DNA from: Deltaproteobacteria bacterium RIFCSPHIGHO2_02_FULL_44_16
GTDB lineage: Bacteria > UBA10199 > 2-02-FULL-44-16
NCBI GenBank assembly: GCA_001798185.1
Contig: MGRM01000005.1
Coordinates: forward strand, 19,925-83,924
Direction of reading: 5' to 3'
Length of the DNA stretch: 64,000 nt
Part shown: positions 1-64,000 of the stretch, one piece after another
How the letters are laid out: each line of letters begins with the position of its first letter
How positions within the stretch are numbered: the first letter of the stretch is position 1
The notes under the pieces: generated by a model
What the model was told of the DNA's origin: nothing
What the model saw: only the letters and a program-made list of their open reading frames with translations
Databases searched by the model: none
Made by a program: the position numbers and the translations under genes

Positions 1-948
1 CAAGCTGCTTATCAAAAGAGAAATCTTGCGGCGTCATCCCTGCGAAAGCAGGGATCTCATGCTGATCATGAGATTCCCGCTTTCGCGGGAATGACTTTAC
101 AATACGATATGCTGCGCAAACTGGAACTCTCGTTGAAAAACTTCCAAACGTTGAAAAAATATTGTGATAAAAAGAAGATCACGTTTTTAGTCACACCTTT
201 TGATGAACTTTCGGCAGATCAGTTAGATCCTCTGGTTGAGCAATTTAAAATTTCTTCTGGTGATTGTACGAATATCCCTTTGCTCAAACATATTGCGAGC
301 AAACGGAAGCCCATTATTCTCTCCACAGGCATGACAACACTTGAAGAGGTAAGAAGAGCGGTTGATATCTTTTCAAAAAAACAATTTACGCTTTTGCATT
401 GCACGACCAACTATCCATGCCCGTTTCCAGAAGTGAATCTGGGTGCAATGAAAACACTCCGAGATGAGTTTCAGTGTCCCGTTGGACTTTCGGATCATAC
501 CGAGGGGATCGAAGTGGCAATAGCAGCTGCAGCCCTTGGTGCATCGGTGATCGAAAAACATTTTACGCTTGATCGAACACTTCCAGGTCCTGACCACAAA
601 GCGTCTCTGGAACCAAATGAGTTAATATCCATGGTGCGAGCGATTCGCAACATTGAACAGGCGCTCGGAGATGGAGTGAAAAAGCCGCAAATTTCGGAAG
701 TGGAGACAGCAAAAGTCGCCAGGCGCAGTCTTGTCTTTTCAAAAAATCTTCCGAAAGGGACCGTGCTTCATGAGACTCACTTTCTGGCAAAGCGTCCAGG
801 AACAGGTCTCTCTCCAGAAAAAATTGAACAGATTGTGGGTCGAACATTAAAAAAAGCTGTTGTGAAAGATGAACTTGTCAGTTTTGAATCGCTAGAAACC
901 AATTTTTTGGATATTGAGAACGCTCACCCTGAGCTTGTCGAAGGGTGA
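1..948 (+). CDS. neuB: N-acylneuraminate / nonulosonic acid synthase (NeuB/PseI/LegI family). It is 5'-partial: the frame is open to the window start, and the repeat element at 33-96 lies inside the open frame.
   Basis: Motifs ILSTGM, LLHCTTNYP, LSDHTEGI and a C-terminal SAF (antifreeze-like) domain are present. The ORF aligns from about residue 85 of NeuB-type enzymes. Frame 1 has no stop between positions 1 and 90. The ATG at 91 is supplied by the repeat element. Confidence 0.75.
   Translation, partial: QAAYQKRNLAASSLRKQGSHADHEIPAFAGMTLQYDMLRKLELSLKNFQTLKKYCDKKKITFLVTPFDELSADQLDPLVEQFKISSGDCTNIPLLKHIASKRKPIILSTGMTTLEEVRRAVDIFSKKQFTLLHCTTNYPCPFPEVNLGAMKTLRDEFQCPVGLSDHTEGIEVAIAAAALGASVIEKHFTLDRTLPGPDHKASLEPNELISMVRAIRNIEQALGDGVKKPQISEVETAKVARRSLVFSKNLPKGTVLHETHFLAKRPGTGLSPEKIEQIVGRTLKKAVVKDELVSFESLETNFLDIENAHPELVEG
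33..96. repeat. Double-hairpin palindromic repeat element, family 1, full copy.
   Basis: The sequence is gtcatccctgc-gaaa-gcagggat...gagattcccgc-tttc-gcgggaatgac. It is highly similar to 26765-26823, and 47426-47452 is a half-copy. Confidence 0.7.
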
Positions 949-995
949 TGCTTCGACAGGCTCAGCATGAACGGGATATTTTTGACTTAATAGGT

Positions 996-1937
996 ATGAA
1001 GAAAAAAATAGTCATCATTGGACTTGGCTCGATTGGAAAACGGCACGCACGTCTTCTGTTGGAAGAGGGCTATGACGTCGTCGCCTTTCGATCAGGGACA
1101 CAAAAAGGGAATGATCTGCAACTTCCTGAAATTTATTCCTGGGAAGAACTTTTTAAACTGAAACCAGACGCCTGTTTCATTACGAACCCAACCCATCTTC
1201 ACTTGAAGACAGTTCAGCCGTGTCTTGAAGCAGGGATTCCTGTTTTTCTCGAAAAACCGATCGATATGTCGTGTGAAAACCTCGATGCTTGTTTATCCAT
1301 GCTGAAAGAGCGCCAGCTCCCGACGTATGTGGCGTATGTGCTTCGGTTTCACCCTGTGGTGAAAGCGCTTCGAGAAGAGCTTCAGGGGAAAAAAGTTTTT
1401 CACGTACGAGGAGTCTGTACGTCATATCTCCCAAGCTGGCGAGCAGGAGAGGCGAAGCAATATTATTCAGCTCATGCTTCGCAAGGGGGAGGAGTGATCC
1501 TTGATGTGTCGCATGAGTTTGACCTTATGGATTATCTTTTAGGCCCTCTTGAAGAGATAAAGGGAAACTTTTCAAGATTGTCACATCTAACTGAAAATGC
1601 AGAGGATTTTGTTGATTGCTTCATGCGATCAAAGACAGGTGCCCAGATCAATCTCCATCTGAATTTTTTGAGTCACCACCGTGAACGTCGTTTGGTCATT
1701 GATACGGAAAAGGGATGCTATAAGGGCGATCTTCTTGCAGGGAAACTTTCGTTTCTTTCCGAAAAAGAAGAGAGCTGGGAAAAACAATATCATTTTCACT
1801 CTGACGATCTTTTCCGAGAGCAGATTCGATACTTTTTTGATCATCTGCATGATCCGACGATGATGAACAATCTTGTAGATGCGGCACCACTCTATCGAAA
1901 AATCATTGCGATGCGAGAGGGGAAATCTCTTTTATGA
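996..1937 (+). CDS. Gfo/Idh/MocA family NAD(P)-dependent oxidoreductase.
   Basis: The N-terminal Rossmann motif is MKKKIVIIGLGSIGKRH. The six-frame ORF starts at a GTG at 945, but the ATG at 996 fits the family N-terminus better. Confidence 0.7.
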   Translation: MKKKIVIIGLGSIGKRHARLLLEEGYDVVAFRSGTQKGNDLQLPEIYSWEELFKLKPDACFITNPTHLHLKTVQPCLEAGIPVFLEKPIDMSCENLDACLSMLKERQLPTYVAYVLRFHPVVKALREELQGKKVFHVRGVCTSYLPSWRAGEAKQYYSAHASQGGGVILDVSHEFDLMDYLLGPLEEIKGNFSRLSHLTENAEDFVDCFMRSKTGAQINLHLNFLSHHRERRLVIDTEKGCYKGDLLAGKLSFLSEKEESWEKQYHFHSDDLFREQIRYFFDHLHDPTMMNNLVDAAPLYRKIIAMREGKSLL

Positions 1938-2644
1938 ACATTCTAGTGACGATTGCTGCGCGCGGTGGTTCCAAAGGAGTGCCTGGAAAAAACATTCGTC
2001 CTCTTTGCGGGAAACCTTTGATAGCTCACACCATTGAACAAGCAAAAAGATGGGGAAGAGCTTCGCACAGTGTGGTGAGCACAGATTCTGACAAGATTGC
2101 TTCTGTTGCCCGTGATTACGGTGCGCTTGTTCCCTTTATGCGTCCCGCAGAGATGGCAACCGATACTGCGGATAAGTTTTCGGTTCTTCGCCATGCCACA
2201 AAAACTTCCGAAGAAATTTTTCAAACGACGTACGATATTATCGTGGATCTTGATGTAACATCTCCTTTTCGAACGGTGCAAGATTTGGAAAATTGTTTAG
2301 ATATCTTTACCCAGAAAAGGCCGCAGGCCCTTTTTAGTGTGGTCAGGGCGCATAAGAGCCCGTACTTCAATATGGTGGAAGTGGATGAGAGGGGATTTGC
2401 TTCTCTTTCGAAACGACTTGCCACGAATATTCATCGTCGTCAGGACGCGCCGGTGGTGTATGCGATGAATGCTTCGATTTATTTTTATGATCGAGATTTT
2501 TTAATTGATCCCCAAAGCATGTCTCCCATTTCAGATCGCTCAGTGATTTATGAAATGGAAGAAATCTCGAGTTTCGATATCGATCGCGAAATCGATTTTC
2601 ACTACGCAGAATTTCTTGTCACGGGAGGATATTTTTCATTATGA
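1934..2644 (+). CDS. neuA: Acylneuraminate cytidylyltransferase (CMP-nonulosonic acid synthetase).
   Basis: The protein carries the ARGGSKGVPGKN motif characteristic of CMP-NeuAc/CMP-Pse/CMP-Leg synthetases. It overlaps the upstream gene in an ATGA junction. Confidence 0.8.
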   Translation: MNILVTIAARGGSKGVPGKNIRPLCGKPLIAHTIEQAKRWGRASHSVVSTDSDKIASVARDYGALVPFMRPAEMATDTADKFSVLRHATKTSEEIFQTTYDIIVDLDVTSPFRTVQDLENCLDIFTQKRPQALFSVVRAHKSPYFNMVEVDERGFASLSKRLATNIHRRQDAPVVYAMNASIYFYDRDFLIDPQSMSPISDRSVIYEMEEISSFDIDREIDFHYAEFLVTGGYFSL

Positions 2645-3420
2645 AAAATCTTTTCGATCTTACAGATCGTGTGGTAGTCGTTACGGGAGGAGCAGGGACG
2701 CTTGGGAGAAGTTTTGTTTCGGCATTTCTTCAAGCCGGGGCAAACGTTGTCATTGCTGAAAAGGATGTTGAATGCGCAAATGATTTTGTTTCTCAATTAC
2801 AGTATAAAGATCGTGTACAGTCTGTAGCTCTCGATATCTCATCTGAATCTTCTCTTCTCTCTTGTATGACCGACATCGTAAAGCGCCAGGGACGTATCGA
2901 TGTCTGGATCAACAACGCTTATCCACGCACGAGCGATTGGCATCTTCCCTTCGATAAAATTCCTTTTGCGTCATGGCAGAAAAATATCAATGATCATTTG
3001 AATGGCTATTGCTGGTGTGCCCGCGAGGTGGCCGAAGAAATGAAAAGCCACGGCAGTGGCTCGATCATTAATATTGCCTCTATTTATGGAATTGTTGGCC
3101 CCGATTTTTCGATTTACGAAGGAACACAGATGACGATGCCAGCAGCCTATGCAGCGATCAAAGGAGGCATTGTTCAGTTCACGCGCTATTTAGCCTCTTG
3201 GTACGGTTCTTCTGGAGTACGGGTGAATACGATCTCTCCTGGTGGTATTGAAGCGGATCAACCGAAAAGTTTTAAAGAAAAATATATCGCGCGAACACCG
3301 CTCCGCCGCATGGGGACGCCTGAAGATATTTCAGGTGCAGCCCTTTTTCTCGCTTCCGACGCTTCATCTTATATGACCGGCCACAATCTCGTGATTGATG
3401 GCGGTTGGAGTATTATATGA
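2641..3420 (+). CDS. SDR family oxidoreductase.
   Basis: It has the TGGAGTLG Rossmann motif and SDR length (259 aa). It overlaps the upstream gene in an ATGA junction. Confidence 0.75.
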   Translation: MKNLFDLTDRVVVVTGGAGTLGRSFVSAFLQAGANVVIAEKDVECANDFVSQLQYKDRVQSVALDISSESSLLSCMTDIVKRQGRIDVWINNAYPRTSDWHLPFDKIPFASWQKNINDHLNGYCWCAREVAEEMKSHGSGSIINIASIYGIVGPDFSIYEGTQMTMPAAYAAIKGGIVQFTRYLASWYGSSGVRVNTISPGGIEADQPKSFKEKYIARTPLRRMGTPEDISGAALFLASDASSYMTGHNLVIDGGWSII

Positions 3421-5579
3421 AAATTTTAAGTACCCTTGGTCCCGCCTCGTTGAAAAAAGAGATCATTCAAAAGTTAGATGTGCTTGGTGTTGACATTTTT
3501 CGTATTAATCTTTCCCATGTGGGTCTCGATGTTCTCGAGCAGATCATTTGCACCATCAAAGAAGCGACTTCAAAACAGATTTGTATTGATACGGAAGGGG
3601 CGCAAATCCGCAATCGATACATGGAAAAGAATGTGCAGGTGAAAGAAAATGCGCTCATTGAACTGACCTCTCAAGAAGTGCTTGGCAATGAACGTCTGCT
3701 TTCACTTTCACCGACCTTTGCGGTCGATCTCATTGAAGAGGGGAGTTTTGTCAGTATCGATTTTGATTCTGTCTTTTTACACGTGATTGAAAAAAAACCG
3801 GGGAAACTCATTGCCAAAGTTCTTTCGGGCGGCACGATCGGAAGTAATAAGGCTGTGACGGTCGATCATCCGGTAGCTCTCCCGGTGCTTTCAGAAAAAG
3901 ATGAAAAAGCCATCGAGCTTGCAAAAAAATATGGCATTGATTGTTACGCACTTTCATTTGCTTCAAGCGCCAAAGCGGTGAAGTATGTTCGCGAACGTAT
4001 AGGATCATCGGCATTTTTAATCTCAAAAATTGAAAGTCGGCAGGGTGTTCGCAATGTGGACGAAATTCTTGAGGTCACTGATGCAATTCTGATTGATCGC
4101 GGCGATCTTTCGCGTGAAGTGGCCATTGAAAAAATTCCCTTTCTTCAAAAACTTCTGATTCAAAAAGCGAATGAGAAAAAAGTGCCAGTGTTCGTTGCAA
4201 CAAATCTTCTCGAATCAATGACTGATCGTCGGAAACCGACACGCGCTGAAATGAATGATGTCATGAATACACTTCTTGATGGAGCCGATGGCCTTGTTTT
4301 AGCGGCTGAGACTGCAGTGGGAAAACATCCGCGCGATTGTGTGGCTCTTGTCTCCTCGTGTATTCAGCACTTTCAGGAATGCACCAAGATAAAATCTTGT
4401 GATGATCTTCTGGCAGATCATTCCTTTTTTCTCACAGCACCACACGGTGGGACATTAGTAGAAGCGTTGTCGGAAAAGAGAGATCGAGAGGAACTTTCTG
4501 CTTTTCCAACTCTTTTTGTGGATGAAACCACCTTGATGGATGCAGAGCAGATTGCCATTGGAACCTTTTCTCCGCTTCGTGGATTTATGACGCGTGAAGA
4601 GGTGCAGCATGTTCTTTCTGACTATGCTTTGCCAACAGGAACACCTTGGCCTCTTCCTATTCTCTTTCAAGTATCACAGGAACAAGCTGCACGTTGTCGT
4701 GAAAACAAATGTGTTGCTCTTGCGTCGTCGCAAACAAAACAAGTTCATGCGCTTCTTCAGGTAACCGATGTTTATCCTTATGATCTTAAAAAGCTCGCTC
4801 GTGAGATGTATGGAGTTGACACTGAAGAGCATGCTGGAGTGAAGCGTCTTCTGAAAAATGAGGGATGGTTTGTGGGCGGAGAAATAACGCTCGTGAGCAG
4901 ATTGCCGCGTCCTCTGAAACGTTATGAACTCACGCCTCGTCAGACGCGCATTATTTTTGAACATCAGGGATGGAGTCGTATCGTCGGTTTTCATACACGC
5001 AATGTGATTCATCGCGCGCATGAAGCGCTTCAACTCACGGCGCTCGAAAAATATGGATGCGATGCGCTTTTTGTGCATCCGGTGGTGGGCCCAAAAAAGA
5101 AGGATGACTATACATCTGAAGTGATTCTCAAAAGTTATGAACATATGGTGGAACATCATTATCCTTCGCAGGTGCTCTTAGCAGCCTTCTCTACGTTTTC
5201 GCGATATGCAGGTCCACGCGAAGCGGTCTTTACAGCGCTTTGCCGGAAAAATTTCGGATGCAGTCATTTCATTATGGGACGCGACCACACAGGTGTCGGA
5301 GAGTTTTATGCAGCCGATGCGTCCCAGAAGCTTTTTTCCGAAATGGGAGATTTAGGAATTCAACCTGTTTTCTTTGATCGTGTTTCCTATTGCGATAAAT
5401 GTGGTCGTCATGTGGAAACATGCGAGCATGGAGAAGCAGCGCATCTTTTTATCAGTGGAACCAAAGCGCGAGAGATGTTGATGGCAGGAGAACGACCCCC
5501 GGAATGGTTTATGCGTTCGGATATCTCAGATCTTTTAATGAAAGCGATGAAGGAAGGAAAAGAAGTCTTTGTCTCCTAA
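3417..5579 (+). CDS. sat: Fusion protein: an N-terminal pyruvate-kinase-like barrel domain joined to a complete ATP sulfurylase (sulfate adenylyltransferase) with its PUA-like and catalytic domains.
   Basis: The first ~330 aa align with pyruvate kinase (LGPAS, IDTEGAQIRN, RGDLSREV, MTDRRKPTRAEMNDVMNTLLDGADGLVLAAETAVGK). The C-terminal ~390 aa carry ATP sulfurylase motifs (GTFSPLRGFM, FHTRNVIHRAHE, GRDHTGVG). Confidence 0.8.
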   Translation: MKILSTLGPASLKKEIIQKLDVLGVDIFRINLSHVGLDVLEQIICTIKEATSKQICIDTEGAQIRNRYMEKNVQVKENALIELTSQEVLGNERLLSLSPTFAVDLIEEGSFVSIDFDSVFLHVIEKKPGKLIAKVLSGGTIGSNKAVTVDHPVALPVLSEKDEKAIELAKKYGIDCYALSFASSAKAVKYVRERIGSSAFLISKIESRQGVRNVDEILEVTDAILIDRGDLSREVAIEKIPFLQKLLIQKANEKKVPVFVATNLLESMTDRRKPTRAEMNDVMNTLLDGADGLVLAAETAVGKHPRDCVALVSSCIQHFQECTKIKSCDDLLADHSFFLTAPHGGTLVEALSEKRDREELSAFPTLFVDETTLMDAEQIAIGTFSPLRGFMTREEVQHVLSDYALPTGTPWPLPILFQVSQEQAARCRENKCVALASSQTKQVHALLQVTDVYPYDLKKLAREMYGVDTEEHAGVKRLLKNEGWFVGGEITLVSRLPRPLKRYELTPRQTRIIFEHQGWSRIVGFHTRNVIHRAHEALQLTALEKYGCDALFVHPVVGPKKKDDYTSEVILKSYEHMVEHHYPSQVLLAAFSTFSRYAGPREAVFTALCRKNFGCSHFIMGRDHTGVGEFYAADASQKLFSEMGDLGIQPVFFDRVSYCDKCGRHVETCEHGEAAHLFISGTKAREMLMAGERPPEWFMRSDISDLLMKAMKEGKEVFVS

Positions 5580-6105
5580 ACAAGCTCCTATTTTTTGGAT
5601 GACCGGTTTGTCTGGCGCTGGCAAAACGACCCTCGTCAATGCGGCGATCCGTGAACTTTCAGCTGAAGGATATCGTATCAAAGTGCTCGATGGCGATGTG
5701 GTGCGACTGGAAGTCAATCCCCATTTAGGTTTTACGCCAGAGGATATCCGAGAGAATAATCGTATTATTGCAACCCTCTGTCTTGAGCATCGTCCTCATC
5801 ACGATCTTCTTTTTGTTCCGGTGATTACCCCCTTTGAAGATATACGAAACGAAATTCGAAAACGAATTGGGGAAGGATTTTTTCTCATTTATCTCAAGAC
5901 ATCGTTACAGACGGTGATGCAACGAGATGTCAAAGGGCTCTATCAAAAGGCTTTAAAAAAAGAGATTGATCATGTGATCGGTTTTGATGAGCGCGTTCCG
6001 TTTCAGGAACCAACGCATCCAGATCTTGTGATTCATACAGAGAAAGAAATGTTAACTGAATCGACGGATTGCTTTTTGACGTTTATTCGAAAGGTTTTAG
6101 ATTAA
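5569..6105 (+). CDS. cysC: Adenylylsulfate (APS) kinase.
   Basis: The P-loop WMTGLSGAGKTT is present with APS kinase length and context. The ORF track places a TTG start at 5569. Confidence 0.85.
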   Translation: MSPKQAPIFWMTGLSGAGKTTLVNAAIRELSAEGYRIKVLDGDVVRLEVNPHLGFTPEDIRENNRIIATLCLEHRPHHDLLFVPVITPFEDIRNEIRKRIGEGFFLIYLKTSLQTVMQRDVKGLYQKALKKEIDHVIGFDERVPFQEPTHPDLVIHTEKEMLTESTDCFLTFIRKVLD

Positions 6106-6108
6106 GCG

Positions 6109-7725
6109 ATGGGTGAGCAGATATATACGGTGATTGGTTCAGGTCCGAGTGCGGTGCATGCGGCCCTCACGTTATTAGAGCGAGGAAAACGTGTTCGCCT
6201 TCTCGATGTGGGAGAAGAAGAAAAACCGATTCCATATCCTGAAGTCAATTTTTTGGAATTGAAATCAAAACTTTCTGATCCTTTTCGTTTTTTCCTCGGA
6301 GAACATGCAGAAGGGGTTCTTTCTCCAAATAGAGAAGAAATTTTTTCCTATCCTCCTGTACGAAATTTTCATGTTTCCTCTCACAATCCTTATTTTCGTG
6401 TTGAGGGAAAAGAATTTGTTCCGATTGTTTCGCACAATCGTGGCGGTCTCGGAGTAGCGTGGGGTGCGAACTGTCTGCCATACGATGCTGACGACATGAG
6501 AGATTTTCCGGTCTCTTCCCAGGAGTTTGCGAGTGCCTATGAGCGCGTGGGAAAACGCATTGCGATTTGCGGTGAACGTCAGGAGGAGGGGGGATCTTTT
6601 TTACCTCTTAATCGACATGATGCGCAGGTATGGAAAAAATATCTTGAGCACCAACATCTTCTGCAGAAAAAATTTCGCATCGTGATGGAACGCGCGCGAA
6701 TGGCGGTGGATACAGATCCACATTCGCCAACCCGTTGTATTTCGTGCAATCGTTGTTTGTGGGGATGTGGAGTGGGAGCGATTTATAATCCGACAGCCAC
6801 CCTTGAACTCTGTCGACGGTATGAACAATTTGAATATCGCTCCGGCATCTACGTTACCTCGTTTGGGATTGAACACGGAAAAGTGACGAAGATTCATTTT
6901 TTCGATATCCCTCGACAGCAATTCGATACTCTCTCAGCTGAAACTGTTTTGCTCGGTGCTGGTGCTCTCAGTAGTGCTGGCATCTTCTTACGAACGCTCA
7001 AAAATGACCCACAGTTCGCTCCTCAATGGAAAGAGCGTCAGCTCCGAACGCGGTCGGTGATGGATACGCAGGTCATCAAGCTCCCCTATCTTTTATGGCG
7101 TGCGCTTGGGAGTCAGGTTGATCCTCATGATTTTCAATTTAACAAGCTTATTCTCGGATATATGAATGAAACCTGTTCGCACTACCCTCGTTATGTTCAT
7201 GCAGAAGTGCTTTCGCTTTCGAGTTTGCTCTATCATCCTCTCATCGAATCGCTCCCGTTTGGAAGTCGCGATTCAGCTCGAATCTTCGCACAGATTCGAT
7301 CAGCGCTGGGTGTGGCGACTTATTTTCTTCCGGATCGACCGTATGGAGAGAATGGTATTTCCTTGGAACCTGATGGGGGAACCATTACCGGCGATCGTTT
7401 AAAAATTACGTATCAAACAGATCCTCAAAAAATGGCATTGGCTGAAGAAGCGTGTCAATATACCCGACGCGTTTTTCGTCGCCTTGGATGTTGGATGCCA
7501 AAAAAGAAGATGCTTCAGCCAAAACCGGGAAGCGGGATTCATTATGCCGGAACGATTCCGATGTCGAAAGAACGTGATATCCTCTGTATCGATTCGAAAG
7601 GTGCAAGTTTTGCCTATCCGAATTTGTATGTCATCGATGGTTCTGGCTTTCCAACGCTTCCTTCAAAAAGCATTACCTTTTCATTGATGGCAAATGCGAC
7701 ACGCATTGCGGAACATGTTTCCTGA
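6109..7725 (+). CDS. GMC family FAD-dependent oxidoreductase.
   Basis: The N-terminal FAD dinucleotide fold is VIGSGPSAVHAA and the C-terminal GMC-type motif is GSGFPTLPSKSITFSLMA. Confidence 0.65.
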   Translation: MGEQIYTVIGSGPSAVHAALTLLERGKRVRLLDVGEEEKPIPYPEVNFLELKSKLSDPFRFFLGEHAEGVLSPNREEIFSYPPVRNFHVSSHNPYFRVEGKEFVPIVSHNRGGLGVAWGANCLPYDADDMRDFPVSSQEFASAYERVGKRIAICGERQEEGGSFLPLNRHDAQVWKKYLEHQHLLQKKFRIVMERARMAVDTDPHSPTRCISCNRCLWGCGVGAIYNPTATLELCRRYEQFEYRSGIYVTSFGIEHGKVTKIHFFDIPRQQFDTLSAETVLLGAGALSSAGIFLRTLKNDPQFAPQWKERQLRTRSVMDTQVIKLPYLLWRALGSQVDPHDFQFNKLILGYMNETCSHYPRYVHAEVLSLSSLLYHPLIESLPFGSRDSARIFAQIRSALGVATYFLPDRPYGENGISLEPDGGTITGDRLKITYQTDPQKMALAEEACQYTRRVFRRLGCWMPKKKMLQPKPGSGIHYAGTIPMSKERDILCIDSKGASFAYPNLYVIDGSGFPTLPSKSITFSLMANATRIAEHVS

Positions 7726-8647
7726 TGAAAATAAAAAAGATGTTTTTGTGACTGGTGCTCACCGATCTGGCTCGAGTTGGATTGGAAAGATGTTGGCTCT
7801 TGGAGAAAATATTTGTCTTCGAGATGAAGAAATTTTTCATCGTTATTGGGAGTTGGCAAAAGCTCCTTTTGAAAAAATGCATGCGTATATTTGTCAGGAG
7901 AATGAACATCACTATCTCCCTTATGTGAATCGTATGGTGAACAATCGTTTCCATTTAGCACGAGCGATGGCGCATATTCGTTCAGCGCGAGATGTAGGTC
8001 GTGTTGTGAAGCGTCAGGGAGTTTTTTGGAGGCGACAACTTCAATCAGCAGAACGCACGATTTACATTGAACCGATCGGACTGTTTTCTGCTGAATGGTT
8101 TTCTCAGAAATTTCATACCGATATGCTTCTCGTGATCAGGCATCCAGCTTCTTTTGTGAGTAGTTTGAAAAGTTTGAATTGGGGTTATAACTTCAATGAT
8201 CTTCTTGAACAACCTCTTTTAATGGACCGCTATTTATCGCGATTTCGCCATGACATGGAGAGAGCTCCTCGTAAACCGGATGTGGTTGGTATCGGCATTC
8301 TTCTCTGGAAAATTTTGTATTCTGTAGTTCATCAGTATCAACAACAGCATCCTGACTGGATTTTTATTCGACATGAAGATTATGCGCAACATCCAGAAAA
8401 AAAGTTTCAAGAACTCTATCAGCGTTTACACTTTCCGTTTACAACAACAGTAGAGCAGACTATTTCCGATTATACTTCTCCCTCTAATCCAACGGAATTT
8501 TCTGGAAAAAGAGATGACTCTCGTCGCAATAGCCGTGAAACAATTCATATTTGGAAAACTCGTTTAACAGAAGAAGAGGTGAAGCGCATTCGTGATGGTG
8601 TGGAAGAAGTCTCTTCGTTTTTCTATGATGGAGCGAGTTGGGAATGA
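7715..8647 (+). CDS. PAPS-dependent sulfotransferase.
   Basis: A 5'-PSB-like loop (TGAHRSGSSW) and a 3'-PB-like motif (RHPASFVSS) are present. The gene lies immediately downstream of the sat-cysC PAPS module. Confidence 0.7.
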   Translation: MFPDENKKDVFVTGAHRSGSSWIGKMLALGENICLRDEEIFHRYWELAKAPFEKMHAYICQENEHHYLPYVNRMVNNRFHLARAMAHIRSARDVGRVVKRQGVFWRRQLQSAERTIYIEPIGLFSAEWFSQKFHTDMLLVIRHPASFVSSLKSLNWGYNFNDLLEQPLLMDRYLSRFRHDMERAPRKPDVVGIGILLWKILYSVVHQYQQQHPDWIFIRHEDYAQHPEKKFQELYQRLHFPFTTTVEQTISDYTSPSNPTEFSGKRDDSRRNSRETIHIWKTRLTEEEVKRIRDGVEEVSSFFYDGASWE

Positions 8648-9084
8648 AACAGGAACTGACGCGGATAGTTCACTATCTTTTTGGTATGTCTGCCGGGAAT
8701 GCTGCTTTTTCTTCCCTGTATGAAGAGAACGTGCATCGCATTTGTGCCGGTTCAAATCCAAGTCCTTTTTCGCATCTGGTATCGAAGGTTGCACTCAAAC
8801 ACCGATTTTTTTTAATGTTGCTCGATCCATGGACTCGTCTTTTTGATCCTAAAAGTCTTCTTCGATGTAAGCTTAATTTTGTAGTGGCATTAGCAGAATG
8901 TGATCCTCTCTTATGCTTGAAACTTCAAAGAAAAACACAAGGAGATATGATTTCTGTGATGATCATCGGTCTCTGGCTCGTCATTCGATGGGCAATGTTT
9001 CTGCTGGTGGGAACTCTTTTGGTAGCATTTTTAAAATGTATTTCGGTGGTGAAACGAAATGAAGCATTCCTTTTTTCACGATAA
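8638..9084 (+). CDS. Hypothetical small membrane protein.
   Basis: This 148-aa ORF fills an otherwise empty 400-bp gap and has a C-terminal hydrophobic helix. No family was recognised. Confidence 0.3.
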   Translation: MGMKQELTRIVHYLFGMSAGNAAFSSLYEENVHRICAGSNPSPFSHLVSKVALKHRFFLMLLDPWTRLFDPKSLLRCKLNFVVALAECDPLLCLKLQRKTQGDMISVMIIGLWLVIRWAMFLLVGTLLVAFLKCISVVKRNEAFLFSR

Positions 9085-9814
9085 AAATATCCTTATCACG
9101 GGAGCGAGTCGCGGGCTTGGGCGTGAACTGGCGCTTCACTGTGCTTCGCAAGGTGCACGCGTGTTTGCCATTGCACGTGACGAAGAAAAACTTCGTCTCT
9201 TAGCGGCAACGTCATCGCATATTCATCCCTATGTTGCCGACATTACGCAAGCAGCATGGTCAGACCAACTTCGTCGCATTCTTCACGAATATCCCATCGA
9301 CATTGCGATTCTGAATGCTGGCATCAAAGAACGATCAGAGCATCTCTTTTCACTTCCATCGGTAGAACGAACATTTGCCGTGAATGTTTTTGGTGCTTGT
9401 CGAACGGTTGAGGTTTTGCTTCCGCAGATGAGAGAGCAACAACATGGTCATCTTGTTTTTATTTCGAGTATGGGGGCTCATCACGGCATGGTTCAAGCTT
9501 CTGGATATAATGCTTCGAAGGCAGCGCTCCTGAACTTAGCCACCTCTTTACGTATGGATCTTGTTCGAGAAAAAATTCCGATCACCGTTACCGTGGTAGA
9601 GCCTGGATTATTTCGCACATCTATGATTTCATCCAAGGGACTCATGAATTGGTTGGCCATGGATGTGAGCGCTGTCTCCAAAAGAATTATAAAAGGGATT
9701 GTTCGTGGTGAAGAAAAAATTGTATGTCCAAAGTGGATGAGCTTTATGACCCAAGTGATTGCCCATGTTCCAGGACGATGGCAGAGAATGCTGCTGACGA
9801 GAGTGAAATCATGA
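9059..9814 (+). CDS. SDR family oxidoreductase.
   Basis: It has the ITGASRGLG motif, an SDR catalytic region (NASKAA) and a length of 251 aa. Confidence 0.75.
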   Translation: MKHSFFHDKNILITGASRGLGRELALHCASQGARVFAIARDEEKLRLLAATSSHIHPYVADITQAAWSDQLRRILHEYPIDIAILNAGIKERSEHLFSLPSVERTFAVNVFGACRTVEVLLPQMREQQHGHLVFISSMGAHHGMVQASGYNASKAALLNLATSLRMDLVREKIPITVTVVEPGLFRTSMISSKGLMNWLAMDVSAVSKRIIKGIVRGEEKIVCPKWMSFMTQVIAHVPGRWQRMLLTRVKS

Positions 9815-10575
9815 CTCATCTTTCCGTAATTATTCCGGTCTACAATGCTGAAGCGTTCGTGAAACAGAATGTCCAGAAGGTATTGGCGGAACTTGCAACA
9901 CAATCTTTTGCTTGGGAAGTGATCGCTGTCGATGATGGCAGTCGTGATCGATCTCTTCTCTTTCTGCAAGAGCTCGCCAAAGAAAATCCAGAGCTTCGAG
10001 TCGTTGAAAGCAAGTGTAATCGAGGAAAGGGACACGCCGTTCGATTGGGGATCGAACATGCGCAAGGACATTATGTGGTCTTTAATGATGTCGATTTAGC
10101 CTATCCCGTCAGTGAAATCTTTCGGCTCTTAGCGGTGCTTGAAAAAGGGACCGATATTGCTATTGCTTGTCGGGTGTTACCTGAATCTCGCTATGAAATC
10201 AGCCCTGCCTTTTTTCGTTATCTGTATACGCGCCATGTGATGGGACGTTTTTTTAATCTCCTTGTTCGCAAGCTCTTGCTTCCTGGCCTTTTGGATACAC
10301 AGGCAGGGCTTAAAGGTTTTCGGGCAGAAGTGGCGAAAACCGTTTTTGCGCGCCAAACTCTTTTTCGTTTTAGTTTTGATGTCGAAATTCTCTATATTGC
10401 GCAAAAATTCGGTTTCAAGATTGAACAGGTGCCAATTTTCTTTCGTTATTTCTTTGAGGAAACAACCGTCCGTTTTTTTGAGGATACGGTGAAGATGGTA
10501 AGTGATTTGTGTCGAATTAAATTGAATGATTGGAGAGGGCGATACAGTGCGACAACTCCTTGTAAATGCCGATGA
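9811..10575 (+). CDS. GT2 polyprenyl-phosphate glycosyltransferase (GtrB/ArnC/DPM1-like).
   Basis: LSVIIPVYNAE...VIAVDDGSRD is a GT-A DxD-type signature. The start at 9811 makes an ATGA overlap with the upstream SDR. Confidence 0.8.
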   Translation: MTHLSVIIPVYNAEAFVKQNVQKVLAELATQSFAWEVIAVDDGSRDRSLLFLQELAKENPELRVVESKCNRGKGHAVRLGIEHAQGHYVVFNDVDLAYPVSEIFRLLAVLEKGTDIAIACRVLPESRYEISPAFFRYLYTRHVMGRFFNLLVRKLLLPGLLDTQAGLKGFRAEVAKTVFARQTLFRFSFDVEILYIAQKFGFKIEQVPIFFRYFFEETTVRFFEDTVKMVSDLCRIKLNDWRGRYSATTPCKCR

Positions 10576-11404
10576 CTTCGGAATTTCCGAAGGCGTGAGT
10601 CGTGGCATTCTGTATTGCTATCAGAAGGGGATTGTTCGTTCTGCTTCGCTCATGGCAAATTTCCCTTCGTTTGAGACTGCGGTCTTGCTCGCACGACAAA
10701 ATCCTGGACTGAAAATAGGAGTGCATCTCAATGCGACCTCTGGAGTTCCGCTTCTTTCTCCAAAAACGATTCCTTCACTTGTGAGCTCACAAGGGATGTT
10801 TTATGCTCTGCATCCCTTGATTTCGCGCATGGTGTTGGGAAAGCTTGAGATGCCTGAACTCGAACAGGAATGGGCGGCTCAGATCGAACGTGTTCTTGGA
10901 GCTGGTCTCCAGCCGACGCATTTGGATACGCATCAACACGTGCACGGTTTTCCTGTCATTCGAAAACTCGTCACCCATTTAGCAAAACGTTTTTCCATTC
11001 CTCGAACGCGTCAGATGACAAACCTTCTTCGTCGAGGATTATATCTTCGTTCTCAGATGCTGTGGGATCGACACACCTATAGTGGTTGTCTGAAGACGCT
11101 GTTGCTTTCGATGCTCTCTCCTTTTGGTTCGCATGAGAAGAGGAAGAGACATTTGCTCGGAGTAGGGTATGTCCCTCAAGGTCAGTATCAGTCAGCACTG
11201 TTGCACTATTTCAAACATCTTCCGGAGAGCGATTCAGAACTTGTGTGCCATCCTGGATTTGTCGATGCTGAGCTTTCGCGCTGGGATCAGTGGACGCACA
11301 TGCGTGAGGAAGAATTAAAAGTGCTTTCTTCTTCGCAAACCTGGGACGCTCTTCAACATTATGGAGTTCATTTAGATGACACATCCTCTTCATTCCATTC
11401 GTGA
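10526..11404 (+). CDS. YdjC/ChbG/HpnK family carbohydrate deacetylase.
   Basis: The N-terminal LVNADDFGIS motif is typical of YdjC-like deacetylases. Confidence 0.7.
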   Translation: MIGEGDTVRQLLVNADDFGISEGVSRGILYCYQKGIVRSASLMANFPSFETAVLLARQNPGLKIGVHLNATSGVPLLSPKTIPSLVSSQGMFYALHPLISRMVLGKLEMPELEQEWAAQIERVLGAGLQPTHLDTHQHVHGFPVIRKLVTHLAKRFSIPRTRQMTNLLRRGLYLRSQMLWDRHTYSGCLKTLLLSMLSPFGSHEKRKRHLLGVGYVPQGQYQSALLHYFKHLPESDSELVCHPGFVDAELSRWDQWTHMREEELKVLSSSQTWDALQHYGVHLDDTSSSFHS

Positions 11405-12050
11405 TCAAGTTCGTCACCTTTATTGGCGTGAAAGCATGGGGCCATTTTTTGATCGCCTCTTTACACGTTTACGACTGAAGGTACTTCCTCTCGAAGTTCT
11501 CAATACGGTAGTTCCTGCTCAGGGGAAAATAGTTGAGATCGGTTGCGGGCATGGACTCATTTGCAATTATCTCGGTTTAGCAAACCCAGAACGTGAAATC
11601 ATTGGAGTCGATATCGATCCTCGTCGCATGACCATGGCAAAAACAACCTTGAATGGAAGGGAAAATGTTCATTTTCAAGAAGGACGTTTTGAACATTTTC
11701 ATTTTATCAATCTCGACATGGTCATTCTTTTTGGAGTTCTCTGTGTCATTCCGATCCGATATTGGGATGAACTCTTCGCCAATATTCATCGCGCGCTCAA
11801 GCCTGGTGGAGAGTTGCTCCTTCACGATATCCGTGTTGATGATTCAATGCTCTTTCGTCTTCACACCTTCAAAGAAACACTTTTTCGTGTGGTTGGCATT
11901 ACACGAGGTGAAGGAGTGAATGTGATGCCGCCAGATGTTTTGGAAAAGAGAATGATGCAATACGGTTTTACCGTTCGTGCACTTGGGCCCGAACTTGATG
12001 TCCCTTTTCACTCCTGTTTTACATGGCTTCTCACAAAACAATCACACTAA
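11376..12050 (+). CDS. Class I SAM-dependent methyltransferase.
   Basis: VEIGCGHGL (motif I) and LKPGGELLL (post-II) are present. Confidence 0.65.
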   Translation: MTHPLHSIRDQVRHLYWRESMGPFFDRLFTRLRLKVLPLEVLNTVVPAQGKIVEIGCGHGLICNYLGLANPEREIIGVDIDPRRMTMAKTTLNGRENVHFQEGRFEHFHFINLDMVILFGVLCVIPIRYWDELFANIHRALKPGGELLLHDIRVDDSMLFRLHTFKETLFRVVGITRGEGVNVMPPDVLEKRMMQYGFTVRALGPELDVPFHSCFTWLLTKQSH

Positions 12051-13567
12051 GTATCTTTGTGCTCATCCTCCTTCTTGCCTGCGGCTTAGGGTTCATGGCG
12101 GTTTTTGGAAACTTTGATACCAATGAAGGATGGTATGCCAACGATCTCTTTTTGGTCAGTCAAGGAATGCGACCTTACGAAGATTTTTTCTATCATCGGC
12201 TTCCGCTGTTTCTTTATAGTTTTGTCCCTTTTCAGTCATTCATCAGCATTGATTGGATCACGCTGCGAATTTTTTCAGCACTCTTTTTGTGGCTTGCTGC
12301 GTGTGGACTTGTTTGGCTGTTATGGGGACGTGTCCGACCTGCGCTGATCTGTTTGGCTATCGGACTTCTGTGCGTCAATATTCATGGCCTTCACATTTTT
12401 GCGACCGTGCAAGTCTATTCTATCGTGGCCTTTTTCTATATCGTGATACTTCTGGTTGTCGAAAAAGTTCGTACAGCATGGCTTTCTGTTCTTTTTTTTG
12501 CCTGTTTGTGTGTTGTTGCGCAGTGGATGCGTTATCCGATTGATTATCTCCCCTTTGTTTTTTTTCTTTATCTTTTCGTCGTCTTTTGGGGTCGCTGGTC
12601 GTTGATGTTGTTAGGCCTCGTTGTTTACGTGAGCTTGCACGCATTTCTTCTCTCACAGTTTGCTTCGGAGAAATTTTTTCATCACATCATTTTTGGTATG
12701 AATCCTTTTCAATATCTTCAGGGAGAACTTCCGAAGCTCGAGTTTGGATCGATGGCATGGTTGCGTTATAAGTCCGATTGGCTTCTCTCTGGCGTGCGTT
12801 GGTTTTTCCCTCTTTTGCTTTTGGGATTTCCCTTGCTTGTAGTTTTTTTCTCCCGGTACAAGTTTCGTTTTTGGTTGAATCGTTCTTTTCTTGCGAAACA
12901 TCGTGGAGCTTGGCTCGCATTTCTTCTCGTTACCGGAAATACAAGTATGTATCTTCTTGCTCCGGAAGGTCACCCGGTTCAACTCTATTATATTTTCCCT
13001 GTGTTGCTGTATCTTCTGTGTCATCTTCTCGATTGGGGTTTCTCGTTTTCACCTCCAATGCCACGATATGCCTTTTCGACAATGACCTTTGTTCTTGTGT
13101 TGAGTGCCCCTTGGCTGCATGACCGCGATGTTCGTCTCTCTTCCACGGCTCGCGATACTGCAATTGTCGCTCAGATAGCGACAGAGTTAAAAAAACATTG
13201 CTCTGCTGGTGAAGAGCTGCTTACGTTTACTCCGCTCGTGGCCATGGAAAGCTCCATGCGAGTGACTCCTGGACTTGAGTTTGAAACCTTTAGTTATTTT
13301 GATTCATTATCGACGTCAGAAGCAGCACAATATGGATTGATGAATCGTGAATTGTTGGTGCAACGTGTTCAAGAAAAACAACCTTGTGCGATTCACTTGG
13401 ATAACCGATTTCATCAAACTCAAGGAAATGCAGCTCGTTTACGTGCGATGCAAAAGGATTTTTTGCGCACCGTGACATTTCATTATCTTCCGCCTTCTTC
13501 CTTGGCTGAAACAGGATGGGAAGCGTTACGAGGACCAGTCTTCCTCTATTTTCGTCGTGAAAGTTAG
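12023..13567 (+). CDS. Polytopic membrane glycosyltransferase, GT-C fold (PMT/ArnT/GT39/83-like).
   Basis: This is a 514-aa protein with about 11 predicted transmembrane helices and an N-terminal region resembling dolichyl-phosphate-mannose/ArnT-type transferases. It is grouped with the GT2 and YdjC genes. Confidence 0.55.
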   Translation: MASHKTITLSIFVLILLLACGLGFMAVFGNFDTNEGWYANDLFLVSQGMRPYEDFFYHRLPLFLYSFVPFQSFISIDWITLRIFSALFLWLAACGLVWLLWGRVRPALICLAIGLLCVNIHGLHIFATVQVYSIVAFFYIVILLVVEKVRTAWLSVLFFACLCVVAQWMRYPIDYLPFVFFLYLFVVFWGRWSLMLLGLVVYVSLHAFLLSQFASEKFFHHIIFGMNPFQYLQGELPKLEFGSMAWLRYKSDWLLSGVRWFFPLLLLGFPLLVVFFSRYKFRFWLNRSFLAKHRGAWLAFLLVTGNTSMYLLAPEGHPVQLYYIFPVLLYLLCHLLDWGFSFSPPMPRYAFSTMTFVLVLSAPWLHDRDVRLSSTARDTAIVAQIATELKKHCSAGEELLTFTPLVAMESSMRVTPGLEFETFSYFDSLSTSEAAQYGLMNRELLVQRVQEKQPCAIHLDNRFHQTQGNAARLRAMQKDFLRTVTFHYLPPSSLAETGWEALRGPVFLYFRRES

Positions 13568-13597
13568 AAAAAATTAACACTCTTAAAGGAGAAAAGT

Positions 13598-14449
13598 ATG
13601 AAAAAAGGAAATTTTATTCAGAACTGGGATGTGAGTTACGAAGAATTAGCCACCACCTATAATGATGATCATATTCAATCGCGAGATGATCTGCTCCAAC
13701 TGCTCGAGTATGAATATGTGTACGAAGACATTATAAAAAATATCAAAAAACCAATTCATGAAATCAAAACCTTGGAAATTGGCTGCGGTGGAGCTCGTGT
13801 TTCTGTCTATTTGGCAAAGAAGGGGATGCAGGTCACCTGTACGGATAATGCTCGCGAAGCCTTGCGTTTAGCAGAAGCCAATTTCAAAAAAGAAAATGCA
13901 AAAAATTATACGTTAGTCGAAGATGATCTTTTGCATTCTAAACTCATTCCCGAGTCCTATGATGTGGTCATGAGTTTCGGATTGTTAGAGCATTTTCGAG
14001 ATCTTGATGAACTCTTTACAGCGATGTCTCGTTTTATTCGACCAGGTGGGATTCATATCCACGATATTATTACCAAACGATTTTCAATACGAAAGGTGAC
14101 AGAAATTTGGAATACGATTGCTCGTTTTTTGAAAAGATTTTTTACATTTCAATGGAAGAAAATGTTTACAGAAAGCTATATTCCCTTTCCTCATTATGAA
14201 AATAGTTATTCGCTTGATCAATATGTCGAAGCTATGGATCGCAGTGGATGTAATCTTGTTTATCGTGGCGGTATGGTTTTCTGGACATTTTTTGCACTTC
14301 CACGTTCTTGGCAAAGAGCTCTTGTAAGCTGGGCAAAACGTCATCCCGATTTTTTCCGCAACCTCGATCGTTCAGGGAAAAAGTGGATGGAAGTTGTGGG
14401 AGCAACGTGGTGGCTTGTTGGAAAGAAAAGAGAAAAAATAGGCTCTTAA
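13598..14449 (+). CDS. Class I SAM-dependent methyltransferase.
   Basis: LEIGCGGARVSVYLA is motif I. A good RBS (aaaggagaaaagtATG) precedes the start. Confidence 0.65.
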   Translation: MKKGNFIQNWDVSYEELATTYNDDHIQSRDDLLQLLEYEYVYEDIIKNIKKPIHEIKTLEIGCGGARVSVYLAKKGMQVTCTDNAREALRLAEANFKKENAKNYTLVEDDLLHSKLIPESYDVVMSFGLLEHFRDLDELFTAMSRFIRPGGIHIHDIITKRFSIRKVTEIWNTIARFLKRFFTFQWKKMFTESYIPFPHYENSYSLDQYVEAMDRSGCNLVYRGGMVFWTFFALPRSWQRALVSWAKRHPDFFRNLDRSGKKWMEVVGATWWLVGKKREKIGS

Positions 14450-16237
14450 GTGAAAATCTATTTTCTTTTTGAAAGAAATAAAAAACTACTGCGTTCTTTT
14501 ATCCAAGAGCATGCTCCAAAGCGACTCTTTGTGTCGCCGATGCTTCAAGAAGAATGTAGAGCGCAAGGAGTTGAGTGTACTTCTCTTGATGATCTTGGCG
14601 ATTTCTCTCAAGGAGAAATGAGTTACGCTCTTCGTGCTCGAGCTTTTTTGGATGAACTTCTGGTGCTTCATCGGAAACATGGATTTTTAAGGCTGAAGCA
14701 AGTTTCGTTTTTGGAAATAAATACGGCGCCGCTGATTCTTTACTATCTTCAAAAAAGTTTTCGGCTTCTTGAAATTACAGAAAAATTTCTCAATACGTTG
14801 CAGCCGATACAGGTGATTCTTAGTTCCAGTGATCACGATGTGGCTCGAGTGGTTTACGAGGAGTGTCTCCAAAGAAAAATTGAAGTTGAAGTTTTAGATC
14901 ACAAGAGAGGCAAAAAGATTTTTCCTTTTGCTCGTTCACTTGTATGGTTTTTGCGCGAGATCATGCTTTCATTTCGTTTTTTCGGAAAGCGTCAACCCAT
15001 TTCTCCCTGTCATGTTTTAATGGTGTGTAATGTGAAGCGACAATTTGAATCTTTTATTCCGGTGATTGAACAATTATTGAAGAGAAAGAATCAGCGACTT
15101 TGCGTTCTCACGAAATTTCCCTTGGATCCTTCACAACGTATTGTGAATGAGCGTTTACAATACATCACGTGGGCATCTGTGCGATCATATGGATATATTC
15201 CTCATCTTCTTTTATCGTGTGTGCGTCTTCTGAATTGTGAGCGAAGAAATTCTTTTACGAATCTCATTCAAACTCATGGTTTTCTTCGATGGATGCTTCA
15301 GAAGTGGTTTTCAGTAATGTGTTTGCGATCCGTGCGTGCTCTGGAGCTTTCTGGACGTGTGCTTCAAAAAACAAAGCCTCAGGTTATTGTCGTCAGTGAT
15401 GTTTCCGATTATGAAGCCAAAAGTATCACTGCTCTTGGGAAGTTCAAACAATGTAAAACCTTTTGTCTGCAGTATGGAATGCTTGCACCTCAAGATAGTG
15501 AATGGCATTATTTGCACCAGGATTACGTGGGAGCTTTTGATCACGAGAGCGCACATATCATGGCCGGTCATGGTATTGAACATCATCGTATTATTGTTAC
15601 CGGAAATCCACGCTTTGATCTCTATCGTCAAAATAAAAGGATGAGAAATGAATTTCGTGAGATACGTAACATTCCAAAAAATGCGCGGCTCGTTGCATTT
15701 ATGTCAGTCCCTGTTGCTTCTGAGGAAACTGGCGGGATTGAATCTGGTATGACCAAAAGCGAATATGAAACTATTCTGGAGACAATTTATGGACTTCTCA
15801 ACGACATGGATGGAATTTTTCTGGTCGTCAAGCCGCATCCAGAAGAAGATATTTCAATTCATCAAAAATTTCGTGCTGCTTCTCAGGAAGATCACTTTAA
15901 ATTTGTCACCAATTGCTCCGCGTATGAACTGCTCAACGCTGCAGATATTGTGATTACGCTTTATTCCACGACAGCACTTGAGGCGGTGTATCTCGACAAG
16001 CCGCTCTTTCTCCTGAATTTTCGACAAGGTGCAGATCTCGTCGATATTGCTGAGAGAGGTGCTGCCGTAAGCATTCGTTCGCGTGAAGAACTGGTGCAGG
16101 CTCTTCGCGATTATTTCCGGAATACAGAGATGGAAAAGAAATATGGTGAAGGAAGAAAACAATATCTCGCACAAATGGGAATAAAACCCGGAGAGAGTGC
16201 TTCGCGATGTGCGGAAGTGATCATGTCATTACATTAA
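14450..16237 (+). CDS. Capsule polysaccharide biosynthesis protein, GT-B-like (KpsC/KpsS or TagF-type glycosyl/phosphotransferase).
   Basis: The C-terminal half (VVKPHPEE...ADIVITLYSTTALEAVYLDKPL) resembles the KpsS/TagF catalytic domain. The ORF has a GTG start. Confidence 0.45.
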   Translation: MKIYFLFERNKKLLRSFIQEHAPKRLFVSPMLQEECRAQGVECTSLDDLGDFSQGEMSYALRARAFLDELLVLHRKHGFLRLKQVSFLEINTAPLILYYLQKSFRLLEITEKFLNTLQPIQVILSSSDHDVARVVYEECLQRKIEVEVLDHKRGKKIFPFARSLVWFLREIMLSFRFFGKRQPISPCHVLMVCNVKRQFESFIPVIEQLLKRKNQRLCVLTKFPLDPSQRIVNERLQYITWASVRSYGYIPHLLLSCVRLLNCERRNSFTNLIQTHGFLRWMLQKWFSVMCLRSVRALELSGRVLQKTKPQVIVVSDVSDYEAKSITALGKFKQCKTFCLQYGMLAPQDSEWHYLHQDYVGAFDHESAHIMAGHGIEHHRIIVTGNPRFDLYRQNKRMRNEFREIRNIPKNARLVAFMSVPVASEETGGIESGMTKSEYETILETIYGLLNDMDGIFLVVKPHPEEDISIHQKFRAASQEDHFKFVTNCSAYELLNAADIVITLYSTTALEAVYLDKPLFLLNFRQGADLVDIAERGAAVSIRSREELVQALRDYFRNTEMEKKYGEGRKQYLAQMGIKPGESASRCAEVIMSLH

Positions 16238-16246
16238 GGAGCCTTT

Positions 16247-17524
16247 ATGAATTATGCTGCACTTGAAAAATGTCGTATTTGTGGATCTCCCCATTTGACG
16301 CCAGTCATTGATTTGGGAGCTCAGATGCTTGCCACGGTGACAGTTACTGAGGAGAATAAAGATCGATATCCAAAAGAAAAGGTGCCGTTGGTCGTGGTGC
16401 GTTGCGATAAAGAAAAAAATCCAAAAGGATGTGGACTAGTACAGATGAAATATACGTATCCCAGCACAAATATTTATCGTGAATATTGGTACCGTTCGGG
16501 GGTCAATCAAACTATGCGCGATGTTCTCAAGGATGTGGTCGAATCTGCGATGCGTCGAGTTGACCTGCGTCCAGAAGATACGGTGCTTGATATCGGATGC
16601 AATGATGGAACTTTGCTCAGCAATTATGATCCAAAACTCAATCGTATTGGAATTGATCCTGTCGAAAATATTCGAGGAGAAAACGAAACATTTACGCGTG
16701 TCATCGGTTTTTTTAATGCGGCGAATTTCAATCGTGTTGCCAAAGGAAAAAAGGCAAAGATTATGACGAGTATTGCCATGTTCTATGACCTGGAAGACCC
16801 AAATGCGTTTGTCGCTGATATCGCAACGTGTTTAGCCGATGATGGCATCTGGATCGTGCAAATGGCAGATCTCCCGGAAATGCTTCAAAACAATATGTAT
16901 GATCAAATTGTTCATGAACATCTGGAATACTATCATATCGAACCTTTTCGTTATCTCGTTGAGCAGCATGGACTGAAAATTGTCGATATTGAGAAAAACT
17001 TGGCAAATGGAAGTAGCTATCGATTCTCGGTGCGCAAAGAGGGGAGTGCGTCTCCTTCCCCAGAGGCGCACAAGCGAATGGAACAATGGATGAAGGAAGA
17101 AGAAGCCCTTCATTTAACAGGTGAAGCTATTTACGATCGTTTTCGAAAAGATGTTTTGAACACGAAAGAAGAGCTCATTCGCTTTGTTCGAAGTGAACGC
17201 GCAAAAGGGAAAACGATCTTTGGTTATGGAGCTTCGACGAAAGGGAATGTTATTTTACAGTATTGCGGTTTTACGTCTGAAGATATCTCCTGCATTGCAG
17301 ATCGTAATCAATATAAATGGAATGGAGAAACAGTCGGGACGCATATTCCGATTATTTCAGAAGAAGAGGCGCGTCGCCAAAAACCGGACTACTTTCTCGT
17401 TCTTCCATATTACTTTGCGCAAGAAATGATGGTGAGAGAAAAAGAATATTTAAAGCATGGCGGGAAATTTGTGATTCCGCTTCCCCATGTCTCCTTGCTT
17501 GATGCGAGTGCCTTGCCCGCGTGA
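16247..17524 (+). CDS. Sugar C-methyltransferase (TylCIII/NovU-like): zinc ribbon, SAM methyltransferase domain and C-terminal C-methyltransferase domain.
   Basis: An N-terminal CRICGS zinc ribbon is followed by a class I methyltransferase core and a C-terminal domain. It sits adjacent to the GDP-sugar dehydratases. Confidence 0.6.
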   Translation: MNYAALEKCRICGSPHLTPVIDLGAQMLATVTVTEENKDRYPKEKVPLVVVRCDKEKNPKGCGLVQMKYTYPSTNIYREYWYRSGVNQTMRDVLKDVVESAMRRVDLRPEDTVLDIGCNDGTLLSNYDPKLNRIGIDPVENIRGENETFTRVIGFFNAANFNRVAKGKKAKIMTSIAMFYDLEDPNAFVADIATCLADDGIWIVQMADLPEMLQNNMYDQIVHEHLEYYHIEPFRYLVEQHGLKIVDIEKNLANGSSYRFSVRKEGSASPSPEAHKRMEQWMKEEEALHLTGEAIYDRFRKDVLNTKEELIRFVRSERAKGKTIFGYGASTKGNVILQYCGFTSEDISCIADRNQYKWNGETVGTHIPIISEEEARRQKPDYFLVLPYYFAQEMMVREKEYLKHGGKFVIPLPHVSLLDASALPA

Positions 17525-18513
17525 AAAAAAGAGCTCTTATTACTGGAGTCTTCGGCCAAGATGGAAGCTACGTTGCGGAGCTTCTTGCGAAAAAGGGATA
17601 TGAAGTCCATGGCATTGCACGCCTGCCCCTTTCAAAAAATGCTCAACGCATTTGTGCTTTCCTCCAAAAAAATGGGATCGACATCATAACTCATGAATGT
17701 CTTCTGGAAAAATATACCGATGTTCTTGCACTGATCTCAGCCCTGCGACCGCATGAATGTTATCATTTGGCGGCAACACATTATTCTTCGCAGGCAACAG
17801 AAGCTGAGCGCCTCACGATTGCCCGAGAACTTTATCAAAATAATATTATTTCTGCGTCCAATCTTCTGCATGCCATTCATGTTTCTTCTCCTGAAACCAA
17901 AGTCGTGTTCGCAGGATCGAGCCTTATGTTTGATGCTACAAACGAATCACCGCAAGATGAAACCACTCCTTTTTCAACCGCATCCATTTATGGACTTTCC
18001 AAGGTTGCGGCAGCAGAACTCGCTCGTTTTTATCGTGCACAGCATGGGATGCATGTGACCAATGCCATTCTTTACAATCATGAATCTCCTCGAAGGTCAT
18101 TTGATTTTGTGACACAAAAAATCGCGTGGAATGTGGCTCAGATCAAGATGGGGACATCGACCACAATGACACTTGGGAATCTTCATTCAGCAAAAGATTG
18201 GGGCTATGCTCAAGATTATGCGAATGGAATGTATCTCGCGGCACAGCAGGAGAAGAGTGACGATTATATTTTCGCAACCGGAGAACTTCATTCTGTAGAA
18301 GAATTTCTCTCGTATGCTTTTCGCGCGATTGGTGTTGAACAATGGCGTGACTATGTGACAATCGATGCAACCCTTGCCACAAAACTGGATACGCCGCTGA
18401 GAGGAAATGCACAGAAAGCTTATCAGCAATTGAATTGGAAACACACGCTGACCTTTTCAGAGCTTGCAGAAAAAATGGTCAACGCTGTTCTTGATGAAAA
18501 ATCAAAATTATAA
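17521..18513 (+). CDS. GDP-mannose 4,6-dehydratase family paralog, possibly a GDP-4-keto-6-deoxymannose reductase (Rmd-like).
   Basis: ITGVFGQDGSYVAELL and NHESPRRSFDFVTQKI are related to but diverged from the Gmd immediately downstream. The ORF has a GTG start. Confidence 0.6.
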   Translation: MKKRALITGVFGQDGSYVAELLAKKGYEVHGIARLPLSKNAQRICAFLQKNGIDIITHECLLEKYTDVLALISALRPHECYHLAATHYSSQATEAERLTIARELYQNNIISASNLLHAIHVSSPETKVVFAGSSLMFDATNESPQDETTPFSTASIYGLSKVAAAELARFYRAQHGMHVTNAILYNHESPRRSFDFVTQKIAWNVAQIKMGTSTTMTLGNLHSAKDWGYAQDYANGMYLAAQQEKSDDYIFATGELHSVEEFLSYAFRAIGVEQWRDYVTIDATLATKLDTPLRGNAQKAYQQLNWKHTLTFSELAEKMVNAVLDEKSKL

Positions 18514-18528
18514 CCACAAGGATGACGC

Positions 18529-19569
18529 ATGAAAAAAGCATTTATTTCAGGAATCACAGGACAGGATGGAAGTTATCTCGCAGAATTTTTACTTTCAAAG
18601 GGTTACGAAGTGCATGGATTGGTGCGTCGCTCCAGTAGTTTTAATCGAGAGCGTATTGATCATCTTTATGTGGATCAGCATCATAGTGGCTGCAAGCTCT
18701 TTCTTCACTACGGCGACATTTCTGATTCAGGAAGTCTCACGAACTTGCTTCACAGTATTCGTCCTGATGAAGTGTACAATCTCGGAGCACAAAGTCATGT
18801 GAAGGTAAGTTTTGAAATGCCTGAATATACCTCCGACGTTGTTGGACTTGGAACCATTCGGATGTTGGAAGCTATTCGACGAGCAAATGTGGGATGTAAA
18901 TTTTATCAAGCCTCGAGCAGTGAAATGTTTGGAAGTGCTCCACCTCCTCAACGTGAGACAACTCCTTTTGAGCCTCGTAGCCCCTATGCAGTTGCGAAAA
19001 TTATGGGTTACTATTCGACTCAAAATTATCGTGAAGCTTATGGTCTTTTTGCTTCCAACGGCATTCTTTTTAATCATGAAAGTCCAAGGCGTGGCGAATC
19101 CTTTGTGACCAGAAAAATCACGATCAGTATCGCACGTATTTTGGCGGGGAAACAAAACAAACTCTATTTGGGAAATCTGAAAGCAAAAAGAGATTGGGGA
19201 TATGCGCCCGATTATGTTGAAGCGATGTGGAAGATGCTGCAGTGTGAAACATCTGGTGATTTTGTGATTGGAACTGGTGAAACGCACTCGGTGGAAGAGT
19301 TTGTACAAGAGTCATTTGCCTATGCAGGTTTGAATTATCAAAAATATGTCGAGATTGATCCAAAGTATTTTCGTCCGCTTGAAGTCGATAATCTCCGTGC
19401 AGACATTACCAAAGTCAAAAAGAGTTTTGATTTTGAACCCCGTGTCAATTTTTCGGATCTCGTTAAAATTATGGTTGATGCTGATATCGAAAAAATAGGT
19501 CTTCCGTCAAAGGGCGAAGGAAGAAAGATACTTAAAGACAAAGACTTTTTCTGGCTTCGAAACATGTAA
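18529..19569 (+). CDS. gmd: GDP-mannose 4,6-dehydratase.
   Basis: [17 protein letters not shown]...VRRSSSFN...[17 protein letters not shown] is the canonical Gmd signature. Confidence 0.9.
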
Positions 19570-19579
19570 AGGGGAAATA

Positions 19580-19969
19580 ATGATGATTCATATACCAGTG
19601 TCAGTAGGTGAGCTTCTGGACAAGATGACAATTTTGGAGATCAAAACAGAACGCATTGCCGATGCGAAGAAAAGAAAAAATTGTCAGAAGGAATACGATC
19701 TTCTGGAACATATCGCGAAGACTCACGGTATTCTTTTCATGGCTGAGCGTGCAGAGTTGAAGCGTGTGAATGAATGGCTTTGGGAGATTGAAGATTCTAT
19801 GCGAAAGAAAGAAGCCAAAAAAGAATTTGATCAGGATTTTATTGAACTCACGCGAGATGAATACCGAGCAAATGATACGCGAGCGAAGATTAAAAAGGAA
19901 ATTAATCTCGCGTCTGGATCAGAGCTTATCGAAGAAAAGGAATATGTTGCCTACGATCTGAATAAATGA
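19580..19969 (+). CDS. Hypothetical protein.
   Basis: A strong RBS (aaaggggaaataATG) precedes this charged 129-aa protein. No family was recognised. Confidence 0.45.
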   Translation: MMIHIPVSVGELLDKMTILEIKTERIADAKKRKNCQKEYDLLEHIAKTHGILFMAERAELKRVNEWLWEIEDSMRKKEAKKEFDQDFIELTRDEYRANDTRAKIKKEINLASGSELIEEKEYVAYDLNK

Positions 19970-20844
19970 AGAACTTTCTCTGCAAAGGAAAAAAAGGCGA
20001 TCTCATCATGTCCCTCTATATCGTGAAAGCGATGGGGGGAGGGAATGTTTTGATTACCCCGGGAGAATTTGAAGAACCACTTGAGAGTGTTCTCGAATCG
20101 TGCGGCAAGCTTGTATTATCGCAACCCTATGTCCATTCTTTTCGGATCTACAAAGATGAGCCGATCGATATCGATCTCGATGCATTTCGACATCATAAGA
20201 TGCTTTTTCGCACGACACTTCTTGATGTCATGTGTCATGCACAACATCTGCCCTCGCCACAAAATGTTCAAAGTTGGATCGATGTTCCCGGTGATACTTC
20301 ATTTGCAGACAAAATTATTATTCATCGTCGAGCGGTCGTCAAAGCACGTGCGAATCCGCTTTTTGATTGGGATGCTCTTATCTCTCGGTTGGGAGCGAAA
20401 AATTTTCTCTTTGTGTCACGTCTTGAAGGAGAGTGGAAAGAATTTGGTCGCAAAGAAGTAGAATATTATAAACCTGCAGATAACTATGAACATGCTCGTG
20501 TGTTGAAAGGTTCGAAGCTCTATATTGGCAATCAATCCTTCCCTTCTGCCTTGGCTGATGCTCTCGGAGTACGACGCATTTTCGAAGTCATGACCGGCAT
20601 CGACCGACGTCATTTCGCTATCGATTATGCGTCAAATGCCTGGTATTTTGCGACCCCTTGGGATTGCACCCTCAAACATTTTCGTTATCTCGCGAAAGAC
20701 AATGGACATTATGATGATGTGGTGACGGGCGAGTCTGTTCACGTGCCTCTGGAATTTCACTACAATCGGATGCAAACATTACGTCATGAAGCTCACTATT
20801 ATAAATCCCTCCTCAAACAATACGTGAAAGTTCTATGTCTTTAG
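19966..20844 (+). CDS. Hypothetical protein, possibly a GT9 (heptosyltransferase-like) C-terminal domain.
   Basis: LYIGNQSFPSALADALGVRRI weakly resembles the GT9 motif IGNDSGPMHLAAA. The assignment is weak. Confidence 0.35.
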   Translation: MKNFLCKGKKGDLIMSLYIVKAMGGGNVLITPGEFEEPLESVLESCGKLVLSQPYVHSFRIYKDEPIDIDLDAFRHHKMLFRTTLLDVMCHAQHLPSPQNVQSWIDVPGDTSFADKIIIHRRAVVKARANPLFDWDALISRLGAKNFLFVSRLEGEWKEFGRKEVEYYKPADNYEHARVLKGSKLYIGNQSFPSALADALGVRRIFEVMTGIDRRHFAIDYASNAWYFATPWDCTLKHFRYLAKDNGHYDDVVTGESVHVPLEFHYNRMQTLRHEAHYYKSLLKQYVKVLCL

Positions 20845-22202
20845 TGAATAAATCTCTCAGCATTTTTAATCGAGAAATTGTGTTTACCTTTCTCCGGCTC
20901 GGTACCGGAGCCATCGTGGCACGAAAACTTGGCCCGACCGGCATGGGTATTTGGGCAGCGCTTGATTTGATTGTGAATTATTCTCGTGTTTTTGGAGCTC
21001 CTCGTCTCGAAATCGCGACGGTCTATTTTTGGAGCCAAAAACAATGGAACCGAGGAGAAATTCTTTTTACGGTCAATGTCGTCGGTTTTACGATGGGACT
21101 TTTACTCTGCTTTCTTCTTTCCTTTCAGCATGATTTGTTACGAACTTTTTTTGTAAAAACAAATATTGAACCTTTGCTCATGATCCTTGTTTTTGCGCAT
21201 TTGCCTCTGCGTTTTGTAAAAAGGAATTATCATTACTTTCTTTTGGCCCAAGAGGATACGCAATCTTACAATCGTGTTTTGGTGATTGATGATGTCCTGA
21301 AAGCCATGATCACTATAACGCTTTTACTCTTTTTTGATCTCGGTCTTTGGTCCCTTGCGATTGCGATTCATATTTCAAGCGCATGCGCCTTTGTCTATGC
21401 TGCTGTAAAAGTCCGACGAACTCAGCGTATGGTCGTGCACCATAACGTGAAACTTTTTTTTACGATGCTCCGCTTTAGTATGAAAGTGTATGTCTCGGAA
21501 GCGAGCGGTTTTTTAACCATCTATATCTCCAATTTAATTACCGCTCTTTTCCTTGGTCCTGCTCAGCTTGCTTTTTTTTCCATGGGAAAGGGAAAGGCTG
21601 AATGGTTGAATCGTATCACCAATGCGATTGCGACAGTGCTCTATCCGAGAGTTTCACACCTGCAAGGGAGTGGACAGGATGCCTCGATAACCACAACCGA
21701 TGCTTCACGCATCTCCCTTCTCATCTTATCCGTTGCTGCTTTTTTCTTATCCCTTTTCATTTATCCCGCCACGCTTCTTCTCTATGGTCGGGAATTTAGT
21801 CCTTTGGTGATTGTTTTCTTTCTTATTCTACCGGGTTTTATTTTTCATTCGGTCACGAGTCTGCAGCGACAGTATTTTCTTGGAATTGGAAGAGCTGATA
21901 TTCCGATGAAAATCAATATGATACCTCTCATCTTGCAAGCAACACTTTGCTATCTTTTTATTCCCAAAATGGGATTTATGGGGGGAGCCATTGCTGTATC
22001 GCTGACTCATCTGATGATGTCTGCGATCACGGTTATCGTGTATCGTCGCATGACCGGAATTACCTTTTCACAGCTTTTACTCCCTACGCGAAGGGATAGA
22101 GATTATTTGGTCCAGCTCGTGATGACCAAGCTTCAGATTTTCTTCGACATGCTTCGACGAATGTTTGGAAGAGTTCTTCAGAGTCTTTATGAAAAAGTTT
22201 AA
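20835..22202 (+). CDS. wzx: Wzx-type oligosaccharide flippase (MOP superfamily polysaccharide biosynthesis protein).
   Basis: The 455-aa protein has about 12 predicted transmembrane helices and an N-terminus typical of polysaccharide_synt/Wzx proteins. Confidence 0.65.
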   Translation: MSLVNKSLSIFNREIVFTFLRLGTGAIVARKLGPTGMGIWAALDLIVNYSRVFGAPRLEIATVYFWSQKQWNRGEILFTVNVVGFTMGLLLCFLLSFQHDLLRTFFVKTNIEPLLMILVFAHLPLRFVKRNYHYFLLAQEDTQSYNRVLVIDDVLKAMITITLLLFFDLGLWSLAIAIHISSACAFVYAAVKVRRTQRMVVHHNVKLFFTMLRFSMKVYVSEASGFLTIYISNLITALFLGPAQLAFFSMGKGKAEWLNRITNAIATVLYPRVSHLQGSGQDASITTTDASRISLLILSVAAFFLSLFIYPATLLLYGREFSPLVIVFFLILPGFIFHSVTSLQRQYFLGIGRADIPMKINMIPLILQATLCYLFIPKMGFMGGAIAVSLTHLMMSAITVIVYRRMTGITFSQLLLPTRRDRDYLVQLVMTKLQIFFDMLRRMFGRVLQSLYEKV

Positions 22203-24030
22203 AAAAATACTTCGTTCTCTCAAACGTTCTTTTGTGACGGTCTCACGATTTCTCCGATTTGGAGATAGTCATAAGGTTGTTTTTTTTGAAACGCTCTCTT
22301 CCGAAAATAAAACGTTGCCTTCACGAAGAGATGTTCTGCGCTGGATTTCTCCCATTCTCAAAGAGATGGGGAGAACATTTGTGCGAGCTTACCGAGTTGG
22401 ACTTGGAGAAGCGCATACGCTTCATCCCGATCCGCTTTCCACAGCAGGAGGGGAGAGTTATGGAAAATGTCGAATCGGTTTTACGTACAAAAACGCCTTT
22501 TCGCTTTCCCATGCTCCTCAAGGAAGTGTGTCGCTGAATCTTTCAGATGAGGCTGCCGAAGGAATATACTTTTGGGTCGGGAAAAAATTTATTGAAACCG
22601 GTGATGGACTTTTGGATCTTTTTCTTGAAGGAAAAGATTCCACAAAAATTTTTTCAAAAAAATTAAATGCGCTTCATCACGCATGGGATCTTTTTTATTT
22701 TCCTTTAGCCCAAAAGAGCGGCGAATATAAATTCACGTGGAGTACACAAGGGGAGAAGAAGGATCTTTTACTGACTCCCCCTCTGATCAAACGAAAACAG
22801 GAACGAACTGTTCTTCTTCTCATCGCTGATGCTGTGCGACCTCAAGACATCGGGCTTTATTCAGGAGCTGTTCATACACCGATGCTCGATGCCTATTTTT
22901 CATCAGGAGTTCTTTTTCAAAATAGTTTTGCTCAAAGTAATTGGACGCTTCCGGCCTTTGCTTCGATTGCCACTTCTCACTATGCATCAGAACATGGCGT
23001 GGTCGATCCTGATCGCTATTCGCGTCCCATGGATCGACACGTTCCAACCTTAGGGGAAGTGATGCGCGCTCACGGATTTTATACCTATGGCTCTGTATCT
23101 CATTTTCGCAGTAACCAAGCTTATGGGCATCATCGTGGTTTTGAACACTTTGACTATGCAAGTACGATGCAAGAAAAACCGGGAACCACAGGAGTGGCAG
23201 GACAGAATAATATGCATCGTCAACTTCGGGAACTTTGTGCGTATGTTGACAATCTTCGCGGAGTGAATTTTTTTGGAATGATCCACTTTTTTGATACGCA
23301 TTTCCCCTATTTTTATAATCCCTATCAGCTCAACCAGCATGATCTTCTTTTTCAAAATTCTCTGGAATACTCTGTGCGAAAACCATTCACTCAGCAATTT
23401 ACGGAGGAAGAGTATCGGTATATGCTTCATCAGTATTATACGCGTCTTGCAGAGTTGGATGCTGCACTCGCGCAGCTCTTTTATGTTCTTCGAAACAGAG
23501 AGAACGTCACCGTTCTTTTTATGTCCGATCATGGATATTGTTTTGAGAAATCCCTTGGGCATGATTTGTCCTCTGATGAGATTGCAACTCCTCTTTTCAT
23601 AAGCTCCACTGAATTCAAGCTCGAAGGGGGGAAACATCAGCGCGTGACGCAGTCTTCGGTGGATATCCTGCCGACATTGACAACCCTTTTTGGGATTCAT
23701 GATGTAACTGCGCGCGCGGGAACCTCTCTGTTTGATCGCTCAGGAAAAGTTCTCCAGAAAGAAGTGGCAGTGTCAGAGTTGATCTATCATGAACTCTATC
23801 AAGTACGTCTTATTGGAAAAAAAGGAGCAACACTTTTGTTTGAAACCAAACGTTCTCGTAAGAGTGGAACGATTGAAGTTGACCAACTTTTTATCAAGGA
23901 CAATCGTTTTGACTCCCCCTCAGAAACATCTCTTGAAATGTTCCTTGCCTCTGTAGAAAGTTCAAAACTTTTTCCTTCACTCAAAAAGAAAATGTGTGAA
24001 CTGATTCGTTCTGGAGAGAACTTGCAATGA
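22189..24030 (+). CDS. Sulfatase-like (alkaline-phosphatase-superfamily) protein, paralog 1.
   Basis: LLLIADAVRPQDIGLYSG is the sulfatase N-terminal metal-site motif. At the CxPxR position the protein has TLPAF, that is Thr in place of Cys and no Arg. No transmembrane segment is predicted. Confidence 0.65.
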   Translation: MKKFKKILRSLKRSFVTVSRFLRFGDSHKVVFFETLSSENKTLPSRRDVLRWISPILKEMGRTFVRAYRVGLGEAHTLHPDPLSTAGGESYGKCRIGFTYKNAFSLSHAPQGSVSLNLSDEAAEGIYFWVGKKFIETGDGLLDLFLEGKDSTKIFSKKLNALHHAWDLFYFPLAQKSGEYKFTWSTQGEKKDLLLTPPLIKRKQERTVLLLIADAVRPQDIGLYSGAVHTPMLDAYFSSGVLFQNSFAQSNWTLPAFASIATSHYASEHGVVDPDRYSRPMDRHVPTLGEVMRAHGFYTYGSVSHFRSNQAYGHHRGFEHFDYASTMQEKPGTTGVAGQNNMHRQLRELCAYVDNLRGVNFFGMIHFFDTHFPYFYNPYQLNQHDLLFQNSLEYSVRKPFTQQFTEEEYRYMLHQYYTRLAELDAALAQLFYVLRNRENVTVLFMSDHGYCFEKSLGHDLSSDEIATPLFISSTEFKLEGGKHQRVTQSSVDILPTLTTLFGIHDVTARAGTSLFDRSGKVLQKEVAVSELIYHELYQVRLIGKKGATLLFETKRSRKSGTIEVDQLFIKDNRFDSPSETSLEMFLASVESSKLFPSLKKKMCELIRSGENLQ

Positions 24031-25442
24031 CCGATATTCCCCTGTGTGTCGATCTCGATGGGACACTTTTAAAGACTGATACCTTGGTCGAAGGTTTTCT
24101 TGCTTGTCTCAAAAAGAAACCGTTATCGTTGGTGCAAGCTCCATTTTGGTTGTTTAAAGGCAAAGCTGTCCTGAAACGAAAAATCTTTGAAACGATTGAG
24201 CTCAACCCCCATGTGCTTCCTTACCATCTCGATTTTTTAGACTATCTTCACGGAGAATATGAAAAGGGAAGGAAGCTCATTTTAGCAACTGCTGCGCATG
24301 AACGTATTGCAACTTCTATTGCGCAGCATCTCAATATTTTTTCCGAAGTATTTTCGACGAATCACACAAACTTAAAAGGTTCTTCTAAATGTGAAATATT
24401 GGAAAAAAGGTTTGGAAAGAAAAAGTTTGGATATGCAGGAAATGCTCACATTGATCTTTTGGTTTGGAAAGAAGCTGGAGAGGGTATTGTCGTCAACGCA
24501 TCACCTCGGTTATTACAAAAGGCGGAAAAAATGACCTCTGTGGTTAAATTTTTTCCTCAAAAAAGAGGAACTTTTTTGAAAATCTTGAAGGCCATGCGTC
24601 TTTATCAATGGGTGAAAAACTTGCTTGTTTTCATTCCATTGATCTTGGCTCATCGCGTTACAGAGATTTCACTTTTTCAAGATGCTGTGGTTGCATTTTT
24701 TTCTTTTGGACTATGTGCCTCGAGTGTTTATCTTTTAAATGATTTGCTCGATTTGGAAGCAGACCGTCTTCATCCCCGAAAACGGCTTCGTCCTTTTGCT
24801 TCCGGAGAACTGAGCCCTTGGATCGGTATTTTCTTCATTCCGCTTCTTTTGATAACGAGTTTTCTCACTGCGCTCACACTTTCGATCTGGTTTGTCGTTA
24901 CGCTTGGGATTTATTATGTGCTGACACTTTCTTATTCTCTCTATTTGAAACGCATTCCTCTGATCGATGTCGTGTTACTGGCGATGCTTTATACGCTTCG
25001 TTTGATTGCGGGGATTGCGTCAGTGCATGTTCCCATTTCGCCGTGGCTTTTTGCCTTTGCGCTCTTTTTCTTTTTAAGTTTAGCGCTTGTAAAACGATCT
25101 TCGGAATTAACGATGATGCAAAAAGAAAACCTGGAGAGTTCACTTGGTCGTGGCTATCGACCAGATGATTTAGAACTCCTGACCATGATGGGAATCTCCA
25201 GCGGATTTCTTTCGGTTTTGGTTTTGGCGCTCTACATTCACAGTGAAGATGTTTCAGTTTTATATGCGCAGCCAATGTTTCTCTGGCTTATCTGTCCTTT
25301 CTTCCTTTATTGGATCGGACGTATTTGGTTTTTGACGCGAAGAGGAGGAATTCCTGACGATCCCATTCTTTTCGCGGCGAAAGATAAAATAAGCTATGTG
25401 ATTGGGAGTTTTATCTTTTTTATTCTCTATGTGGCATCATGA
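24027..25442 (+). CDS. Fusion of an HAD-like phosphatase domain with a UbiA-family polyprenyl-phosphate phosphoribosyltransferase (DPPR synthase / Rv3806c-like).
   Basis: The N-terminal CVDLDGTLLK is HAD motif I. The C-terminal YQWVKNLLVF...YLLNDLLDLEADRLHPRKRLRP carries the UbiA NDxxDxxxD motif. Confidence 0.75.
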   Translation: MTDIPLCVDLDGTLLKTDTLVEGFLACLKKKPLSLVQAPFWLFKGKAVLKRKIFETIELNPHVLPYHLDFLDYLHGEYEKGRKLILATAAHERIATSIAQHLNIFSEVFSTNHTNLKGSSKCEILEKRFGKKKFGYAGNAHIDLLVWKEAGEGIVVNASPRLLQKAEKMTSVVKFFPQKRGTFLKILKAMRLYQWVKNLLVFIPLILAHRVTEISLFQDAVVAFFSFGLCASSVYLLNDLLDLEADRLHPRKRLRPFASGELSPWIGIFFIPLLLITSFLTALTLSIWFVVTLGIYYVLTLSYSLYLKRIPLIDVVLLAMLYTLRLIAGIASVHVPISPWLFAFALFFFLSLALVKRSSELTMMQKENLESSLGRGYRPDDLELLTMMGISSGFLSVLVLALYIHSEDVSVLYAQPMFLWLICPFFLYWIGRIWFLTRRGGIPDDPILFAAKDKISYVIGSFIFFILYVAS

Positions 25443-26758
25443 AAAATGATTCTGAAGTTCTTGAATCCTGGGGACGCAACCCACAGATTCAGCAATCATC
25501 GACTTCTCTTCATTGGAGAAGTGATATTCACTTTTCTTCAGAGAAGAAGATGTTGCCTTACGGAATGGGGCGAAGTTACGGTGATGTCTGTCTCCATGAA
25601 GGAGGACTTCTTCTGAAGACGAGAGGACTGAATCGTTTTTTAGAGTTCGATGCAGAAGAGGGGAGATTGATCTGCGAAGCAGGTGTCTCTTTTGAGGAGA
25701 TTCTCGATTTTGCTGTTCCTCGAGGGTGGTTTCTTCCGGTAACTCCGGGAACAAAATATGTGACGGTCGGTGGTGCGATTGCAAATGATGTGCATGGCAA
25801 AAACCATCACCGTGCAGGATCATTTGGTTGTCATGTCGTTCGTTTTGAACTGTTGCGTTCTGATGGAACGCACCTTCTTTGTAGTCAGACTGAAAATACT
25901 GATTGGTTTCGGGCCACGGTGGGAGGTTTAGGTCTTACCGGTGTTATTACCTGGGCTGACATTCGTCTCAAAAAAGTTGTCAGTCCCTTTATTCGTCAAG
26001 AAACGGTTCCATTTCGTTGTGTCGATGATTTTTTTGCACTTTCTGCTTCGAGCAATCGCGATTTTGAATACACCGTCGCCTGGATCGATTGTTTGGCGAA
26101 GGGGAAAAATCTTGGACGAGGTATTTTTATTCGTGGAAATCATGCAGAAATGAACTCAACAAAAAAGAATCCAAAGAGAAAAAAACCGACATGGAGTATT
26201 CCATGTCAGATGCCTTCTTTTCTTTTGAATCCATTGACGATCAAAGTTTTCAATGGAATGTATTATTTTTCTCAATGCTGGCGAAAAGATTCAAGGCTTG
26301 TTCACTTTGATCCTTTCTTTTATCCGCTCGATGCCGTGAAATGTTGGAATCGTCTGTACGGCCATCGCGGCTTTTTTCAATACCAGTGTGTTGTCCCTCC
26401 GCAGACAGCGCCAGAAAATATACGGCGTCTTCTCGACAAAGTTTCTCATTCAAAGCAAGCATCCTTCCTTTCCGTGTTGAAACAATTCGGTTCGCTTCCT
26501 TCTCCGGGAATGATGTCCTTTCCCCGAAAAGGAGTGACTCTTGCTATGGATTTTCCCAATCGTGGTATCAAAACTTCTCAACTTCTTCATCAACTGGATG
26601 ATATTGTGCAGAAAGTGGGAGGAGCTGTCTATCCGGCGAAAGATGCCTGTATGTCGCGTACCTCCTTTGCTGCTTATTATCCACGATGGAAAGAGTTTGC
26701 ATCGTATATTGATCCCCAGTTCTCATCCAGTTTCTGGAAAAGAGTGAAAGGTGAATAA
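25439..26758 (+). CDS. dprE1: Decaprenylphosphoryl-beta-D-ribose 2'-oxidase-like FAD oxidoreductase (DprE1 homolog).
   Basis: Conserved blocks GRSYGD, GTKYVTVGGAIANDVHGKNHHRAGSFG, ATVGGLGLTG, FYPLD, WNRLYGHRGFFQYQCVVP and GGAVYPAKD match DprE1 closely. Confidence 0.85.
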   Translation: MKNDSEVLESWGRNPQIQQSSTSLHWRSDIHFSSEKKMLPYGMGRSYGDVCLHEGGLLLKTRGLNRFLEFDAEEGRLICEAGVSFEEILDFAVPRGWFLPVTPGTKYVTVGGAIANDVHGKNHHRAGSFGCHVVRFELLRSDGTHLLCSQTENTDWFRATVGGLGLTGVITWADIRLKKVVSPFIRQETVPFRCVDDFFALSASSNRDFEYTVAWIDCLAKGKNLGRGIFIRGNHAEMNSTKKNPKRKKPTWSIPCQMPSFLLNPLTIKVFNGMYYFSQCWRKDSRLVHFDPFFYPLDAVKCWNRLYGHRGFFQYQCVVPPQTAPENIRRLLDKVSHSKQASFLSVLKQFGSLPSPGMMSFPRKGVTLAMDFPNRGIKTSQLLHQLDDIVQKVGGAVYPAKDACMSRTSFAAYYPRWKEFASYIDPQFSSSFWKRVKGE

Positions 26759-26764
26759 ACTTTC

Positions 26765-26823
26765 GTCATCCCCGCTTACGCGGGGATCTCATGAGATTCC
26801 CGCTTCCTGCATGCGGGAATGAC
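26765..26823. repeat. Double-hairpin palindromic repeat element, family 1, full copy.
   Basis: The sequence is gtcatccccgc-ttac-gcggggat ctcatg agattcccgc-ttcctgcat-gcgggaatgac. It lies intergenic between the dprE1-like and dprE2-like genes. Its ATG (26791) creates a spurious upstream ORF start. Confidence 0.7.
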
Positions 26824-26841
26824 AACCATGCGAGTGCACAT

Positions 26842-27576
26842 ATGAAAAATGTTCTGATTCTTGGCGCAACCTCTGCAATCGCTCACGAAGTAGCGAAGCT
26901 CTATGCTGATGAGCAAGCTCATCTCTTTTTGGTCGCAAGAAATGAATTCAAACTGGAAACAATCGCAAAGGATTTAATAGTACGAGGAGCAAAAGTAACA
27001 TCAGGTGTGGCGAACTTTCACGATTTTTCATCGCATCCAAGACTTCTTGAACAGATAAAAGAAAAACTTGGAAATATCGATGTGGTTCTTCTTGCCTATG
27101 GTTCTTTAGGGAATCAAGCGGAGAGTGAAAAGAATATCTCCGTTGCGCTTCAAGAAATAGAAACCAATTTTTTGACCGCATTTTCTCTGCTCTCTTTACT
27201 TGCTCATATCTTGGAAGCTCAGGGGAGTGGAACTCTTGCCGTGATCTCTTCTGTTGCTGGAGATCGTGGTCGTCAAAGTAATTATATCTATGGAACCGCA
27301 AAGGGGGCGCTCAATATTTTTTTACAGGGTTTGCGTAATCGTCTTTATAAAAAAGGAGTTCATGTGTTGACCATTAAACCCGGTTTTGTCGATACTCCTA
27401 TGACAACGCATCTCAAAAAAGGATTTTTATTTTCTTCTTCTCAAAAAGTGGGAAATGATATTTATAAAGCGATAGAAGAAAAAGAAGACGTCCTGTATAC
27501 TCCTCAATTTTGGAGAGCGATTATGTTTGTGATTCGAAATATTCCGGAAGCTCTTTTTAAAAGGCTCAACCTATGA
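26842..27576 (+). CDS. dprE2: Decaprenylphosphoryl-2-keto-ribose reductase-like SDR (DprE2 homolog).
   Basis: ILGATSAIA, AVISSVAGDRGRQSNYIYGTAKGALNIF and AIMFVIRNIPEALFKRL match DprE2 blocks. The real start is the ATG at 26842; the 26791 ORF start lies inside the repeat. Confidence 0.8.
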   Translation: MKNVLILGATSAIAHEVAKLYADEQAHLFLVARNEFKLETIAKDLIVRGAKVTSGVANFHDFSSHPRLLEQIKEKLGNIDVVLLAYGSLGNQAESEKNISVALQEIETNFLTAFSLLSLLAHILEAQGSGTLAVISSVAGDRGRQSNYIYGTAKGALNIFLQGLRNRLYKKGVHVLTIKPGFVDTPMTTHLKKGFLFSSSQKVGNDIYKAIEEKEDVLYTPQFWRAIMFVIRNIPEALFKRLNL

Positions 27577-29780
27577 AAAATTTTTTTCTCCTTCTCTTCG
27601 TTCTGATTTCTGCCTGCAAAATAAGTTGCGCCGCCAATTTTACAGATGAATCTCTTTCTGAAAATAGCCAATCTTCCAGCCAACCTTCTGAGGTCGATGG
27701 GCAAAAATGTTTTTATTATCGTGATCAGGACCTTGATAGGTATGGCGATCCCCTGTCTGTGCTTGAAAATTGTTTTCCTCCTTCGGGTTATGTTGAAAAT
27801 GCGGATGACTGTGACGATAATGATGCTCAAGTGTTTCCAAAGCTTTGGTATTTAGATGCTGATGGCGATAGCTATGGAAATCCGTCACAAACGCTCAGAA
27901 GTTGTAATCCTCCCTTAAAGTATGTGCAAAATGCTACGGACTGCGATGATGCCGATGCTGCTATATCACCCAAAACTATTTGGTACGCTGATAAAGATGC
28001 GGATGGATTTCTGGGAAGAACGATTTCGTGCGCAAAACCAGAATCTTTTGTCCCTCAACTTGTTTTCATTCCAGAAGAGAGTATTGACTGTGATGATACG
28101 AAGAATGCAGTTTATCCGGGAGCGTTTGAATATATCGATCACATTGACCAAAACTGTGACGGAAAAATAAGAACTCTTTATTTAAAAGATATTTCTCCTG
28201 ACCATGTTTTTCATGGTGCTGAAAGAGGAGATAATACAGGTTTTGATCTTGCAGCAGGAGATTTTGATGGAGATGGATACGATGATATGTTGATCAGCGC
28301 TGTCTTTGCGGGATCTGACCTGAAAGGAAAAATTTATCTCATCTATGGAAAGCCTTCTCTGATACTTGATCAAGCTGATGCAACCCTTGTCGGAGAATTT
28401 TCAAATGATCATGCCGGTCAGTTTCTCTCCACATCTGGCGATGTGAATGCCGATGGTTGTGTCGATTTTCTGATTGGTGTTCCTGAATATTCAGATACCA
28501 TTCTGCAACGAGGGAAAACGTATCTCATTTATGGAAGTGGAGCCCGTTGTGCTTTTCCCCAACGATTAACAGGAACGAATAGTCTGACGTCTGTGGGCGC
28601 CGTCGGTGGAATTTCGGGCGCTACTTTTCTTGGAGTCAACAGAGAAGATTACAGCGGAGCAGATATTGCATCAGCGGGAGATATTGATGGAGATGGAAAG
28701 GACGATCTCCTTATTGGCGCGTATGGAGCAGATGCAACGGCGAATGCTTCCGGAAAGGTCTATCTTGTTTATGGAAAAGCGTTAAACGATGTGACCTGTA
28801 TGGATGGAACAAATCCCCATCAGATGAATCTGTCGATCCTGGAAACAGCGGCTGATGCACATTGTGGCCATGAGATTCTTGGCGAGGGAGGAGGAAGTCT
28901 CTTTGGAATTACATTAGCAGGAGTAGGGGATGTGAATCAAAATGGAACCGATGATCTCTTTATCGGTGCTTATGGTTTTAATCCGGATCCAAATCAGACC
29001 CAACCCGCGTACCAATATCAAGGAAAAGCTTACCTTTTTGATTTTGGAATCCTCGGAACGCCTGCAGGACAAAATATTCCGAGACGAATTTTTGCGAGCA
29101 CCGATACGAAGGCTTATTTTGGTGGATTTGCTTTGACTGGCTTAGATGATTGGCGTTCCTGTGCGAGTACTATTTCTGCTTTAGGAGATACGGATGGGGA
29201 CAGCGCCAATGACTTTATGCTGGGATGCTATGCGCTTGATAATCGAACCATTCAGATGCCGGATTCAGGCGGTGTGTATGTGATGTATGGTGGTGAGTAC
29301 ACGGGTGATATAGCGTCCGATGCTCTTTTTCTTCTTGGCACAGAGGATAATGGACAGCTTGCCCAGGAAAATCTTGCCTCTGGAGGAAATGTCAATCGTG
29401 ATGCTTTCGCTGATATTCTCATTGGTGCTTCGAGAGTGAACGGAGGGACATGGCCTGGAAAGTATGAAGCGGGAAAAACCTATTTGATCCTTGGCCGGAG
29501 CCGTGTTGATTTCGCAGCCGCGTATACGAATCAATTTTTAGATAATGTTGATCTCACCTTCAGAGAAGTCGGAGGGTTCGAATTTCTTGGGGAAGAGAGA
29601 TATGACGAAAGTGGTGCTGGTTTGGCAAGCGGTGATTTTGATGGCGATGGAGATACAGATATTCTCATCGGTGCTCCTGGGGATGAAGTGAATAAACTGT
29701 ATAAACATCAGAATTTTGAATCTCAGGCAAATCCACCGCGACCTGGAAAGGTTTATTTTGTTGAATCCAGGTATGAATAA
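27573..29780 (+). CDS. FG-GAP repeat lipoprotein with N-terminal cysteine-containing CDD repeats.
   Basis: A lipobox (LISAC) is followed by three DCDDxDAxxxP repeats. Multiple FG-GAP/Ca-binding DxDGDG motifs follow (DFDGDGYDDMLIS, DIDGDGKDDLLIGA, DFDGDGDTDILIGAPG). It overlaps the dprE2-like gene in an ATGA junction. Confidence 0.7.
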   Translation: MKNFFLLLFVLISACKISCAANFTDESLSENSQSSSQPSEVDGQKCFYYRDQDLDRYGDPLSVLENCFPPSGYVENADDCDDNDAQVFPKLWYLDADGDSYGNPSQTLRSCNPPLKYVQNATDCDDADAAISPKTIWYADKDADGFLGRTISCAKPESFVPQLVFIPEESIDCDDTKNAVYPGAFEYIDHIDQNCDGKIRTLYLKDISPDHVFHGAERGDNTGFDLAAGDFDGDGYDDMLISAVFAGSDLKGKIYLIYGKPSLILDQADATLVGEFSNDHAGQFLSTSGDVNADGCVDFLIGVPEYSDTILQRGKTYLIYGSGARCAFPQRLTGTNSLTSVGAVGGISGATFLGVNREDYSGADIASAGDIDGDGKDDLLIGAYGADATANASGKVYLVYGKALNDVTCMDGTNPHQMNLSILETAADAHCGHEILGEGGGSLFGITLAGVGDVNQNGTDDLFIGAYGFNPDPNQTQPAYQYQGKAYLFDFGILGTPAGQNIPRRIFASTDTKAYFGGFALTGLDDWRSCASTISALGDTDGDSANDFMLGCYALDNRTIQMPDSGGVYVMYGGEYTGDIASDALFLLGTEDNGQLAQENLASGGNVNRDAFADILIGASRVNGGTWPGKYEAGKTYLILGRSRVDFAAAYTNQFLDNVDLTFREVGGFEFLGEERYDESGAGLASGDFDGDGDTDILIGAPGDEVNKLYKHQNFESQANPPRPGKVYFVESRYE

Positions 29781-30648
29781 ACCTTCAGTGTTAGTCTCCA
29801 TTCTGGCTTATAATCATTTCGATGATTTAATAGAAACGATTCGATGCTTGAAGGCTCAATCCTACAAAGATTTTCATCTTCAGGTGATTGATAACGCATC
29901 CACTGATAATATCGTCCCGAGATTAAAAGAAATCTATTCTGATATTGATGTGATTCAACTGACAAAAAACAGAGGATATACCGGTGGAAACAATGTTGCG
30001 CTCGAAAAAGGTTTTCAACAAGGATATGAATATACCTTCATTCTCAACGATGATATTTCGGTTGAAGTCAATTTTCTCGCGCATCTTATAGAGACGGCAA
30101 AAAGCGATGTTGATTGTGGAGTTGTGGGCGTTATTGAAGAAGATTTTTATACAGGAAAAATAAGAACAATCGGGGGAAGTTCATTTCATTTTCGAAGGGC
30201 GCGAGGGCAATGGTTGAAAGATATTCCAAAATTAGCATCGAACTCTTTACAGGTGGATTATGTTCAAGGCGCTGCTCTTCTGTTTACTGCACGTGCTTTA
30301 GCGCAAGGAATTCGATTTGATGAAAAACTTTTTATGTACTGTGAAGAGATCGATTTGGGATTTCAACTGCGTGAAAAGAAACTCAAAGCTCTTGTGGATC
30401 TGAGAACTCGAGTACGACATAAATCAGTTCCCGGGAAATGGAATTCTTTTCAAGCGTATTATCTTCAACGCAATCGGCTCTATTTATGTCGCAAGTATGG
30501 TTCGCGTGCGATTTTTTTTCAGGCCTGTTGTTATATGTGCTTTATTGAGTTGCCGCTAAAGATGGTGTTGAGAACGCTTCAGGGTCATCCTCGTTTTGCG
30601 TGGGCTTGCGTTCGAGGATGTAAAGCCGCTGTAGAAAATAATATATGA
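29773..30648 (+). CDS. GT2 family glycosyltransferase.
   Basis: VSILAYNHFDDLIETIRCLKAQSYKDF...VIDNASTD is a GT-A signature. Confidence 0.75.
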   Translation: MNKPSVLVSILAYNHFDDLIETIRCLKAQSYKDFHLQVIDNASTDNIVPRLKEIYSDIDVIQLTKNRGYTGGNNVALEKGFQQGYEYTFILNDDISVEVNFLAHLIETAKSDVDCGVVGVIEEDFYTGKIRTIGGSSFHFRRARGQWLKDIPKLASNSLQVDYVQGAALLFTARALAQGIRFDEKLFMYCEEIDLGFQLREKKLKALVDLRTRVRHKSVPGKWNSFQAYYLQRNRLYLCRKYGSRAIFFQACCYMCFIELPLKMVLRTLQGHPRFAWACVRGCKAAVENNI

Positions 30649-32060
30649 TGAAGACACAACATGCAATTCGGATACATCCTGCGGTATTTGTTTATGTATT
30701 AGCGTTTGTTTCTCCATTTGCGATTTATGGAATTGGTATCGGTGAAGTTGGTTTTACGCCGATCAATTTTTTGAGTATTCTTTTTTTTCCTGCTTTTCTG
30801 ATGTTCTTTTTATTTAAGAATTGGTCATTAAAAAATTTAACTCTCGTGGGAGTTCTTCATCTTGCATATTTTGTTTTTGCATTTCTTGCTTCTGCATTTG
30901 CGACGAAACATATGGCAGCTGTCAGAGGGTCCGTTGGATATCTAATTGATTTTTTTCTCTGTTACCTTTTTGCCGTTTATTTTATTCAAGAAGAAAAACA
31001 GATTCGAACGGTTCTGAAAATATTTATTTTTGTAGGCGCTGTGAATGCCGTCATGGGACTCGTACAATTTGGTGGATTTTTCTTTTTTGGAGAAATGATT
31101 GCTCCTCCTTTTGTTCATTTCTTTCATGAAGAAGTCTCTACGAAAAATTTTGGCTATGGAACAGGCCTCTTCTCTATTGCTGGATTTATGAAGATGTATG
31201 GATTTTTAGGAGCAGGCTCTGATGCTTTTGGGGGATACACGCTCATTTCTCTCGCTTTTTCGATGTACTTTTTCCAAAGAAAAAAGAATTTTTTCTACGC
31301 TTTTCTTATCGTATTTTTTGGAATCACTTTATTGCTCAGTTGTGCGCGTAACGCGTATGTGGGAACACTTTTCTTTTTTCTTTTCCTCTATTTTTTTTAC
31401 CGTCCTCTCAAGGAAAAAATATTTCAACGCATCTTCAAGGTCTTTAGCCTCGTTTTCATTGTTATTTTTCTTGTGGGGGGGGGTTATATCACACAGAACA
31501 TGAAGGCCTTTGAAAGCGCAGAAATTCAGGTTTCAGCCACTTCTGCATATAAAACGCCAATTTTTTTACTTCAAAGAGTGAATCCTTTTGCTTCTGCGAG
31601 CTTTCAAATCTCTCTGGTCGATTTTTTTTGGGGACATCTCAAATATGCACTTGTTCATGGTTTTGATAATTTTGGTTTAGGGATGGGATTGCAAAATTTT
31701 GATGACTATGTCTCTGCAATCTATGGAGTGAAATATGGATCTCATTCAGACTTTATTTTGACGCTTGGAGGAAGTGGTTATATTGGGCTCCTGATTCAAA
31801 TGTTGATCATTTTTTGTACCATACGCTATGGTCTTAAGGCCTACTATCAACAGCCTCGTGAAAATATAGATTCTCTTCCACTCTTTTTAACAGCATTATT
31901 TGTGGGAATGGTAGCGATTGGAATCGTCAGAACGTTTTACTTCGTTCCCTATAATTTTCTTATCATCGGATTGATTGTCAGATTGTATACGATAAAAGCG
32001 AATGAGTATCGAGAAGCTGGCGCTATACAATCCTACAACAAAAAGAAAAACGGAAAATGA
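30645..32060 (+). CDS. O-antigen ligase / Wzy-type polymerase family membrane protein.
   Basis: The 471-aa protein has about 10-12 predicted transmembrane helices and a Wzy_C-like central region. Confidence 0.5.
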   Translation: MMKTQHAIRIHPAVFVYVLAFVSPFAIYGIGIGEVGFTPINFLSILFFPAFLMFFLFKNWSLKNLTLVGVLHLAYFVFAFLASAFATKHMAAVRGSVGYLIDFFLCYLFAVYFIQEEKQIRTVLKIFIFVGAVNAVMGLVQFGGFFFFGEMIAPPFVHFFHEEVSTKNFGYGTGLFSIAGFMKMYGFLGAGSDAFGGYTLISLAFSMYFFQRKKNFFYAFLIVFFGITLLLSCARNAYVGTLFFFLFLYFFYRPLKEKIFQRIFKVFSLVFIVIFLVGGGYITQNMKAFESAEIQVSATSAYKTPIFLLQRVNPFASASFQISLVDFFWGHLKYALVHGFDNFGLGMGLQNFDDYVSAIYGVKYGSHSDFILTLGGSGYIGLLIQMLIIFCTIRYGLKAYYQQPRENIDSLPLFLTALFVGMVAIGIVRTFYFVPYNFLIIGLIVRLYTIKANEYREAGAIQSYNKKKNGK

Positions 32061-33221
32061 TGCCATGTTTGTCGAGAGTGGGATATGGTGAAATAAAAAA
32101 GGAAGCCAGATGACAAGACAATGAATTGTCAGAAGAGATATTTTTTCTTTTTTCCCAAAACGTAAAGAAGGAGCCAGTAAAAAAGGAAGAGCGATCCAAA
32201 AAAGAGGCCAACCATAGGCCATGAGGCGAAAACCTCCGGGTCCCAAAACAGGACCAAGAATGAATGAAAAGAATCCGTAGAAAAAAAGAATAAAAAATCC
32301 AAGAGGCATTTTTCGAAGGGCGTGAGAACGTAAGAAAAAAAGAAGAAAAAGCGGCCCAATACCAAAAACTGTCAGCAATGATATCAATGTGTGCAGAGGT
32401 TGCGAAAAATCAAAACCACAAAAACCGATGTTTTGAATTTTTCCAAAAGTGAGCCAAGCAGGAAGAGTTTTTGTAAAAGAAGGTGAACAGTAATCGAGTG
32501 TATTGGTCCAGATATTGAGTCCTAAAAAATTACCGCAAAAATTAAAAATCATTTTTGCAGGGATATAAAAGAGATTTGAAAGCTGGTGTTTGTTCGGAAG
32601 TCCATGATGGCTCAAATATCCCGAGAGCAGCATGCTTCCGAGCGAAATAAAAATGGTGGTTGCAGCTAAAGTCCACCGCTTGTGAAAGAAAAAACAAGCT
32701 GTCAAAACCAACGAAAGAAGAAGTGTTGCTTCTCGTGTGAGAAAGAGAGGGATGAGAAGCAAGAGCGCAAGAGAGTACTTTTTCTTTACGAGCAAGAAAG
32801 AAAAAAAAGCAACTTCAACGCCGTAAAAAAGATCATGCAATTCGTAATCATAAAACATTTGACTGAGAGCCGGTGTCAGGAGGAGAGGGATGGCCGTCCA
32901 TGCCGGCAAATCTGCTTGCTTTATGAAGTAGGTCAGAAGAAAACAAAAGAAAAAGAGGTTGATCAAAGCAATAAAAAAAAATGATTTCCAAAGCTCAAGG
33001 GAAGTCAGTGCTGAAAATGCTTTTACGAAATAGGGATGAAGAATTCTTTTATTAAAAGGTTGGGGAACATCTGATATTTCCCCCTTTGCGATATGCGTAT
33101 AATATTTTCCGTCAGGCATTTTATAGATTGGATTGATGTGAGGAAGTTTATTCCATGAAACAAGAAACGTCGCCAAAAATAGAGTGAAAGAGATGAATCC
33201 TATTGATGCAAGCCTTTTCAT
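31896..33221 (-). CDS. Polytopic membrane protein, possibly a GT-C fold glycosyltransferase that uses a polyprenyl-phosphate sugar donor.
   Basis: This is a 441-aa ORF with about 11 hydrophobic helices and an acidic YDYELHD motif after the first helices. It is the only minus-strand gene in this part of the locus. Its 3' end overlaps the convergent gene by 165 bp. Confidence 0.5.
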   Translation of the reverse strand: MKRLASIGFISFTLFLATFLVSWNKLPHINPIYKMPDGKYYTHIAKGEISDVPQPFNKRILHPYFVKAFSALTSLELWKSFFFIALINLFFFCFLLTYFIKQADLPAWTAIPLLLTPALSQMFYDYELHDLFYGVEVAFFSFLLVKKKYSLALLLLIPLFLTREATLLLSLVLTACFFFHKRWTLAATTIFISLGSMLLSGYLSHHGLPNKHQLSNLFYIPAKMIFNFCGNFLGLNIWTNTLDYCSPSFTKTLPAWLTFGKIQNIGFCGFDFSQPLHTLISLLTVFGIGPLFLLFFLRSHALRKMPLGFFILFFYGFFSFILGPVLGPGGFRLMAYGWPLFWIALPFLLAPSLRFGKKEKISLLTIHCLVIWLPFLFHHIPLSTNMASFSVFLFVVGLYSASFSILIRFYRIQSDNQSDDKKIIGNEVKRSDDSNRYHSHK

Positions 33222-33306
33222 GTGGTTGATTTAATTCCTTCATTCCCTTTCGTCAATCGGATGTCGACTAAAGAAAGATCGTCAAGAAAGATCAAAGAGA
33301 AGATTT
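33222..33306. promoter_or_regulatory. Divergent intergenic region, a putative bidirectional promoter.
   Basis: This 85-bp AT-rich non-coding gap lies between divergently transcribed genes. No clear sigma70 boxes were identified by eye. Confidence 0.25.
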
Positions 33307-34500
33307 ATGAAAATACTCCTCCTTACTTCTGGTATTCTCCCCGACACGCACAGTGGTATTGCAAAAGTCGCCTATTATACAGGACGAGAATTGTGTGAGA
33401 GTGGCCATCAGGTGGTTGTTTTAACACGGCGTTATAAGGAGCATCATGCAGTCACTGAGGAAATCAACGGAATGCATTATTATCGTATTCCTTATCCCGA
33501 TCGATGGGGAGTTTTTCATGTGACGTGGCCTCTGGTTGCTGCCGTCAAATCATGGATATGGCAAAAGCGGATTCACCGCATTCATCCGGATGTGGATGCG
33601 GTCTGGATTTTGAACCCATGGTGGACGTTGTTGCTCAACCCTCGTAAACTTTGGCCCCGTGCAAAGCTTATCTGTCAATTTTATGGGAATCCGTATGATG
33701 AAATCACCGCAAATAATGGCAAGACGTTCAAAGCTCGTCTTTTTGCACGACTCTACATGGCGGTTTCAAAACAGTGTATGCGTCTCTCTCATTATGTGGC
33801 GATGCCAAGTCAATTTGCCTATGATGACGCTGTTGCCATGATGGGGGCAAATGCCCAAAAAAAATTAGTTCTTATTCCGCATGGTGTGGACGTTGATTGT
33901 TATCGGACTGCATCGTCAGAGGAAAAACAGGATTTAAAGAAAAAACTTCAGTTGCCACATGACAGGCCCATCTTTATAACAGCTCGAGGGCTTAAACGTC
34001 GAACGGGAGTGGATAAACTCATTACCGCTGCATCTCTTTTAAAAAAAGAGGGATTCCTCTTTTATCTTGTGGTGATTGGAAAGGGCCCCATGAAAGAAGC
34101 CATTCAACAACAGATTCAGGCTCTGCGTCTCGACGATTCCGTAACATTGTTAAGTGATCTTTCCGAAGAAAAACTTGCAGCGTATTATCGAGCGAGTGAT
34201 GTTTTTGTCCTTCCCACACAAGCAGCTGAGGCTTTCGGGCTTGCAACGATTGAAGCCATTGCAGCAGGGCTTGTTGCGTTTGGCACGAACAATGGCGCAA
34301 CTCCAGAAATCCTCAACCGTTATCAGCCGGAATGGATTATTCCGGGAAGTGATGAAAAAAGTATTTATCATAAAATGAAAGAATTTTGTCGGGATCCGCA
34401 AAAGTTTACGATCCCTTATGAGGATATGAAAGCGATCACGGCCAAACATTATAGTTGGACAAGTGCAGCAAAGAAATTTGCTCATACTTGTTCCCATTGA
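33307..34500 (+). CDS. GT4 (GT-B) family glycosyltransferase.
   Basis: The C-terminal EAFGLATIEAIAAGLVAFGTNNGATPEIL is a GT1/GT4 donor-binding motif. Confidence 0.75.
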   Translation: MKILLLTSGILPDTHSGIAKVAYYTGRELCESGHQVVVLTRRYKEHHAVTEEINGMHYYRIPYPDRWGVFHVTWPLVAAVKSWIWQKRIHRIHPDVDAVWILNPWWTLLLNPRKLWPRAKLICQFYGNPYDEITANNGKTFKARLFARLYMAVSKQCMRLSHYVAMPSQFAYDDAVAMMGANAQKKLVLIPHGVDVDCYRTASSEEKQDLKKKLQLPHDRPIFITARGLKRRTGVDKLITAASLLKKEGFLFYLVVIGKGPMKEAIQQQIQALRLDDSVTLLSDLSEEKLAAYYRASDVFVLPTQAAEAFGLATIEAIAAGLVAFGTNNGATPEILNRYQPEWIIPGSDEKSIYHKMKEFCRDPQKFTIPYEDMKAITAKHYSWTSAAKKFAHTCSH

Positions 34501-34510
34501 AATAAACAAA

Positions 34511-36427
34511 ATGTATTATTTCTTTCAGAAAAAATGGAGATGGTTCAAAAAGCACCTTATCGGTTGTTATCGATTACTCCGATATGGATCTTTCGAAAAA
34601 GTTGCATTTTTTGAGATCACGACTCCTGAAAATATTTTTGGACCTTCATTTTTTGACTTTATTGCTTGTATCCCCCGTGTTCTTCAAGAGATGGCATGGA
34701 CCTTGGTTCGGACATATCAAACAACATTTTGGGAATCCTGCGTTCTGAAGCCCGATCATCTCTCTCGTCCTTTTGAAGGAGATTATGGAAAGTTTCGAGT
34801 GAGAAGCATTTATAGGAATGCTTTTTCCCTTTTTCACTCACGTTGCGGGAAAATACATCTCGATCTTGCAAATGATTCGGATGCGGAAGGTTTTTATTTT
34901 TCTATTGGAAAACAATTTATCACAATGAAAAAAGGCGTTTTGGAAATTTTTCTTGAAAGCGATGGAAATTCAACCAAAATATTTTCGAAACCCTTACAAA
35001 TGCTTCGTCATAATTGGAACTGGTTCTATTTTTCTTTGGATACTTTGAAGAACATCTCCAAGCACTCTCATTATATTGGCGCAAAATATGATTTTAGGTG
35101 GAATCTTAGCGAGAAAAAGAGAAAGGTATTTATTTCTACGCTTATAATCAAAAGAAAAAAACAAGAAAGAATTTTCCTTCTTCTTGTTGCTGATGCTGTG
35201 CGTCCATCAGATATAGGACTGTATGGTCAATCCTCTTTGACCCCTCATCTCGATACATTTTTTTCTTCGGGTGCAGTTTTCCGAAATAGTTTTGCGCAAA
35301 GCAATTGGACTCTTCCTGTCTTTGCCTCTCTAGCAACGTCTCAATATGCTTCACAGCACGGGGTTGTTGATCCAGACATCTACTTGCGATGTCTTCCACC
35401 TCATGTTCCGACATTAGCGGAACTTATGCGTGCAAATGGTTTTTTTACATATGCTTCTGTGGCACACCATCGTTGCAATCATTCCATTGGTCACCATCGA
35501 GGTTATGAATATTTTGATTATTCGCAAACAGTAGAGGTGAAATATAACTCCATGGGAATCCCTGGAAAAAATAATATGTACCGGCAACTTCAAAACCTTT
35601 GTGCGCGATTGGATAATTTCCGTGGCGCTGATTTTTTTGGAATGGTTCATTTTTTTGATACACATATTCCTTATCTTTATAATCGTAATGAACTTAATAC
35701 ACGTCATCTTCTTTTTCAGAAATCAGTGGACCAATGTGTCATGGAATCCCTTTCTCATAAATTGAAAGGAGAAGAATATCACTATCTTCTTTATAGATAT
35801 CAGATGCGATTAGCTGAGCTGGATCAAGCTCTTCTCAAAGTATTTAGGATCCTTAAAAAAAGAGAGAAAGTAACTGTCATTTTTATGTCGGATCATGGTT
35901 TTTCTTTTGAAAATCCGCTTGCTTGGGATTTGTCTTTTGATAAAATCGAAACTCCCTTTTTAATCCGCTCCAATGAGTTTGATCTTCAACGAGGAATACA
36001 GAATCGTATGGTTGAGTCTTCGCTTGATGTTCTTCCAACAATAACAAACCTTTATAATATCCAAGATTCTGTTCTGCGATCTGGAACTCCTTTATTTGAT
36101 CATGTGGGGAAAATAATATTAAAAGAATATGCAATTTCAGAGCACGTCTATGACGACATTTATCAGTTGCGTCTCATCGGAAAAGAAAAACTCTCCCTTC
36201 TTTTTGAAACAAGCCGACATCGAAAGACAGGATCAATTGATATTGATGGAATGAGGTTGAAAAACTGTTGTTATCAAGGACTTTCACCGAGTATCGGGAA
36301 CCATCTCTTTTTAAGTTTTCTTGAAAAAGCCAAGCTTCCATTTTCTTTAAAAAAGAAATTACAACAACTGATCAGTCAAAATGCACTTCAAGATCAACCT
36401 GAAGTTGCAAGTGAAGGAGCTCTATGA
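34511..36427 (+). CDS. Sulfatase-like (alkaline-phosphatase-superfamily) protein, paralog 2.
   Basis: It is collinear with paralog 1 (LLLVADAVRPSDIGLYGQ, SNWTLPVFASLATSQYASQHGVVDPD, FFGMVHFFDTHIPY). The start was moved to the ATG at 34511. Confidence 0.65.
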   Translation: MYYFFQKKWRWFKKHLIGCYRLLRYGSFEKVAFFEITTPENIFGPSFFDFIACIPRVLQEMAWTLVRTYQTTFWESCVLKPDHLSRPFEGDYGKFRVRSIYRNAFSLFHSRCGKIHLDLANDSDAEGFYFSIGKQFITMKKGVLEIFLESDGNSTKIFSKPLQMLRHNWNWFYFSLDTLKNISKHSHYIGAKYDFRWNLSEKKRKVFISTLIIKRKKQERIFLLLVADAVRPSDIGLYGQSSLTPHLDTFFSSGAVFRNSFAQSNWTLPVFASLATSQYASQHGVVDPDIYLRCLPPHVPTLAELMRANGFFTYASVAHHRCNHSIGHHRGYEYFDYSQTVEVKYNSMGIPGKNNMYRQLQNLCARLDNFRGADFFGMVHFFDTHIPYLYNRNELNTRHLLFQKSVDQCVMESLSHKLKGEEYHYLLYRYQMRLAELDQALLKVFRILKKREKVTVIFMSDHGFSFENPLAWDLSFDKIETPFLIRSNEFDLQRGIQNRMVESSLDVLPTITNLYNIQDSVLRSGTPLFDHVGKIILKEYAISEHVYDDIYQLRLIGKEKLSLLFETSRHRKTGSIDIDGMRLKNCCYQGLSPSIGNHLFLSFLEKAKLPFSLKKKLQQLISQNALQDQPEVASEGAL

Positions 36428-37125
36428 ATTTTACTGAATTTTGCGCGAAATCTTATCCTGAAAAATCAGTGTTTGATCGAAAACAATTTGACCCGTTTAC
36501 GAATTTCGTCAAATGGTTTGCGATGCGTTTTGGGTATTTTCTTTTTCAAGGTGGTGTCACCGCAAATACGCTCGATGTTCTTGCTCTTTTACTTTCTTTC
36601 CTCGGTTTTTTCTTTTTCTCGACGGCAAGAGATGGACATATCGTGCTTCCTTTTCTTGGGATTGCACTGCTTTATTTTCATATTTTTGTTGATTTTGTGG
36701 ATGGCACCCTTGCCAAAGCTTCAGGAACGACGAGCCTTTTAGGACATTATCTGGACGAAATTGGTTGTGATATCGATCGTATGCTTTTGCTCGTTTTATT
36801 TGGTGTGTATACGGGGAAAATATTTTTTATTCTTGGTAATTGTTTTGCGGTTGGTATTCTCATTCGTTTAGCCCCCTTAACAAAAAAAGAACTTCCGACC
36901 ACAGGAAAAATCGGGGCGTTATGTCGTTTGTATGTCTACAAATACTCCTTTCTTTCAGTACGGTTTATGTTAGCGATTCTTCCCCTTTTATTGGGACTTG
37001 TTCTCTTGATGAGATGGGATCTTCAGTTGCTTTCAACGCTCCTCTCTCTTTTTTATGAGATCGCTGCAGTCGTTTGGCTTTTTTTATGTATTCCTCAATT
37101 TAAAGAGAAAGCGAAGGTGGTGTGA
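36424..37125 (+). CDS. CDP-alcohol phosphatidyltransferase family membrane protein.
   Basis: DFVDGTLAKASGTTSLLGHYLDEIGCDIDR fits the D(x)2DG(x)2AR...G(x)3D(x)3D motif. Confidence 0.7.
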   Translation: MNFTEFCAKSYPEKSVFDRKQFDPFTNFVKWFAMRFGYFLFQGGVTANTLDVLALLLSFLGFFFFSTARDGHIVLPFLGIALLYFHIFVDFVDGTLAKASGTTSLLGHYLDEIGCDIDRMLLLVLFGVYTGKIFFILGNCFAVGILIRLAPLTKKELPTTGKIGALCRLYVYKYSFLSVRFMLAILPLLLGLVLLMRWDLQLLSTLLSLFYEIAAVVWLFLCIPQFKEKAKVV

Positions 37126-38162
37126 TGACAATCAAAGTAGGTATCAATGGTCTGGGCCGGATCGGGCGTGCCATTGTACGCATTCTTCTTGAGCGCGCTG
37201 ATATTGAGATCGTGGCTGTCAATGATATCAATCCCGATATCGAAAATATGGCATATCTTCTGAAATATGATTCCACCTATGGGAAACTCCCGTTTTCTGT
37301 AACAACTGGCGAACATGAAATCATTATCGGAAATGAAAAGCGGATGCATATTTTTCATCATCATCTGATTACAGATGTTCCATGGGAGAAGTATGGAGTA
37401 GAAGTAGTCGTCGATTCCTCCGGGGTACGAAAAAATCTTTTGGAAGCGCGAAACCTCAAAGGGAGAGTCAAACGGTGTATTGTGACTCATTCACCTCCAT
37501 CTACCGACGTTGATCGAACGATTATTCTTGGAGCAAATGAGCAGGAATGGGATCCCAAAAAGGATTTTCTTCTCTCTAGTAGCATTTGTGATGCAAATGC
37601 TTTTGCTCCCGTTGCAAAAGTTCTAGATAATAGCTTCGGAATTACACACGGTTTTTTAACGACACTTCATCCGTGGCTCAACTATCAGAATCTTTTGGAT
37701 GGACCTTCGATTTCTTATGCAACGCCAGGAGAAATTCATGATTATTATGCCTTAGGGAGAGCAAGCACTGGTTCTCTTATTCCGAAAACAACTTCTGCTA
37801 TTAAGGCTTCGGAAGCAGTATTGAAAAGTCTTCGAGATAAATTTTTATCTATGTCGTATCGTGTGCCGACGATGATTGTTTCATCCGCTGATCTTTCCGT
37901 GCAGCTTGAAAAACAGACCACACTTGAAGAAGTCAAGCAGGCTTTTGAAGAGATGGCTCAAAACCAAAAGTGGAATATCATTTATAATAACAAAGAAGCC
38001 CTCGTTTCTACGGATTTTACGGGTTGCGCCTCTTCAGCGGTAGTCGACCATCGCTGGATGAGACTGAATGAACATAATTATTTAAAAATGGTCCTCTGGT
38101 ACGACAATGAGTGGGGTTACTCTTCCCGTGTTGTCGATCTCATTGCTTATATTTCACAATGA
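37125..38162 (+). CDS. Glyceraldehyde-3-phosphate dehydrogenase family (GAPDH/E4PDH-like) NAD-dependent dehydrogenase.
   Basis: The N-terminal IKVGINGLGRIGR motif is present. The catalytic Cys lies in SSSICDANAFAP and the conserved His in TTLHPW. Confidence 0.7.
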   Translation: MTIKVGINGLGRIGRAIVRILLERADIEIVAVNDINPDIENMAYLLKYDSTYGKLPFSVTTGEHEIIIGNEKRMHIFHHHLITDVPWEKYGVEVVVDSSGVRKNLLEARNLKGRVKRCIVTHSPPSTDVDRTIILGANEQEWDPKKDFLLSSSICDANAFAPVAKVLDNSFGITHGFLTTLHPWLNYQNLLDGPSISYATPGEIHDYYALGRASTGSLIPKTTSAIKASEAVLKSLRDKFLSMSYRVPTMIVSSADLSVQLEKQTTLEEVKQAFEEMAQNQKWNIIYNNKEALVSTDFTGCASSAVVDHRWMRLNEHNYLKMVLWYDNEWGYSSRVVDLIAYISQ

Positions 38163-38926
38163 TTATTCCAAAATGTATTGCTTTTGATTTTGATGGTGTC
38201 CTCTGCGATTCTTTAGATGAGACCATGGTTGTTTCCTATTATGCTTATGGTACGTTACATGAATTAAATCGGATACATCCTTATAGCTGTGATCATGTTC
38301 CTCAGGAACTCGCAAAAATATTTTTCCATTTCCGACCACTGGTACGAGTTGCAGAGGAATATTATCTTCTGTGGGCGCTCATCCTTGAACGCGCAGATCT
38401 CAAAGAGACAGAGCCGCTTTGTGAACAAGCTCAGCACATTCCGTTTCCAAAGCAACAATTTCGCGAGCTTTTTTTTCAAGAGAGGAAAAATTGGAGAGCC
38501 AACAATGAAGCATCATGGAAGAGGCATCTCTCACTTTATCCGGAAATGAAACTTACCTTAAAAATTTTAAAAGATCGTGAGACTCCTACTTTTATTGTTT
38601 CATCTAAAGATGAAGCCGCGATACGTCAAATTCTTTCCTTGCATGATGTTTCATGGCGAGCTGAAGATATTTTTGGTGCCGAAAAAAACCTTGATAAGGA
38701 TCGACTTTTTCAGTTGTTATTGAAAGTCAAACAGCTTTCTTCTTCTGAACTTTTTTTTCTTGATGATAATTTAGTGAATCTTCGCTTGGCAAAGCGTATT
38801 GGCATACAGGGAGCAATGGCAGCGTGGGGTTATAATTTTAAACACGAACAGAAAATAGCCCTCGATGAGGGATTTGAAATTTTTCAACTTAAAGACATCC
38901 ACACACGTATTCATTATGTTTCATGA
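38159..38926 (+). CDS. HAD superfamily hydrolase.
   Basis: IAFDFDGVLCDS is HAD motif I (DxDG). It overlaps the upstream gene in an ATGA junction. Confidence 0.65.
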   Translation: MIIPKCIAFDFDGVLCDSLDETMVVSYYAYGTLHELNRIHPYSCDHVPQELAKIFFHFRPLVRVAEEYYLLWALILERADLKETEPLCEQAQHIPFPKQQFRELFFQERKNWRANNEASWKRHLSLYPEMKLTLKILKDRETPTFIVSSKDEAAIRQILSLHDVSWRAEDIFGAEKNLDKDRLFQLLLKVKQLSSSELFFLDDNLVNLRLAKRIGIQGAMAAWGYNFKHEQKIALDEGFEIFQLKDIHTRIHYVS

Positions 38927-39638
38927 ATTGTCATTAAAACAGTATAGTCTTCTCAATTCTCATTACCGTATGATAGAGATAAATAATGTATTGTATCTTG
39001 AAAAAAAGATTACTCTTCATCCCTCATGGGGAAGACCTCATGTTGAAGCGCTTTTTGAGCTCACGCTCACCTATATTGAACAATTGCAGAAAGCGAATAT
39101 TTATTTTCCTGCTGTCAAAACTGCAACTAGAGGAGAAAATTATTTTCTCTTTTTGTGTGAATATAAAGGAATCAATGGGGTTCAGTATATAGAGGAGTAT
39201 GGGTTTCCCATGTTTCTTGCTCCAGGTGGCTTTTTGAATCAAATGTTTGAAATCATTCGTCAAGCGCAACATCAAAAAATTTCTCTCGATCCCCATATCA
39301 AAAATTTTGTCTTTGATGGAGAAAAAGTTTGGTATGTTGATTTTTCCCCGCCGTGGGGAAAGGAATATTATCAGTTACGTTTTTCAGTTGCTTCAGGTGA
39401 AGAAAAAAAAATTCTTCGTTCCTTTTTTTCCTGTTTTGAACCAAAACAACTAGGGTATCATGCAGCAAGTGATCTTCTCAAAACTGACTCTTCATCTCTT
39501 GCGATGATGCCGAAAATCTATGATGCATTGCATAAGCGAGGTATGGTCACGAGTTTGTATGAATATTTTCTGGAAGAGGGAAGCAGAATTCGTGAGGCTG
39601 AAGCAACTCGCGAGATGAAGGACCTTTTCCTTTTATAA
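38916..39638 (+). CDS. Putative kinase with a protein-kinase-like fold (APH/choline-kinase family).
   Basis: DPHIKNFVFDGEKVWYVDF resembles an HxDxxxxN catalytic loop followed by a DFG-like IDF motif. Confidence 0.4.
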   Translation: MFHELSLKQYSLLNSHYRMIEINNVLYLEKKITLHPSWGRPHVEALFELTLTYIEQLQKANIYFPAVKTATRGENYFLFLCEYKGINGVQYIEEYGFPMFLAPGGFLNQMFEIIRQAQHQKISLDPHIKNFVFDGEKVWYVDFSPPWGKEYYQLRFSVASGEEKKILRSFFSCFEPKQLGYHAASDLLKTDSSSLAMMPKIYDALHKRGMVTSLYEYFLEEGSRIREAEATREMKDLFLL

Positions 39639-39666
39639 TAAGTTTTACCTTGATAGGAGATTTTTT

Positions 39667-40563
39667 ATGAAGAGACGGCTGCAATTATTACTGTATTCAA
39701 TGCGTTCGCAACTTGCACATTTTCCAGGTATGTTTGCTTTACTGAAGATTTTCATGCTGTTTTTACCCAAAAATTTGAAAGCGAATTATTATGGCGTAAC
39801 CATGTATATCGATTCTCGAGATCTTCGCTCAATGAAGGAAGCTTTTTTAAAATCTCCTTATGAAAACAAAATGCATGAAACTTTTAACAATGTTCTTAAA
39901 GCAGGTATGTCAGTTGTTGATATAGGTGCACATATTGGATTGTTTTCGCTTATTGCAGGTCAAAAAGTTGGAGCAGAAGGGCATGTGTATGCTTTTGAAC
40001 CCATGCCCAGATGTTATGAATTACTGCAAAAGAACATTCAACTTTATAATCTCAATAACGTGGAAGCAATTCAATCCATTGTGACGAATAAACAAGGGAA
40101 AACGGAATTGTGGATGGATAAATATTATTCGATTCTGGGTTCGCTTCATAAAGACAATCTTATGAATAAGGGAGAAAAAGTTGAAGTGGATGCTATAACC
40201 CTTGATCATTTTTTTCTCGGCACAGATAGTCATGAGCGTCGTATAGATATTATTAAAATGAATATTCAGGGTGCTGAAGGGTTAGTGATTGATGGGGCAA
40301 AGCAATTACTTCGCTCAAAAGGACCAACCATATTTATGGAGTTTTGGCCTTTTGGCTTAAAAAAAATGGGGAGTGATCCAGAGCAACTCTTCGATACGTT
40401 AACGGGCTATGGGTATCAGGTTTATAGGATCCATATGGATGATGCCAGTTTAAAACCGATGAAGAAAAGTGACATTTTCCCCCTCTCTGATTTTTATATG
40501 AAAAAATCAGTAGCAATGTATTTGCTGTGGCAAATGCCCAGAACAAATGAGTTGTCTCTATGA
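39667..40563 (+). CDS. FkbM family methyltransferase.
   Basis: VVDIGAHIGLFSLIAG...VYAFEPMPRCYELLQKN is the FkbM (Methyltransf_21) signature. Confidence 0.7.
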   Translation: MKRRLQLLLYSMRSQLAHFPGMFALLKIFMLFLPKNLKANYYGVTMYIDSRDLRSMKEAFLKSPYENKMHETFNNVLKAGMSVVDIGAHIGLFSLIAGQKVGAEGHVYAFEPMPRCYELLQKNIQLYNLNNVEAIQSIVTNKQGKTELWMDKYYSILGSLHKDNLMNKGEKVEVDAITLDHFFLGTDSHERRIDIIKMNIQGAEGLVIDGAKQLLRSKGPTIFMEFWPFGLKKMGSDPEQLFDTLTGYGYQVYRIHMDDASLKPMKKSDIFPLSDFYMKKSVAMYLLWQMPRTNELSL

Positions 40564-41441
40564 AAACTCTCTTTCGTTTTTTAAAACGTGCTGGTTTGGG
40601 TCGGGTTCCTGGTTTGCTGCAGCTCTATAATTTTCTCTATAGTATTTTTATTCGATTCTCTCGCATCGACCCTATTGTTCATCTTGACGGACAAAAAATT
40701 CTGGTAAGCAAAGAGGATTTGTCTACTTCAAGAAGATTATTGGTATATGGTGAACATGTTCAAGAAACAGCAGAATTTCTCAAAAATATTGTGAAAGAGG
40801 GAATGATCGTAGCTGATATCGGGGCGAACATTGGTTATTATACATTACTTTCAGCAAAGCGCGTTGGGACGAAGGGGCGTGTTTATGCTTTTGAGCCGGA
40901 TCCCCGTTGTGTTGAGATTTTACAAAAAAATATTTTGCTCAACGCTTATTCAAACATTTCTATTGTGCAGAATGCTGTTTCTCATACAACTGGAAAGACA
41001 ATTCCAGTCTATCTCGATAAACATCATTTTTCTCTCACATCTTTAGCAAAAGAGAATGTAACTACCACTGAAGAAAAAATCGAAATTACCACTATCTCTT
41101 TGGACGATTTTTTTGAGAAACAAATTGGCAATAGTCGTTTGGATTTTGTAAAGATGAATATTCAAGGGGCTGAAGGTTATGTCATTGAAGGTGCGAAAAA
41201 ATTGTTTCAAAAGAATAACCTCACCTTGATTACGGAATTTTGGCCGGAGGGTCTGGAAAAGTGCGGGACGGATCCACAAAAACTTTTGTTGATGTTGAAA
41301 GAGTTAGGTTATACGTGGAGACCTGTTGGTCATAATGAGGAAAAGAAGAAATCATATTCCATTGGTGAGATTATTTCTCTGGGAAACAAGTTTATTCACC
41401 AAAAAAAGAAATCTCTCCATCTTGTTGTTTCAAGAGTTTAA
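40560..41441 (+). CDS. FkbM family methyltransferase, tandem paralog.
   Basis: VADIGANIGYYTLLSAK...VYAFEPDPRCVEILQKN is collinear with the upstream paralog. It overlaps the upstream gene in an ATGA junction. Confidence 0.7.
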   Translation: MKTLFRFLKRAGLGRVPGLLQLYNFLYSIFIRFSRIDPIVHLDGQKILVSKEDLSTSRRLLVYGEHVQETAEFLKNIVKEGMIVADIGANIGYYTLLSAKRVGTKGRVYAFEPDPRCVEILQKNILLNAYSNISIVQNAVSHTTGKTIPVYLDKHHFSLTSLAKENVTTTEEKIEITTISLDDFFEKQIGNSRLDFVKMNIQGAEGYVIEGAKKLFQKNNLTLITEFWPEGLEKCGTDPQKLLLMLKELGYTWRPVGHNEEKKKSYSIGEIISLGNKFIHQKKKSLHLVVSRV

Positions 41442-41444
41442 TTT

Positions 41445-42173
41445 ATGAAAACATTGATTCTGGCTGCAGGTCTTGGCTCACGGCTTCAGCATAAAACACA
41501 ACATTCACCTAAAGCTTTAGTTCGCATCCATGACAAGCCAATTTTGGCCTATCAGTTAGATGCCTTGTCAGCGTGTGGCATGAAGGATATCGGTATTGTT
41601 CTTGGATATCAGGGAGAAATGATCAAAGAGTATATCGAGCAAAATTATTCTTTTCTTCATACGACTTTTTTTTGGAATCATGACTATGCTTCTTCCAATA
41701 GTTCCTATTCCTTTTGGATGGCAAAAGATTGGATTGCGGATGAAAGTTATATTCACTTGAATTGCGATATTCTTTTTTCACCCACATTGTTACAGAAACT
41801 TCTGAAGCACAGGCATGAAAACGTCATTGCGATAAAACGAGATGTGTCGCTGGGTGGACGCCTTGAACATGTCGTGGTGAAGGGTGAGCAGATCCAAAAA
41901 ATGTCGATCGAATATGATCCGCAAGCGACAGGAAAAGCCTTTGGCCTGGCGAAGCTTGGAACTTTGAGTCACGTTATTTTACAGAAGCTAATTGCAACGT
42001 ATCTTGCTCAAGGGGATAAAAATCAAAATTACTTTGGGATGATCCGTCATGCCATTCATCAAAAAATTCCTTATTATGTACTCGATGCCACGCATGAAGA
42101 ACTTTTTGAAGTGAACACCTTAGAAGATTACAAAAAAGTAGAAGAGTATGTAGCGCACAAAAAACTATGTTGA
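41445..42173 (+). CDS. Nucleotidyltransferase (LicC/IspD-like NTP-transferase for a phospho-alcohol or sugar phosphate).
   Basis: MKTLILAAGLGSRL...PKALV is a nucleotidyltransferase G-rich loop. The protein is 242 aa. Confidence 0.65.
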   Translation: MKTLILAAGLGSRLQHKTQHSPKALVRIHDKPILAYQLDALSACGMKDIGIVLGYQGEMIKEYIEQNYSFLHTTFFWNHDYASSNSSYSFWMAKDWIADESYIHLNCDILFSPTLLQKLLKHRHENVIAIKRDVSLGGRLEHVVVKGEQIQKMSIEYDPQATGKAFGLAKLGTLSHVILQKLIATYLAQGDKNQNYFGMIRHAIHQKIPYYVLDATHEELFEVNTLEDYKKVEEYVAHKKLC

Positions 42174-42928
42174 AATCATTTCTTCTTGCCCTTTTTCCCT
42201 TTCGATTTGCACTTCTTCTCTTTTTTTTCGGTCTTCTCTTTTTATTTGTCCGAAAAGAGCGTTTGGCAAAGAGAGTGCTTGTGGTGAGTTTTTGTATTCT
42301 TTTTTTGGGGAGTCTTTCTGGTTTTTCTGGGCGGCTTCTTTTCAATCTTGAATCGCGGTATCCTTCATTTGATGTTTTGATCCAAAAGGAAAATCTGGAA
42401 AATATAATGTACATTGTTGTCTTAGGAGATGGACATGTTGAAGAAGTTTCCTGGCCATTGACGAGTCAACTCAGCGATGAAATGCTGAAACGAACAGTTG
42501 AAGGGATGCGACTGCATCTGCAGTTGCCGCATACCAAAATTGTGGTTTCAGGTGGTAAGCTTACGAAAAAAAGTGAGGCTGAGGTGATGCAAGAGTTGCT
42601 CGTTTCACTCGGGATTTCAGCAGACGACATTATCACCGAAAGAAAATCTGCAAATACCTACGAACAAGCACTTTTTTTGAAGCCGATCTTACGGCAGCAG
42701 CGGTTTATTCTGGTGACTTCCGCCAGACATATGCCTCGTGCCATGAAACTTTTTCAAGAACATGACCTCCAGCCTCTGGCAGCGCCAACTGCACATTATG
42801 TTTTGAGTACCAAAAGTTTTATTCCCAGCTTAAGACATTTTCAAAAACTTGAAATTGCCCTCTATGAATATTTAGGATTGATAAAAAATGCTTTTTTGCA
42901 AAGAACCGAACATGAATCTTCCAACTGA
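42167..42928 (+). CDS. DUF218 (YdcF/ElyC) family protein.
   Basis: An N-terminal transmembrane helix is followed by a VVLGDGH...SGG...LVTSARHMPRA core. Confidence 0.55.
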   Translation: MLKSFLLALFPFRFALLLFFFGLLFLFVRKERLAKRVLVVSFCILFLGSLSGFSGRLLFNLESRYPSFDVLIQKENLENIMYIVVLGDGHVEEVSWPLTSQLSDEMLKRTVEGMRLHLQLPHTKIVVSGGKLTKKSEAEVMQELLVSLGISADDIITERKSANTYEQALFLKPILRQQRFILVTSARHMPRAMKLFQEHDLQPLAAPTAHYVLSTKSFIPSLRHFQKLEIALYEYLGLIKNAFLQRTEHESSN

Positions 42929-43973
42929 AAAAATAAGCGTTGTTATTCCTTGTTACAATGAAGAAAGATACATTGGAAAGTGTCTTGATTCGATTCTTGC
43001 GAATGATTATCCACATCACTCTCTTGAAATTATCGTTGTGGATGGCCGGAGTGATGATAGAACAAGAGATATTGTTCATCTCTATCAAGAAAAATATTCT
43101 TTTCTTCGTTTATTAGAGAACCCGGAACGTTTTACCACCGCGGCGCTGAATAAAGGTATTCAAGCTGCATCGGGCGAGATCATTTTAAGAATAGATGCCC
43201 ATTCTGTCTATCCCACCGAGTACATTTCAAAATGTGTGAAATATTTGCGACAGTATGATGCAAGTAATGTAGGAGGTGTTTGGCGTATTCGTCCTGGAGA
43301 AGAAACTTTTATCGCGAAAGCCATTGCTCTTGCTCTGGCGCATCCCTTTGGTATTGGGCTTGCTCGATATCGAACCGTCAAAGTGTCGCATTCTCCGCAA
43401 GAGGTGGATACCGTTCCCTATGGCTGTTTTCCGAAAAAGATTTTTGAACACATCGGTTATTTTAGAGAAGATCTGCCTCGTTGGAAAGGGAGGTGCAATG
43501 AAGACATTGATTTTAATAAACGGATTCGAGAGAGTGGAGGAAAAATTTTTCTCATTCCGGAAATTATTGTCTATTACTATGCACGTGGGACTTTAAAGTC
43601 TTTTTTACAACATAATTTTAATAATGGAGTTCTTGTCACCATGCCACTCGGAAATAACGATATGGATTTTTCGTATCGACATCTGGTTCCGGGGTTTTTT
43701 GTTCTGAGCTTTATGACATTGATACCTCTCTCTTTTATAAGTCCTTTTTTTCGTACTCTTTTTTTCTTTCCTATGGCACTTTATCTCAGCCTCAGTCTTT
43801 ATTTTTCCTTTAAAAGAATGTTCGTCTACAAAAATCCTCTTTATTTCTTTTTCATGCCCGTTGTCTTTTTTGTTCTTCATCTCAGTTATGGCTTGGGCTC
43901 TCTCTACGGTCTTTTAAAAGCATTTCGCATGAAATGGCAAAATGCGGTGAAGTTGGAGAAACCTCTTTCATGA
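42912..43973 (+). CDS. GT2 family glycosyltransferase with a C-terminal membrane domain.
   Basis: ISVVIPCYNEERYI...IIVVDGRSDD is the GT2 signature. C-terminal hydrophobic helices are present. Confidence 0.75.
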   Translation: MNLPTEKISVVIPCYNEERYIGKCLDSILANDYPHHSLEIIVVDGRSDDRTRDIVHLYQEKYSFLRLLENPERFTTAALNKGIQAASGEIILRIDAHSVYPTEYISKCVKYLRQYDASNVGGVWRIRPGEETFIAKAIALALAHPFGIGLARYRTVKVSHSPQEVDTVPYGCFPKKIFEHIGYFREDLPRWKGRCNEDIDFNKRIRESGGKIFLIPEIIVYYYARGTLKSFLQHNFNNGVLVTMPLGNNDMDFSYRHLVPGFFVLSFMTLIPLSFISPFFRTLFFFPMALYLSLSLYFSFKRMFVYKNPLYFFFMPVVFFVLHLSYGLGSLYGLLKAFRMKWQNAVKLEKPLS

Positions 43974-45433
43974 CCATTTCTTCAAAACAGCTTATTCGAA
44001 ATATTACGAGCATTACATGCGCCTATGTAGGACGGAAAGCTCTGACGTTTATCTATTTTACGCTCATTGCACGATATAGCGGTGTTGAAGTGACAGGCGC
44101 TTACTTTTTACTCGTTTCTTTTGCAGCTGTCATCACATCATTTTTGGATTTTGGTTTTTCAAACACTCTTATTCGCGAAGCTTCAAAAGCTCCCGAAAAA
44201 CTCGCCTTCTATTTAAATAATATTCTAACAGCAAAAATTTTTCTCAGTGCTCTCGCCATTGTTGCGGGGACTTTTATTTTGATTTTTTTCGACTATAGTT
44301 TGCGCATAAAAATTTTGGTTGCGATGCTCGTTGCGACCATGATTTTCGAAACATTTGCGGAAACTTTTTTTTCATGTGCGCGTGTGCGTCATCACATGAA
44401 AACAGAAGCTCAAACACTTGTTATTGGACAATTTATTACGCTCATGGTGGGAGGACTCTCTCTTTGGCTTTATCCAAGTCTTTATTTGTTGATCTTGGCG
44501 CTTCTTTTAAATCAGATGTGTCATTTTTTCCGTTCATACTATCTGGTAGTGCATACCCTGTCTCTTCCATTGCAACTTTCATTTGATAAAACCACGTTCA
44601 TCTCTTTAACAAAAATTGCAATTCCGTTTCATATCGCGGTTTTATTTGAACAAATTCTTTATGCGGATGCTTTTATTCTGAAATATTTAACCGAAGATAG
44701 AATAGTTGGTCTTTTTGGAGTTTCCCACGCTCTTATCAACGCCTTTCGTTTTATTCCCATTGTTCTTGGCTTAGCTATTTTCCCGGCATTAAGTTCCTTC
44801 CATGCTTTTTCACCTTCAAAATTTAAAAAACTTTTTCAAGGTTTCTATACAGTTCTTTTAAGTTTAGTGGCGCCATTGGCCATTTTTCTTCTTCTCTTTT
44901 CTTCAGAGGCGATCGATCTTCTCTTTGGAGAAAAATATATTGAGTCAAGTAGAACGCTTCAAATTTTAGCACTTTCACTTCTCCCGCTTTTTTTAAGCTA
45001 TCCTTTTAGTAAATTACTGGATGCTTGTAACAAACAACTTCTGAATGCAACGTTGAAGGGAATATCACTTGTTATTCACCTCACCTTGACTGTTGTTCTT
45101 ATTCCTTCCTTTGGTGCTGTCGGGATCGCTCTTTCCTGTCTTTTGAGTTATACATTTCTTTTCCTTGCCTCCATGCATTATGGATCAAAAATGCTTCCTC
45201 ATGTTTATTCATTTTGTTTCAAGAATATGTTGTATGTCATGTTAGCATCCTGTTTTATGGGGTATTGTCTTTTTATTTTAAAACTGTTTCTGCATCCTTT
45301 TGTTCTCATTCCTTTTGGATTCTTCCTTTATATATCTTCTCTCATTCTTTTAAGAGGAATGACCCGAAGCGGTTTTAATAAAGATGAAGCTTATAGGGAA
45401 TGGTTATTACTTGCGAAACGTGCTTTGCGATAA
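43970..45433 (+). CDS. Wzx-type flippase / polysaccharide biosynthesis protein (MOP superfamily), second copy.
   Basis: The 488-aa protein has about 12 transmembrane helices and an N-terminus typical of Wzx. It overlaps the upstream gene in an ATGA junction. Confidence 0.6.
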   Translation: MTISSKQLIRNITSITCAYVGRKALTFIYFTLIARYSGVEVTGAYFLLVSFAAVITSFLDFGFSNTLIREASKAPEKLAFYLNNILTAKIFLSALAIVAGTFILIFFDYSLRIKILVAMLVATMIFETFAETFFSCARVRHHMKTEAQTLVIGQFITLMVGGLSLWLYPSLYLLILALLLNQMCHFFRSYYLVVHTLSLPLQLSFDKTTFISLTKIAIPFHIAVLFEQILYADAFILKYLTEDRIVGLFGVSHALINAFRFIPIVLGLAIFPALSSFHAFSPSKFKKLFQGFYTVLLSLVAPLAIFLLLFSSEAIDLLFGEKYIESSRTLQILALSLLPLFLSYPFSKLLDACNKQLLNATLKGISLVIHLTLTVVLIPSFGAVGIALSCLLSYTFLFLASMHYGSKMLPHVYSFCFKNMLYVMLASCFMGYCLFILKLFLHPFVLIPFGFFLYISSLILLRGMTRSGFNKDEAYREWLLLAKRALR

Positions 45434-45436
45434 AAT

Positions 45437-46183
45437 ATGAACGATAACATTTCCCAACCTGTTATTTTGATTACCGGAGCAAGCGGCGGCATTGGAGCTG
45501 GTGTTGCTGATTCTTTATTTGAACGTGGATATACACGGATTGCATGTCAGCATCGTTCGTCTTCGGATCATCTTGGACGCATTATCCAAAAATATACTTT
45601 GGATCCCAAACAACATTTATTTCAAGGTGATCTGACAAATGAAGCGTATGTTGAGGAACTCGAAAAAAAAATAAACGAACAGTTTGGTGCCGTCGATGTG
45701 CTCATTAATTTAGCAGGAGGCTCAACAAACGGGCTTTCCTGGAAGCTATCGCTCCAAGAATTTCACGATGTTATGGCGATGAATCTTACGACTACTTTTC
45801 TGACGTGCCGACAATTTATTCCTCGCATGCGAGAAAAAGGATTTGGAAGAATTATAAACACCTCCTCTGTTGTTGCTTTCAAAGGGACAACAGGAGCGGC
45901 GCATTACAGCGCAGCAAAAGCAGCCGTTGTGGGATTTACCAAATCGCTTTCTTTGGAACTCGCGAATAAAAACATCACTGCGAATACGCTTGCTCTGGGA
46001 TATTTTGATGTTGGCATTATCAATCACGTTCCTGTTGAGATGCAGCGGAAGATCCAGCAAGACATTCCCTTGAAAAGATTTGGTACGGTCAAAGAGATTG
46101 GTCGGCTTGTTGAATATCTCTTAAACGATGAGTCTGCATATATTACCGGTCAAATCTTTCATATTAATGGTGGGCTGTATTGA
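45437..46183 (+). CDS. SDR family oxidoreductase (FabG-like 3-oxoacyl reductase type).
   Basis: ITGASGGIG and the YSAAKAAV catalytic YxxxK motif are present. Confidence 0.75.
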   Translation: MNDNISQPVILITGASGGIGAGVADSLFERGYTRIACQHRSSSDHLGRIIQKYTLDPKQHLFQGDLTNEAYVEELEKKINEQFGAVDVLINLAGGSTNGLSWKLSLQEFHDVMAMNLTTTFLTCRQFIPRMREKGFGRIINTSSVVAFKGTTGAAHYSAAKAAVVGFTKSLSLELANKNITANTLALGYFDVGIINHVPVEMQRKIQQDIPLKRFGTVKEIGRLVEYLLNDESAYITGQIFHINGGLY

Positions 46184-46326
46184 AAAGTCCGCAGGAGGCG
46201 ATTGTCGAGCGGCGTCTTCAGACACTGGAAACGAAGCCTCAATATCCAGTAGGCTGAAGCACAGGCAAAAATCCGGCGTGTGAGGATTTTTGCCGTAGTG
46301 AGACAACGCCTCCGAGAGACTTTTCA
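46184..46326. repeat. Structured repeat of about 143 bp with terminal inverted repeats, family 2, copy A.
   Basis: About 90% identical to the reverse complement of 52546-52688. The ends aaaagtc..ggaggcg / cgcctcc..gactttt are inverted repeats. An internal hairpin is ggcaaaaatcc-N9-ggatttttgcc. Confidence 0.75.
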
Positions 46327-46334
46327 ATTTATAG

Positions 46335-47423
46335 ATGAAGATCACATTCGATCAATTCAACCGACAAAAAAATTTACACGAGCAGCGAAAACTTTATGCT
46401 CACTGCTTTCCCGAAAGCCATTTGTCCGCAGAAGAGAGCGAAGCTCATTATCAATGGCAATTTGCAAGTTTTCCTCATCTTCATCAAGGTAGTGCTAGCT
46501 ATGAGTATGCAGCTTTCGATAATGATGAAATGGTTGGCTACTATGCAGCGCTTCCTTATCGATATAACATCGAAGGGGTACTTTGTACGTGTGGCATGGT
46601 CTGCGATGTCATGACCCATCCGCAGAAGAGAGGACAGGGCATTTTTAAACAACTGGGAATGTTTGCGACAGAAGATCTAAAAAGAGCTCAGCTCCATTTT
46701 ACCTCTGGGTATCCTATTCGCAAGGATGTGATGCCCGGTCATCTCAGTGTCGGATGGAAAGTCGGTTTTAAATTGCCGATGTTTGTCTCTTTTTTGGCAT
46801 CGCGTGCGATGCTTCAAAAAATTCATCTTTCTCTTGTGGCTCCATTTGCTGATGCGTTGTTGATTTTTTTCAATGCTCTTTTGAGTTTTTATTGGCGCAA
46901 GAAAATTCCCTTCTATGATGTGGAGTCCAGAGAAGCTTCCGAAACTTCCTTACAATCTCTTCTCCCCTTTATTGCTCTTTGGGAAAAAGAGCAGAATTTT
47001 TTTTTGATCAAAGATTTTGAGTTTTTGAGGTGGAGACTGGGAAAAAAAAATGCTCATTACAAAATATTTTTTCTTCAAAAAAGTGATGACATTGTCGGTG
47101 CTGCGCTGGTTCGATATACAAATTTTTACGGTATTCCCGCGGCAGTCATTCTCGATTGCATGGTTCTTCGGGATCATCTTCAAGCGTCACCACGGATGTT
47201 TTCGGAGATAAAGAAAGCGGCGTTTCAAGACAGATGTGAAGCTGTGGTGGTCATGATGAGTGGTCACTGGGGAAAGAGGTATCAACTGCGCAAGGCAGGT
47301 TTTTTGAGATCGCCCTATGTGTTTCAATTCATTTCAAAAAAATTGAATTATTCCATGGAAGAAAAAAATTTTCTCGATGAAAAAAACTGGCATCTGATGT
47401 GGATCGATTCTGATCGGTTTTAG
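46335..47423 (+). CDS. GNAT-fold (FemAB-like) acyltransferase.
   Basis: The central VGYYAALPY...RGQGIFKQL acyl-CoA-binding-like region is present. The protein is 362 aa, about twice GNAT length, as in FemAB-type enzymes. Confidence 0.45.
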   Translation: MKITFDQFNRQKNLHEQRKLYAHCFPESHLSAEESEAHYQWQFASFPHLHQGSASYEYAAFDNDEMVGYYAALPYRYNIEGVLCTCGMVCDVMTHPQKRGQGIFKQLGMFATEDLKRAQLHFTSGYPIRKDVMPGHLSVGWKVGFKLPMFVSFLASRAMLQKIHLSLVAPFADALLIFFNALLSFYWRKKIPFYDVESREASETSLQSLLPFIALWEKEQNFFLIKDFEFLRWRLGKKNAHYKIFFLQKSDDIVGAALVRYTNFYGIPAAVILDCMVLRDHLQASPRMFSEIKKAAFQDRCEAVVVMMSGHWGKRYQLRKAGFLRSPYVFQFISKKLNYSMEEKNFLDEKNWHLMWIDSDRF

Positions 47424-47425
47424 TG

Positions 47426-47452
47426 TCGTCATTCCCGCGCAGGCGGGAACAG
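47426..47452. repeat. Half-copy of the family 1 palindromic repeat.
   Basis: gtcattcccgc-gcag-gcgggaa matches the right-arm hairpin of family 1. It lies in the 38-bp gap between convergent genes. Confidence 0.5.
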
Positions 47453-47461
47453 GGATAACAT

Positions 47462-48340
47462 TCAAGAATGTGATTGATACTTTTTAACATATTCTTCCAT
47501 TGTGAGAAATTCGACATTGTGTTTTGCAATCCAGGAAAAGAGTTCGTGATTCATGATGTGAATTTTTTCTCCAAGATAACGCCTTCCCATCCAGACACGA
47601 AGCGGAAATCCTCGAATAAGCCATGTGCGATGGGGAATGAAAAGTTTCCAGGAAAAAGGAATGCGCTTTTCATAAACAAACTCGTGGGGATGGACCAGAT
47701 ACACAATCGGTTTTCCTGTCAGTTTTGATTCAAGATAAAAAAGTTCAAATAAACATTTCATAAAGGTGACACCAAAAATACGAAGCGTTGTGGAAACAAA
47801 AGGGATCATAAAGGCAGAGACTGGAATTTCAAAAAGTTTCATCTCTCCCTTTCGGTAAGGAGATGTTTTGCTGGGATGATAAGGGTTTCGAGGAGCAATA
47901 AGCCAGCCAGGATTTATGAGGTTTGAAGAGAGAAAATCGAGTCGCTGGGAACACACGGAAGAATCAACACTGTAGCCGAGCTCTTCGAGGACCGACAGGG
48001 TTGAGCTTGAAGTCTTCACGCGAGGAGATCGAAAGGAACGAATGGGTTTGCCGAGAAGTTTTTCAAGACGCTCTGTCGCTTCCCCAAGTATCTGTTGTGC
48101 CGCTTCTTTTGGAAGTCGATGAAACTCTTCTGTATCGTCATGATAAAGGCCATGACATCCGATTTCGTGTCCGTCCTGAGCAATTTTCTGAAGCGTTTTG
48201 TGTTCAGCGTAAGAAGCTGTATAGAAAAAAGTAGCCTTAATTCCATTTGCTTTTGTAAGCTCAAGCGCATAATCAATGGCCTCCTCGAGCTTCTCGCAGG
48301 GATCCACGTCAAAGGTGATAAGCACGGGAACTTTTTTCAT
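47462..48340 (-). CDS. Polysaccharide deacetylase (NodB homology, CE4 family).
   Basis: FDVDPCE...ATFFYTASYAEH...HEIGCHGLYHDD are NodB motifs. Confidence 0.75.
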   Translation of the reverse strand: MKKVPVLITFDVDPCEKLEEAIDYALELTKANGIKATFFYTASYAEHKTLQKIAQDGHEIGCHGLYHDDTEEFHRLPKEAAQQILGEATERLEKLLGKPIRSFRSPRVKTSSSTLSVLEELGYSVDSSVCSQRLDFLSSNLINPGWLIAPRNPYHPSKTSPYRKGEMKLFEIPVSAFMIPFVSTTLRIFGVTFMKCLFELFYLESKLTGKPIVYLVHPHEFVYEKRIPFSWKLFIPHRTWLIRGFPLRVWMGRRYLGEKIHIMNHELFSWIAKHNVEFLTMEEYVKKYQSHS

Positions 48341-48380
48341 AGAGATTGTTTTTCAGAAATAACTGCGGAGCACAAGTGCT
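48341..48380. promoter_or_regulatory. Divergent intergenic region, a putative bidirectional promoter.
   Basis: This 40-bp gap lies between the divergently oriented deacetylase (-) and methyltransferase (+) genes. Confidence 0.2.
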
Positions 48381-49223
48381 ATGAATACGGCGTTGCAAAA
48401 TGATTATTCCTTGATCACCGAACGAGCGGGCGCAAACGTCACACAGGAACAACTTTTGCGTGTCTATCAACGTTATGTGTTTGCGGCGCAGTATTGTCAT
48501 GGCAAAGATGTTCTTGAAGCAGCATGCGGAAGCGGTGTGGGACTTGGATTGTTAGGAGATGTAGCACATTCTGTGACAGCTCTTGATTGTGAACGAAAAA
48601 ATTTATTTCATGCAGAAACGACGTATCAGCAAGATTCCAAAGTTCGTATTCTGCATGGAGATGCGCAGGCAATTCCATTTCCAGACAAAAGTTTTGATGT
48701 CGTTATTCTCTACGAAGCAATTTATTATTTATCTCATCCAGAAAAGTTTTTTGCCGAATGTAAGCGGGTCTTACGTTCGGGAGGAAGGCTTATCATCGGA
48801 AGCGCCAACCGTGAGTGGGCTGATTTTAATCCGAGTATTTACAGTACCCGTTATTTTTCTGCATCTGAACTCTATGAGATGATGGAAAAAGAAGGTTTTC
48901 AGACAAAAATTTATAAAGGTTTTCCGATTGAAGAGAGCCAGGGAGGAAAACAAAAAGTACTCTCTCTCATGAAGCGAGTTGCAGTGAAGCTGCATTGCAT
49001 TCCAAAATCGATGAAGTATAAAAAATTTCTCAAACGCATTTTTGTCGGTCAACTTGTTCCGCTGCCGCCGCGATTGACGCAGGGAAGTGTGGAATATAGA
49101 GAGCCAACGCCACTTTCTTTGGGAAAAGAGACGCAGTTCAAGGTGATCTATGCTGTTGGTCACTATCATCCTGAGCCCTTCGGCCTTGCTCAGGACAGGC
49201 TTGTCGAAGGACGAGGAGCGTAA
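48381..49223 (+). CDS. Class I SAM-dependent methyltransferase.
   Basis: VLEAACGSGVGL (motif I) and LRSGGRLIIGS are present. Confidence 0.7.
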   Translation: MNTALQNDYSLITERAGANVTQEQLLRVYQRYVFAAQYCHGKDVLEAACGSGVGLGLLGDVAHSVTALDCERKNLFHAETTYQQDSKVRILHGDAQAIPFPDKSFDVVILYEAIYYLSHPEKFFAECKRVLRSGGRLIIGSANREWADFNPSIYSTRYFSASELYEMMEKEGFQTKIYKGFPIEESQGGKQKVLSLMKRVAVKLHCIPKSMKYKKFLKRIFVGQLVPLPPRLTQGSVEYREPTPLSLGKETQFKVIYAVGHYHPEPFGLAQDRLVEGRGA

Positions 49224-49781
49224 ATGGGCTGCCGTGTCCTGACAACAGATATTCCTGATGTCAAAATCATTCTTCCGGAGAAATTTGGAGATCATCGCGG
49301 TTTTTTTTCGGAAACGTACCATAAGAGAGAGTTCGCAACAGCGGGCATTCATCTGGAATTTGTTCAAGATAATCATGCGCTCAGTGGTCCCAAAGGAACC
49401 GTACGAGGGCTTCATTTTCAAACTCCTCCCTATGAAATGTGGAAACTGGTGCGCGTGGTGAGAGGTTCTATTTTTGATGTTGCGGTCGACATTCGCAAGT
49501 ATTCTCCCACGTATGGAAAGCATGTGGCAGTGGAGCTCAGCGCTGAAAAATGGAATCAACTTCTGGTTCCTGCTGGTTTTGCGCACGGCTATTGTACGCT
49601 CGAACCCAATACGGAAGTCGTCTATAAAGTGACGAATTATTATTCTCAAGAGCATGACAAAGGTATTTTATGGAATGACGAAGCTCTCGGGATTCGCTGG
49701 CCAGTTGAAGGGAGCGCAGCTCTTTCGGAAAAAGATAAAAAGTGGCCAAGGCTTTCCGCTTCAGGAGTATATTTCTCATGA
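49224..49781 (+). CDS. rfbC: dTDP-4-dehydrorhamnose 3,5-epimerase.
   Basis: RGLHFQ...KLVRVVRGSIFDVAVDIRKYSPTYGK is the RmlC signature. Confidence 0.9.
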   Translation: MGCRVLTTDIPDVKIILPEKFGDHRGFFSETYHKREFATAGIHLEFVQDNHALSGPKGTVRGLHFQTPPYEMWKLVRVVRGSIFDVAVDIRKYSPTYGKHVAVELSAEKWNQLLVPAGFAHGYCTLEPNTEVVYKVTNYYSQEHDKGILWNDEALGIRWPVEGSAALSEKDKKWPRLSASGVYFS

Positions 49782-50794
49782 AACTTCTTGTGACAGGTGG
49801 TCTCGGATTTATCGGTTCAAACTTCATTCGATATCAGCTGGAACACGATCCGAGCTGTTCGATCGTGAACTTAGATTGCCAGACCTATTCGGGAAATCCG
49901 GAAAACTTGCGCGACATTGAAAACAATCCGCGATATCGATGGGTCAAAGGAGATATTGTTGATGCTGAGGTTGTAGGGCCCCTCATGCAGGAGGCAGAGT
50001 GTGTGGTACATTTTGCGGCAGAGTCTCATGTCGATCGCTCTATTCTTGACTCATCTGCCTTTCTTCGGACCAATGTTCAAGGGACGCACGTTCTGCTTGA
50101 GGCAGCGAAAAAATATGGCATCGAACTTTTTGTGCATGTGAGCACTGATGAAGTGTATGGTTCTGTTGAAAAAGGGGAGTCGGTTGAGAGTGATCCTTTG
50201 GAGCCTAACAGTCCCTATGCCGCCTCAAAAGCTGCGTCAGATCTTCTCGTACGCTCCTATCATGTCACGCATAAGCTTCCGACGATTATTACCAGATGTT
50301 CAAATAATTTTGGTCCCTATCAATTTCCCGAAAAAGCGCTTCCACTTTTAATGACGAACGCGCTCGAAGAAAAACCATTTCCTCTTTATGGGAGCGGAGA
50401 AAATGTTCGCGATTGGATCTATGTCTTAGATCATGCCAAGGCCATTTCGTTTTTGATTCGCAAAGGAAATGTGGGAGAAATTTATAATATTGGCGGTACG
50501 TATTCTGCGCAAAATAAAATTCTCTTCACGAAAATTTTGGAACTGATGCAAAAACCAGCTTCGCTGCTTCACATCGTTGCAGATCGACCGGGCCATGATA
50601 AACGTTATGCACTGAACTGCGATAAGTTGAAACGTCTTGGCTGGAGTCCGGAAACACCTTTTGAAGCAGCATTAGAGCAAACGATCAATTGGTATTGCGA
50701 AAGAACTGATTGGTGGCAACCCTTGAAATATGGGACTGATTTTCAGCATTACTACACATCGCAATATGCTTCCCGCGCGATGAAAACCTCATGA
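49778..50794 (+). CDS. rfbB: dTDP-glucose 4,6-dehydratase.
   Basis: MKLLVTGGLGFIGSNF, the YSASKAASD catalytic motif and HVSTDEVYG are present. Confidence 0.9.
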   Translation: MKLLVTGGLGFIGSNFIRYQLEHDPSCSIVNLDCQTYSGNPENLRDIENNPRYRWVKGDIVDAEVVGPLMQEAECVVHFAAESHVDRSILDSSAFLRTNVQGTHVLLEAAKKYGIELFVHVSTDEVYGSVEKGESVESDPLEPNSPYAASKAASDLLVRSYHVTHKLPTIITRCSNNFGPYQFPEKALPLLMTNALEEKPFPLYGSGENVRDWIYVLDHAKAISFLIRKGNVGEIYNIGGTYSAQNKILFTKILELMQKPASLLHIVADRPGHDKRYALNCDKLKRLGWSPETPFEAALEQTINWYCERTDWWQPLKYGTDFQHYYTSQYASRAMKTS

Positions 50795-51657
50795 AGATTC
50801 TTCTTCTGGGTGCTTCAGGACAGCTTGGGTTTGATCTCTGTCGTTTGTTTCAGAACAACGAATGTTTCGATGTTTCCCCTCTAACACGAACAGATCTTGA
50901 TCTCATGCATATTGCCCGCATACCGGAGGTCTTGCATCAATATCAGTTCGATATTCTCATCAACTGTACTGCGTATAATCGTGTCGATGATGCACAATCT
51001 CATTCGCAACTTGCATATGCGATCAATACCTATGCTGTGGAAGCACTTGCCAAATACTGTGCAGAAGTTCGAGCAAAGTTCGTCCACGTCAGTTCCGATT
51101 TTGTTTTTAACGGTGAGAAAACTTCTCCTTATACAGAGACAGATCTGGTTATGCCGCTGTCTGTCTATGGAACTTCAAAGCTCTTGGGAGAACTCTTTGC
51201 GCAGCAATCACATAACGATGTGCTGGTGATTCGTACGGCGTCTCTTTTTGGCGAAGTCGGTTCCTCGGGAAAAGGGGGGAACTGCGTGGAAGCTTTTGTC
51301 CACAAGGCTCGTCGCGAAGAAGAGCTGAGAGTCATTAACGATATCACGATGTCGCCGACGTCGACGGCAGATCTTGCGCAGGCCATTATTTCTCTCTTGC
51401 AACAGAAAGCTCCTTCTGGAATTTATCATGTGGTCAATGACGGAGTGGTGACGTGGTATGCATTTGCTTCTGAAATCATGAACCAAATGCGTCTTTCGGC
51501 ACGTATGACTCCGGTTTCACATGCTGAGTTTCCGATGAAGGCTTTGCGGCCTCGGTATAGTGTTCTTGACACCGCAAAGACGGCCAATGTCATTGGAAAG
51601 ATGCCAACATGGCAAGAAGCGCTGCATCGTTATCTTCAGCAGAAGAGGTATATATAA
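50791..51657 (+). CDS. rfbD: dTDP-4-dehydrorhamnose reductase.
   Basis: [13 protein letters not shown] and the YGTSKLLGE motif are present with RmlD length. Confidence 0.85.
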
Positions 51658-52532
51658 TGAAGGGGATTATACTCGCAGGTGGAGCAGGTTCTCGTTTGTA
51701 TCCTCTCACTCATGTGGTGAGTAAGCAGCTTTTACCGGTGTATGATAAACCAATGATTTATTATCCTCTTTCATCGTTGATGCTCGCAGGGATTCAAGAC
51801 ATTCTGATTATTTCAACGCCGCAGGATCTTCCGCTTTATCAGCGGCTGCTTCAAGATGGACAACAGTGGGGCATTCGTTTGAGCTATGCGGAACAACCTT
51901 TTCCCGGTGGTCTTGCTCAAGCTTTTCTGATTGGGAAATCTTTTATCGGTTCGGATGCCTGTGCTCTCGTGCTCGGCGATAACATTTTTTTCGGAGAGGG
52001 TTTTACAAAGCAGCTTGAGCGAGCCGCGCTTAAAAAGAAGGGGGCAACGGTTTTTGGATATTGGGTAAACGACCCCGAACGATACGGCGTTGCTGTTTTT
52101 GATAAGACTGGAAAAGTCATTGAAATTGAGGAAAAGCCGGCACGACCAAAGTCGCATTATGCAATCACGGGTCTCTATTTTTACGACCATCGTGTAGTCG
52201 ATGTCGCATCACGCTTACAACCCTCTGCACGCGGGGAACTCGAGATTACAGATGTGAATAATTTTTATCTTCGCGAACAGCAATTAGAAGTGGAAAAACT
52301 CGGTCGAGGGATTGCGTGGCTTGATACGGGCACACATGATTCTCTCGTGGAAGCTTCAAATTTTATTGCGACGATTGAAAAACGCCAAGGACTCAAAGTG
52401 GCGTGTCTTGAAGAGATCGCTTGGAGAAAGAGATGGATTTCGAAAGAAGGTCTCGAAGGCCTCATCGAAAGAATGTCGCACAATACGTATCGAGAATATT
52501 TAGTGACGATGCTTGAACATGAAGCAGAATGA
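51657..52532 (+). CDS. rfbA: Glucose-1-phosphate thymidylyltransferase.
   Basis: [18 protein letters not shown]...[18 protein letters not shown] is the RmlA signature. Confidence 0.9.
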
Positions 52533-52545
52533 TGACATTGTTGAA

Positions 52546-52688
52546 AAAAGTCTCTCGGAGGCCGCTTCTCGCTACGGCAAAAATCCTCACATGCCGGATT
52601 TTTGCCTGCGCTTCAGCCTGCCGTATATTGAGGCTTCGTTTCCGGCGTCTGAAGACGCCGCTCGAATTCGGCCTCCTGCGGCCTTTTT
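52546..52688. repeat. Structured repeat of about 143 bp with terminal inverted repeats, family 2, copy B, in inverted orientation.
   Basis: Its reverse complement aligns with 46184-46326 at about 90% identity, including the ggcaaaaatcc..ggatttttgcc hairpin. Confidence 0.75.
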
Positions 52689-52715
52689 TCAATGCACAAC
52701 AAGGAGAATGTTATG

Positions 52716-53828
52716 AACGAGCAACGAAAGGTTCCATTTTTTAATTATCAAGGAATCTTTGAACATCGACGCGAAGAATATTTGAAAACCATCGAAGATG
52801 TTCTTTCACGAGGCGCTTTTATTTTGCAGCGTGATGGAAAAGAATTTGAAACAAACGTTGCTGAATATTTACAGGTGAAACATGCGATTGGTGTTGCGAA
52901 TTGCACCGATGGCTTAACGCTTGCACTGCAGGCGGTAGGGGTAAAAGCGGGCGATGAAGTGATTTTCCCTTCGCATACTTTTGTGGCAACTGCAGCATCG
53001 GCAAAAGCCATAGGCGCTGTTCCAGTTCCGGTTGATTGTGGCAAAGATCATCTGATCGATCCGCAATCGATCAAAAAAGCAATCACCTCTAAAACAAAAG
53101 TGATTATGCCGGTGCAACTGAACGGTCGTACTTCTCGTATGGACGAAATCCAGGCGATTGCAGATCAGCATCGTCTTCTGGTCGTCGAAGATGCTGCTCA
53201 GGCTTTTGGTTCTACCTATAAAGGTCGACATGCAGGGACATTTGGGCTTGCGGCAGCGTTTAGTTTTTATCCTGCAAAAACACTCGGCTGTTTTGGTGAT
53301 GGTGGTATTGTCGTGACCAATGATGACCATGTGGCAGAGACGGTGACGCTGCTGCGCGATCATGGTCGCAATAAAGAAGGGGAGATTGTGCAGTGGGGAA
53401 TGAATTCGCGACTCGATAATCTTCAAGCTGCTCTTTTGAATGTGAATTTAAAATATTATAAAGAGTCGATCCACCGACGTCGGGAAATTGCAGCTTGTTA
53501 TCACGAAGAACTTGGAGGACTTTCTGAACTGACACTTCCACCTGCTCCAGGAAGTGAGAAAGATCACTACGATATTTTTCAAAATTATGAGATCGAAGCA
53601 GATCGTCGCGACGATCTGCGCTCTTTTTTGCAATCGAAAGGTGTGGGAACGTTGATTCAGTGGGGTGGAAAAGCCGTTCATCAACTCAAAGCGCTTCAGT
53701 TCACGCAGAAACTTCCGGCGACGGATCGTCTTTTTGAGCGGGCGCTGATGCTTCCCATGCATGCGGTTCTCTCCAATGAAGATGTTCACTATGTCTGTCA
53801 GCAGGTGAAAGCGTTTTATCGTGCTTGA
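52716..53828 (+). CDS. DegT/DnrJ/EryC1/StrS family sugar aminotransferase (PLP-dependent).
   Basis: The fold-type I sugar aminotransferase blocks are present (ANCTDGLTLAL, FGSTYKGRHAGTFG, FSFYPAKTLG). The start was moved to the ATG at 52716 (MNEQRK). Confidence 0.85.
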   Translation, partial: NEQRKVPFFNYQGIFEHRREEYLKTIEDVLSRGAFILQRDGKEFETNVAEYLQVKHAIGVANCTDGLTLALQAVGVKAGDEVIFPSHTFVATAASAKAIGAVPVPVDCGKDHLIDPQSIKKAITSKTKVIMPVQLNGRTSRMDEIQAIADQHRLLVVEDAAQAFGSTYKGRHAGTFGLAAAFSFYPAKTLGCFGDGGIVVTNDDHVAETVTLLRDHGRNKEGEIVQWGMNSRLDNLQAALLNVNLKYYKESIHRRREIAACYHEELGGLSELTLPPAPGSEKDHYDIFQNYEIEADRRDDLRSFLQSKGVGTLIQWGGKAVHQLKALQFTQKLPATDRLFERALMLPMHAVLSNEDVHYVCQQVKAFYRA

Positions 53829-53858
53829 TTAATACGTGACAAAATGGTCAAAAACAAA

Positions 53859-53993
53859 TTAGAACTTATTTCAAAACTGATAAATCTTCGGGTGGAGTCG
53901 ACGGTGGATCCCAGGGGTGCCCCGCGTCAGCGGGGAGGTGGAACGCCGGAGGGGACGGGCCCCGTAACAGTGAGTGTTTTGAAATAAGTTCTA
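53859..53993. ncRNA. Element bounded by an 18-bp perfect inverted repeat that encloses a 98-bp GC-rich core. It is a candidate structured RNA/leader or a MITE.
   Basis: tagaacttatttcaaaac (53860-53877) is the exact reverse complement of gttttgaaataagttcta (53976-53993). The core holds a gccccgc-gtca-gcggggag hairpin. The right arm ends in the ATG of the transketolase gene. Confidence 0.4.
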
Positions 53994-54811
53994 TGATCAC
54001 AAAAATGACAACCGAACAACTTGCGAAAAATATTCGATGTCATGCACTTCGTATGACGAGTCGTGGCCAGAGCTCACATATTGCATCGGTTTTTTCGATG
54101 ACCGACTTGCTTGCCGTTCTTTACGGTGAGATTTTGAATGTCGATCCGCAACTACCGAGCTGGGATGGTCGCGATCGTTTTATTCTCAGTAAAGGCCATG
54201 CTGGTGCCGGTATTTATGCGGCTCTGGCAGAGCGTGGTTTTTTCCCCAAAGAACGTCTGGAGACCCATTATCAAGATGGTTCCAACCTTTGTGGACATGT
54301 GACGACCAAAGGGATCCCGGGAGTCGATTTTTCCACAGGATCTCTGGGCCACGGACTCTCTGTTGCGACTGGTATGGCGTATGGCGCAAAACTCGATGGC
54401 AAAACGCATCGGGTTTTTGCATTGCTCAGTGACGGAGAATGTGACGAAGGTTCAAATTGGGAAGCCATTCTTTTTGCATCACATGCAAAACTCGATAATT
54501 TAATGGTTCTTGTTGACTACAATAAAATTCAAAGCCTCGCGAGTGTTGCGGAGACTCTCGCCCTTGAACCCTTTGCACAGAAGTGGAAAAGTTTTGGATG
54601 GAGTGTGCACGAAATTGACGGTCATGATCATCACGATATTCTCACCACCTGTCGCCGTCTCCCTTTTGAAACGAACAAGCCGAGTTGCATCATTGCGCAT
54701 ACGGTCAAAGGGAAAGGGGTTTCATTTATGGAAAATACAGTGCTGTGGCATTATCGCTCAGCGCAGGGCGAAGAATATAAAAAAGCACTCGAGGAGTTAG
54801 AGCGAACATGA
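53993..54811 (+). CDS. Transketolase, N-terminal (TPP-binding) subunit.
   Basis: GHAGAGIYAALAERG, GSLGHGLSVATGMAYG and the LLSDGECDEGSNWEA TPP motif are present. Confidence 0.85.
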   Translation: MITKMTTEQLAKNIRCHALRMTSRGQSSHIASVFSMTDLLAVLYGEILNVDPQLPSWDGRDRFILSKGHAGAGIYAALAERGFFPKERLETHYQDGSNLCGHVTTKGIPGVDFSTGSLGHGLSVATGMAYGAKLDGKTHRVFALLSDGECDEGSNWEAILFASHAKLDNLMVLVDYNKIQSLASVAETLALEPFAQKWKSFGWSVHEIDGHDHHDILTTCRRLPFETNKPSCIIAHTVKGKGVSFMENTVLWHYRSAQGEEYKKALEELERT

Positions 54812-55788
54812 GAAATGCTTTTATCAAAAAACTCTCGCTGCTTGCTGAAAAAGATCCTCGCATTTTTCTTATTACCGGTGATCTCGGTTTTGGGGTGCTC
54901 GAAGAATTCGCGCGTTGCTCTCCGCGACAATATTTAAATGTAGGAGTGGCAGAACAAAATATGACAGGCATTGCCACGGGCTTGGCGCTTGAAGGAAGGA
55001 TTGTGTACACCTATTCGATTGGGAATTTTCCAACGCTTCGTTGTCTTGAGCAACTTCGAAATGACGCTTGTTATCATGGTGCCAATGTCAATGTGGTTTC
55101 CATTGGCGGCGGATTTAGCTATGGAGCTCTTGGTTTTTCTCATCATGCGACTGAAGATCTCAGTATTCTCCGTTCTCTTCCAGGAATGACGGTGATGGCT
55201 CCGTGCGATACCTGGGAAGTAGAAGAGGCGACATCTGCGCTTTCTCAGAAAAGTGGAGTAGGGTATCTCCGTTTAGATAAATCATCTGCTCCTCTGAAAC
55301 CAAAAGAAGGAGAAGTTTTTCACATCGGTAAATCACGATGTGTGCGAGAAGGGAATGATCTGACCTTTGTGGTTGCGGGGGGTATTCTCGAAGAAGTTTT
55401 GAAGGCAAGCGAACTCTTGAAAGCTGAAGGGATTGAAGCTCGGATTCTCAGTATGCATACGATTAAACCTTTAGACACTGAAGCGCTCTTTGAAGCCGTG
55501 CGCACATCAGAAGGGATCGTGACGGTTGAGGAACATACGATTGAGGGAGGTCTTGGTGGAGCGGTAGCTGAAAGTTGTCTTGAGGCAGGAGTCGTTCCAC
55601 GATTTTTTTATCGTTTTGGATTGCGCCAAGGTTTTTCTTCTTTGATCGGAAGCCAAGCTTATATGCGTCGACTGTATGGTCTGGATGCTGAGGCTATCGC
55701 GAAACGTGTTAAGGAGCTTGTTTCAGAGCGAGATGCTCAAAAAATACATCGCCTCGAAAGGTTCCCAAATGCTCAAGAGAATTTTTGA
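54808..55788 (+). CDS. Transketolase, C-terminal (pyrimidine-binding) subunit.
   Basis: The Pyr-binding and C-terminal transketolase domains are present. It overlaps the N-terminal subunit gene in an ATGA junction. Confidence 0.85.
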   Translation: MRNAFIKKLSLLAEKDPRIFLITGDLGFGVLEEFARCSPRQYLNVGVAEQNMTGIATGLALEGRIVYTYSIGNFPTLRCLEQLRNDACYHGANVNVVSIGGGFSYGALGFSHHATEDLSILRSLPGMTVMAPCDTWEVEEATSALSQKSGVGYLRLDKSSAPLKPKEGEVFHIGKSRCVREGNDLTFVVAGGILEEVLKASELLKAEGIEARILSMHTIKPLDTEALFEAVRTSEGIVTVEEHTIEGGLGGAVAESCLEAGVVPRFFYRFGLRQGFSSLIGSQAYMRRLYGLDAEAIAKRVKELVSERDAQKIHRLERFPNAQENF

Positions 55789-56500
55789 AATCGGCTTTGC
55801 TCTTTTCGCACTTCTTGTTGCGAGTCCCGTGTTGATTCCAGTTTTAATTCTGGTTTGGCTGCAGGATTTTCACTCTCCTTTTTACATTGCTCCACGCGTC
55901 GGAAAGGGCTGTTGCCCTTTTCAGATGCTCAAAATACGATCCATGGTTGTGAATGCCGATAAGTCTGGTGTTGATTCAACCTCATCAAGTGATCGGCGCA
56001 TTACTCCCGTTGGAAAGTTTATCCGCGCTTATAAATTGGATGAAGTGGCACAGCTTTGGAGCGTTCTTCTTGGATATATGTCATTGGTAGGCCCACGGCC
56101 AAATGTGCCGCGTGAAGTGGATCTTTATACCGAGGTGGAAAAACGTTTGCTTTCGGTAAATCCTGGCATTACCGATTTTGCGTCGATTGTTTTTGCGGAC
56201 GAAGGAGAAATTTTACGCGAGAGTAAAGATCCAGATTTGGACTATCATCAACTCATCCGTCCCTGGAAAAGTCGACTGGGGCTTTTTTACATTGACAGAA
56301 GTGGTTTTTTCCTTGACCTCCAATTAATTGCTTTCACCGTGGTAGCGATTTTTTCGCGCCAGCGAGCTCTTGAGAAGGTGCAGAAATTGTTAGTGAAACT
56401 GGGTGCAGATCAAGAACTCTGCCAGGTTGCAGCAAGAAGAGCTCAATTAATTCCTCATGCTCCACCAGGAGCGACACATATTGTGATGACCAGAACATGA
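55769..56500 (+). CDS. Bacterial sugar transferase (PglC/WbaP C-terminal-like polyprenyl-phosphate hexose-1-phosphate transferase).
   Basis: LKRIFEIGFALFALLVASPVLIP is a re-entrant helix. KIRSM..NAD...SS.DRRITPVGKFIR and VGPRP are sugar transferase motifs. Confidence 0.8.
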   Translation: MLKRIFEIGFALFALLVASPVLIPVLILVWLQDFHSPFYIAPRVGKGCCPFQMLKIRSMVVNADKSGVDSTSSSDRRITPVGKFIRAYKLDEVAQLWSVLLGYMSLVGPRPNVPREVDLYTEVEKRLLSVNPGITDFASIVFADEGEILRESKDPDLDYHQLIRPWKSRLGLFYIDRSGFFLDLQLIAFTVVAIFSRQRALEKVQKLLVKLGADQELCQVAARRAQLIPHAPPGATHIVMTRT

Positions 56501-58344
56501 ATAAACTGACTTTAAAATCTCTGTTTCTCGTTTCTTGCGACGTCCTTTTTTTAACGACTGCTTTCCTTCTGAGCTGCTTTTTGGTCGATTTTCCCATCGT
56601 TCATTTTTTGCGGCCACTTCTCTTTTTGTGGCCTCTGTTGTTGGCAGCGCATATCGCTCTTTTTGTGAAATGCGGACTTTATCGCGCGAGCCTTCGATAT
56701 GCGAGTGTGGACTTTGTAGCGACTATTTTCAAAGCAGTGACCATGGGGATTTTTTTAGTCATTCTGACACTCTATGCTGTTCATATTCAGCTCTCTTTGC
56801 GCGTGCTTTTTTTGTCGTGGCTTTTAAGTCTCTTTTTTGTGGGAGGAGTCCGTTTTTCCATTCGATATCTCTTTGATCAGCGTTATATTTTTCGCCGTGG
56901 ACGTCGCGTCCTTGTTTACGGAGCAGGCGATGCCGGCGTTTTAGCGCTTCGTCAGCTTCGCATGAGTCATGAGGTCGCTTATTCTCCTTTGGCATTCTTA
57001 GATGATGATCCTAAAAAGTTGGGAAATACCCTTCAGGGAGTAAAAGTGATTGGCGCTATCGATCGTCTCGAAGCGCTGATCGATGAATTATCGGTGGAAG
57101 AAGTGGTGGTCGCTATTTCAGAAATCAAAGGCGAAAAGTTGCGCAGTATTGTAAAACGTTGCCGACAAAAAGGGGTTGTCTGTCGTATTATCCCCTGTTT
57201 TTCCAAGATGCTCGAGATGGAACCGAAGATGAGAAATATTGAGCTTGCGGATTTAATGCGACGCGCTCCTCGTGATCTCGATAAACATGTTATTCGTCAT
57301 TTTCTTCAAGGAAAGATTGTGCTCGTGACAGGAGCCGCAGGTTCCATTGGGAGCGAACTTGTACGGCAGACGCTGAAGTATGGCCCTCGGCTGATTATTG
57401 CCGTCGATCATTCTGAGTATGGTCTCTATGCCCTTCGTGAAGAACTCGGTGACCATCTGGTACAATATGTTGTTGGAAATGTGACCAATCGTGCAGGGAT
57501 GCAGAGAATTTTTAAAGAGACGGTGCCGGAAATCGTTTTTCATGCAGCGGCATATAAACATGTTCCTCTTTTAGAGAACAATGCTCTTGAAGCTATTTCC
57601 AATAATGTCGGTGGGACGCAAGTGGTTGCAGAACTTGCTGATCTCCATGGAGTTCAAACATTTGTTTTAATTTCAACGGATAAAGCGGTAAAACCATCGA
57701 GTATTATGGGAGCGACAAAAAGAATTTGTGAGCTTTTTGTTCAAAACTTTAACGAACGGAGTAAAACAAAATATGTCTCTGTTCGATTTGGGAATGTCCT
57801 GGGGAGTTCCGGAAGTGTGATTCCGAAATTTCTCAAACAGATTCAAGCTCGGCAAACCGTCACCATCACTCATCCCGAAGCCACGCGTTATTTTATGCTT
57901 ATCGATGAAGCGGTGCAGCTTGTCTTGCAATCTGCAGCGATAGGGCAGGGAGGCGAAATTTTTATTTTGAATATGGGAGAGCCGGTGAAAATTGCAGAGA
58001 TGGCGGAGGACTTGATTTATCTTATGGGTTTTCAACCTCATCGGGATATCTCCATTGAGTCCACGGGGCTAAGGCCCGGTGAAAAAATGGTCGAAGAACT
58101 TTTTCATGATGAAATGGAAGAAAAAACTCAGTTCGAAGATATTACGATCGGAAGAATGGTGAAGCTTGACTGGGACTTGTTTGTGAGTAAATTGTCGACT
58201 CTTTTTATGCATACGCAATGCGGCGATCATATCGAAGCCGTAGAGGCATTATGGAATATGATTTCAGATGAGAAGCTTGGCGAAGCCACTAAAAAGTCTC
58301 TGGTGAAAGAGATTGAAAGTAATCTGAGAGTTTTGAATTCGTAA
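56497..58344 (+). CDS. Membrane-anchored UDP-N-acetylhexosamine 4,6-dehydratase (CapD/WbpM/PglF family).
   Basis: Four N-terminal transmembrane helices are followed by two Rossmann regions (VYGAGDAG; VTGAAGSIGSEL) and the YKHVP/GATKR catalytic region. Confidence 0.85.
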   Translation: MNKLTLKSLFLVSCDVLFLTTAFLLSCFLVDFPIVHFLRPLLFLWPLLLAAHIALFVKCGLYRASLRYASVDFVATIFKAVTMGIFLVILTLYAVHIQLSLRVLFLSWLLSLFFVGGVRFSIRYLFDQRYIFRRGRRVLVYGAGDAGVLALRQLRMSHEVAYSPLAFLDDDPKKLGNTLQGVKVIGAIDRLEALIDELSVEEVVVAISEIKGEKLRSIVKRCRQKGVVCRIIPCFSKMLEMEPKMRNIELADLMRRAPRDLDKHVIRHFLQGKIVLVTGAAGSIGSELVRQTLKYGPRLIIAVDHSEYGLYALREELGDHLVQYVVGNVTNRAGMQRIFKETVPEIVFHAAAYKHVPLLENNALEAISNNVGGTQVVAELADLHGVQTFVLISTDKAVKPSSIMGATKRICELFVQNFNERSKTKYVSVRFGNVLGSSGSVIPKFLKQIQARQTVTITHPEATRYFMLIDEAVQLVLQSAAIGQGGEIFILNMGEPVKIAEMAEDLIYLMGFQPHRDISIESTGLRPGEKMVEELFHDEMEEKTQFEDITIGRMVKLDWDLFVSKLSTLFMHTQCGDHIEAVEALWNMISDEKLGEATKKSLVKEIESNLRVLNS

Positions 58345-58359
58345 AAAACGGGGTGAAAG

Positions 58360-59406
58360 ATGGATGACATTAATATTTTTGAATACTATCGAATTTTTCG
58401 GGCACGGAGAAACATTTTTTTTCTGACCGTGCTTATGCTCACCGCAATAGGCGTTGTCTATGCCTATCTGCAGCCTACGACTTATTCCGCGACTGCTGAA
58501 ATTCTCCCGGTAGGCGGATCGGAAGCAGGCGGCCTTGCAGCTCTTGCAGCACAGGTTCCTGGATTTGCAGGAATTGGAGGCGCCATGGGGGGTGGAGATA
58601 CTTCAGCAAAAACACTCCTTGCTATTTTAAAAAGTAGGACGCTTGCGGAACAGATCATTCGTCGGAGTCATCTTTTTCAGTATTATTTTGGAAACGATGC
58701 ACAAGAGAGCCCAGACCTTATGGAAGCTGCGGTTTCGATGCTTCTCAGAAGGAACACCGAGTTTTCAAATTCTCTCAAAACAGGAACTATTATTATTCGA
58801 GCCGAATTCAAAGACCCCGCTCTTTCCGCTGATGTTGCAAATGGCTATGTTGAGCTTCTGCAACATTCTCTGCAGAACAATGCTTTTACCAAAGCAAAAC
58901 GTAACCGCTTTTTTATTGAAGAAAGACTTGCTCAAAACAAACGAGAACTTCTTGAAACCGGGAAACGACTGAATGAGTTTTATCAAGAACGACAAGTTTC
59001 GAATGTTGAAGCCAGTGTCGATGTCCCGATTGGCGATGATAATGGTTCTCCTGTGGTGCTGGCAGAACTTGAAAAGTTGGAAAAAGAAAAAGGAGAGTTG
59101 AAACAGAAAATTCTCATTATTAAAGATATTCCTCAGCAGATCTACTTGGAATATGTTGCTCAACAAAAAGAGATTTTTGCAAAAATGAATATTTTGCTTT
59201 CTCAACAATTTGAAATGGCAAAGATTGAAGAAGCGAAGGAAGATTTAGCATTTCAAATCATTGATCCTGCTCGAAAACCAGTTGGTCGATCTAGTCCCAA
59301 TCGAAAACTTATTTTTTATCTTTCTTTCTTTGCCTCTCTCTTTATGGGGATTTTTCTTGTCTTTGTGACTGAATATATTGTTCGTGTGAAAAGAGGCCAA
59401 ATCTAA
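58360..59406 (+). CDS. Wzz-like polysaccharide chain-length determinant (PCP family).
   Basis: An N-terminal transmembrane helix, a coiled-coil-rich periplasmic region and a C-terminal transmembrane helix are present. Confidence 0.55.
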   Translation: MDDINIFEYYRIFRARRNIFFLTVLMLTAIGVVYAYLQPTTYSATAEILPVGGSEAGGLAALAAQVPGFAGIGGAMGGGDTSAKTLLAILKSRTLAEQIIRRSHLFQYYFGNDAQESPDLMEAAVSMLLRRNTEFSNSLKTGTIIIRAEFKDPALSADVANGYVELLQHSLQNNAFTKAKRNRFFIEERLAQNKRELLETGKRLNEFYQERQVSNVEASVDVPIGDDNGSPVVLAELEKLEKEKGELKQKILIIKDIPQQIYLEYVAQQKEIFAKMNILLSQQFEMAKIEEAKEDLAFQIIDPARKPVGRSSPNRKLIFYLSFFASLFMGIFLVFVTEYIVRVKRGQI

Positions 59407-59415
59407 ATTGAGCTG

Positions 59416-61059
59416 TTAAAACTGATATTGAAGCGCCGCGTCTCCCATCACGACATTTTTATTTTCGTTTCTAAAATCGAAGTGTTCAATGTGTTGAAAT
59501 CCTCCTGAGAAACGAAGTAGCAGGTGTTGCGTCATCGACAGTGTACTTCCCAAGCGAGAGATGAGTCTCGTCTCTTTTGCAACTCCCCTCCCACTATCTG
59601 GAAGTCGATCATAATGAATGTAAGTCGTCTCTCCCCAGAGTTCCATTCGTAATCCTATCAACCGCGAAATCCATACGTGATATTCCGTGGCGGCAGGCCC
59701 GCTATCGAGACCAAGAACGCGTCTTTGATGGCTTAATCCCGAAAGATTGGTGGCGTGAGTGTAGGGGATGGTGCGTGCATGACTTGCTTCAAGAAGCAAA
59801 CGCCATTCCCCATCGGGATCTACATGAGGAATCCAAACTCCTCCATGAAAGACTGTATTTTCCAGAAAAAAATCCCATCCTCCAAAATCGAGTGGATCTT
59901 CATCGTAGATATCCAGAAAAATTTCACTTTGCCGCAGAGTTGGAATGCGCCATCGAGCATCCATGCCGAGCACATTATTAAAATCTGTAGGAGCATCTTC
60001 TTCCTTTTTAAAGGGGATCATCAAAAAACGTCCCGACTTCCATCGAAGCCCGACAAGTTCAGCAATAGGTTCAAGGGGAAAAAAATCGGAAGCGCCGCTT
60101 CCTCCGAAAACAACGGCGCGAGAAAGGCCAAATTCGAGATTGTGGAGCGGCTTCATCATGATTCGTCCCCCGAAAATCATGACATGGGGAAAATGTTGAT
60201 CTTTATCGAGGACAGTCCAAAAAAGACGATACTGAAAAGGACCGAGGTGCTTTAAAAACCATGGCAATTGCAATGACTGCGGAGAACCAAGCTCGATCAG
60301 TTCAAGAGGTTTTGTGTTTTCCGAAAAAAGGACCCGTTTGTCTCGTCCTTGTCCCCAGAGAACAGGAGAGCGTCCTATCTTCATCTGAGCGTTACGCCAC
60401 GTGAGTTTGAGATGACCTGAATGGAGATTGGATTGAAACTTCGAGGTACCATCTCGAAGAAATGTTGGCTCTACAGAGATATCGAGAAACTCTCCTGCAG
60501 AAAGGCCTGTTTTCCCCCGTACCAGCATGTTGTGTCCATGTTGATAGGGGATGCCTTCTCGGTACGCTGTCCAAGGACTTGTGAAGCCATCAAGAGAAGC
60601 ATAGGGAAAGTCACGTCGATCGTCTTCGAAAACAACATAATGAAATCCAAGCGATGAAGGAGAGAGCGAGAAACCTTTTCGCGGTTCTTTTTTCTCCTCT
60701 GCTGCGAAAGCAGTTTGATACTGCTGTTTAAAACGATCAAGCACACGAGAGGGCAACGAGGTTGTTGTACATTTTTTGCTGTTTGCTCTTTGTGTCACTT
60801 CGAGATGCTCCTCCATGTCGATGAGAGCTCGGGCCAATGTTTTTTCTGTTAAGATCGCATCTCCGGTGAGGAGACTTGGCATACAACCTGTGGCTCGGAG
60901 AACTTCGAGGCCTTCGGACACTGTCAGAGAAGTATCCATGAGATTATCCTGAGGATGAATATCTGGCGACGCATGAACGAAAGAGGAGAAAAAAAGAAAA
61001 AGAGAGAGAAAACTAAAAAACAATACCTTGTGATGTTTCAAAAAATAGGTCAAAAACAT
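59416..61059 (-). CDS. Secreted outer-membrane beta-barrel protein (possible Wzi-like capsule assembly protein or porin).
   Basis: An N-terminal signal peptide ends in SFVHA-SP. The C-terminus ends in aromatic ...LQYQF, typical of OMPs. The sequence is amphipathic beta-strand rich. Confidence 0.5.
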   Translation of the reverse strand: MFLTYFLKHHKVLFFSFLSLFLFFSSFVHASPDIHPQDNLMDTSLTVSEGLEVLRATGCMPSLLTGDAILTEKTLARALIDMEEHLEVTQRANSKKCTTTSLPSRVLDRFKQQYQTAFAAEEKKEPRKGFSLSPSSLGFHYVVFEDDRRDFPYASLDGFTSPWTAYREGIPYQHGHNMLVRGKTGLSAGEFLDISVEPTFLRDGTSKFQSNLHSGHLKLTWRNAQMKIGRSPVLWGQGRDKRVLFSENTKPLELIELGSPQSLQLPWFLKHLGPFQYRLFWTVLDKDQHFPHVMIFGGRIMMKPLHNLEFGLSRAVVFGGSGASDFFPLEPIAELVGLRWKSGRFLMIPFKKEEDAPTDFNNVLGMDARWRIPTLRQSEIFLDIYDEDPLDFGGWDFFLENTVFHGGVWIPHVDPDGEWRLLLEASHARTIPYTHATNLSGLSHQRRVLGLDSGPAATEYHVWISRLIGLRMELWGETTYIHYDRLPDSGRGVAKETRLISRLGSTLSMTQHLLLRFSGGFQHIEHFDFRNENKNVVMGDAALQYQF

Positions 61060-61090
61060 GTGCTTGGGGTTTTCTCGGCTAGGCCTTTAA

Positions 61091-62722
61091 ATGTCAAGTA
61101 AACGAAAGATGCCATCACCGCGCGAAGAGTTATTAAAGCTTCATCAACGTCTTTATCGACGTAACCGGGACGTGATTGAAAGCTCTGTCTTAGTTGAAGA
61201 GCCTGGTTTTGATCAGTATGAACGTTCGTATTCTCAGTATGTCCGAGATTATCGTACGCTTTCCAGTCATGAACAGATGGTCAAAGCGCTTTTACGCGCG
61301 GATATCATTTATGTTGGCGATTATCATACACTCAATCAATCCCAACGTTCGTTTTTGCGCATTTTAAAAACGACTGTTGTGGAAGATCCCCATTTCATTG
61401 TTGGACTCGAACTCTTTCATGAACGTTACCAACCTTTTATTGATCGTTATCTAGCGGGAAAAATCACGGAAAAAACGTTTCTTCAACGCGTGAAGCTGAA
61501 AGAACATTGGGTTTTTGATTTATGGGAAAATTTTAAACCTATTTTTGATTTTTGTCGTTATCATCATATTCCTATTCAAGCGATTGATGCAGCGCCTTAT
61601 GGATCCACAGTCCGTGAGCGGGATCGTGCCACTGCAAAATTGATTGCTCGATTACAACAAGAACATCCGCAAAAAAAGTTTTTTGTTTTTATTGGAGACT
61701 TGCATATTGCTCCTCCTCATCTTCCCCGTGATGTAAAACGGGAAATGAAAAAAGCGCATCTTTCGTATCGCGACATCATTCTTTATCAAAACAGTGTTCC
61801 GATCTACTGGAAACTTGCAAAAGAAGAACTTCAAGATCGGGTGGAAGTGGTCTACGTCGATGACCGCAGTTACTGTCGCATGCATACTCCGCCGATTATT
61901 GCTCAACAGTCCTATCTCAATTGGCTCGACCATGAAGAGGGTGAAATCGATTATGGAAACGTTCGACAAAGTTTTTTGGAACTCGTCGAGCAAATTTCAA
62001 CTTTTCTCGGAATGCGCATCAAACAAAAAGATTTGGAATCGGTCGAAGTGTTTACCGCTGGAGATTTAAGCTTTTTGAAACGGCTGCGCGAAGCAAAAGT
62101 TTTTTCAAAAGAAGAGATCGAAACCATTAAACATCAAATTCTTTCGAGCGAAAGTTATTTTATTGCGAAAACCCGTTTTGTTTATTTAGCAACGCTCTCT
62201 CTCAATCACGCTGCAGAAGAAGCGTCGCATTTTATGAAGCATGTCTGTTCAGGATCAGAGTCGCCTCGCGAACTCATTGATGCTTTCTATGCCAATATTC
62301 TTCATGAAGCTCTTGGGTTTTGGGGATCGAAAATTATTAATCATAAACGTAAATGTCCCCATGAACAGGATTTTCGCGAACTCGTTGCGTATTTTGAAAG
62401 CATTCATGTTCCAGTGGATCGTCGATTAGAACAGGAATCAGCGCATCTCATTCTGGAATATCTTCGCCACGAGCAAAAAGGGAAGCCGCTTGAATATGCT
62501 GATATTTTTGCGACTCGAATGGATCTGTTTATTTCAGTGACGCATGCGCTTGGATATATGCTGGGAGAAAAGCTTTATTATGGCCTTATGGACAACGTGA
62601 TCAGCAAAAAAGAGATACGCCAACTTTTTTGTCGTGCGTGGCGACAAAAAGGAGAACCGCTCACGGTGTATTGGAAGATAAAAAAGAAATTGCAAACGGT
62701 TCGATTGCCCAAACGAATTTAG
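61091..62722 (+). CDS. ChaN-like (Tiki/TraB/GumN superfamily) domain protein.
   Basis: The N-terminal region (IIYVGDYHTLNQSQRSFLRIL...GLELFHE) resembles the ChaN heme-binding/erythromycin-esterase-like fold. This is a moderate assignment. Confidence 0.4.
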   Translation: MSSKRKMPSPREELLKLHQRLYRRNRDVIESSVLVEEPGFDQYERSYSQYVRDYRTLSSHEQMVKALLRADIIYVGDYHTLNQSQRSFLRILKTTVVEDPHFIVGLELFHERYQPFIDRYLAGKITEKTFLQRVKLKEHWVFDLWENFKPIFDFCRYHHIPIQAIDAAPYGSTVRERDRATAKLIARLQQEHPQKKFFVFIGDLHIAPPHLPRDVKREMKKAHLSYRDIILYQNSVPIYWKLAKEELQDRVEVVYVDDRSYCRMHTPPIIAQQSYLNWLDHEEGEIDYGNVRQSFLELVEQISTFLGMRIKQKDLESVEVFTAGDLSFLKRLREAKVFSKEEIETIKHQILSSESYFIAKTRFVYLATLSLNHAAEEASHFMKHVCSGSESPRELIDAFYANILHEALGFWGSKIINHKRKCPHEQDFRELVAYFESIHVPVDRRLEQESAHLILEYLRHEQKGKPLEYADIFATRMDLFISVTHALGYMLGEKLYYGLMDNVISKKEIRQLFCRAWRQKGEPLTVYWKIKKKLQTVRLPKRI

Positions 62723-62756
62723 GGTCTCGACCCTAGGGTCAAGACCCTAGGTTTCG
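62719..62756. terminator. Tandem palindromic hairpin shared by two convergent genes, a putative bidirectional terminator.
   Basis: ttt-agggtc-tc-gaccct-agggtc-aa-gaccct-agg-tttcg: the stems embed both stop codons. The U-tracts are weak. Confidence 0.35.
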
Positions 62757-64000
62757 TAATATTCTCGTCCCAAATGCGTAATTTGCTCTTCACCCATCAG
62801 ATAGCGAAGCGTATTTTTGAGTTTCATTTCTTGAATGAAAAGATTGTGCTCTGGATAGAGACCAGCGGCAACCATCGGAGATTTGTAATAGAAGGAGAGC
62901 CACTCCTGAATTCCTTTCAGCTTTGCTCGTTTTGCGAGATCCATAAAAAGAGCCAAATCTAAAACCAGAGGAGCTGCGAGAATGGAATCGCGGCAGAGAA
63001 AGTTAACCTTGATTTGCATCGGGTAGCCCATCCATCCAAAGATATCGATGTTGTCCCATCCCTCTTTGTTATCACCTCGTGGAGGATAGTAATGAATGCG
63101 GACTTTGTGATGCATATCGCCATAGAGATCGGGATTGAGATCAGGTTGCAAAATAGTTTCTAAGACAGAGAGCTTGCTCTCTTCTTTTGATTTGAAGGAA
63201 CCAGGATCGTCCAACACTTCTCCATCTCGATTGCCTAAAATATTGGTGGAGAACCAACCATTGAGTCCTAATAAACGGGCACGAAATCCTGGCGCTAAAA
63301 TCGTTTTGATCAACGTTTGACCTGTTTTGAAATCTTTTCCCGAAATAGGAACGCCATTTTTTTCTGCCAGCTCATGGATGGCGGGAGCATCGACCGTTAA
63401 GTTCGGAGCTCCATTGGCATAAGGAATCCCTAATGAGAGAGCTGCATAAGCATACAGCATAGAAGGAGAAATATCCGGATCATTTTGATCGAGTCCTTTT
63501 TCAAAAGCAGCGAGTGTTTGATGCACCGGCTTTACAGCAGTAAAGACCTCGGTCGATCCGCACCAGACCATGACGGAACGTGAGACACGATTGTGGTCTT
63601 CAAATTTTTTGATGTCTGCGATAAGTCCCTCAACCAGTTTACGTTTGGTCGAAGCTTGCTTGGTATGCGTCCCATCGAGTTTTTTGACCCACGTTTTTTC
63701 AAATGCTCCTTTAAAAGGAGAGATTTTCGAGAGAGGTTCTTTGAGTTCTTCTAAATCGTGAGGACGAAGAACCCCGGCTTTTTTTGCAGCTTCATATGCA
63801 TTATCAGGGAAAATATCCCATGCCCCAAAAACAAGGTCGTTTAAATCGGCAAGAGGAACAAAGTCTTTGACTAAAGGACTGCGATGTTCTGTTCTTTTCC
63901 CAAGGCGAATGGTCCCCATTTGGGTTAAAGATCCGATTGGCTTTCGGCCATGATTCCGAATGGCTTCAACCCCGGCTATAAAGGTGGTACTGACAGCGCC
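62747..64000 (-). CDS. myo-Inositol-1-phosphate synthase (bacterial/archaeal type). It is 5'-partial: the frame is open to the window end.
   Basis: NGAPNLTVD, the GDNDG-like region and overall collinearity with about 390-aa MIPS enzymes are seen. Upstream of the Met at 63919 the frame stays open to position 64000 (…VSTTFIAGVEAIRNHGRKPIGSLTQ). Confidence 0.7.
   Translation of the reverse strand, partial: GAVSTTFIAGVEAIRNHGRKPIGSLTQMGTIRLGKRTEHRSPLVKDFVPLADLNDLVFGAWDIFPDNAYEAAKKAGVLRPHDLEELKEPLSKISPFKGAFEKTWVKKLDGTHTKQASTKRKLVEGLIADIKKFEDHNRVSRSVMVWCGSTEVFTAVKPVHQTLAAFEKGLDQNDPDISPSMLYAYAALSLGIPYANGAPNLTVDAPAIHELAEKNGVPISGKDFKTGQTLIKTILAPGFRARLLGLNGWFSTNILGNRDGEVLDDPGSFKSKEESKLSVLETILQPDLNPDLYGDMHHKVRIHYYPPRGDNKEGWDNIDIFGWMGYPMQIKVNFLCRDSILAAPLVLDLALFMDLAKRAKLKGIQEWLSFYYKSPMVAAGLYPEHNLFIQEMKLKNTLRYLMGEEQITHLGREYYET

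Follow-up and report, generated by a model that had tools for sequence, protein, structure and literature searches.

The gene examined here most likely encodes a bifunctional enzyme, in which an N-terminal HAD-type phosphoribose 5-phosphatase is joined to a C-terminal UbiA-type polyprenyl-phosphate phosphoribosyltransferase. It lies in a 64,000-nucleotide stretch of DNA from Deltaproteobacteria bacterium RIFCSPHIGHO2_02_FULL_44_16 (the window hereafter), which represents one large glycan locus with two Wzx genes, Wzz, Wzi, an initiating sugar transferase and enzymes of the GT2 and GT4 types. The protein very probably acts in two steps at the cytoplasmic face of the membrane to make a lipid-linked pentofuranose donor, which a neighboring DprE1/DprE2-like pair would convert to arabinofuranose and which would then be flipped and used to decorate a glycan. 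Both this architecture and its mechanism have been described before, as has the link to DprE1/E2-type epimerases, and a curated model exists for the family.

Gene and domain organization

The first-pass annotation had placed a fusion of a HAD domain with a UbiA domain at this site, and our open reading frame call returned exactly the same coordinates, with an ORF of 471 aa on the + strand (Table 1). The fusion is real. The product matches the NCBIfam model NF006088 from end to end (623.2 bits, cutoff 351; residues 2-471 align with profile positions 10-480 of 482), the AlphaFold (AF2) model of the 471-aa protein is confident (pLDDT 91.7, pTM 0.85) and both motif sets are conserved. The two domains cover approximately residues 1-178 (HAD fold) and 182-471 (UbiA fold). 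We favored the 471-aa start over the 439-aa call for P0001 because it is preceded by a Shine-Dalgarno sequence. The gene is coupled to both adjoining genes via ATGA start/stop overlaps. An identical 471-aa protein from Deltaproteobacteria bacterium RIFCSPLOWO2_02_FULL_44_10 is labeled 'hypothetical protein' (OGQ23320.1). The source of the protein is a MAG of an uncultured groundwater (Rifle) bacterium.

Table 1. Features of the fusion gene and of selected genes of the surrounding locus. Positions are counted from the first nucleotide of the window; homologue counts are columns of an alignment of 41 homologues.
Feature	Position	Strand	Evidence or remarks
Wzx/MOP-family polytopic protein	20835..22202	+	Pfam Polysacc_synt_3, Polysacc_synt, MurJ; weak NCBIfam MurJ/MATE
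Shine-Dalgarno GGAGAG	24013..24018	+	8 nt 5' of ATG (sequence read)
Fusion gene	24027..25442	+	471 aa, ATG start (ORF call)
HAD-fold domain, residues 1-178	24027..24560	+	motifs, AF2 model, Foldseek, PF12710
HAD motif I, D9-L-D11-G-T	24051-24065	+	D9 in 40/40 homologues having the region, D11 in 41/41
HAD motif II, T88	24288-24290	+	39 T and 2 S among 41 homologues
HAD motif III, K121	24387-24389	+	41/41 homologues
HAD motif IV, G138-N139-x3-D143	24438-24455	+	N139: 35 N and 6 D; D143: 41/41
UbiA-fold membrane domain, residues 182-471, phosphoribosyltransferase type	24570..25439	+	phmmer, Foldseek, motifs
Asp-rich motif N238-D239-x2-D242-x3-D246-R247	24738-24767	+	all residues invariant in 41 homologues
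Second-loop motif K356-R357-x2-E360	25092-25106	+	all residues invariant in 41 homologues
DprE1-like FAD-dependent oxidase, 439 aa	25439..26758	+	NF053785, Pfam FAD_binding_4
DprE2-like short-chain dehydrogenase/reductase, 261 aa	26791..27576	+	NF005489, NF053786
Pfam-less polytopic membrane protein, 441 aa, GT-C-like predicted fold	31896..33221	-	AF2 pLDDT 74, pTM 0.74

A known fusion family

The architecture had at first not been recognized as a described one, and its supposed novelty did not hold. NF006088 (PRK08238) is a curated 482-position equivalog named 'UbiA family prenyltransferase' whose model spans both domains, the full HAD+UbiA fusion was found in at least 585 species genomes of many phyla, and the biochemistry of a member from Citrobacter was characterized in 2024 (PMC11127046). 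The present protein is therefore an ordinary member of a known fusion type. On 81 plasmid records PGAP calls this fusion 'UbiA family prenyltransferase', with one example operon carrying it, and JGI names homologues '4-hydroxybenzoate polyprenyltransferase/phosphoserine phosphatase'. A phage collection yielded a single partial match, to the UbiA part only, and the phage example of Kelly et al. was not recovered from it. Since the fusion, its mechanism and the DprE1/E2 link were known beforehand, the discovery value is small and the practical value lies in annotation. The name of NF006088 mentions neither the HAD domain nor a PRPP-dependent reaction and the GenBank label here is 'hypothetical'; unlike these existing names, the evidence speaks for a PRPP-dependent polyprenyl-phosphoribose synthase/5-phosphatase.

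The characterized member is ORF15 of C. youngae O1 (AWU66546.1), described by Kelly et al. (2024, PNAS) as a bifunctional PRP/PPPRS (phosphoribose phosphatase/polyprenyl phosphoribofuranose synthase). ORF15 converts PRPP to farnesyl-P-ribose, and its D18A mutant, which is not fully inactive, accumulates farnesyl-P-ribose-5-P (PMC11127046). Both proteins have the same order of domains, an N-terminal HAD phosphatase with a helical cap followed by a nine-helix UbiA-type phosphoribosyltransferase. Residues D18, N247, D248, D251, D255, R366 and E369 of ORF15 correspond to D9, N238, D239, D242, D246, R357 and E360 with a constant offset of 9, a correspondence based on how PMC11127046 numbers the residues and on relatives common to both (loci of Stenotrophomonas, Xanthomonas and Pseudomonas). 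Like ORF15, the present gene belongs to a glycan locus, where it would provide the first step of extracytoplasmic pentofuranose addition.

The same logic is found in M. tuberculosis, where Rv3806c, Rv3807c, DprE1 and DprE2 act in a route from PRPP to lipid-P-ribose-5-P, followed by dephosphorylation and 2'-epimerization by an FAD oxidase and an SDR reductase. Rv3806c (8j8j) shares the membrane fold and the Asp-rich motifs with the fusion protein but has no HAD domain; Rv3807c is a separate phosphatase, and the mycobacterial phosphatase is described as unrelated to HAD-family phosphatases (PMC11127046). Routes of the Rv3806c/DprE1/DprE2 type to a lipid-linked D-arabinofuranose donor are likewise known outside actinobacteria, from the rhizobial noeCHOP/noeCNHOP operon for Nod-factor arabinosylation (PMC5080398) and from the pilin arabinosylation genes of Pseudomonas aeruginosa PA7/Pa5196 (PMC11127046). 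For both, a separate, unfused phosphatase has been reported, namely noeN in Rhizobium sp. IRBG74 and a separate protein in P. aeruginosa.

Neighboring oxidase and reductase genes

The DprE1-like gene, which begins within the overlap with the fusion gene's stop, matched the DprE1 model NF053785 over nearly its full length (E 5.9e-110), and the DprE2-like product similarly matched the DprE2 model NF053786 (E 2.9e-56). Their scores of 368.5 and 190.9 bits are below the equivalog cutoffs of 500 and 250, respectively, which were built on actinobacterial enzymes. The DprE2-like protein exceeded the cutoff of NF005489 (310 bits against 267). Among 80 sampled related loci, the fetched flanks contained a DprE1-like gene in 63, mostly directly downstream, and a DprE2-like gene in 59; no such pair was present in the fetched flanks of 17 loci, several of which are on short contigs. 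Overall, the trio of synthase, DprE1 and DprE2 was the commonest arrangement of the fusion family across many phyla in our survey. This suggests that, in bacteria other than actinobacteria, lipid-linked D-arabinofuranose donors are far commoner than one would judge from the handful of cases studied. The gene directly after the DprE2-like gene encodes an FG-GAP lipoprotein. In one paper (PMC10412643), DprE1 appears only as a drug target.

Unlike in the ORF15 system, a DprE1/DprE2-like pair follows the fusion gene here, which predicts arabinofuranose as the sugar. It is conceivable, if improbable, that the fusion enzyme works as proposed while the FAD oxidase and the SDR have some other substrate or yield a keto intermediate or a pentofuranose other than arabinofuranose, in which case the locus would add ribofuranose or another epimer. 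Such a reading would fit the scores below the DprE1 and DprE2 cutoffs, the 17 loci in which the pair was not seen and the precedent of C. youngae, in which ribofuranose is used directly from the ribosyl lipid (O1) or a single, different SDR epimerase leads to xylofuranose (O2). The near-full-length alignments to both models argue against it, as does the order of the oxidase-reductase pair, which is that of most related loci. Moreover, the published systems in which DprE1/E2 homologues are reported are those of arabinofuranose-containing glycans (Kelly et al., PMC11127046).

The HAD domain and its probable role in removing the 5-phosphate

The motif I string singled out in the first-pass annotation, CVDLDGTLLK, is found at residues 7-16, and HAD motifs II-IV are all present as well and conserved across the aligned homologues (Table 1). 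In the AF2 model, the strands of the domain span residues 6-8, 84-91, 107-111, 135-138, 152-158 and 172-177, and the motifs sit at strand ends and helix starts, the canonical places of the fold. The cap is of the four-helix C1 type, with its helices within residues 19-79. Foldseek matched the domain to phosphoserine phosphatase 1f5s/1l7p (E 3e-4, TM 0.58) and also to 3fvv, with E values between 3e-4 and 3e-3 for phosphoserine phosphatases and other HAD hydrolases. Judged by sequence, the domain is divergent: it matched Pfam HAD PF12710 at residues 9-111 with E 3.4e-5 and 24.8 bits, just below the gathering score of 27, and a profile of the N-domain matched no chain among PDB sequences at E <= 1. 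It is thus the family model, the motifs and the predicted fold that identify the domain as HAD, rather than any sequence similarity to a solved phosphatase. On NF006088 the N-domain alone reached 196.6 bits (E 6e-58, model positions 10-189), and its match is therefore far beyond chance.

It had also been claimed that a PAP2 gene is lacking, and suggested that the HAD domain replaces the separate 5-phosphatase. The former is true of the 64-kb window, in which none of the 59 non-overlapping ORFs had a Pfam match to PAP2 (PF01569) and no ORF carried the three PAP2 motifs. The latter, that the HAD domain takes over the Rv3807c-type removal of the 5-phosphate within one polypeptide, is supported because the HAD motifs are conserved, the HAD-fold model is confident, DprE1/DprE2-like genes adjoin and the window is free of PAP2; the biochemistry of ORF15 supports it as well.

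In most HAD phosphatases the first residue of motif IV is an Asp. The fusion family mostly has Asn in this place, including Asn139 here, which we count against a catalytic role of the domain. Together with the Pfam score under the gathering threshold, it could indicate that the HAD domain is dead and serves a structural or regulatory purpose, for example holding an oligomer together, and that the lipid is dephosphorylated by a phosphatase encoded at an unlinked site of the genome. The PAP2 searches cover the 64-kb window of the genome, ORF15 D18A retained some activity in vivo, and deletion of noeN in Rhizobium sp. IRBG74 merely lowers arabinosylation (PMC5080398), all of which would be compatible with an unlinked phosphatase. 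Nevertheless, this explanation seems to us quite unlikely. The nucleophile Asp, the Asp two residues after it, the Thr of motif II, the Lys of motif III and the second Asp of motif IV show little or no variation across phyla, a pattern that would not be expected of a dead domain. Position 139 is Asp in 6 of the 41 members, and Asn and Asp are thus interchangeable there. Finally, the 5-phosphorylated lipid builds up in vitro with ORF15 D18A.

The UbiA domain

The membrane domain was matched by Pfam UbiA at residues 217-439 (E 4e-20). A phmmer search against the PDB returned 8j8j, the decaprenyl-phosphate phosphoribosyltransferase of M. tuberculosis (E 6e-27, residues 185-425), which Foldseek also found with E 7.5e-10 and TM 0.82. 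The cutoffs of the DPPR synthase equivalogs NF008977 and NF008978 were missed (153.1 against 234 bits and 148.1 against 207 bits, respectively). The domain is a homologue of Rv3806c with the same fold, outside the actinobacterial DPPR synthase equivalog. We give hardly any credence to an aromatic prenyltransferase of the 4-hydroxybenzoate polyprenyltransferase type coupled to a phosphoserine-type phosphatase in a quinone or prenylated-aromatic pathway, as the JGI names of homologues would have it and as phosphoserine phosphatases, the closest HAD fold, might suggest, since the UbiA/4-HB models, whose cutoffs are 275 bits, reach only about 31, the DPPR synthase models and 8j8j are by far the best matches, the gene is flanked by glycan genes and DprE1/E2-like genes, and the substrates of ORF15 are PRPP and polyprenyl phosphate.

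Proposed pathway and its partners

The sequence, the motifs, the modeled fold and the gene order were observed directly. From these we infer what the protein does, which lipid carries the sugar and arabinose as the end product, as well as flippase, transferase and acceptor. The first step, a transfer of ribosyl-5-P from PRPP to polyprenyl phosphate, would yield polyprenyl-P-ribose-5-P, the lipid being expected to derive from undecaprenyl rather than decaprenyl phosphate. In the second step the HAD domain, predicted to face the cytoplasm as well and to adjoin the first membrane helix on its N-terminal side, would strip the 5-phosphate, with D9 as the nucleophile and D11, T88, K121, N139 and D143 completing the Mg2+/phosphate site. 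The translationally coupled DprE1-like oxidase and DprE2-like reductase would then invert C2 to give polyprenyl-P-arabinofuranose. Finally, the donor would be flipped, and a GT-C-type transferase would decorate the glycan of the surrounding 60-kb polysaccharide locus.

The partners of ORF15 are a small ArnEF/EmrE-like transporter and a GT136 GT-C enzyme with a carbohydrate-binding module, neither of which was found in the window. Among related loci, 12 carry GtrA genes and 6 carry SMR/EamA-like genes; a six-frame search of the window for a small GtrA/SMR/ArnEF-like transporter yielded no ORF of 70-220 aa with at least 3 hydrophobic segments. Two Wzx/MOP-type proteins are encoded there, one at 43934..45433 and one in the same operon as the fusion gene, two genes upstream of it (Table 1). 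Proteins of this kind appear to be the only flippase candidates near the fusion gene.

The transferase might be sought in a polytopic membrane protein encoded on the opposite strand (Table 1). The top 11 Foldseek matches of its model in the PDB were all GT-C proteins (PimE, PglB, STT3, ArnT, ALG3/9) with weak E values of 0.07-0.6, and an acidic residue is conserved in its first loop. The family is very rare, with 7 relatives among 5.8 billion proteins. One homologue lies directly upstream of a fusion gene (locus L046) and three others (P0123, P0125, P0126) have unrelated neighborhoods, so that genomic linkage to the synthase was seen in one of four other contexts. Because a homologue adjoins the fusion gene in L046 only, this protein remains a weak candidate for a transferase that, going by its modeled fold, may use a lipid-linked pentose. 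Searches of Pfam, NCBIfam and PDB sequences gave nothing usable for two further Pfam-less polytopic proteins (12023..13567 and 30645..32060).

It is possible, albeit doubtful, that the pathway employs non-standard partners, with a Wzx/MOP-type flippase replacing the GtrA/SMR type and the rare GT-C-like family providing a new arabinofuranosyltransferase. In that case the acceptor might be the locus's own polysaccharide or the FG-GAP lipoprotein; in the rhizobial and P. aeruginosa systems, the acceptors are Nod factors and pilin, respectively.

A HAD phosphatase domain fused to a UbiA-type phosphoribosyltransferase

The first-pass annotation had placed an N-terminal HAD domain in front of a UbiA domain within a single gene, and this structure was confirmed. 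The open reading frame follows a GGAGAG ribosome-binding site (8 nt 5' of the ATG) and is coupled to both the preceding and the following gene via ATGA start/stop overlaps. Its product, deposited as OGQ23320.1 and annotated as hypothetical, contains a Pfam UbiA domain (residues 217-439, E 4e-20) and a HAD match (PF12710, residues 9-111, E 3.4e-5) whose 24.8 bits fall slightly below the gathering score of 27. The decisive match is to NCBIfam NF006088 (PRK08238): residues 2-471 align end to end with positions 10-480 of this 482-position model, scoring 623 bits where the cutoff is 351, and the first 182 residues by themselves score 196.6 bits on positions 10-189. Thus, the N-terminal domain is real and part of a curated two-domain family. 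It is also divergent, and its profile matched no solved structure among PDB sequences.

We counted the HAD motif columns over 41 sequences, comprising the window protein and 40 homologues at 48-55% identity. Motif I lies in CVDLDGTLLK (residues 7-16), with D9 kept in all 40 sequences having this region and D11, followed by G-T, in 41/41. Motif II (T88) is Thr in 39 sequences and Ser in 2, while motif III (K121) is invariant, with N115 and G118 nearby. In motif IV (G138-N139-x3-D143), D143 is likewise invariant (41/41), and the first acidic position is usually Asn in this family (35/41) instead of the usual Asp (6/41). An AlphaFold model built from the same alignment was confident (pLDDT 91.7, pTM 0.85). 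It places motif I after strand 1 with a four-helix cap (helices 19-79) inserted behind it, motif II on strand 84-91, K121 at a helix start and motif IV after strand 135-138; in the predicted structure, each motif is placed where the HAD fold requires. PDB matches by Foldseek for the N-terminal part include 1f5s/1l7p, the phosphoserine phosphatase of Methanocaldococcus jannaschii (E 3e-4, TM 0.58), as well as further HAD hydrolases. The first-pass reading would have been refuted had motifs II-IV been missing or had the region been a non-catalytic linker; neither is the case.

The membrane domain resembles decaprenyl-phosphate phosphoribosyltransferase (DPPR synthase) of Mycobacterium tuberculosis, 8j8j, both by phmmer against PDB sequences (E 6e-27, residues 185-425) and by Foldseek of the C-terminal part (E 7.5e-10, TM 0.82). 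The NCBIfam DPPR synthase models rank next after NF006088 but do not reach their cutoffs (153 bits where 234 are required, and 148 where 207 are), and models of true aromatic prenyltransferases give about 30 bits. N238, D239, D242, D246, R247, K356, R357 and E360 do not vary among the 41 aligned sequences.

Relation to a characterised enzyme and proposed pathway

Exactly the same architecture is found in ORF15 of Citrobacter youngae O1, where a HAD-family phosphoribose phosphatase precedes a UbiA-type polyprenyl phosphoribofuranose synthase (Kelly, Duong, Nothof, Lowary and Whitfield, PNAS 2024, PMC11127046). ORF15 membranes convert farnesyl-P and PRPP to farnesyl-P-ribofuranose, as determined by MS and NMR; the D18A variant builds up farnesyl-P-ribose-5-P, and N247A, D248A, D251A and D255A have little or no activity (PMC11127046). 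In the window protein, the published numbering places the counterparts of the residues mutated in ORF15 at D9, N238, D239, D242, D246, R357 and E360. The single constant offset of 9 indicates that ORF15 is a collinear relative. According to the same authors, the mycobacterial and Pseudomonas aeruginosa enzymes have no HAD domain and depend on a phosphatase that is separate from them and unrelated in structure (PMC11127046). A separate candidate phosphatase also appears in the same pathway as shown outside actinobacteria by earlier rhizobial noeCHOP/noeN genetics (PMC5080398).

The predicted enzyme activity is well supported. By family membership and published biochemistry, the UbiA-type domain would use PRPP to attach ribose-5-P to polyprenyl phosphate on the cytoplasmic side of the membrane, and the HAD domain would then remove the 5-phosphate. 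The HAD domain is tethered directly in front of the first transmembrane helix, and its cytoplasmic location is indicated by a Lys/Arg-rich segment (178-198). Based on homology and conserved gene order, a DprE1-/DprE2-like pair would epimerise C2 to give polyprenyl-P-arabinofuranose, a donor that may then be flipped and used outside the cytoplasm. The suggestion that the HAD domain replaces a separate PAP2-type phosphatase within one polypeptide is therefore well supported by the intact motifs, the fold and the ORF15 biochemistry. As had been noted, no PAP2 gene is present in the 64-kb window: a Pfam scan detected none among all 59 non-overlapping ORFs, and a motif search found the three PAP2 motifs together in no ORF.

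Distribution of the fusion

At first pass the architecture was not recognised as a described one; a claim of novelty fails, given the curated family, the characterisation of ORF15 in 2024 (PMC11127046) and the breadth of the fusion. A search with the window protein returned at least 7,943 proteins at E <= 1e-5. Among the best 120, 110 have both Pfam domains and the other 10 have no recorded HAD match. Eight of these 10 are of similar length (476-502 aa), and so probably have a HAD domain under threshold, as in the window protein; the others are P0001 (439 aa, short start call) and P0044 (793 aa). Many of the best 120 bear the JGI name '4-hydroxybenzoate polyprenyltransferase/phosphoserine phosphatase'. 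Scanning one genome per species, we found relatives in at least 585 genomes, including Verrucomicrobiota, Bacteroidota, Acidobacteriota, Nitrospirota, Saccharibacteria and Alpha-, Beta- and Gammaproteobacteria (Pseudomonas, Xanthomonas, Stenotrophomonas, Paraburkholderia, Mesorhizobium), among others; the best 80 were all near full length. By tblastn of the retrieved flanks, these best 80 loci harbor DprE1-like (63/80) and DprE2-like (59/80) genes, nearly always directly downstream in the window order, and several of the others lie on short contigs. A plasmid collection gave 104 matching records, 81 nearly full length, under the PGAP name 'UbiA family prenyltransferase'. For example, the operon of Rhizobium sp. 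N324 consists of a UbiA-family gene, GtrA, an FAD-binding oxidoreductase, an SDR and two large hypothetical proteins. ORF15-like systems are reported to be widespread, also in species with unknown glycans, and DprE1/E2 homologues to occur in the systems proposed for glycans that contain arabinofuranose (PMC11127046). The window protein, itself uncharacterised and poorly annotated, belongs to a class of enzymes that is already known, curated and studied experimentally, and its gene has the most common genomic arrangement of that class.

Genomic context

By exact sequence match, the window belongs to groundwater MAGs from Rifle, 'Deltaproteobacteria bacterium RIFCSPLOWO2_02_FULL_44_10' and 'RIFCSPHIGHO2_02_FULL_44_16'. 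The window in full is a single packed glycan-biosynthesis locus encoding NeuB, a CMP-sugar synthetase, PAPS synthesis genes, a sulfotransferase, two GDP-mannose dehydratase-like genes, rml genes, several GT2/GT4 enzymes, methyltransferases, two Wzx-like proteins, Wzz, Wzi and an initiating sugar transferase.

Features of the locus (window coordinates)
Feature	Coordinates	Strand	Length (aa)	Remarks
Pyruvate kinase/ATP-sulfurylase fusion	3405..5579	+	724	Pyruvate kinase barrel (residues 6-313, E 1.5e-69), PUA_2 and ATP-sulfurylase domains; followed by APS kinase and sulfotransferase genes
Polytopic protein	12023..13567			No family assignment
Sulfatase/alkaline-phosphatase superfamily	22165..24030	+	621	Ends on the fusion gene's start codon
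HAD-UbiA fusion	24027..25442	+	471	ATG start
N139 codon	24441..24443			First acidic position of motif IV
DprE1-like FAD oxidase	25439..26758			Next gene; NF053785, E 6e-110, 368 bits vs cutoff 500
DprE2-like SDR	26791..27576			Second gene downstream; NF053786, E 3e-56; NF005489, 310 bits vs cutoff 267
FG-GAP protein	27573..29780	+	735	MopE-like metal-binding motifs; lipoprotein-like N-terminus (...LISAC); starts on the DprE2-like gene's stop codon
Polytopic protein	30645..32060	+		No family assignment; weak IctB/O-antigen-ligase-like match only
Polytopic protein	31896..33221	-		No family assignment; convergent with the preceding gene (165-bp overlap), both Pfam-less
Sulfatase/alkaline-phosphatase superfamily	34463..36427	+	654	Paralogue of 22165..24030
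Sub-cluster	36424..38926	+		CDP-alcohol phosphatidyltransferase-like membrane protein, GAPDH-like dehydrogenase, stand-alone HAD_2 hydrolase

No small GtrA/SMR/ArnEF-type transporter was found in any frame of the window, whose flippase-like proteins are of MOP/Wzx types only, one of which is encoded two genes before the fusion gene. The model of the minus-strand polytopic protein (pLDDT 74) has a GT-C-like predicted fold, with GT-C enzymes as all of its top 11 PDB matches but weak E-values. Among 5.8 billion proteins, just 7 relatives of this protein were found at E <= 1e-3. In a Terriglobia MAG (L046), a homologue is encoded immediately before the fusion gene, and three other homologues lie in unrelated contexts. 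Separately, an LPG_synthase_TM gene (MprF-type flippase domain, PF03706), absent from the window, occurs in 18/80 related loci, immediately upstream of the HAD-UbiA gene in about 10 (L004, L008, L011, L030, L037, L045, L050, L051, L070 and L076). P0044 of Methylomonas paludis carries it joined to the UbiA-type protein in one chain. LPG_synthase_TM may represent a third type of flippase for lipid-linked pentose.

Several other genes deserve mention. The pyruvate kinase/ATP-sulfurylase fusion is not known to have been described. The FG-GAP protein may serve as a target or partner in glycosylation. The sulfatase-superfamily paralogues, in which a simple hydropathy scan found no hydrophobic segment, could act as sulfatases or in transfer or removal of phospho-substituents. 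The HAD_2 hydrolase is the sole other HAD protein within the window. Finally, two more kinds of gene turn up repeatedly in the vicinity of the HAD-UbiA/DprE1/DprE2 trio in the 80 related loci, one for an amine-oxidase-like flavoprotein (15 loci) and one for an NAD-dependent epimerase/dehydratase (31 loci); examples are L027 4895..6190 and L058 6776..7813. Their recurrence hints at further pentose modification in many lineages.

What the first reader, a model, noticed from the sequence alone, without database searches (positions are those of the whole stretch)
36424..42173. Unusual phospho-head-group module: CDP-alcohol phosphatidyltransferase, GAPDH-like dehydrogenase, HAD, kinase-fold protein, two FkbM methyltransferases and a LicC-like nucleotidyltransferase
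A bona fide GAPDH-family enzyme (GINGLGRIGR, catalytic Cys and His retained) sits in the middle of a glycan operon, which is atypical. It is flanked by a CDP-alcohol phosphotransferase (DG..AR...G...D...D motif), an HAD phosphatase, a putative small-molecule kinase, a nucleotidyltransferase and two tandem FkbM O-methyltransferases. This gene set resembles the logic of the lic (phosphocholine) or CDP-glycerol/ribitol decoration pathways. With a triose/tetrose-phosphate dehydrogenase it suggests an NDP-activated, possibly O-methylated, glycerate/glycerol/erythronate-phosphate substituent transferred onto the polymer. The myo-inositol-1-phosphate synthase at the window end raises inositol phosphate as an alternative head group. 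I cannot assign the chemistry from sequence alone.
Basis: inference. Interest (0 to 1): 0.65.

Follow-up and report, generated by a model that had tools for sequence, protein, structure and literature searches.

The report
Probable phosphoglycerate-adding module for a surface sugar polymer
A conserved seven-gene block inside a giant surface-polysaccharide locus of an uncultured bacterium most likely makes an activated form of glyceric acid phosphate (CDP-glycerate) and attaches it to the sugar polymer, using a rebuilt copy of a glycolysis enzyme and a previously undescribed small kinase.

Summary
All seven genes exist at the stated coordinates and are translationally coupled within a GT4-to-Wzx operon.

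The GAPDH-like protein is not a housekeeping gap. It belongs to a distinct subfamily that keeps Cys149, His176 and Arg231. Four phosphate-site residues are replaced: S148I, T150D, T179L and R195L.

The subfamily is co-conserved across dozens of metagenomic polysaccharide loci with three partners:
- a LicC-like cytidylyltransferase;
- an AF2299/DIPPS-like CDP-alcohol phosphotransferase;
- a kinase.

The kinase is either the window's type, classical glycerate kinase class I, or class II. The window's type has a protein-kinase-like fold and belongs to a family of only 123 clusters in 1.84 billion. This displacement argues that the window kinase phosphorylates glycerate.

The closest precedent is the Caulobacter CpgD/CpgA pair, which makes CDP-glycerate and is proposed to transfer phosphoglycerate.

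Best reading (inferred): triose(-P) to glycerate to 2-phosphoglycerate to CDP-glycerate to phosphoglycerate on the glycan. Methylation is a variable add-on.

The inositol alternative is not supported.

I rate this a new variant of a known kind, of moderate interest.

The parts
33307..34500 (+). GT4 glycosyltransferase. It is the conserved upstream neighbour of the module and probably builds the acceptor sugar.
   Evidence: NCBIfam GT4 hits. It is 43-49% identical and in the same position in L001 and L167, and present in L089.
34463..36427 (+). Soluble sulfatase-fold (alkaline-phosphatase superfamily) protein. It has Thr where sulfatases carry the formylglycine Cys/Ser. It is an operon neighbour, not part of the conserved module.
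   Evidence: Pfam Sulfatase E 3e-27. It has a 50% identical paralog at 22165-24030. No homolog in related loci.
36424..37125 (+). Divergent CDP-alcohol phosphotransferase of about 6 TM helices. Proposed to transfer the phospho-head group from the CDP donor to the acceptor.
   Evidence: PF01066 at 24.2 bits against 22. A clade profile hits AF2299 at E 9e-8, then PIPS, PssA, DIPPS and PgsA. Orthologs of 43-57% identity lie directly upstream of the GAPDH-like gene in L001, L089, L167 and L168. A GT2+CDP-OH fusion occurs in L141.
37122..38162 (+). GAPDH-fold dehydrogenase of a remodelled subfamily. Proposed non-phosphorylating oxidation of glyceraldehyde(-3-P) to glycerate or 3-PG.
   Evidence: Identity is 53-69% to subfamily members and at most 42% to housekeeping GAPDH. 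It carries S148I, T150D, T179L and R195L plus a 10-aa insertion, each conserved in at least 90% of the subfamily.
38159..38926 (+). HAD phosphatase (ORF opens at 38111; probable ATG at 38159). Proposed to remove the C3 phosphate, giving free glycerate or glyceraldehyde. It is an accessory part, absent from some loci.
   Evidence: HAD_2/Hydrolase with motifs DFDGV and LDDN. Orthologs of 31-37% identity lie directly downstream of the GAPDH-like gene in L003, L005, L163, L166 and L167. An NTase+HAD fusion occurs in L165.
38916..39638 (+). Small protein-kinase-like-fold kinase ('KIN'; ORF opens at 38865). Proposed glycerate kinase.
   Evidence: AF2 model pLDDT 95.9. Foldseek gives APH(3')-Ia and protein kinases. 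Invariant residues are K, DPHxKN and D. The family has 123 clusters in 1.84e9. An NTase is nearby in 19 of 22 well-flanked loci. GK-I or GK-II occupies its place in L003, L005, L163 and L164.
39667..40563 (+). FkbM-family O-methyltransferase 1. It sits in the variable 'methylation slot'.
   Evidence: TIGR01444 at 99.9 bits. The slot holds two TylF-type MTs in L089 and a B12 radical-SAM enzyme in L167.
40560..41441 (+). FkbM-family O-methyltransferase 2.
   Evidence: TIGR01444 at 99.7 bits. It is 41% identical to the FkbM gene of L001.
41445..42173 (+). LicC-like (COG1213-type) nucleotidyltransferase. Proposed CTP:phosphoglycerate cytidylyltransferase.
   Evidence: LicC 1JYK at E 8e-21 over the full length. 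GxGSRL and Lys motifs are present. Orthologs of 52-54% identity occur in L167 and L168.
42167..42928 (+). DUF218/ElyC-like protein. It is conserved directly downstream of the NTase in the closest loci; its role is unknown.
   Evidence: PF02698 E 6e-32. ElyC at 148 bits against a cut-off of 205. Same position in L089 and L167.
42888..43973 (+). GT2 glycosyltransferase, syntenic in the closest loci.
   Evidence: It is 52-58% identical in L167 and L168.
43934..45433 (+). Wzx-type flippase, syntenic in the closest loci.
   Evidence: It is 31-44% identical in L167 and L168.

Best explanation
The block is a 'lic-like' head-group pathway whose head group is most likely D-glycerate phosphate.

Proposed steps (inferred unless marked otherwise):
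1. A triose is oxidised to the acid by the remodelled GAPDH-fold dehydrogenase. The dehydrogenase has lost its phosphate sites, so it is probably non-phosphorylating and may use free glyceraldehyde.
2. The HAD phosphatase removes the C3 phosphate, before or after the oxidation, giving free D-glycerate.
3. The small kinase-fold protein phosphorylates glycerate, probably at O-2.
4. The LicC-like enzyme joins phosphoglycerate to CTP to give CDP-glycerate.
5. The small membrane CDP-alcohol phosphotransferase transfers phosphoglycerate, releasing CMP, onto a hydroxyl of the lipid-linked repeat unit built by the flanking GT4 and GT2. The Wzx flippase then exports the unit.
6. The two FkbM O-methyltransferases occupy a variable 'methylation slot'. 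They methylate either the glycerate moiety or a neighbouring sugar.

Shown: gene content, folds and families, active-site substitutions, and co-conservation and synteny.

Inferred: substrates, the order of steps, the phosphate position, the acceptor, and the methylation target.
For: 1. Synteny. L167 has GT4, CDP-OH, GAPDH-like, HAD, KIN, [B12-rSAM], NTase, DUF218, GT2 and Wzx in the window's order, at 35-68% identity. L089, L001 and L168 share the core.

2. Independent look-ups. Eight sit next to an NTase and/or a kinase and/or a CDP-OH or TagF-like transferase in glycan loci. The ninth contig is only 4.3 kb; it shows a Wzx-type flippase gene upstream and a window-type HAD ORF downstream.

3. 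Kinase displacement.
- L163: CDP-OH, NTase, GAPDH-like, HAD, GK-I (PF02595, E 3e-98).
- L003 and L005: GAPDH-like, HAD, GK-I.
- L164: NTase, GK-II (DUF4147+MOFRL), SDR, DHQS, then GAPDH-like. Compare L154-L156: NTase / KIN, SDR, DHQS, GAPDH-like.
- All characterised GK-II enzymes make 2-PG (PMC2063504).

4. The kinase. It has a protein-kinase/APH fold with an intact catalytic set. It is paired with the NTase in 19 of 22 non-redundant, well-flanked loci.

5. The NTase. Its best solved relative is LicC.

6. Precedent. Caulobacter CpgD, a LicC/IPCT-family enzyme, makes CDP-glycerate and prefers D-2-PG. Its partner CpgA carries the CDP-alcohol transferase domain (PMC12275187, PMC13228409, PMC11324152).

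7. The transferase clade. Its profile matches AF2299 best and PgsA worst. The GT2+CDP-OH fusion in L141 points to a glycan acceptor.

8. Chemistry. 2- and 3-phosphoglyceric acid and glyceramide 2-phosphate are known glycan substituents (PMC9912281, PMC6222762).

9. A possible specificity residue. Lys189 of KIN is present in all 20 GAPDH-associated kinases. It is Asn in 78% of those associated with a glycerol-1-P-dehydrogenase-like gene. It lies on the same helix face as invariant H182 and D186.
Against: - No enzyme was assayed, and no organism carrying the module is cultured.
- 2-PG and 3-PG are central metabolites, so a dedicated route looks redundant.
- The kinase and its NTase are almost indistinguishable in conserved positions, whether they sit with the GAPDH-like gene or with a G1PDH-like/Rpe/RpiB set. 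This could mean that one common substrate is unrelated to either dehydrogenase.
- The kinase is fused to ribulose-P epimerase or to a phosphoribosyltransferase in two proteins. That hints at pentose chemistry.
- The HAD is absent from several core loci: L001, L089, L091 and L168.
- The transferase's Pfam score is marginal and its motif is imperfect.
- The methylation target is unknown.
Confidence: 0.55

Rival explanations
1. The logic is the same (kinase, then cytidylyltransferase, then CDP-alcohol transferase), but the head group is a different small alcohol. Candidates are glycerol 2-phosphate (Gtp1-3-like), a pentitol or pentose derivative, lactate or glycolate. In this reading the GAPDH-like enzyme serves another step, for example making a phosphorylated acceptor alcohol, or tailoring the group after activation.
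For: - KIN and its NTase share nearly all conserved positions between GAPDH-type loci and loci with a G1PDH-like gene plus HAD, Rpe and RpiB.
- Rpe+KIN and PRTase+KIN fusions exist.
- CC_1152 (CpgD) is itself described as similar to Gtp2 of the CDP-2-glycerol pathway (PMC11324152).
- CDP-alcohol transferases often use phosphorylated acceptors followed by a phosphatase. This rests on established knowledge of PgsA, PIPS and DIPPS.
Against: - The window has no reductase that could make glycerol or a pentitol.
- GAPDH-family chemistry gives acids.
- Classical glycerate kinases replace KIN in syntenic loci.
- The Lys/Asn switch at KIN position 189 tracks the dehydrogenase type.
Confidence: 0.2
2. 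The dehydrogenase acts like erythrose-4-phosphate dehydrogenase. The head group is then a four-carbon aldonic acid phosphate (erythronate or threonate), with two hydroxyls O-methylated.
For: - The protein scores 233 bits on the Epd model.
- Pentose-phosphate genes recur in the family: a split transketolase in the window and in six related loci, and Rpe/RpiB elsewhere.
- Erythronate has three hydroxyls, which would suit one phosphate plus two methyl groups.
Against: - The Epd score is lower than the GAPDH score, and both are far below their cut-offs.
- The split transketolase always sits next to DegT, several kb from the module. This suggests a separate sugar-tailoring unit.
- The displacing kinases belong to glycerate kinase families.
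Confidence: 0.08
3. The acceptor is a membrane lipid, not the glycan. The module would then make a phosphoglycerate-headed lipid, as in Caulobacter ceramide phosphoglycerates. The lipid could be an end product or a donor for later transfer.
For: - The only characterised CDP-glycerate system decorates a lipid (PMC12275187).
- CDP-alcohol transferases are classically lipid-synthesis enzymes.
- A sulfatase-fold protein with a Thr nucleophile, as in the LtaS/EptA class, is translationally coupled upstream.
Against: - The genes sit between GT4 and DUF218, GT2 and Wzx in a conserved order.
- A GT2+CDP-OH fusion exists.
- A TagF-like enzyme replaces the CDP-OH transferase in L164.
- The sulfatase-fold protein has no membrane anchor and is not co-conserved.
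- No ceramide genes were seen in the window.
Confidence: 0.12
4. The head group is inositol phosphate, made by the MIPS gene at the window end and attached through an IPCT/DIPPS-like pair.
For: - MIPS is at 62747-63919.
- The NTase weakly matches the IPCT/DIPPS model, E 5e-12.
- The transferase weakly matches archaetidylinositol-phosphate synthase, and its clade profile matches AF2299 best.
- An IMPase-family gene lies next to one related module.
Against: - MIPS is 20 kb away, on the opposite strand, beyond Wzz, Wzi and a ChaN-like gene.
- No MIPS homolog occurs in any related locus.
- MIPS gives inositol 1-phosphate directly, so neither the kinase nor the dehydrogenase would be needed.
- LicC is a much better match for the NTase than IPCT.
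Confidence: 0.03
5. The GAPDH-like gene is a housekeeping or spare gap paralog that lies in the locus by chance.
For: It has full-length GAPDH family domains with the catalytic Cys and His.
Against: - It is below the equivalog cut-off.
- It is at most 42% identical to true GAPDHs, against 53-69% to subfamily members.
- Four phosphate-site residues are replaced throughout the subfamily.
- All nine looked-up subfamily members lie in a polysaccharide-type neighbourhood.
Confidence: 0.02

Closest known systems
Caulobacter crescentus CpgD/CpgA (CDP-glycerate synthesis and proposed phosphoglycerate transfer in ceramide diphosphoglycerate synthesis)
   Same: - It pairs a LicC/IPCT-family (COG1213) cytidylyltransferase with a CDP-alcohol phosphotransferase-domain membrane protein.
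- The activated donor there is CDP-glycerate, with D-2-phosphoglycerate preferred (PMC12275187, PMC13228409, PMC11324152).
- The window has the same enzyme pair.
   Different: - The acceptor there is a sphingolipid. Here the context is a Wzx-type polysaccharide operon.
- No dedicated phosphoglycerate supply is known in Caulobacter; the authors raise this as an open question. Here a dehydrogenase, a phosphatase and a kinase are built in, plus methyltransferases.
- Direct sequence comparison with CpgD and CpgA could not be made.
lic phosphocholine pathway (LicA kinase, LicC cytidylyltransferase, LicD transferase)
   Same: - The order is kinase, then cytidylyltransferase, then transfer to a glycan.
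- The kinase has the same protein-kinase-like/APH fold class as LicA (LicA's fold is from my own knowledge).
- The NTase's best solved relative is LicC.
   Different: - No LicD-type transferase is present; a CDP-alcohol phosphotransferase takes its place.
- The head group is made in the operon from a triose rather than imported.
- The kinase has no detectable sequence relation to choline kinases.
Pneumococcal Gtp1-Gtp3-Gtp2 pathway for CDP-2-glycerol (Wang et al. 2010, J Bacteriol; cited from memory, paper not held)
   Same: An oxidoreductase makes a free three-carbon compound, a kinase phosphorylates its O-2, and a LicC-like enzyme makes the CDP derivative. Related loci with a G1PDH-like gene, KIN and NTase look like this pathway.
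   Different: - The window has a GAPDH-fold oxidising enzyme, not a reductase, so an acid rather than glycerol is expected.
- Homology of KIN to Gtp3 was not testable.
Non-phosphorylative Entner-Doudoroff lower branch (glyceraldehyde dehydrogenase plus glycerate 2-kinase)
   Same: The proposed chemistry is glyceraldehyde to glycerate to 2-phosphoglycerate. Class II glycerate kinases of that branch occupy the kinase slot in a syntenic locus (PMC2063504).
   Different: - The dehydrogenase here has the GAPDH fold, not an ALDH or AOR.
- The purpose is biosynthetic, not catabolic.
- The window's kinase belongs to none of the three known glycerate kinase classes.
AF2299 / IPCT-DIPPS (soluble CDP-alcohol phosphotransferases of archaea and thermophiles)
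   Same: It is the best solved relative of the transferase clade, E 9e-8. It is a small polytopic enzyme using polar CDP-alcohol donors together with a LicC/IPCT-type NTase.
   Different: - Those enzymes make compatible solutes from inositol phosphate, and the NTase is fused to them.
- Here the genes are separate, sit in a glycan operon, and show no MIPS linkage.

Membership tests
Type I phosphorylating GAPDH (TIGR01534 equivalog) | Whole-protein score at or above the curated cut-off | tested here: not met
   276.9 bits against a cut-off of 367.2. All other gap and epd equivalogs are also far below their cut-offs.
Type I phosphorylating GAPDH (TIGR01534 equivalog) | Catalytic Cys149 and His176, and the NAD-binding GxGxxG | tested here: met
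   GINGLGRIGR, the Cys of SSSICDAN and the His of TTLHP align with canonical enzymes.
Type I phosphorylating GAPDH (TIGR01534 equivalog) | Phosphate-site residues S148, T150, T179, R195 and R231 | tested here: not met
   S148I, T150D, T179L and R195L are conserved in at least 90% of about 115 subfamily members. Only R231 (and T208) is kept. There is also a 10-aa insertion.
Type I phosphorylating GAPDH (TIGR01534 equivalog) | Housekeeping genomic context | tested here: not met
   All nine looked-up subfamily members lie in a polysaccharide-type neighbourhood.
CDP-alcohol phosphotransferase superfamily (PF01066) | Pfam gathering score | tested here: met
   24.2 bits against 22, which is marginal. 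A clade profile hits AF2299 at E 9e-8 and also PIPS, PssA and DIPPS.
CDP-alcohol phosphotransferase superfamily (PF01066) | Signature D(x)2DG(x)2AR(x)8G(x)3D(x)3D | tested here: inconclusive
   D90, D93, G94, G107 and D111 are invariant in the clade. Arg is Lys in the window (Lys or Arg across the clade). The last Asp is one residue further along and is Asn in L001.
Phospholipid synthases PgsA / PssA / PIPS (NCBIfam equivalogs) | Score at or above the equivalog cut-off | tested here: not met
   PssA scores 18.8 against 107, PIPS 19.2 against 170, and AIPS 35.9 against 180. There is no PgsA hit. PgsA is the weakest profile match, E 0.81.
LicC-type (COG1213) cytidylyltransferases | Full-length similarity, the N-terminal GxG(S/T)R motif and a catalytic Lys | tested here: met
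   1JYK at E 8e-21 over residues 2-237. LAAGLGSRL and PK23 are invariant in the clade.
LicC-type (COG1213) cytidylyltransferases | CTP as the nucleotide and a small phospho-alcohol as substrate | not testable with these tools
   This needs an enzyme assay.
CpgD/CpgA phosphoglycerate system | A LicC/IPCT-family NTase together with a CDP-alcohol-transferase-domain partner | tested here: met
   Both are in one operon. The family assignments of CpgD and CpgA come from PMC12275187 and PMC11324152.
CpgD/CpgA phosphoglycerate system | Orthology to CpgD, including the glycerate-pocket residues (Met147, Lys161, Trp201) | not tested
   The CpgD sequence and structures (10WG-10WK) were not in the searchable copies (one search lists no such chain).
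CpgD/CpgA phosphoglycerate system | The product is CDP-glycerate | not testable with these tools
   It is inferred from glycerate kinases occupying the kinase slot.
Glycerate kinases class I (PF02595) and class II (DUF4147/MOFRL) | Sequence membership of the window kinase | tested here: not met
   There are no Pfam or NCBIfam hits apart from a sub-threshold DUF6206 match. The fold is protein-kinase-like. The relation is functional displacement only.
lic phosphocholine system | LicD-type phosphotransferase present | tested here: not met
   No LicD domain was found among the 57 window ORFs scanned with Pfam.
HAD phosphatases | Motif I DxDx(T/V) and motif IV acidic pair | tested here: met
   DFDGV and LDDN are present. 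HAD_2 E 4e-11.
FkbM methyltransferases (TIGR01444) | Score above the cut-off | tested here: met
   99.9 and 99.7 bits against 37.7.

The most novel reading that the evidence does not exclude
Three linked claims make up the most novel reading.

1. The 235-aa kinase founds a fourth, non-homologous class of glycerate kinase, with a protein-kinase-like fold.
2. The remodelled GAPDH-fold subfamily is a new non-phosphorylating glyceraldehyde(-3-P) dehydrogenase.
3. Together with a CpgD/CpgA-like pair, they form the so far unidentified genetic basis for phosphoglycerate substituents on bacterial and archaeal surface glycans. These substituents may be O- or C-methylated, and may be tandem where two transferases are present. 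The basis would be a modular toolbox that swaps its dehydrogenase and methylase to vary the head group.
Probability: 0.35. Interest if true: 0.75.

Novelty: new variant of a known kind. Interest (0 to 1): 0.55.

Why it matters
Phosphodiester-linked glyceric acid and glyceramide are known chemically on O-antigens. I found no paper that assigns genes to them.

CDP-glycerate itself was described only in 2025, for a Caulobacter sphingolipid. Its authors asked whether a dedicated phosphoglycerate supply exists.

This module offers candidates for four things:
- that supply route;
- a glycan-directed phosphoglycerate transferase;
- a new kinase family;
- a GAPDH-fold enzyme with a changed reaction.

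All four are cloneable and directly testable. The module is widespread in uncultured marine, groundwater and archaeal lineages. It therefore also gives a marker for annotating anionic surface decorations in metagenomes.

Tried and rejected
- The genome-contig scan with the GAPDH-like protein was swamped by the universal WYDNEWGY pattern. It returned only housekeeping GAPDHs of at most 42% identity. It served as an outgroup but gave no neighbourhoods.
- The word-indexed homolog search for the kinase found only 3 proteins. The exhaustive profile search was needed.
- The first structure prediction, with 4 sequences, was poor at pLDDT 52.7. It was repeated with 62 sequences.
- tblastn of the GAPDH-like protein against plasmids gave only canonical gapA.
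- The Wang 2010 CDP-2-glycerol paper is not held.
- Names of kinase-family members are all 'hypothetical' and come from metagenomes.
- Literature searches for genes behind glycan phosphoglycerate found none.
- I considered a WbdD-like kinase-plus-methyltransferase chain terminator and rejected it. The kinase is tied to the NTase in 19 of 22 loci, and the locus is of the Wzx/Wzz type.
- I considered the sulfatase-fold neighbour as the transferase and rejected it. It is soluble and not co-conserved.
- I considered the AsnB-like genes as glyceramide formers. This is left open, because they occur in both locus types.

Full report
**Observation.** The window is a very large surface-polysaccharide locus from a groundwater MAG labelled 'Deltaproteobacteria bacterium' (OGQ23328-OGQ23334).
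- a small CDP-alcohol phosphotransferase (PF01066, marginal at 24.2 against 22 bits);
- a full-length GAPDH-family protein;
- an HAD hydrolase;
- a 234-257 aa protein with no family;
- two FkbM methyltransferases;
- an NTP_transf_3/NTP_transferase protein.

Starts and stops overlap by 4-62 nt, or are at most 28 nt apart, from the GT4 gene at 33307 to the SDR gene ending at 46183. The genes are therefore very likely co-transcribed. Consensus promoter and terminator scans were no better than shuffles.

**The GAPDH-like protein.** It scores 277 bits on the type I GAPDH model, whose cut-off is 367.
- It is 53-69% identical to at least 120 metagenomic clusters.
- It is at most 42% identical to housekeeping GAPDHs of reference genomes and plasmids.
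- An alignment of about 115 subfamily members with six canonical enzymes shows that Cys149, His176, Thr208 and Arg231 are kept.
- Residues that bind the substrate phosphate and the inorganic phosphate are replaced in at least 90% of members: S148I, T150D, T179L and R195L. A177P, Y178W and D181Y also change, and there is a 10-residue insertion.

My inference is that it remains a thiol-dependent aldehyde dehydrogenase but no longer performs the G3P/phosphate reaction of glycolysis. A non-phosphorylating oxidation, possibly of a non-phosphorylated aldehyde, is the simplest reading.

**The unknown protein.** A profile search of 1.84 billion cluster representatives found only 123 relatives. Those looked up are all hypothetical proteins from metagenomes and MAGs. 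With 62 sequences, AlphaFold gave a pLDDT 95.9 model. Its best solved matches are APH(3')-Ia and protein kinases. The invariant Lys, DPHxKN and a downstream Asp correspond to the kinase catalytic set. It is therefore a small-molecule kinase of the same fold class as choline kinase LicA.

**The nucleotidyltransferase and the transferase.**
- The NTase's best solved relative is LicC (1JYK, E 8e-21, full length).
- The transferase clade profile matches AF2299 best (E 9e-8), then PIPS, PssA and DIPPS. PgsA is last at E 0.81.
- All phospholipid-synthase equivalogs are far below their cut-offs.

**Co-conservation.** Nine subfamily members, chosen mostly for contig length, were looked up. Eight sit in glycan loci next to an NTase and/or a kinase and/or a CDP-alcohol or TagF-like transferase. 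The ninth contig is only 4.3 kb and shows a Wzx-type flippase gene and an HAD-like ORF beside the GAPDH-like gene.
- The closest locus, L167, has GT4, CDP-OH, GAPDH-like, HAD, kinase, [B12 radical-SAM], NTase, DUF218, GT2 and Wzx in the window's order, at 35-68% identity.
- L089 has the same order, with two TylF-type O-methyltransferases and no HAD.
- L168 and L091 show a minimal core of CDP-OH, GAPDH-like, kinase and NTase.

Starting from the kinase instead, 74 metagenome loci were recovered. Among 22 non-redundant loci with at least 3 kb on both sides, the counts are:

| Neighbour | Loci of 22 |
|---|---|
| Window-type NTase | 19 |
| Methyltransferase | 15 |
| CDP-OH transferase | 10 |
| Glycerol-1-phosphate-dehydrogenase-like gene | 9 |
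| GAPDH-like gene | 7 |
| Dehydroquinate-synthase-like gene | 7 |

**What the head group is.** The key evidence is non-orthologous displacement of the kinase.
- In L163, L003 and L005 the GAPDH-like and HAD pair is followed by a class I glycerate kinase (PF02595, E 3e-98). In L163 the pair is preceded by CDP-OH and NTase.
- In L164 the order is NTase, class II glycerate kinase (DUF4147+MOFRL), SDR, DHQS, then GAPDH-like. This mirrors NTase / KIN, SDR, DHQS, GAPDH-like in L154-L156.
- All characterised class II enzymes make 2-phosphoglycerate, and the three known classes are unrelated to one another (PMC2063504).

The literature then gives a direct precedent. Caulobacter CpgD, a LicC/IPCT-family enzyme, makes CDP-glycerate and prefers D-2-phosphoglycerate (PMC12275187; structures in PMC13228409). 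Its partner CpgA (CC_1159) carries the CDP-alcohol transferase domain and is the predicted 2-phosphoglycerate transferase (PMC11324152). Phosphodiester-linked 2- and 3-phosphoglyceric acid and D-glyceramide 2-phosphate are known glycan substituents (PMC9912281, PMC6222762).

I therefore propose these steps:
1. A triose(-P) is converted to glycerate by the GAPDH-like enzyme and the HAD.
2. The kinase makes 2-phosphoglycerate.
3. The NTase makes CDP-glycerate.
4. The CDP-OH transferase puts phosphoglycerate on the lipid-linked repeat unit.

A GT2+CDP-OH fusion (L141) and a TagF-like enzyme in place of the CDP-OH transferase (L164) both favour a glycan acceptor.

**Caveats.**
- The kinase and NTase next to GAPDH-like genes differ at only one or two consistently conserved positions from those next to G1PDH-like, HAD, Rpe and RpiB sets. 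Either the two contexts use very similar three-carbon substrates, glycerate and glycerol, or they share one substrate that neither dehydrogenase makes.
- In favour of the first option, kinase residue 189 is Lys in all 20 GAPDH-associated members and Asn in 78% of the others. It sits one turn from invariant His182 and Asp186. This is weak evidence.
- Fusions of the kinase to ribulose-phosphate epimerase and to a phosphoribosyltransferase are unexplained.
- 2-PG and 3-PG are abundant metabolites, so the need for a dedicated route is not obvious.
- The slot between kinase and NTase holds two FkbM enzymes in the window, two TylF-type enzymes in L089 and a B12 radical-SAM enzyme in L167. Methylation is therefore part of the design, but its target is unknown.
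- Nothing here was assayed.

**Alternatives.**
- Inositol phosphate is not supported. MIPS lies beyond Wzz and Wzi on the other strand, and no related locus has one.
- An erythronate-type acid or another small alcohol cannot be excluded.
- A lipid acceptor cannot be excluded.
- A chance housekeeping paralog is excluded for practical purposes.

**Verdict.** The system is a new variant of a known kind, a lic/Gtp/Cpg-type head-group activation. It has two unusual parts: a remodelled GAPDH-fold dehydrogenase, and a new kinase family that may be a fourth class of glycerate kinase. The module is widespread but confined so far to uncultured lineages. Interest is moderate at 0.55. Confidence in the phosphoglycerate assignment is about 0.55, and in the general kinase, cytidylyltransferase and CDP-alcohol-transferase logic about 0.85.

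Noticed in passing
window 24027-27576: A UbiA prenyltransferase fused to an HAD domain is followed by an FAD_binding_4 (DprE1-like) gene and an SDR (DprE2-like) gene. This resembles the mycobacterial decaprenyl-phospho-arabinose route, here in a 'Deltaproteobacteria' MAG.
   Followed up: no
window 22165-24030 and 34463-36427: There are two 50% identical soluble sulfatase-fold proteins with Thr where sulfatases carry the formylglycine Cys/Ser (NWTLP(V/A)FAS). Each overlaps by 4 nt the start of a polytopic membrane transferase, one UbiA-like and one CDP-OH-like. Related loci have no homolog.
   Followed up: partly
window 3405-8647; L108 7050-9278; L165 11700-14500: A single 724-aa protein fuses pyruvate kinase, PUA_2 and ATP sulfurylase. 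An APS kinase and a sulfotransferase follow it. The same fusion occurs in L108, and PK sits next to ATP sulfurylase and APS kinase in L165.
   Followed up: partly
window 52692-55788; L145, L150, L155, L156, L158, L159: A DegT aminotransferase is followed by a split transketolase (N and C halves as separate genes). The same trio, at 46-63% identity, lies a few kb from the kinase/NTase module in six marine loci. It is probably a separate sugar-tailoring unit.
   Followed up: partly
window 14450-16237: This is a TagF-like CDP-glycerol-type glycerophosphotransferase domain protein. It could be a second user of the CDP-activated head group. A TagF-like gene replaces the CDP-OH transferase next to the GAPDH-like gene in L164.
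   Followed up: no
L087/L090 1-2328: Genes resembling the Campylobacter O-methyl phosphoramidate pathway lie beside the module. They are a PPDK-like kinase with a CTP_transf_like part, a GATase, an HIT-like protein and an NTase.
   Followed up: no
P0139 (L087 8001-9227), P0153: The kinase family occurs fused to a type I phosphoribosyltransferase domain and, separately, to ribulose-phosphate 3-epimerase. The glycerate model does not explain these fusions.
   Followed up: partly
L104-L131 (type A loci): A recurrent marine arrangement reads G1PDH-like, kinase, NTase, HAD, Rpe, RpiB. It usually comes with a soluble sulfatase-fold gene, an FkbM-family or class I methyltransferase, a Wzx and a second type of CDP-OH transferase. 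It may be a CDP-2-glycerol-like or pentitol pathway.
   Followed up: partly
L001, L092, L094, L144, L148, L165, L167, L168: B12-binding radical-SAM enzymes, likely C-methylases, recur next to the module. Some loci also have DHQ-synthase-like plus SDR pairs, whose product is unknown.
   Followed up: no
window 91-2644 and 27573-29780: The locus also contains a NeuB plus CTP_transf_3 set (nonulosonic acid) and a 735-aa FG-GAP/MopE-motif protein.
   Followed up: no
L005 6225-12916; L150 12291-16398: In these loci the GAPDH-like and HAD pair sits next to a CMP-Kdo-synthetase-type cytidylyltransferase and an aldolase-type gene (HpcH in L005, HMGL-like in L150). This suggests the pair can also feed an unusual CMP-activated keto-acid sugar.
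   Followed up: no

What the first reader, a model, noticed from the sequence alone, without database searches (positions are those of the whole stretch)
46184..52688. Two inverted copies of a ~143-bp structured repeat flank a 6.2-kb cassette containing rfbCBDA
46184-46326 and the reverse complement of 52546-52688 are about 90% identical over their full length. They share terminal inverted repeats (aaaagtc..ggaggcg) and an internal long hairpin (ggcaaaaatcc-N9-ggatttttgcc). The six-frame track even shows matching pseudo-peptides: SEALSHYGKNPHTPDFCLCFSL... versus SEAASRYGKNPHMPDFCLRFSL.... The copies sit exactly in the intergenic gaps after an SDR gene and after rfbA. They bracket the GNAT acyltransferase, CE4 deacetylase, a methyltransferase and the four dTDP-rhamnose genes. 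Inverted repeats in this arrangement could mediate inversion of the cassette by homologous recombination. They could be MITE-like footprints marking a horizontally acquired module, or a small structured RNA or transcriptional attenuator used twice.
Basis: seen in the sequence. Interest (0 to 1): 0.7.

Follow-up and report, generated by a model that had tools for sequence, protein, structure and literature searches.

The report
Dispersed intergenic hairpin repeat, two copies
The two inverted 143-base sequences are real, but they are two of at least ten scattered copies of a small non-coding hairpin-forming repeat in an uncultivated groundwater bacterium, an ordinary kind of selfish or semi-domesticated DNA, and they do not mark the edges of a special rhamnose gene cassette.

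Summary
Observation confirmed. Window 46179-46328 (+) and 52541-52692 (-) are 87-89% identical inverted copies, and they are the only long inverted pair in the 64 kb.

They are not a matched pair. I recovered eight more loci of the same element, in the same Rifle-aquifer population, next to unrelated genes and in both orientations.

Every copy has a core of exactly 134 nt plus a 7-12 bp terminal stem. Each folds on either strand into a Y-shaped three-way junction of about -60 kcal/mol. Among nine copies, 13 of 48 pairs show compensatory changes (0/500 shuffles reach this).

A is closest to a copy on another contig (97%), and B is the most divergent copy. The rhamnose segment has the window's ordinary G+C. 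No contig shows it inverted. A and B share at most 20 identical bases in a row.

No target-site duplication is seen. There is no Rfam match and no hit in viral contigs. Assemblies break inside the element, and one scaffold joins copy A to the flank of copy I.

Verdict: a new family of a known kind, a MITE/REPIN/ERIC-like intergenic palindromic repeat. Mobilisation through a folded single-strand intermediate and an mRNA stem-loop effect are inferred, not shown. Interest is low to moderate.

The parts
46179..46328 (+). Copy A of the repeat, whole element (150 nt): terminal stem ATTGAAAA/TTTTCAAT plus the 134-nt core at 46187-46320. It fills the gap between the SDR gene and the GNAT gene (ATG at 46335). 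The SDR stop codon TGA (46181-46183) lies inside the left terminal stem.
   Evidence: (189 bits, E 1.4e-48)
46194..46313 (+). Copy A, outer closing helix: 46194-46210 pairs with 46298-46313 (GGAGGCG.TTGTC..GC / GT..GACAACGCCTCC). It encloses the two internal hairpins.
   Evidence: helix 2: 14 pairs, 4 with changes on both sides, 96.8% of cells paired
46212..46262 (+). Copy A, internal hairpin 1 (GCG.CTTCAG.CACTG ... CAGT.G.CTGAAGCAC). Most of its loop sequence is the same in all copies.
   Evidence: helix 3: 14 pairs, 2 compensatory, 99.2% paired
46264..46294 (+). Copy A, internal hairpin 2: GGCAAAAATCC-N9-GGATTTTTGCC, an 11-bp stem.
   Evidence: helix 4: 11 pairs, 99.0% paired
52541..52692 (-). 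Copy B of the repeat, whole element (152 nt), opposite orientation: terminal stem TTGAAAAAA/TTTTTTCAA plus the 134-nt core at 52550-52683. It lies between the rmlA stop (52532) and the likely degT start (52713). It is the most divergent of the ten copies.
   Evidence: (186 bits, E 9.1e-48)
52608..52658 (-). Copy B, internal hairpin 1. Its inner stem is GCCG/CGGC where copy A has ACTG/CAGT, which amounts to two compensatory pair changes.
52576..52606 (-). Copy B, internal hairpin 2 (same 11-bp stem as in copy A).

Best explanation
The two sequences are independent members of a dispersed, non-coding, non-autonomous intergenic repeat family. The host is an uncultivated groundwater bacterium, a population labelled 'Deltaproteobacteria bacterium RIFCSPLOWO2_02_FULL_44_10' in NCBI. 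Each element is about 150 nt: a core of exactly 134 nt closed by a 7-12 bp A/T-rich terminal stem. On either strand it folds into a three-way junction made of the terminal stem, an outer GGAGGC/GCCTCC helix and two different internal hairpins.

Shown: there are at least ten loci, in both orientations, in all classes of intergenic gap. The structure is kept by compensatory changes. There is no target-site duplication. Insertion has extended two host proteins. Metagenome assemblies break or mis-join at the element.

Inferred: the family spread by transposition in trans, through a folded single-stranded intermediate recognised by its structure and by its conserved internal loops, in the manner of REPIN/RAYT or IS200/IS605. 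A classical cut-and-paste DDE transposase recognising the termini fits less well. The reasons are that the termini are the most variable part, that they stay mutually complementary within each copy, and that no direct repeats flank the element.

Also inferred: for the host, each copy places a stem-loop of about -60 kcal/mol in a polycistronic transcript whichever way round it sits. It probably acts as a 3'-exonuclease barrier, a partial terminator or a translation decoupler between the flanking genes, as described for REP/BIME, ERIC and Correia elements. The 6.2-kb rhamnose segment is simply what lies between two independent insertions in one long polysaccharide gene cluster.
For: Copies elsewhere were found by searching the element's pseudo-peptides against predicted proteins. 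The contigs were then fetched.

nhmmer and the covariance model give full-length hits of 141-194 bits at these loci: L036 3325-3472, L036 6178-6320, L038 10685-10828, L046 5613-5759, L051 4346-4491, L053 4690-4836, L048 10099-10246 (NCBI GCA_001799065.1) and L054 459-623.

All cores measured are exactly 134 nt, at 84-97% identity.

Structure: the minimum free energy is -61.3 and -60.3 kcal/mol for the two strands of copy A, z about -6.2. On nine copies 97.2% of cells are paired, and 13 of 48 pairs have changes on both sides. No shuffle of 500 reaches the observed values, and slid controls give 37-45% paired.

The terminal stems differ between copies but stay complementary, and they show symmetric length changes. 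Examples are A4/T4, A5/T5 and A6/T6 runs, AAAAC/GTTTT, GTGAAAA/TTTTCAC and AATATCGAAAT/ATTTCGATATT. They partly follow the core phylogeny: I with J, E with G, A with C.

No consistent direct repeat flanks the element.

A PyrE-like protein (261 aa against about 228 aa in 120 homologues) and a UDPGP protein both read into the element.

Contigs end inside the element at element positions 61, 90 and 137. Scaffold L003 joins the body of copy A to the right flank of copy I, across a stretch of 59 identical bases.

The family is narrowly distributed: about ten pseudo-ORF clusters among 1.84 billion representative proteins, and none in viral contigs.

The REPIN paper reports that compensatory changes across the hairpin are common in REPINs (PMC3116915). 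A review reports that small repeats often extend the 3' ends of host genes (PMC3184786).
Against: No transposase or RAYT gene was found, and I could not search the whole genome. No empty site was recovered, because the nearest homologues of the flanking PyrE-like protein are only 56-64% identical. Mobility is therefore inferred from distribution, not demonstrated.

Only about 155 kb of this organism's DNA was examined, and most loci were found through the element itself, so the copy number per genome is unknown.

The strongly conserved unpaired loops and the fixed core length could equally reflect a function selected by the host.

The element is not built from two inverted copies of one short REP unit, so it is not a REPIN in the strict sense.

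G-U versus A-C counts (18 against 6 cells, mostly from one column pair) do not identify a folded strand.
Confidence: 0.75

Rival explanations
1. A host-selected cis-acting RNA element, not mobile DNA. In this reading it is a stabiliser, an RNase processing site, an attenuator or a ribosome-termination structure that has been recruited repeatedly between genes in operons.
For: Structure is supported by covariation. Several loop and junction sequences are invariant in all nine aligned copies. The core length is fixed at 134 nt. Seven of the first nine loci are between co-directional genes, and the five checked closely begin 0-10 nt after a stop codon. Stable structures just after stop codons are reported to govern re-initiation in operons (abstract of PMC7518266, listed).
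Against: Copies lie sense (A, D, E) and antisense (B, C, H, I) to transcription, once between convergent genes (G) and once between divergent gene starts (J). Two copies altered the C-termini of host proteins. Sequences 84-97% identical sit beside unrelated genes whose own nearest homologues are at most 64% identical. There is no Rfam match even at E up to 10. Assemblies break at the element as they do at a repeat.
Confidence: 0.13
2. A classical MITE: an internally deleted insertion sequence moved by a DDE transposase that binds its terminal inverted repeats.
For: It is about 150 nt with inverted termini, has no coding capacity, is multi-copy and folds into a long stem-loop. All of these are listed features of MITEs (PMC3184786). 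An IS5-family transposase gene lies between two copies on L036.
Against: No target-site duplication appears at any boundary definition in nine copies. The termini are the most variable part of the element, and they vary in step on both sides. The inverted repeats of the IS5-like element on L036 (TATAGGGCACCTCTAAAAAC) are unrelated to the element's ends.
Confidence: 0.1
3. One reading: a matched inverted pair that delimits a horizontally acquired rhamnose cassette and can invert it by recombination.
For: The two copies are inverted and 6.2 kb apart, and they bracket a functionally coherent set of genes. G+C rises near copy A.
Against: A and B are not sister copies: 86.6% against 97% for A and C. 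G+C does not fall again after copy B. It is the 28-46 kb region upstream of copy A that is low in G+C. All contigs spanning the junctions have one orientation: L001, L002, L004, L008, L034 and L035. The longest identical run between the copies is 20 nt. From my own knowledge, that is below the 23-27 bp minimum for efficient RecA recombination measured in E. coli. The element also occurs singly at eight other loci.
Confidence: 0.03
4. A family of independently transcribed small RNA genes, or recombination sites of the integron attC type.
For: The fold is stable and conserved. The size lies within the attC range.
Against: There is no room for a promoter, since the elements fill gaps of 150-180 nt from stop codon to the next ribosome-binding site. 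There is no array, no uniform orientation and no integrase nearby. The conserved parts are internal, not terminal as in attC. There is no Rfam hit.
Confidence: 0.02

Closest known systems
REPINs (REP doublets forming hairpins) mobilised by RAYT transposases, as described in Pseudomonas fluorescens SBW25 (PMC3116915)
   Same: Both are short, non-coding, intergenic repeats with many copies. Both fold as a long hairpin in single-stranded form. Compensatory changes across the hairpin are common. The REPIN paper mentions no target-site duplication. Neither has a transposase of its own.
   Different: A REPIN is two inverted copies of one REP unit, with invariant 16-mers at its two ends and a variable spacer. 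Here the ends are the variable part. The conserved centre holds two unlike hairpins, giving a three-way junction rather than a simple hairpin. No RAYT gene was found or could be looked for. GTAG occurs 3' of hairpin 2, not at the 5' foot of a REP palindrome.
ERIC / IRU elements of enterobacteria (about 127-bp imperfect palindromes in transcribed intergenic regions; from my own knowledge)
   Same: Similar size. Both are imperfect palindromes found in either orientation in short transcribed gaps within operons. Copy number is moderate, and no transposase is known.
   Different: The sequences are unrelated and the host lineage is different. Here the core has a strictly fixed length, the fold is branched, and the terminal stems vary in step on both sides.
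Correia elements (NEMIS) of Neisseria, and classical bacterial MITEs (PMC3184786)
   Same: All are 100-160 nt with inverted termini, sit next to or overlap gene ends, and fold into stable stem-loops in mRNA. They can extend host reading frames.
   Different: [quoted passage not shown] Neither is the case here.
REP/BIME elements of E. coli as intercistronic mRNA stabilisers (from my own knowledge)
   Same: Both are stable stem-loops between genes of one operon, just after a stop codon. This is the basis for the inferred effect on the host.
   Different: REPs are about 35 nt and are arranged in mosaics. This element is a single unit of 150 nt. No expression data exist for it.

Membership tests
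Bacterial MITE (DDE-mobilised) | Small (under about 400 bp), non-coding, multi-copy | tested here: met
   148-156 nt. Ten loci. The only open frames are pseudo-peptides with no family.
Bacterial MITE (DDE-mobilised) | Terminal inverted repeats | tested here: met
   7-11 bp of perfect terminal complementarity in seven of nine copies, continuing into the GGAGGC/GCCTCC helix. However, the termini are the least conserved part.
Bacterial MITE (DDE-mobilised) | Flanking target-site duplication (direct repeats) | tested here: not met
   The best direct repeats are 0-3 nt, at inconsistent offsets among 81 boundary combinations per copy.
Bacterial MITE (DDE-mobilised) | A parent insertion sequence with the same ends in the genome | tested here: inconclusive
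   The only transposase seen in about 155 kb, an IS5-like gene on L036, has unrelated ends. The whole genome could not be searched.
REPIN / REP-RAYT system | Hairpin-forming unit kept by compensatory changes | tested here: met
   13 of 48 pairs have changes on both sides, 97.2% of cells are paired, and 0/500 shuffles reach this.
REPIN / REP-RAYT system | Made of two inverted copies of one short REP palindrome, with conserved ends | tested here: not met
   The two internal hairpins have different sequences and sizes (51 and 31 nt). The ends are variable and the centre is conserved.
REPIN / REP-RAYT system | A RAYT (Y1 HUH transposase) gene flanked by the repeats in the same genome | not testable with these tools
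   The single genome-contig scan returned only chance 19-mer matches. No whole-genome access was available.
IS200/IS605-derived element (PATE) | Insertion 3' of a fixed tetra- or pentanucleotide, with no inverted termini | tested here: not met
   No conserved flank lies outside the terminal stems, and the termini are inverted repeats.
Integron attC site | Arrays in one orientation beside an integrase, with conserved terminal core sites | tested here: not met
   The copies are single, in both orientations, among housekeeping genes, and their termini are variable.
Any curated RNA family (Rfam 15) | Match to a covariance model | tested here: not met
   No match at gathering score in the window, and none at E up to 10 around copy A.

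The most novel reading that the evidence does not exclude
The two ends change together within each copy: A/T runs of 4, 5 or 6 on both sides, an extra C matched by an extra G, and a wholly different 11-bp end in copy D that is still perfectly self-complementary. The element also has no target-site duplication and a core of invariant length. This could mean that one terminus is copied from the other each time the element moves or replicates, through fold-back priming or template switching on a hairpin intermediate. That would be a mobilisation route not described for bacterial small repeats, possibly served by an unrecognised enzyme.
Probability: 0.07. Interest if true: 0.7.

Novelty: new member of a known kind. 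Interest (0 to 1): 0.28.

Why it matters
For this window, the result removes a tempting but wrong reading: the rhamnose genes are not a mobile or invertible cassette.

More generally, it documents a previously undescribed small-repeat family in an uncultivated groundwater lineage. The family has practical consequences:
- It fragments and mis-joins metagenome assemblies (scaffold L003).
- It creates spurious 'hypothetical protein' annotations (OGQ23346.1 and OGQ45999.1).
- It lengthens real proteins.

Its branched fold, fixed core length, ends that vary in step and lack of target duplications make it a modestly interesting case for how such repeats spread. The kind of element is well known.

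Tried and rejected
1. Rfam, at gathering scores over the whole window and at E up to 10 around copy A: nothing.
2. Exact-pattern scan of GTDB species genomes with the invariant 19-mer: 18 hits, all matching only the 19-21-mer, in unrelated high-G+C genomes.
3. Scan of JGI metagenome contigs with the loop 19-mer: 5 chance hits. The collection evidently lacks the Rifle contigs that do carry the element.
4. Two viral-contig scans: 0 hits.
5. P0003, P0004 and P0129 contain element pseudo-peptides but have no contig on record. P0003 and P0004 come from read sets SRR3990167 and SRR3989338.
6. P0128 (1513 aa, 20 matched stretches) is an unrelated repetitive protein and a chance match.
7. Empty-site test through homologues of the PyrE-like protein: the nearest relatives are only 56-64% identical. 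Only the protein C-terminus could be compared, not the DNA of an unoccupied site.
8. Hypothesis that the element inserts into a pre-existing small hairpin family TGAAAA...TTTTCA: only six such sequences in 155 kb, and none looks like an empty site. Rejected.
9. Diversity-generating retroelement template/variable repeat pair: rejected from reading the alignments and gene tables. The differences are not adenine-specific and no reverse transcriptase was seen in the gene tables.
10. The consensus promoter and terminator scan gave nothing informative at the elements.
11. Strand assignment from G-U versus A-C mismatches: inconclusive.


Full report
**1. The observation**

They align without internal gaps. 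A repeat search of the whole 64-kb window finds a single inverted pair of at least 40 nt. Its arms are 46183-46324 and 52546-52687, 142 nt long and 87% complementary. BLASTN gives 88.7-88.8% identity.

Two conserved motifs each occur exactly twice in the window, against at most 0.01 expected by chance. A covariance-model scan with all filters off finds these two copies at 189 and 186 bits. The next unrelated candidate scores 13.5 bits.

Pfam confirms the gene context. The order is a Wzx-type flippase, an SDR, copy A, a GNAT, a CE4 deacetylase on the minus strand, a methyltransferase, RmlC, RmlB, RmlD, RmlA, copy B and a DegT aminotransferase.

**2. Anatomy**

With the terminal stems included, copy A spans 46179-46328 and copy B spans 52541-52692 (coordinates read off). 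The left stem of copy A contains the TGA stop codon of the SDR gene. Copy B begins 8 nt after the rmlA stop. It ends about 20 nt before an ATG that has its own AAGGAGA ribosome-binding site.

Both strands of both copies fold into the same branched shape. It has a terminal A/T-rich stem, a GGAGGC/GCCTCC helix and two unlike internal hairpins. The energies are -57 to -61 kcal/mol and z is -4 to -6 against shuffles. The elements have 0.50-0.55 G+C, in a window of about 0.43.

There is no Rfam family, even at E up to 10.

**3. The element is dispersed**

Looking up the SDR protein in public assemblies returned 18 contigs from several samples. Five of those shown stop inside the element, at element positions 61, 90 and 137. 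This is the usual signature of a repeat in short-read assembly. One scaffold (L003) continues from the element into a different neighbourhood.

Direct pattern scans of the genome and metagenome collections returned only chance matches to the 19-mers.

What worked was treating the element's open frames as pseudo-proteins. Searching them against predicted proteins gave small 'hypothetical proteins' and two real proteins whose C-termini run into the element. Fetching their contigs, then scanning with nhmmer and the covariance model, gave eight further loci:

| Copy | Locus and coordinates | Strand | Neighbours |
|---|---|---|---|
| C | L036 3325-3472 | - | after queF |
| E | L036 6178-6320 | - | between nicX and ridA |
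| D | L038 10685-10828 | + | between a pyrE-like gene and pyrF |
| G | L046 5613-5759 | + | between convergent UDPGP and FTCD genes |
| H | L051 4346-4491 | - | between two plus-strand genes without Pfam matches |
| I | L053 4690-4836 | + | between thrS and a thioredoxin gene |
| J | L048 10099-10246 | + | between divergent genes; NCBI GCA_001799065.1 |
| K | L054 459-623 | - | beside a deoxynucleoside kinase gene |

The samples are Rifle aquifer metagenomes. NCBI names the organism 'Deltaproteobacteria bacterium RIFCSPLOWO2_02_FULL_44_10'.

Relative to transcription, A, D and E are sense and B, C, H and I are antisense. G lies between convergent genes and J between divergent genes.

**4. A and B are not a pair**

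All cores measured are exactly 134 nt long. Core identities range from 84% to 97%. The nearest relative of A is C, on another contig (97.0%). B is the most divergent copy (84-89% to all others). A and B share 86.6%.

The bracketed DNA has 0.43-0.47 G+C, the same as the first 12 kb of the window and the DNA beyond copy B. The compositionally odd part is 28-46 kb, upstream of copy A, at 0.385-0.41.

The polysaccharide cluster continues past copy B, with DegT, a split transketolase and a sugar transferase.

Every contig that spans a junction has the window's orientation: L001, L002, L004 and L008 for copy A, and L001, L034 and L035 for copy B.

The longest identical run between A and B is 20 nt. 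From my own knowledge, that is below the length needed for efficient RecA recombination in E. coli.

By contrast, A and I share 59 identical bases. Scaffold L003 is exactly the body of copy A followed by the right flank of copy I. I cannot tell whether this is a mis-assembly or a real recombinant.

**5. Structure is maintained**

On five copies, 13 of 55 predicted pairs have changes on both sides.

On nine copies the figures are as follows:
- 97.2% of cells form standard pairs.
- 13 of 48 pairs have changes on both sides, in 31 cells.
- No shuffle of 500 reaches the observed values.
- Sliding the partners by 1-3 columns drops pairing to 37-45%, with 0-5 such pairs.

The tool warns that related sequences can exceed shuffles without any structure. 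Here, though, the slid controls, the per-helix counts and the very high pairing all agree.

The unpaired junction and the loop of hairpin 1 are among the best conserved parts. The termini are the least conserved.

**6. The ends**

The terminal stems differ between copies yet stay complementary within each copy:

| Copy | Left end / right end |
|---|---|
| A | ATTGAAAA / TTTTCAAT |
| C | TTGAAAAA / TTTTTCAA |
| B | TTGAAAAAA / TTTTTTCAA |
| I, J | (T)TGAAAAC / GTTTTCA(A) |
| G | GTGAAAA / TTTTCAC |
| D | AATATCGAAAT / ATTTCGATATT |

The end types partly follow the core phylogeny (I with J, E with G, A with C). The ends are therefore inherited with the element and not taken from the target.

No consistent direct repeat flanks the element at any boundary definition. 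A search for unoccupied small hairpins of the TGAAAA...TTTTCA type found nothing convincing.

Two explanations for ends that vary in step, both inferences, are:
- selection for a paired intermediate in the lineages that replicate;
- correction of one arm against the other by template switching or mismatch repair in the extruded hairpin.

**7. Effects on genes**

The PyrE-like protein P0005 is 261 aa. Most of its 120 best homologues are 226-229 aa and end where the element begins, so the element adds about 31-33 residues.

The UDPGP protein P0130 likewise ends in element-encoded residues, in the same frame.

Copy B itself is annotated in NCBI as a 65-aa hypothetical protein.

A review of small bacterial repeats describes such reading-frame fusions as common (PMC3184786).

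**8. Interpretation**

The best reading is a selfish or semi-domesticated intergenic palindromic repeat family, of the general kind that includes REPINs, ERIC, Correia elements and MITEs.

Three features argue against a classical DDE MITE: there is no target duplication, the ends are variable and the internal loops are conserved. They argue for recognition of a folded single strand, as in the REPIN/RAYT and IS200/IS605 systems. The REPIN paper reports that compensatory changes across the hairpin are common (PMC3116915).

The element is not a REPIN in the strict sense, because it is not built from two inverted copies of one REP. No transposase was identified and no empty site was recovered, so mobility is inferred.

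The likely consequence for the host is a very stable stem-loop in the transcript in either orientation, acting as a barrier, a partial terminator or a decoupler. This is drawn by analogy with REP/BIME and Correia elements and is untested.

**9. Distribution and novelty**

A full HMMER pass over 1.84 billion representative proteins gave eleven hits. One of them (P0128) is a chance match to an unrelated repetitive protein. Every hit whose DNA could be fetched came from a Rifle aquifer sample, and for three of them no DNA could be fetched. Viral contigs gave none.

The family therefore appears narrow and undescribed, but the kind is familiar. I rate it a new member of a known kind, of low to moderate interest. 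The one feature worth a specialist's second look is the way the ends vary in step.

Noticed in passing
L003 10745-11112 (ENA ERZ28563625, scaffold_2317), compared with window 46179-46328 and L053 4689-5058: This scaffold carries the SDR gene and the body of copy A, then continues into the right flank of copy I (thioredoxin side). The switch lies within a stretch of 59 bases identical in A and I. It is either a mis-assembly through the repeat or a real recombinant.
   Followed up: partly
L038 10001-10786 (P0005) and L046 4349-5716 (P0130): Two housekeeping proteins, a PyrE-like phosphoribosyltransferase and a UDP-glucose pyrophosphorylase family protein, have lost their native stop codon. They read about 31-37 residues into the repeat, in the same element frame (...RAASSDAGNEAS...RLKRRQKSGV).
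   Followed up: partly
window 52543-52690 (minus strand element); NCBI proteins OGQ23346.1 and OGQ45999.1: Copy B is annotated in two NCBI MAGs as a 65-aa 'hypothetical protein'. This is almost certainly a spurious gene call across the repeat.
   Followed up: yes
L036 4479-5765: An IS5-family insertion sequence (DUF772 plus DDE_Tnp_1, 345 aa) lies between repeat copies C and E. Its inverted ends are about 20 bp (TATAGGGCACCTCTAAAAAC) and are unrelated to the repeat's ends.
   Followed up: partly
window 28252-29674: Five copies of a coding repeat of about 49 nt (63-78% identical, spaced 246-459 nt). The first copy translates to a GDFDGDGYDD-like motif, so this is probably a protein with repeated calcium-binding or FG-GAP-like units.
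   Followed up: no
window 22794-23024 and 35158-35388: Two collinear segments 74-76% identical and 12,364 nt apart. The second lies in a gene called as a sulfatase on contig L001, so these are probably paralogous sulfatase genes.
   Followed up: no
window 28000-46000: G+C falls to 0.385-0.41 over about 18 kb upstream of copy A, which holds methyltransferases, a glycosyltransferase and the flippase. The rest of the window is at 0.43-0.47. This low-G+C block, not the rhamnose segment, is the compositionally unusual part.
   Followed up: partly
L038 7391-8036: Three tandem small genes (65-67 aa; one has a weak Frankia_peptide match) lie just before a 620-aa cNMP-binding protein. They may be precursor peptides.
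   Followed up: no
L054 1-168, compared with L055 603-770: Two contigs from different samples are identical from 290 nt outside repeat copy K onward, but differ completely beyond that point. This could be strain variation or another assembly break.
   Followed up: no
L046 5613-5759, compared with L047 1365-1511: The same locus (copy G) in two samples differs by one uncompensated G-to-T change in the 3' arm of hairpin 2. Copy G also has a C-to-A change that breaks a pair in that stem, so individual copies are decaying.
   Followed up: partly
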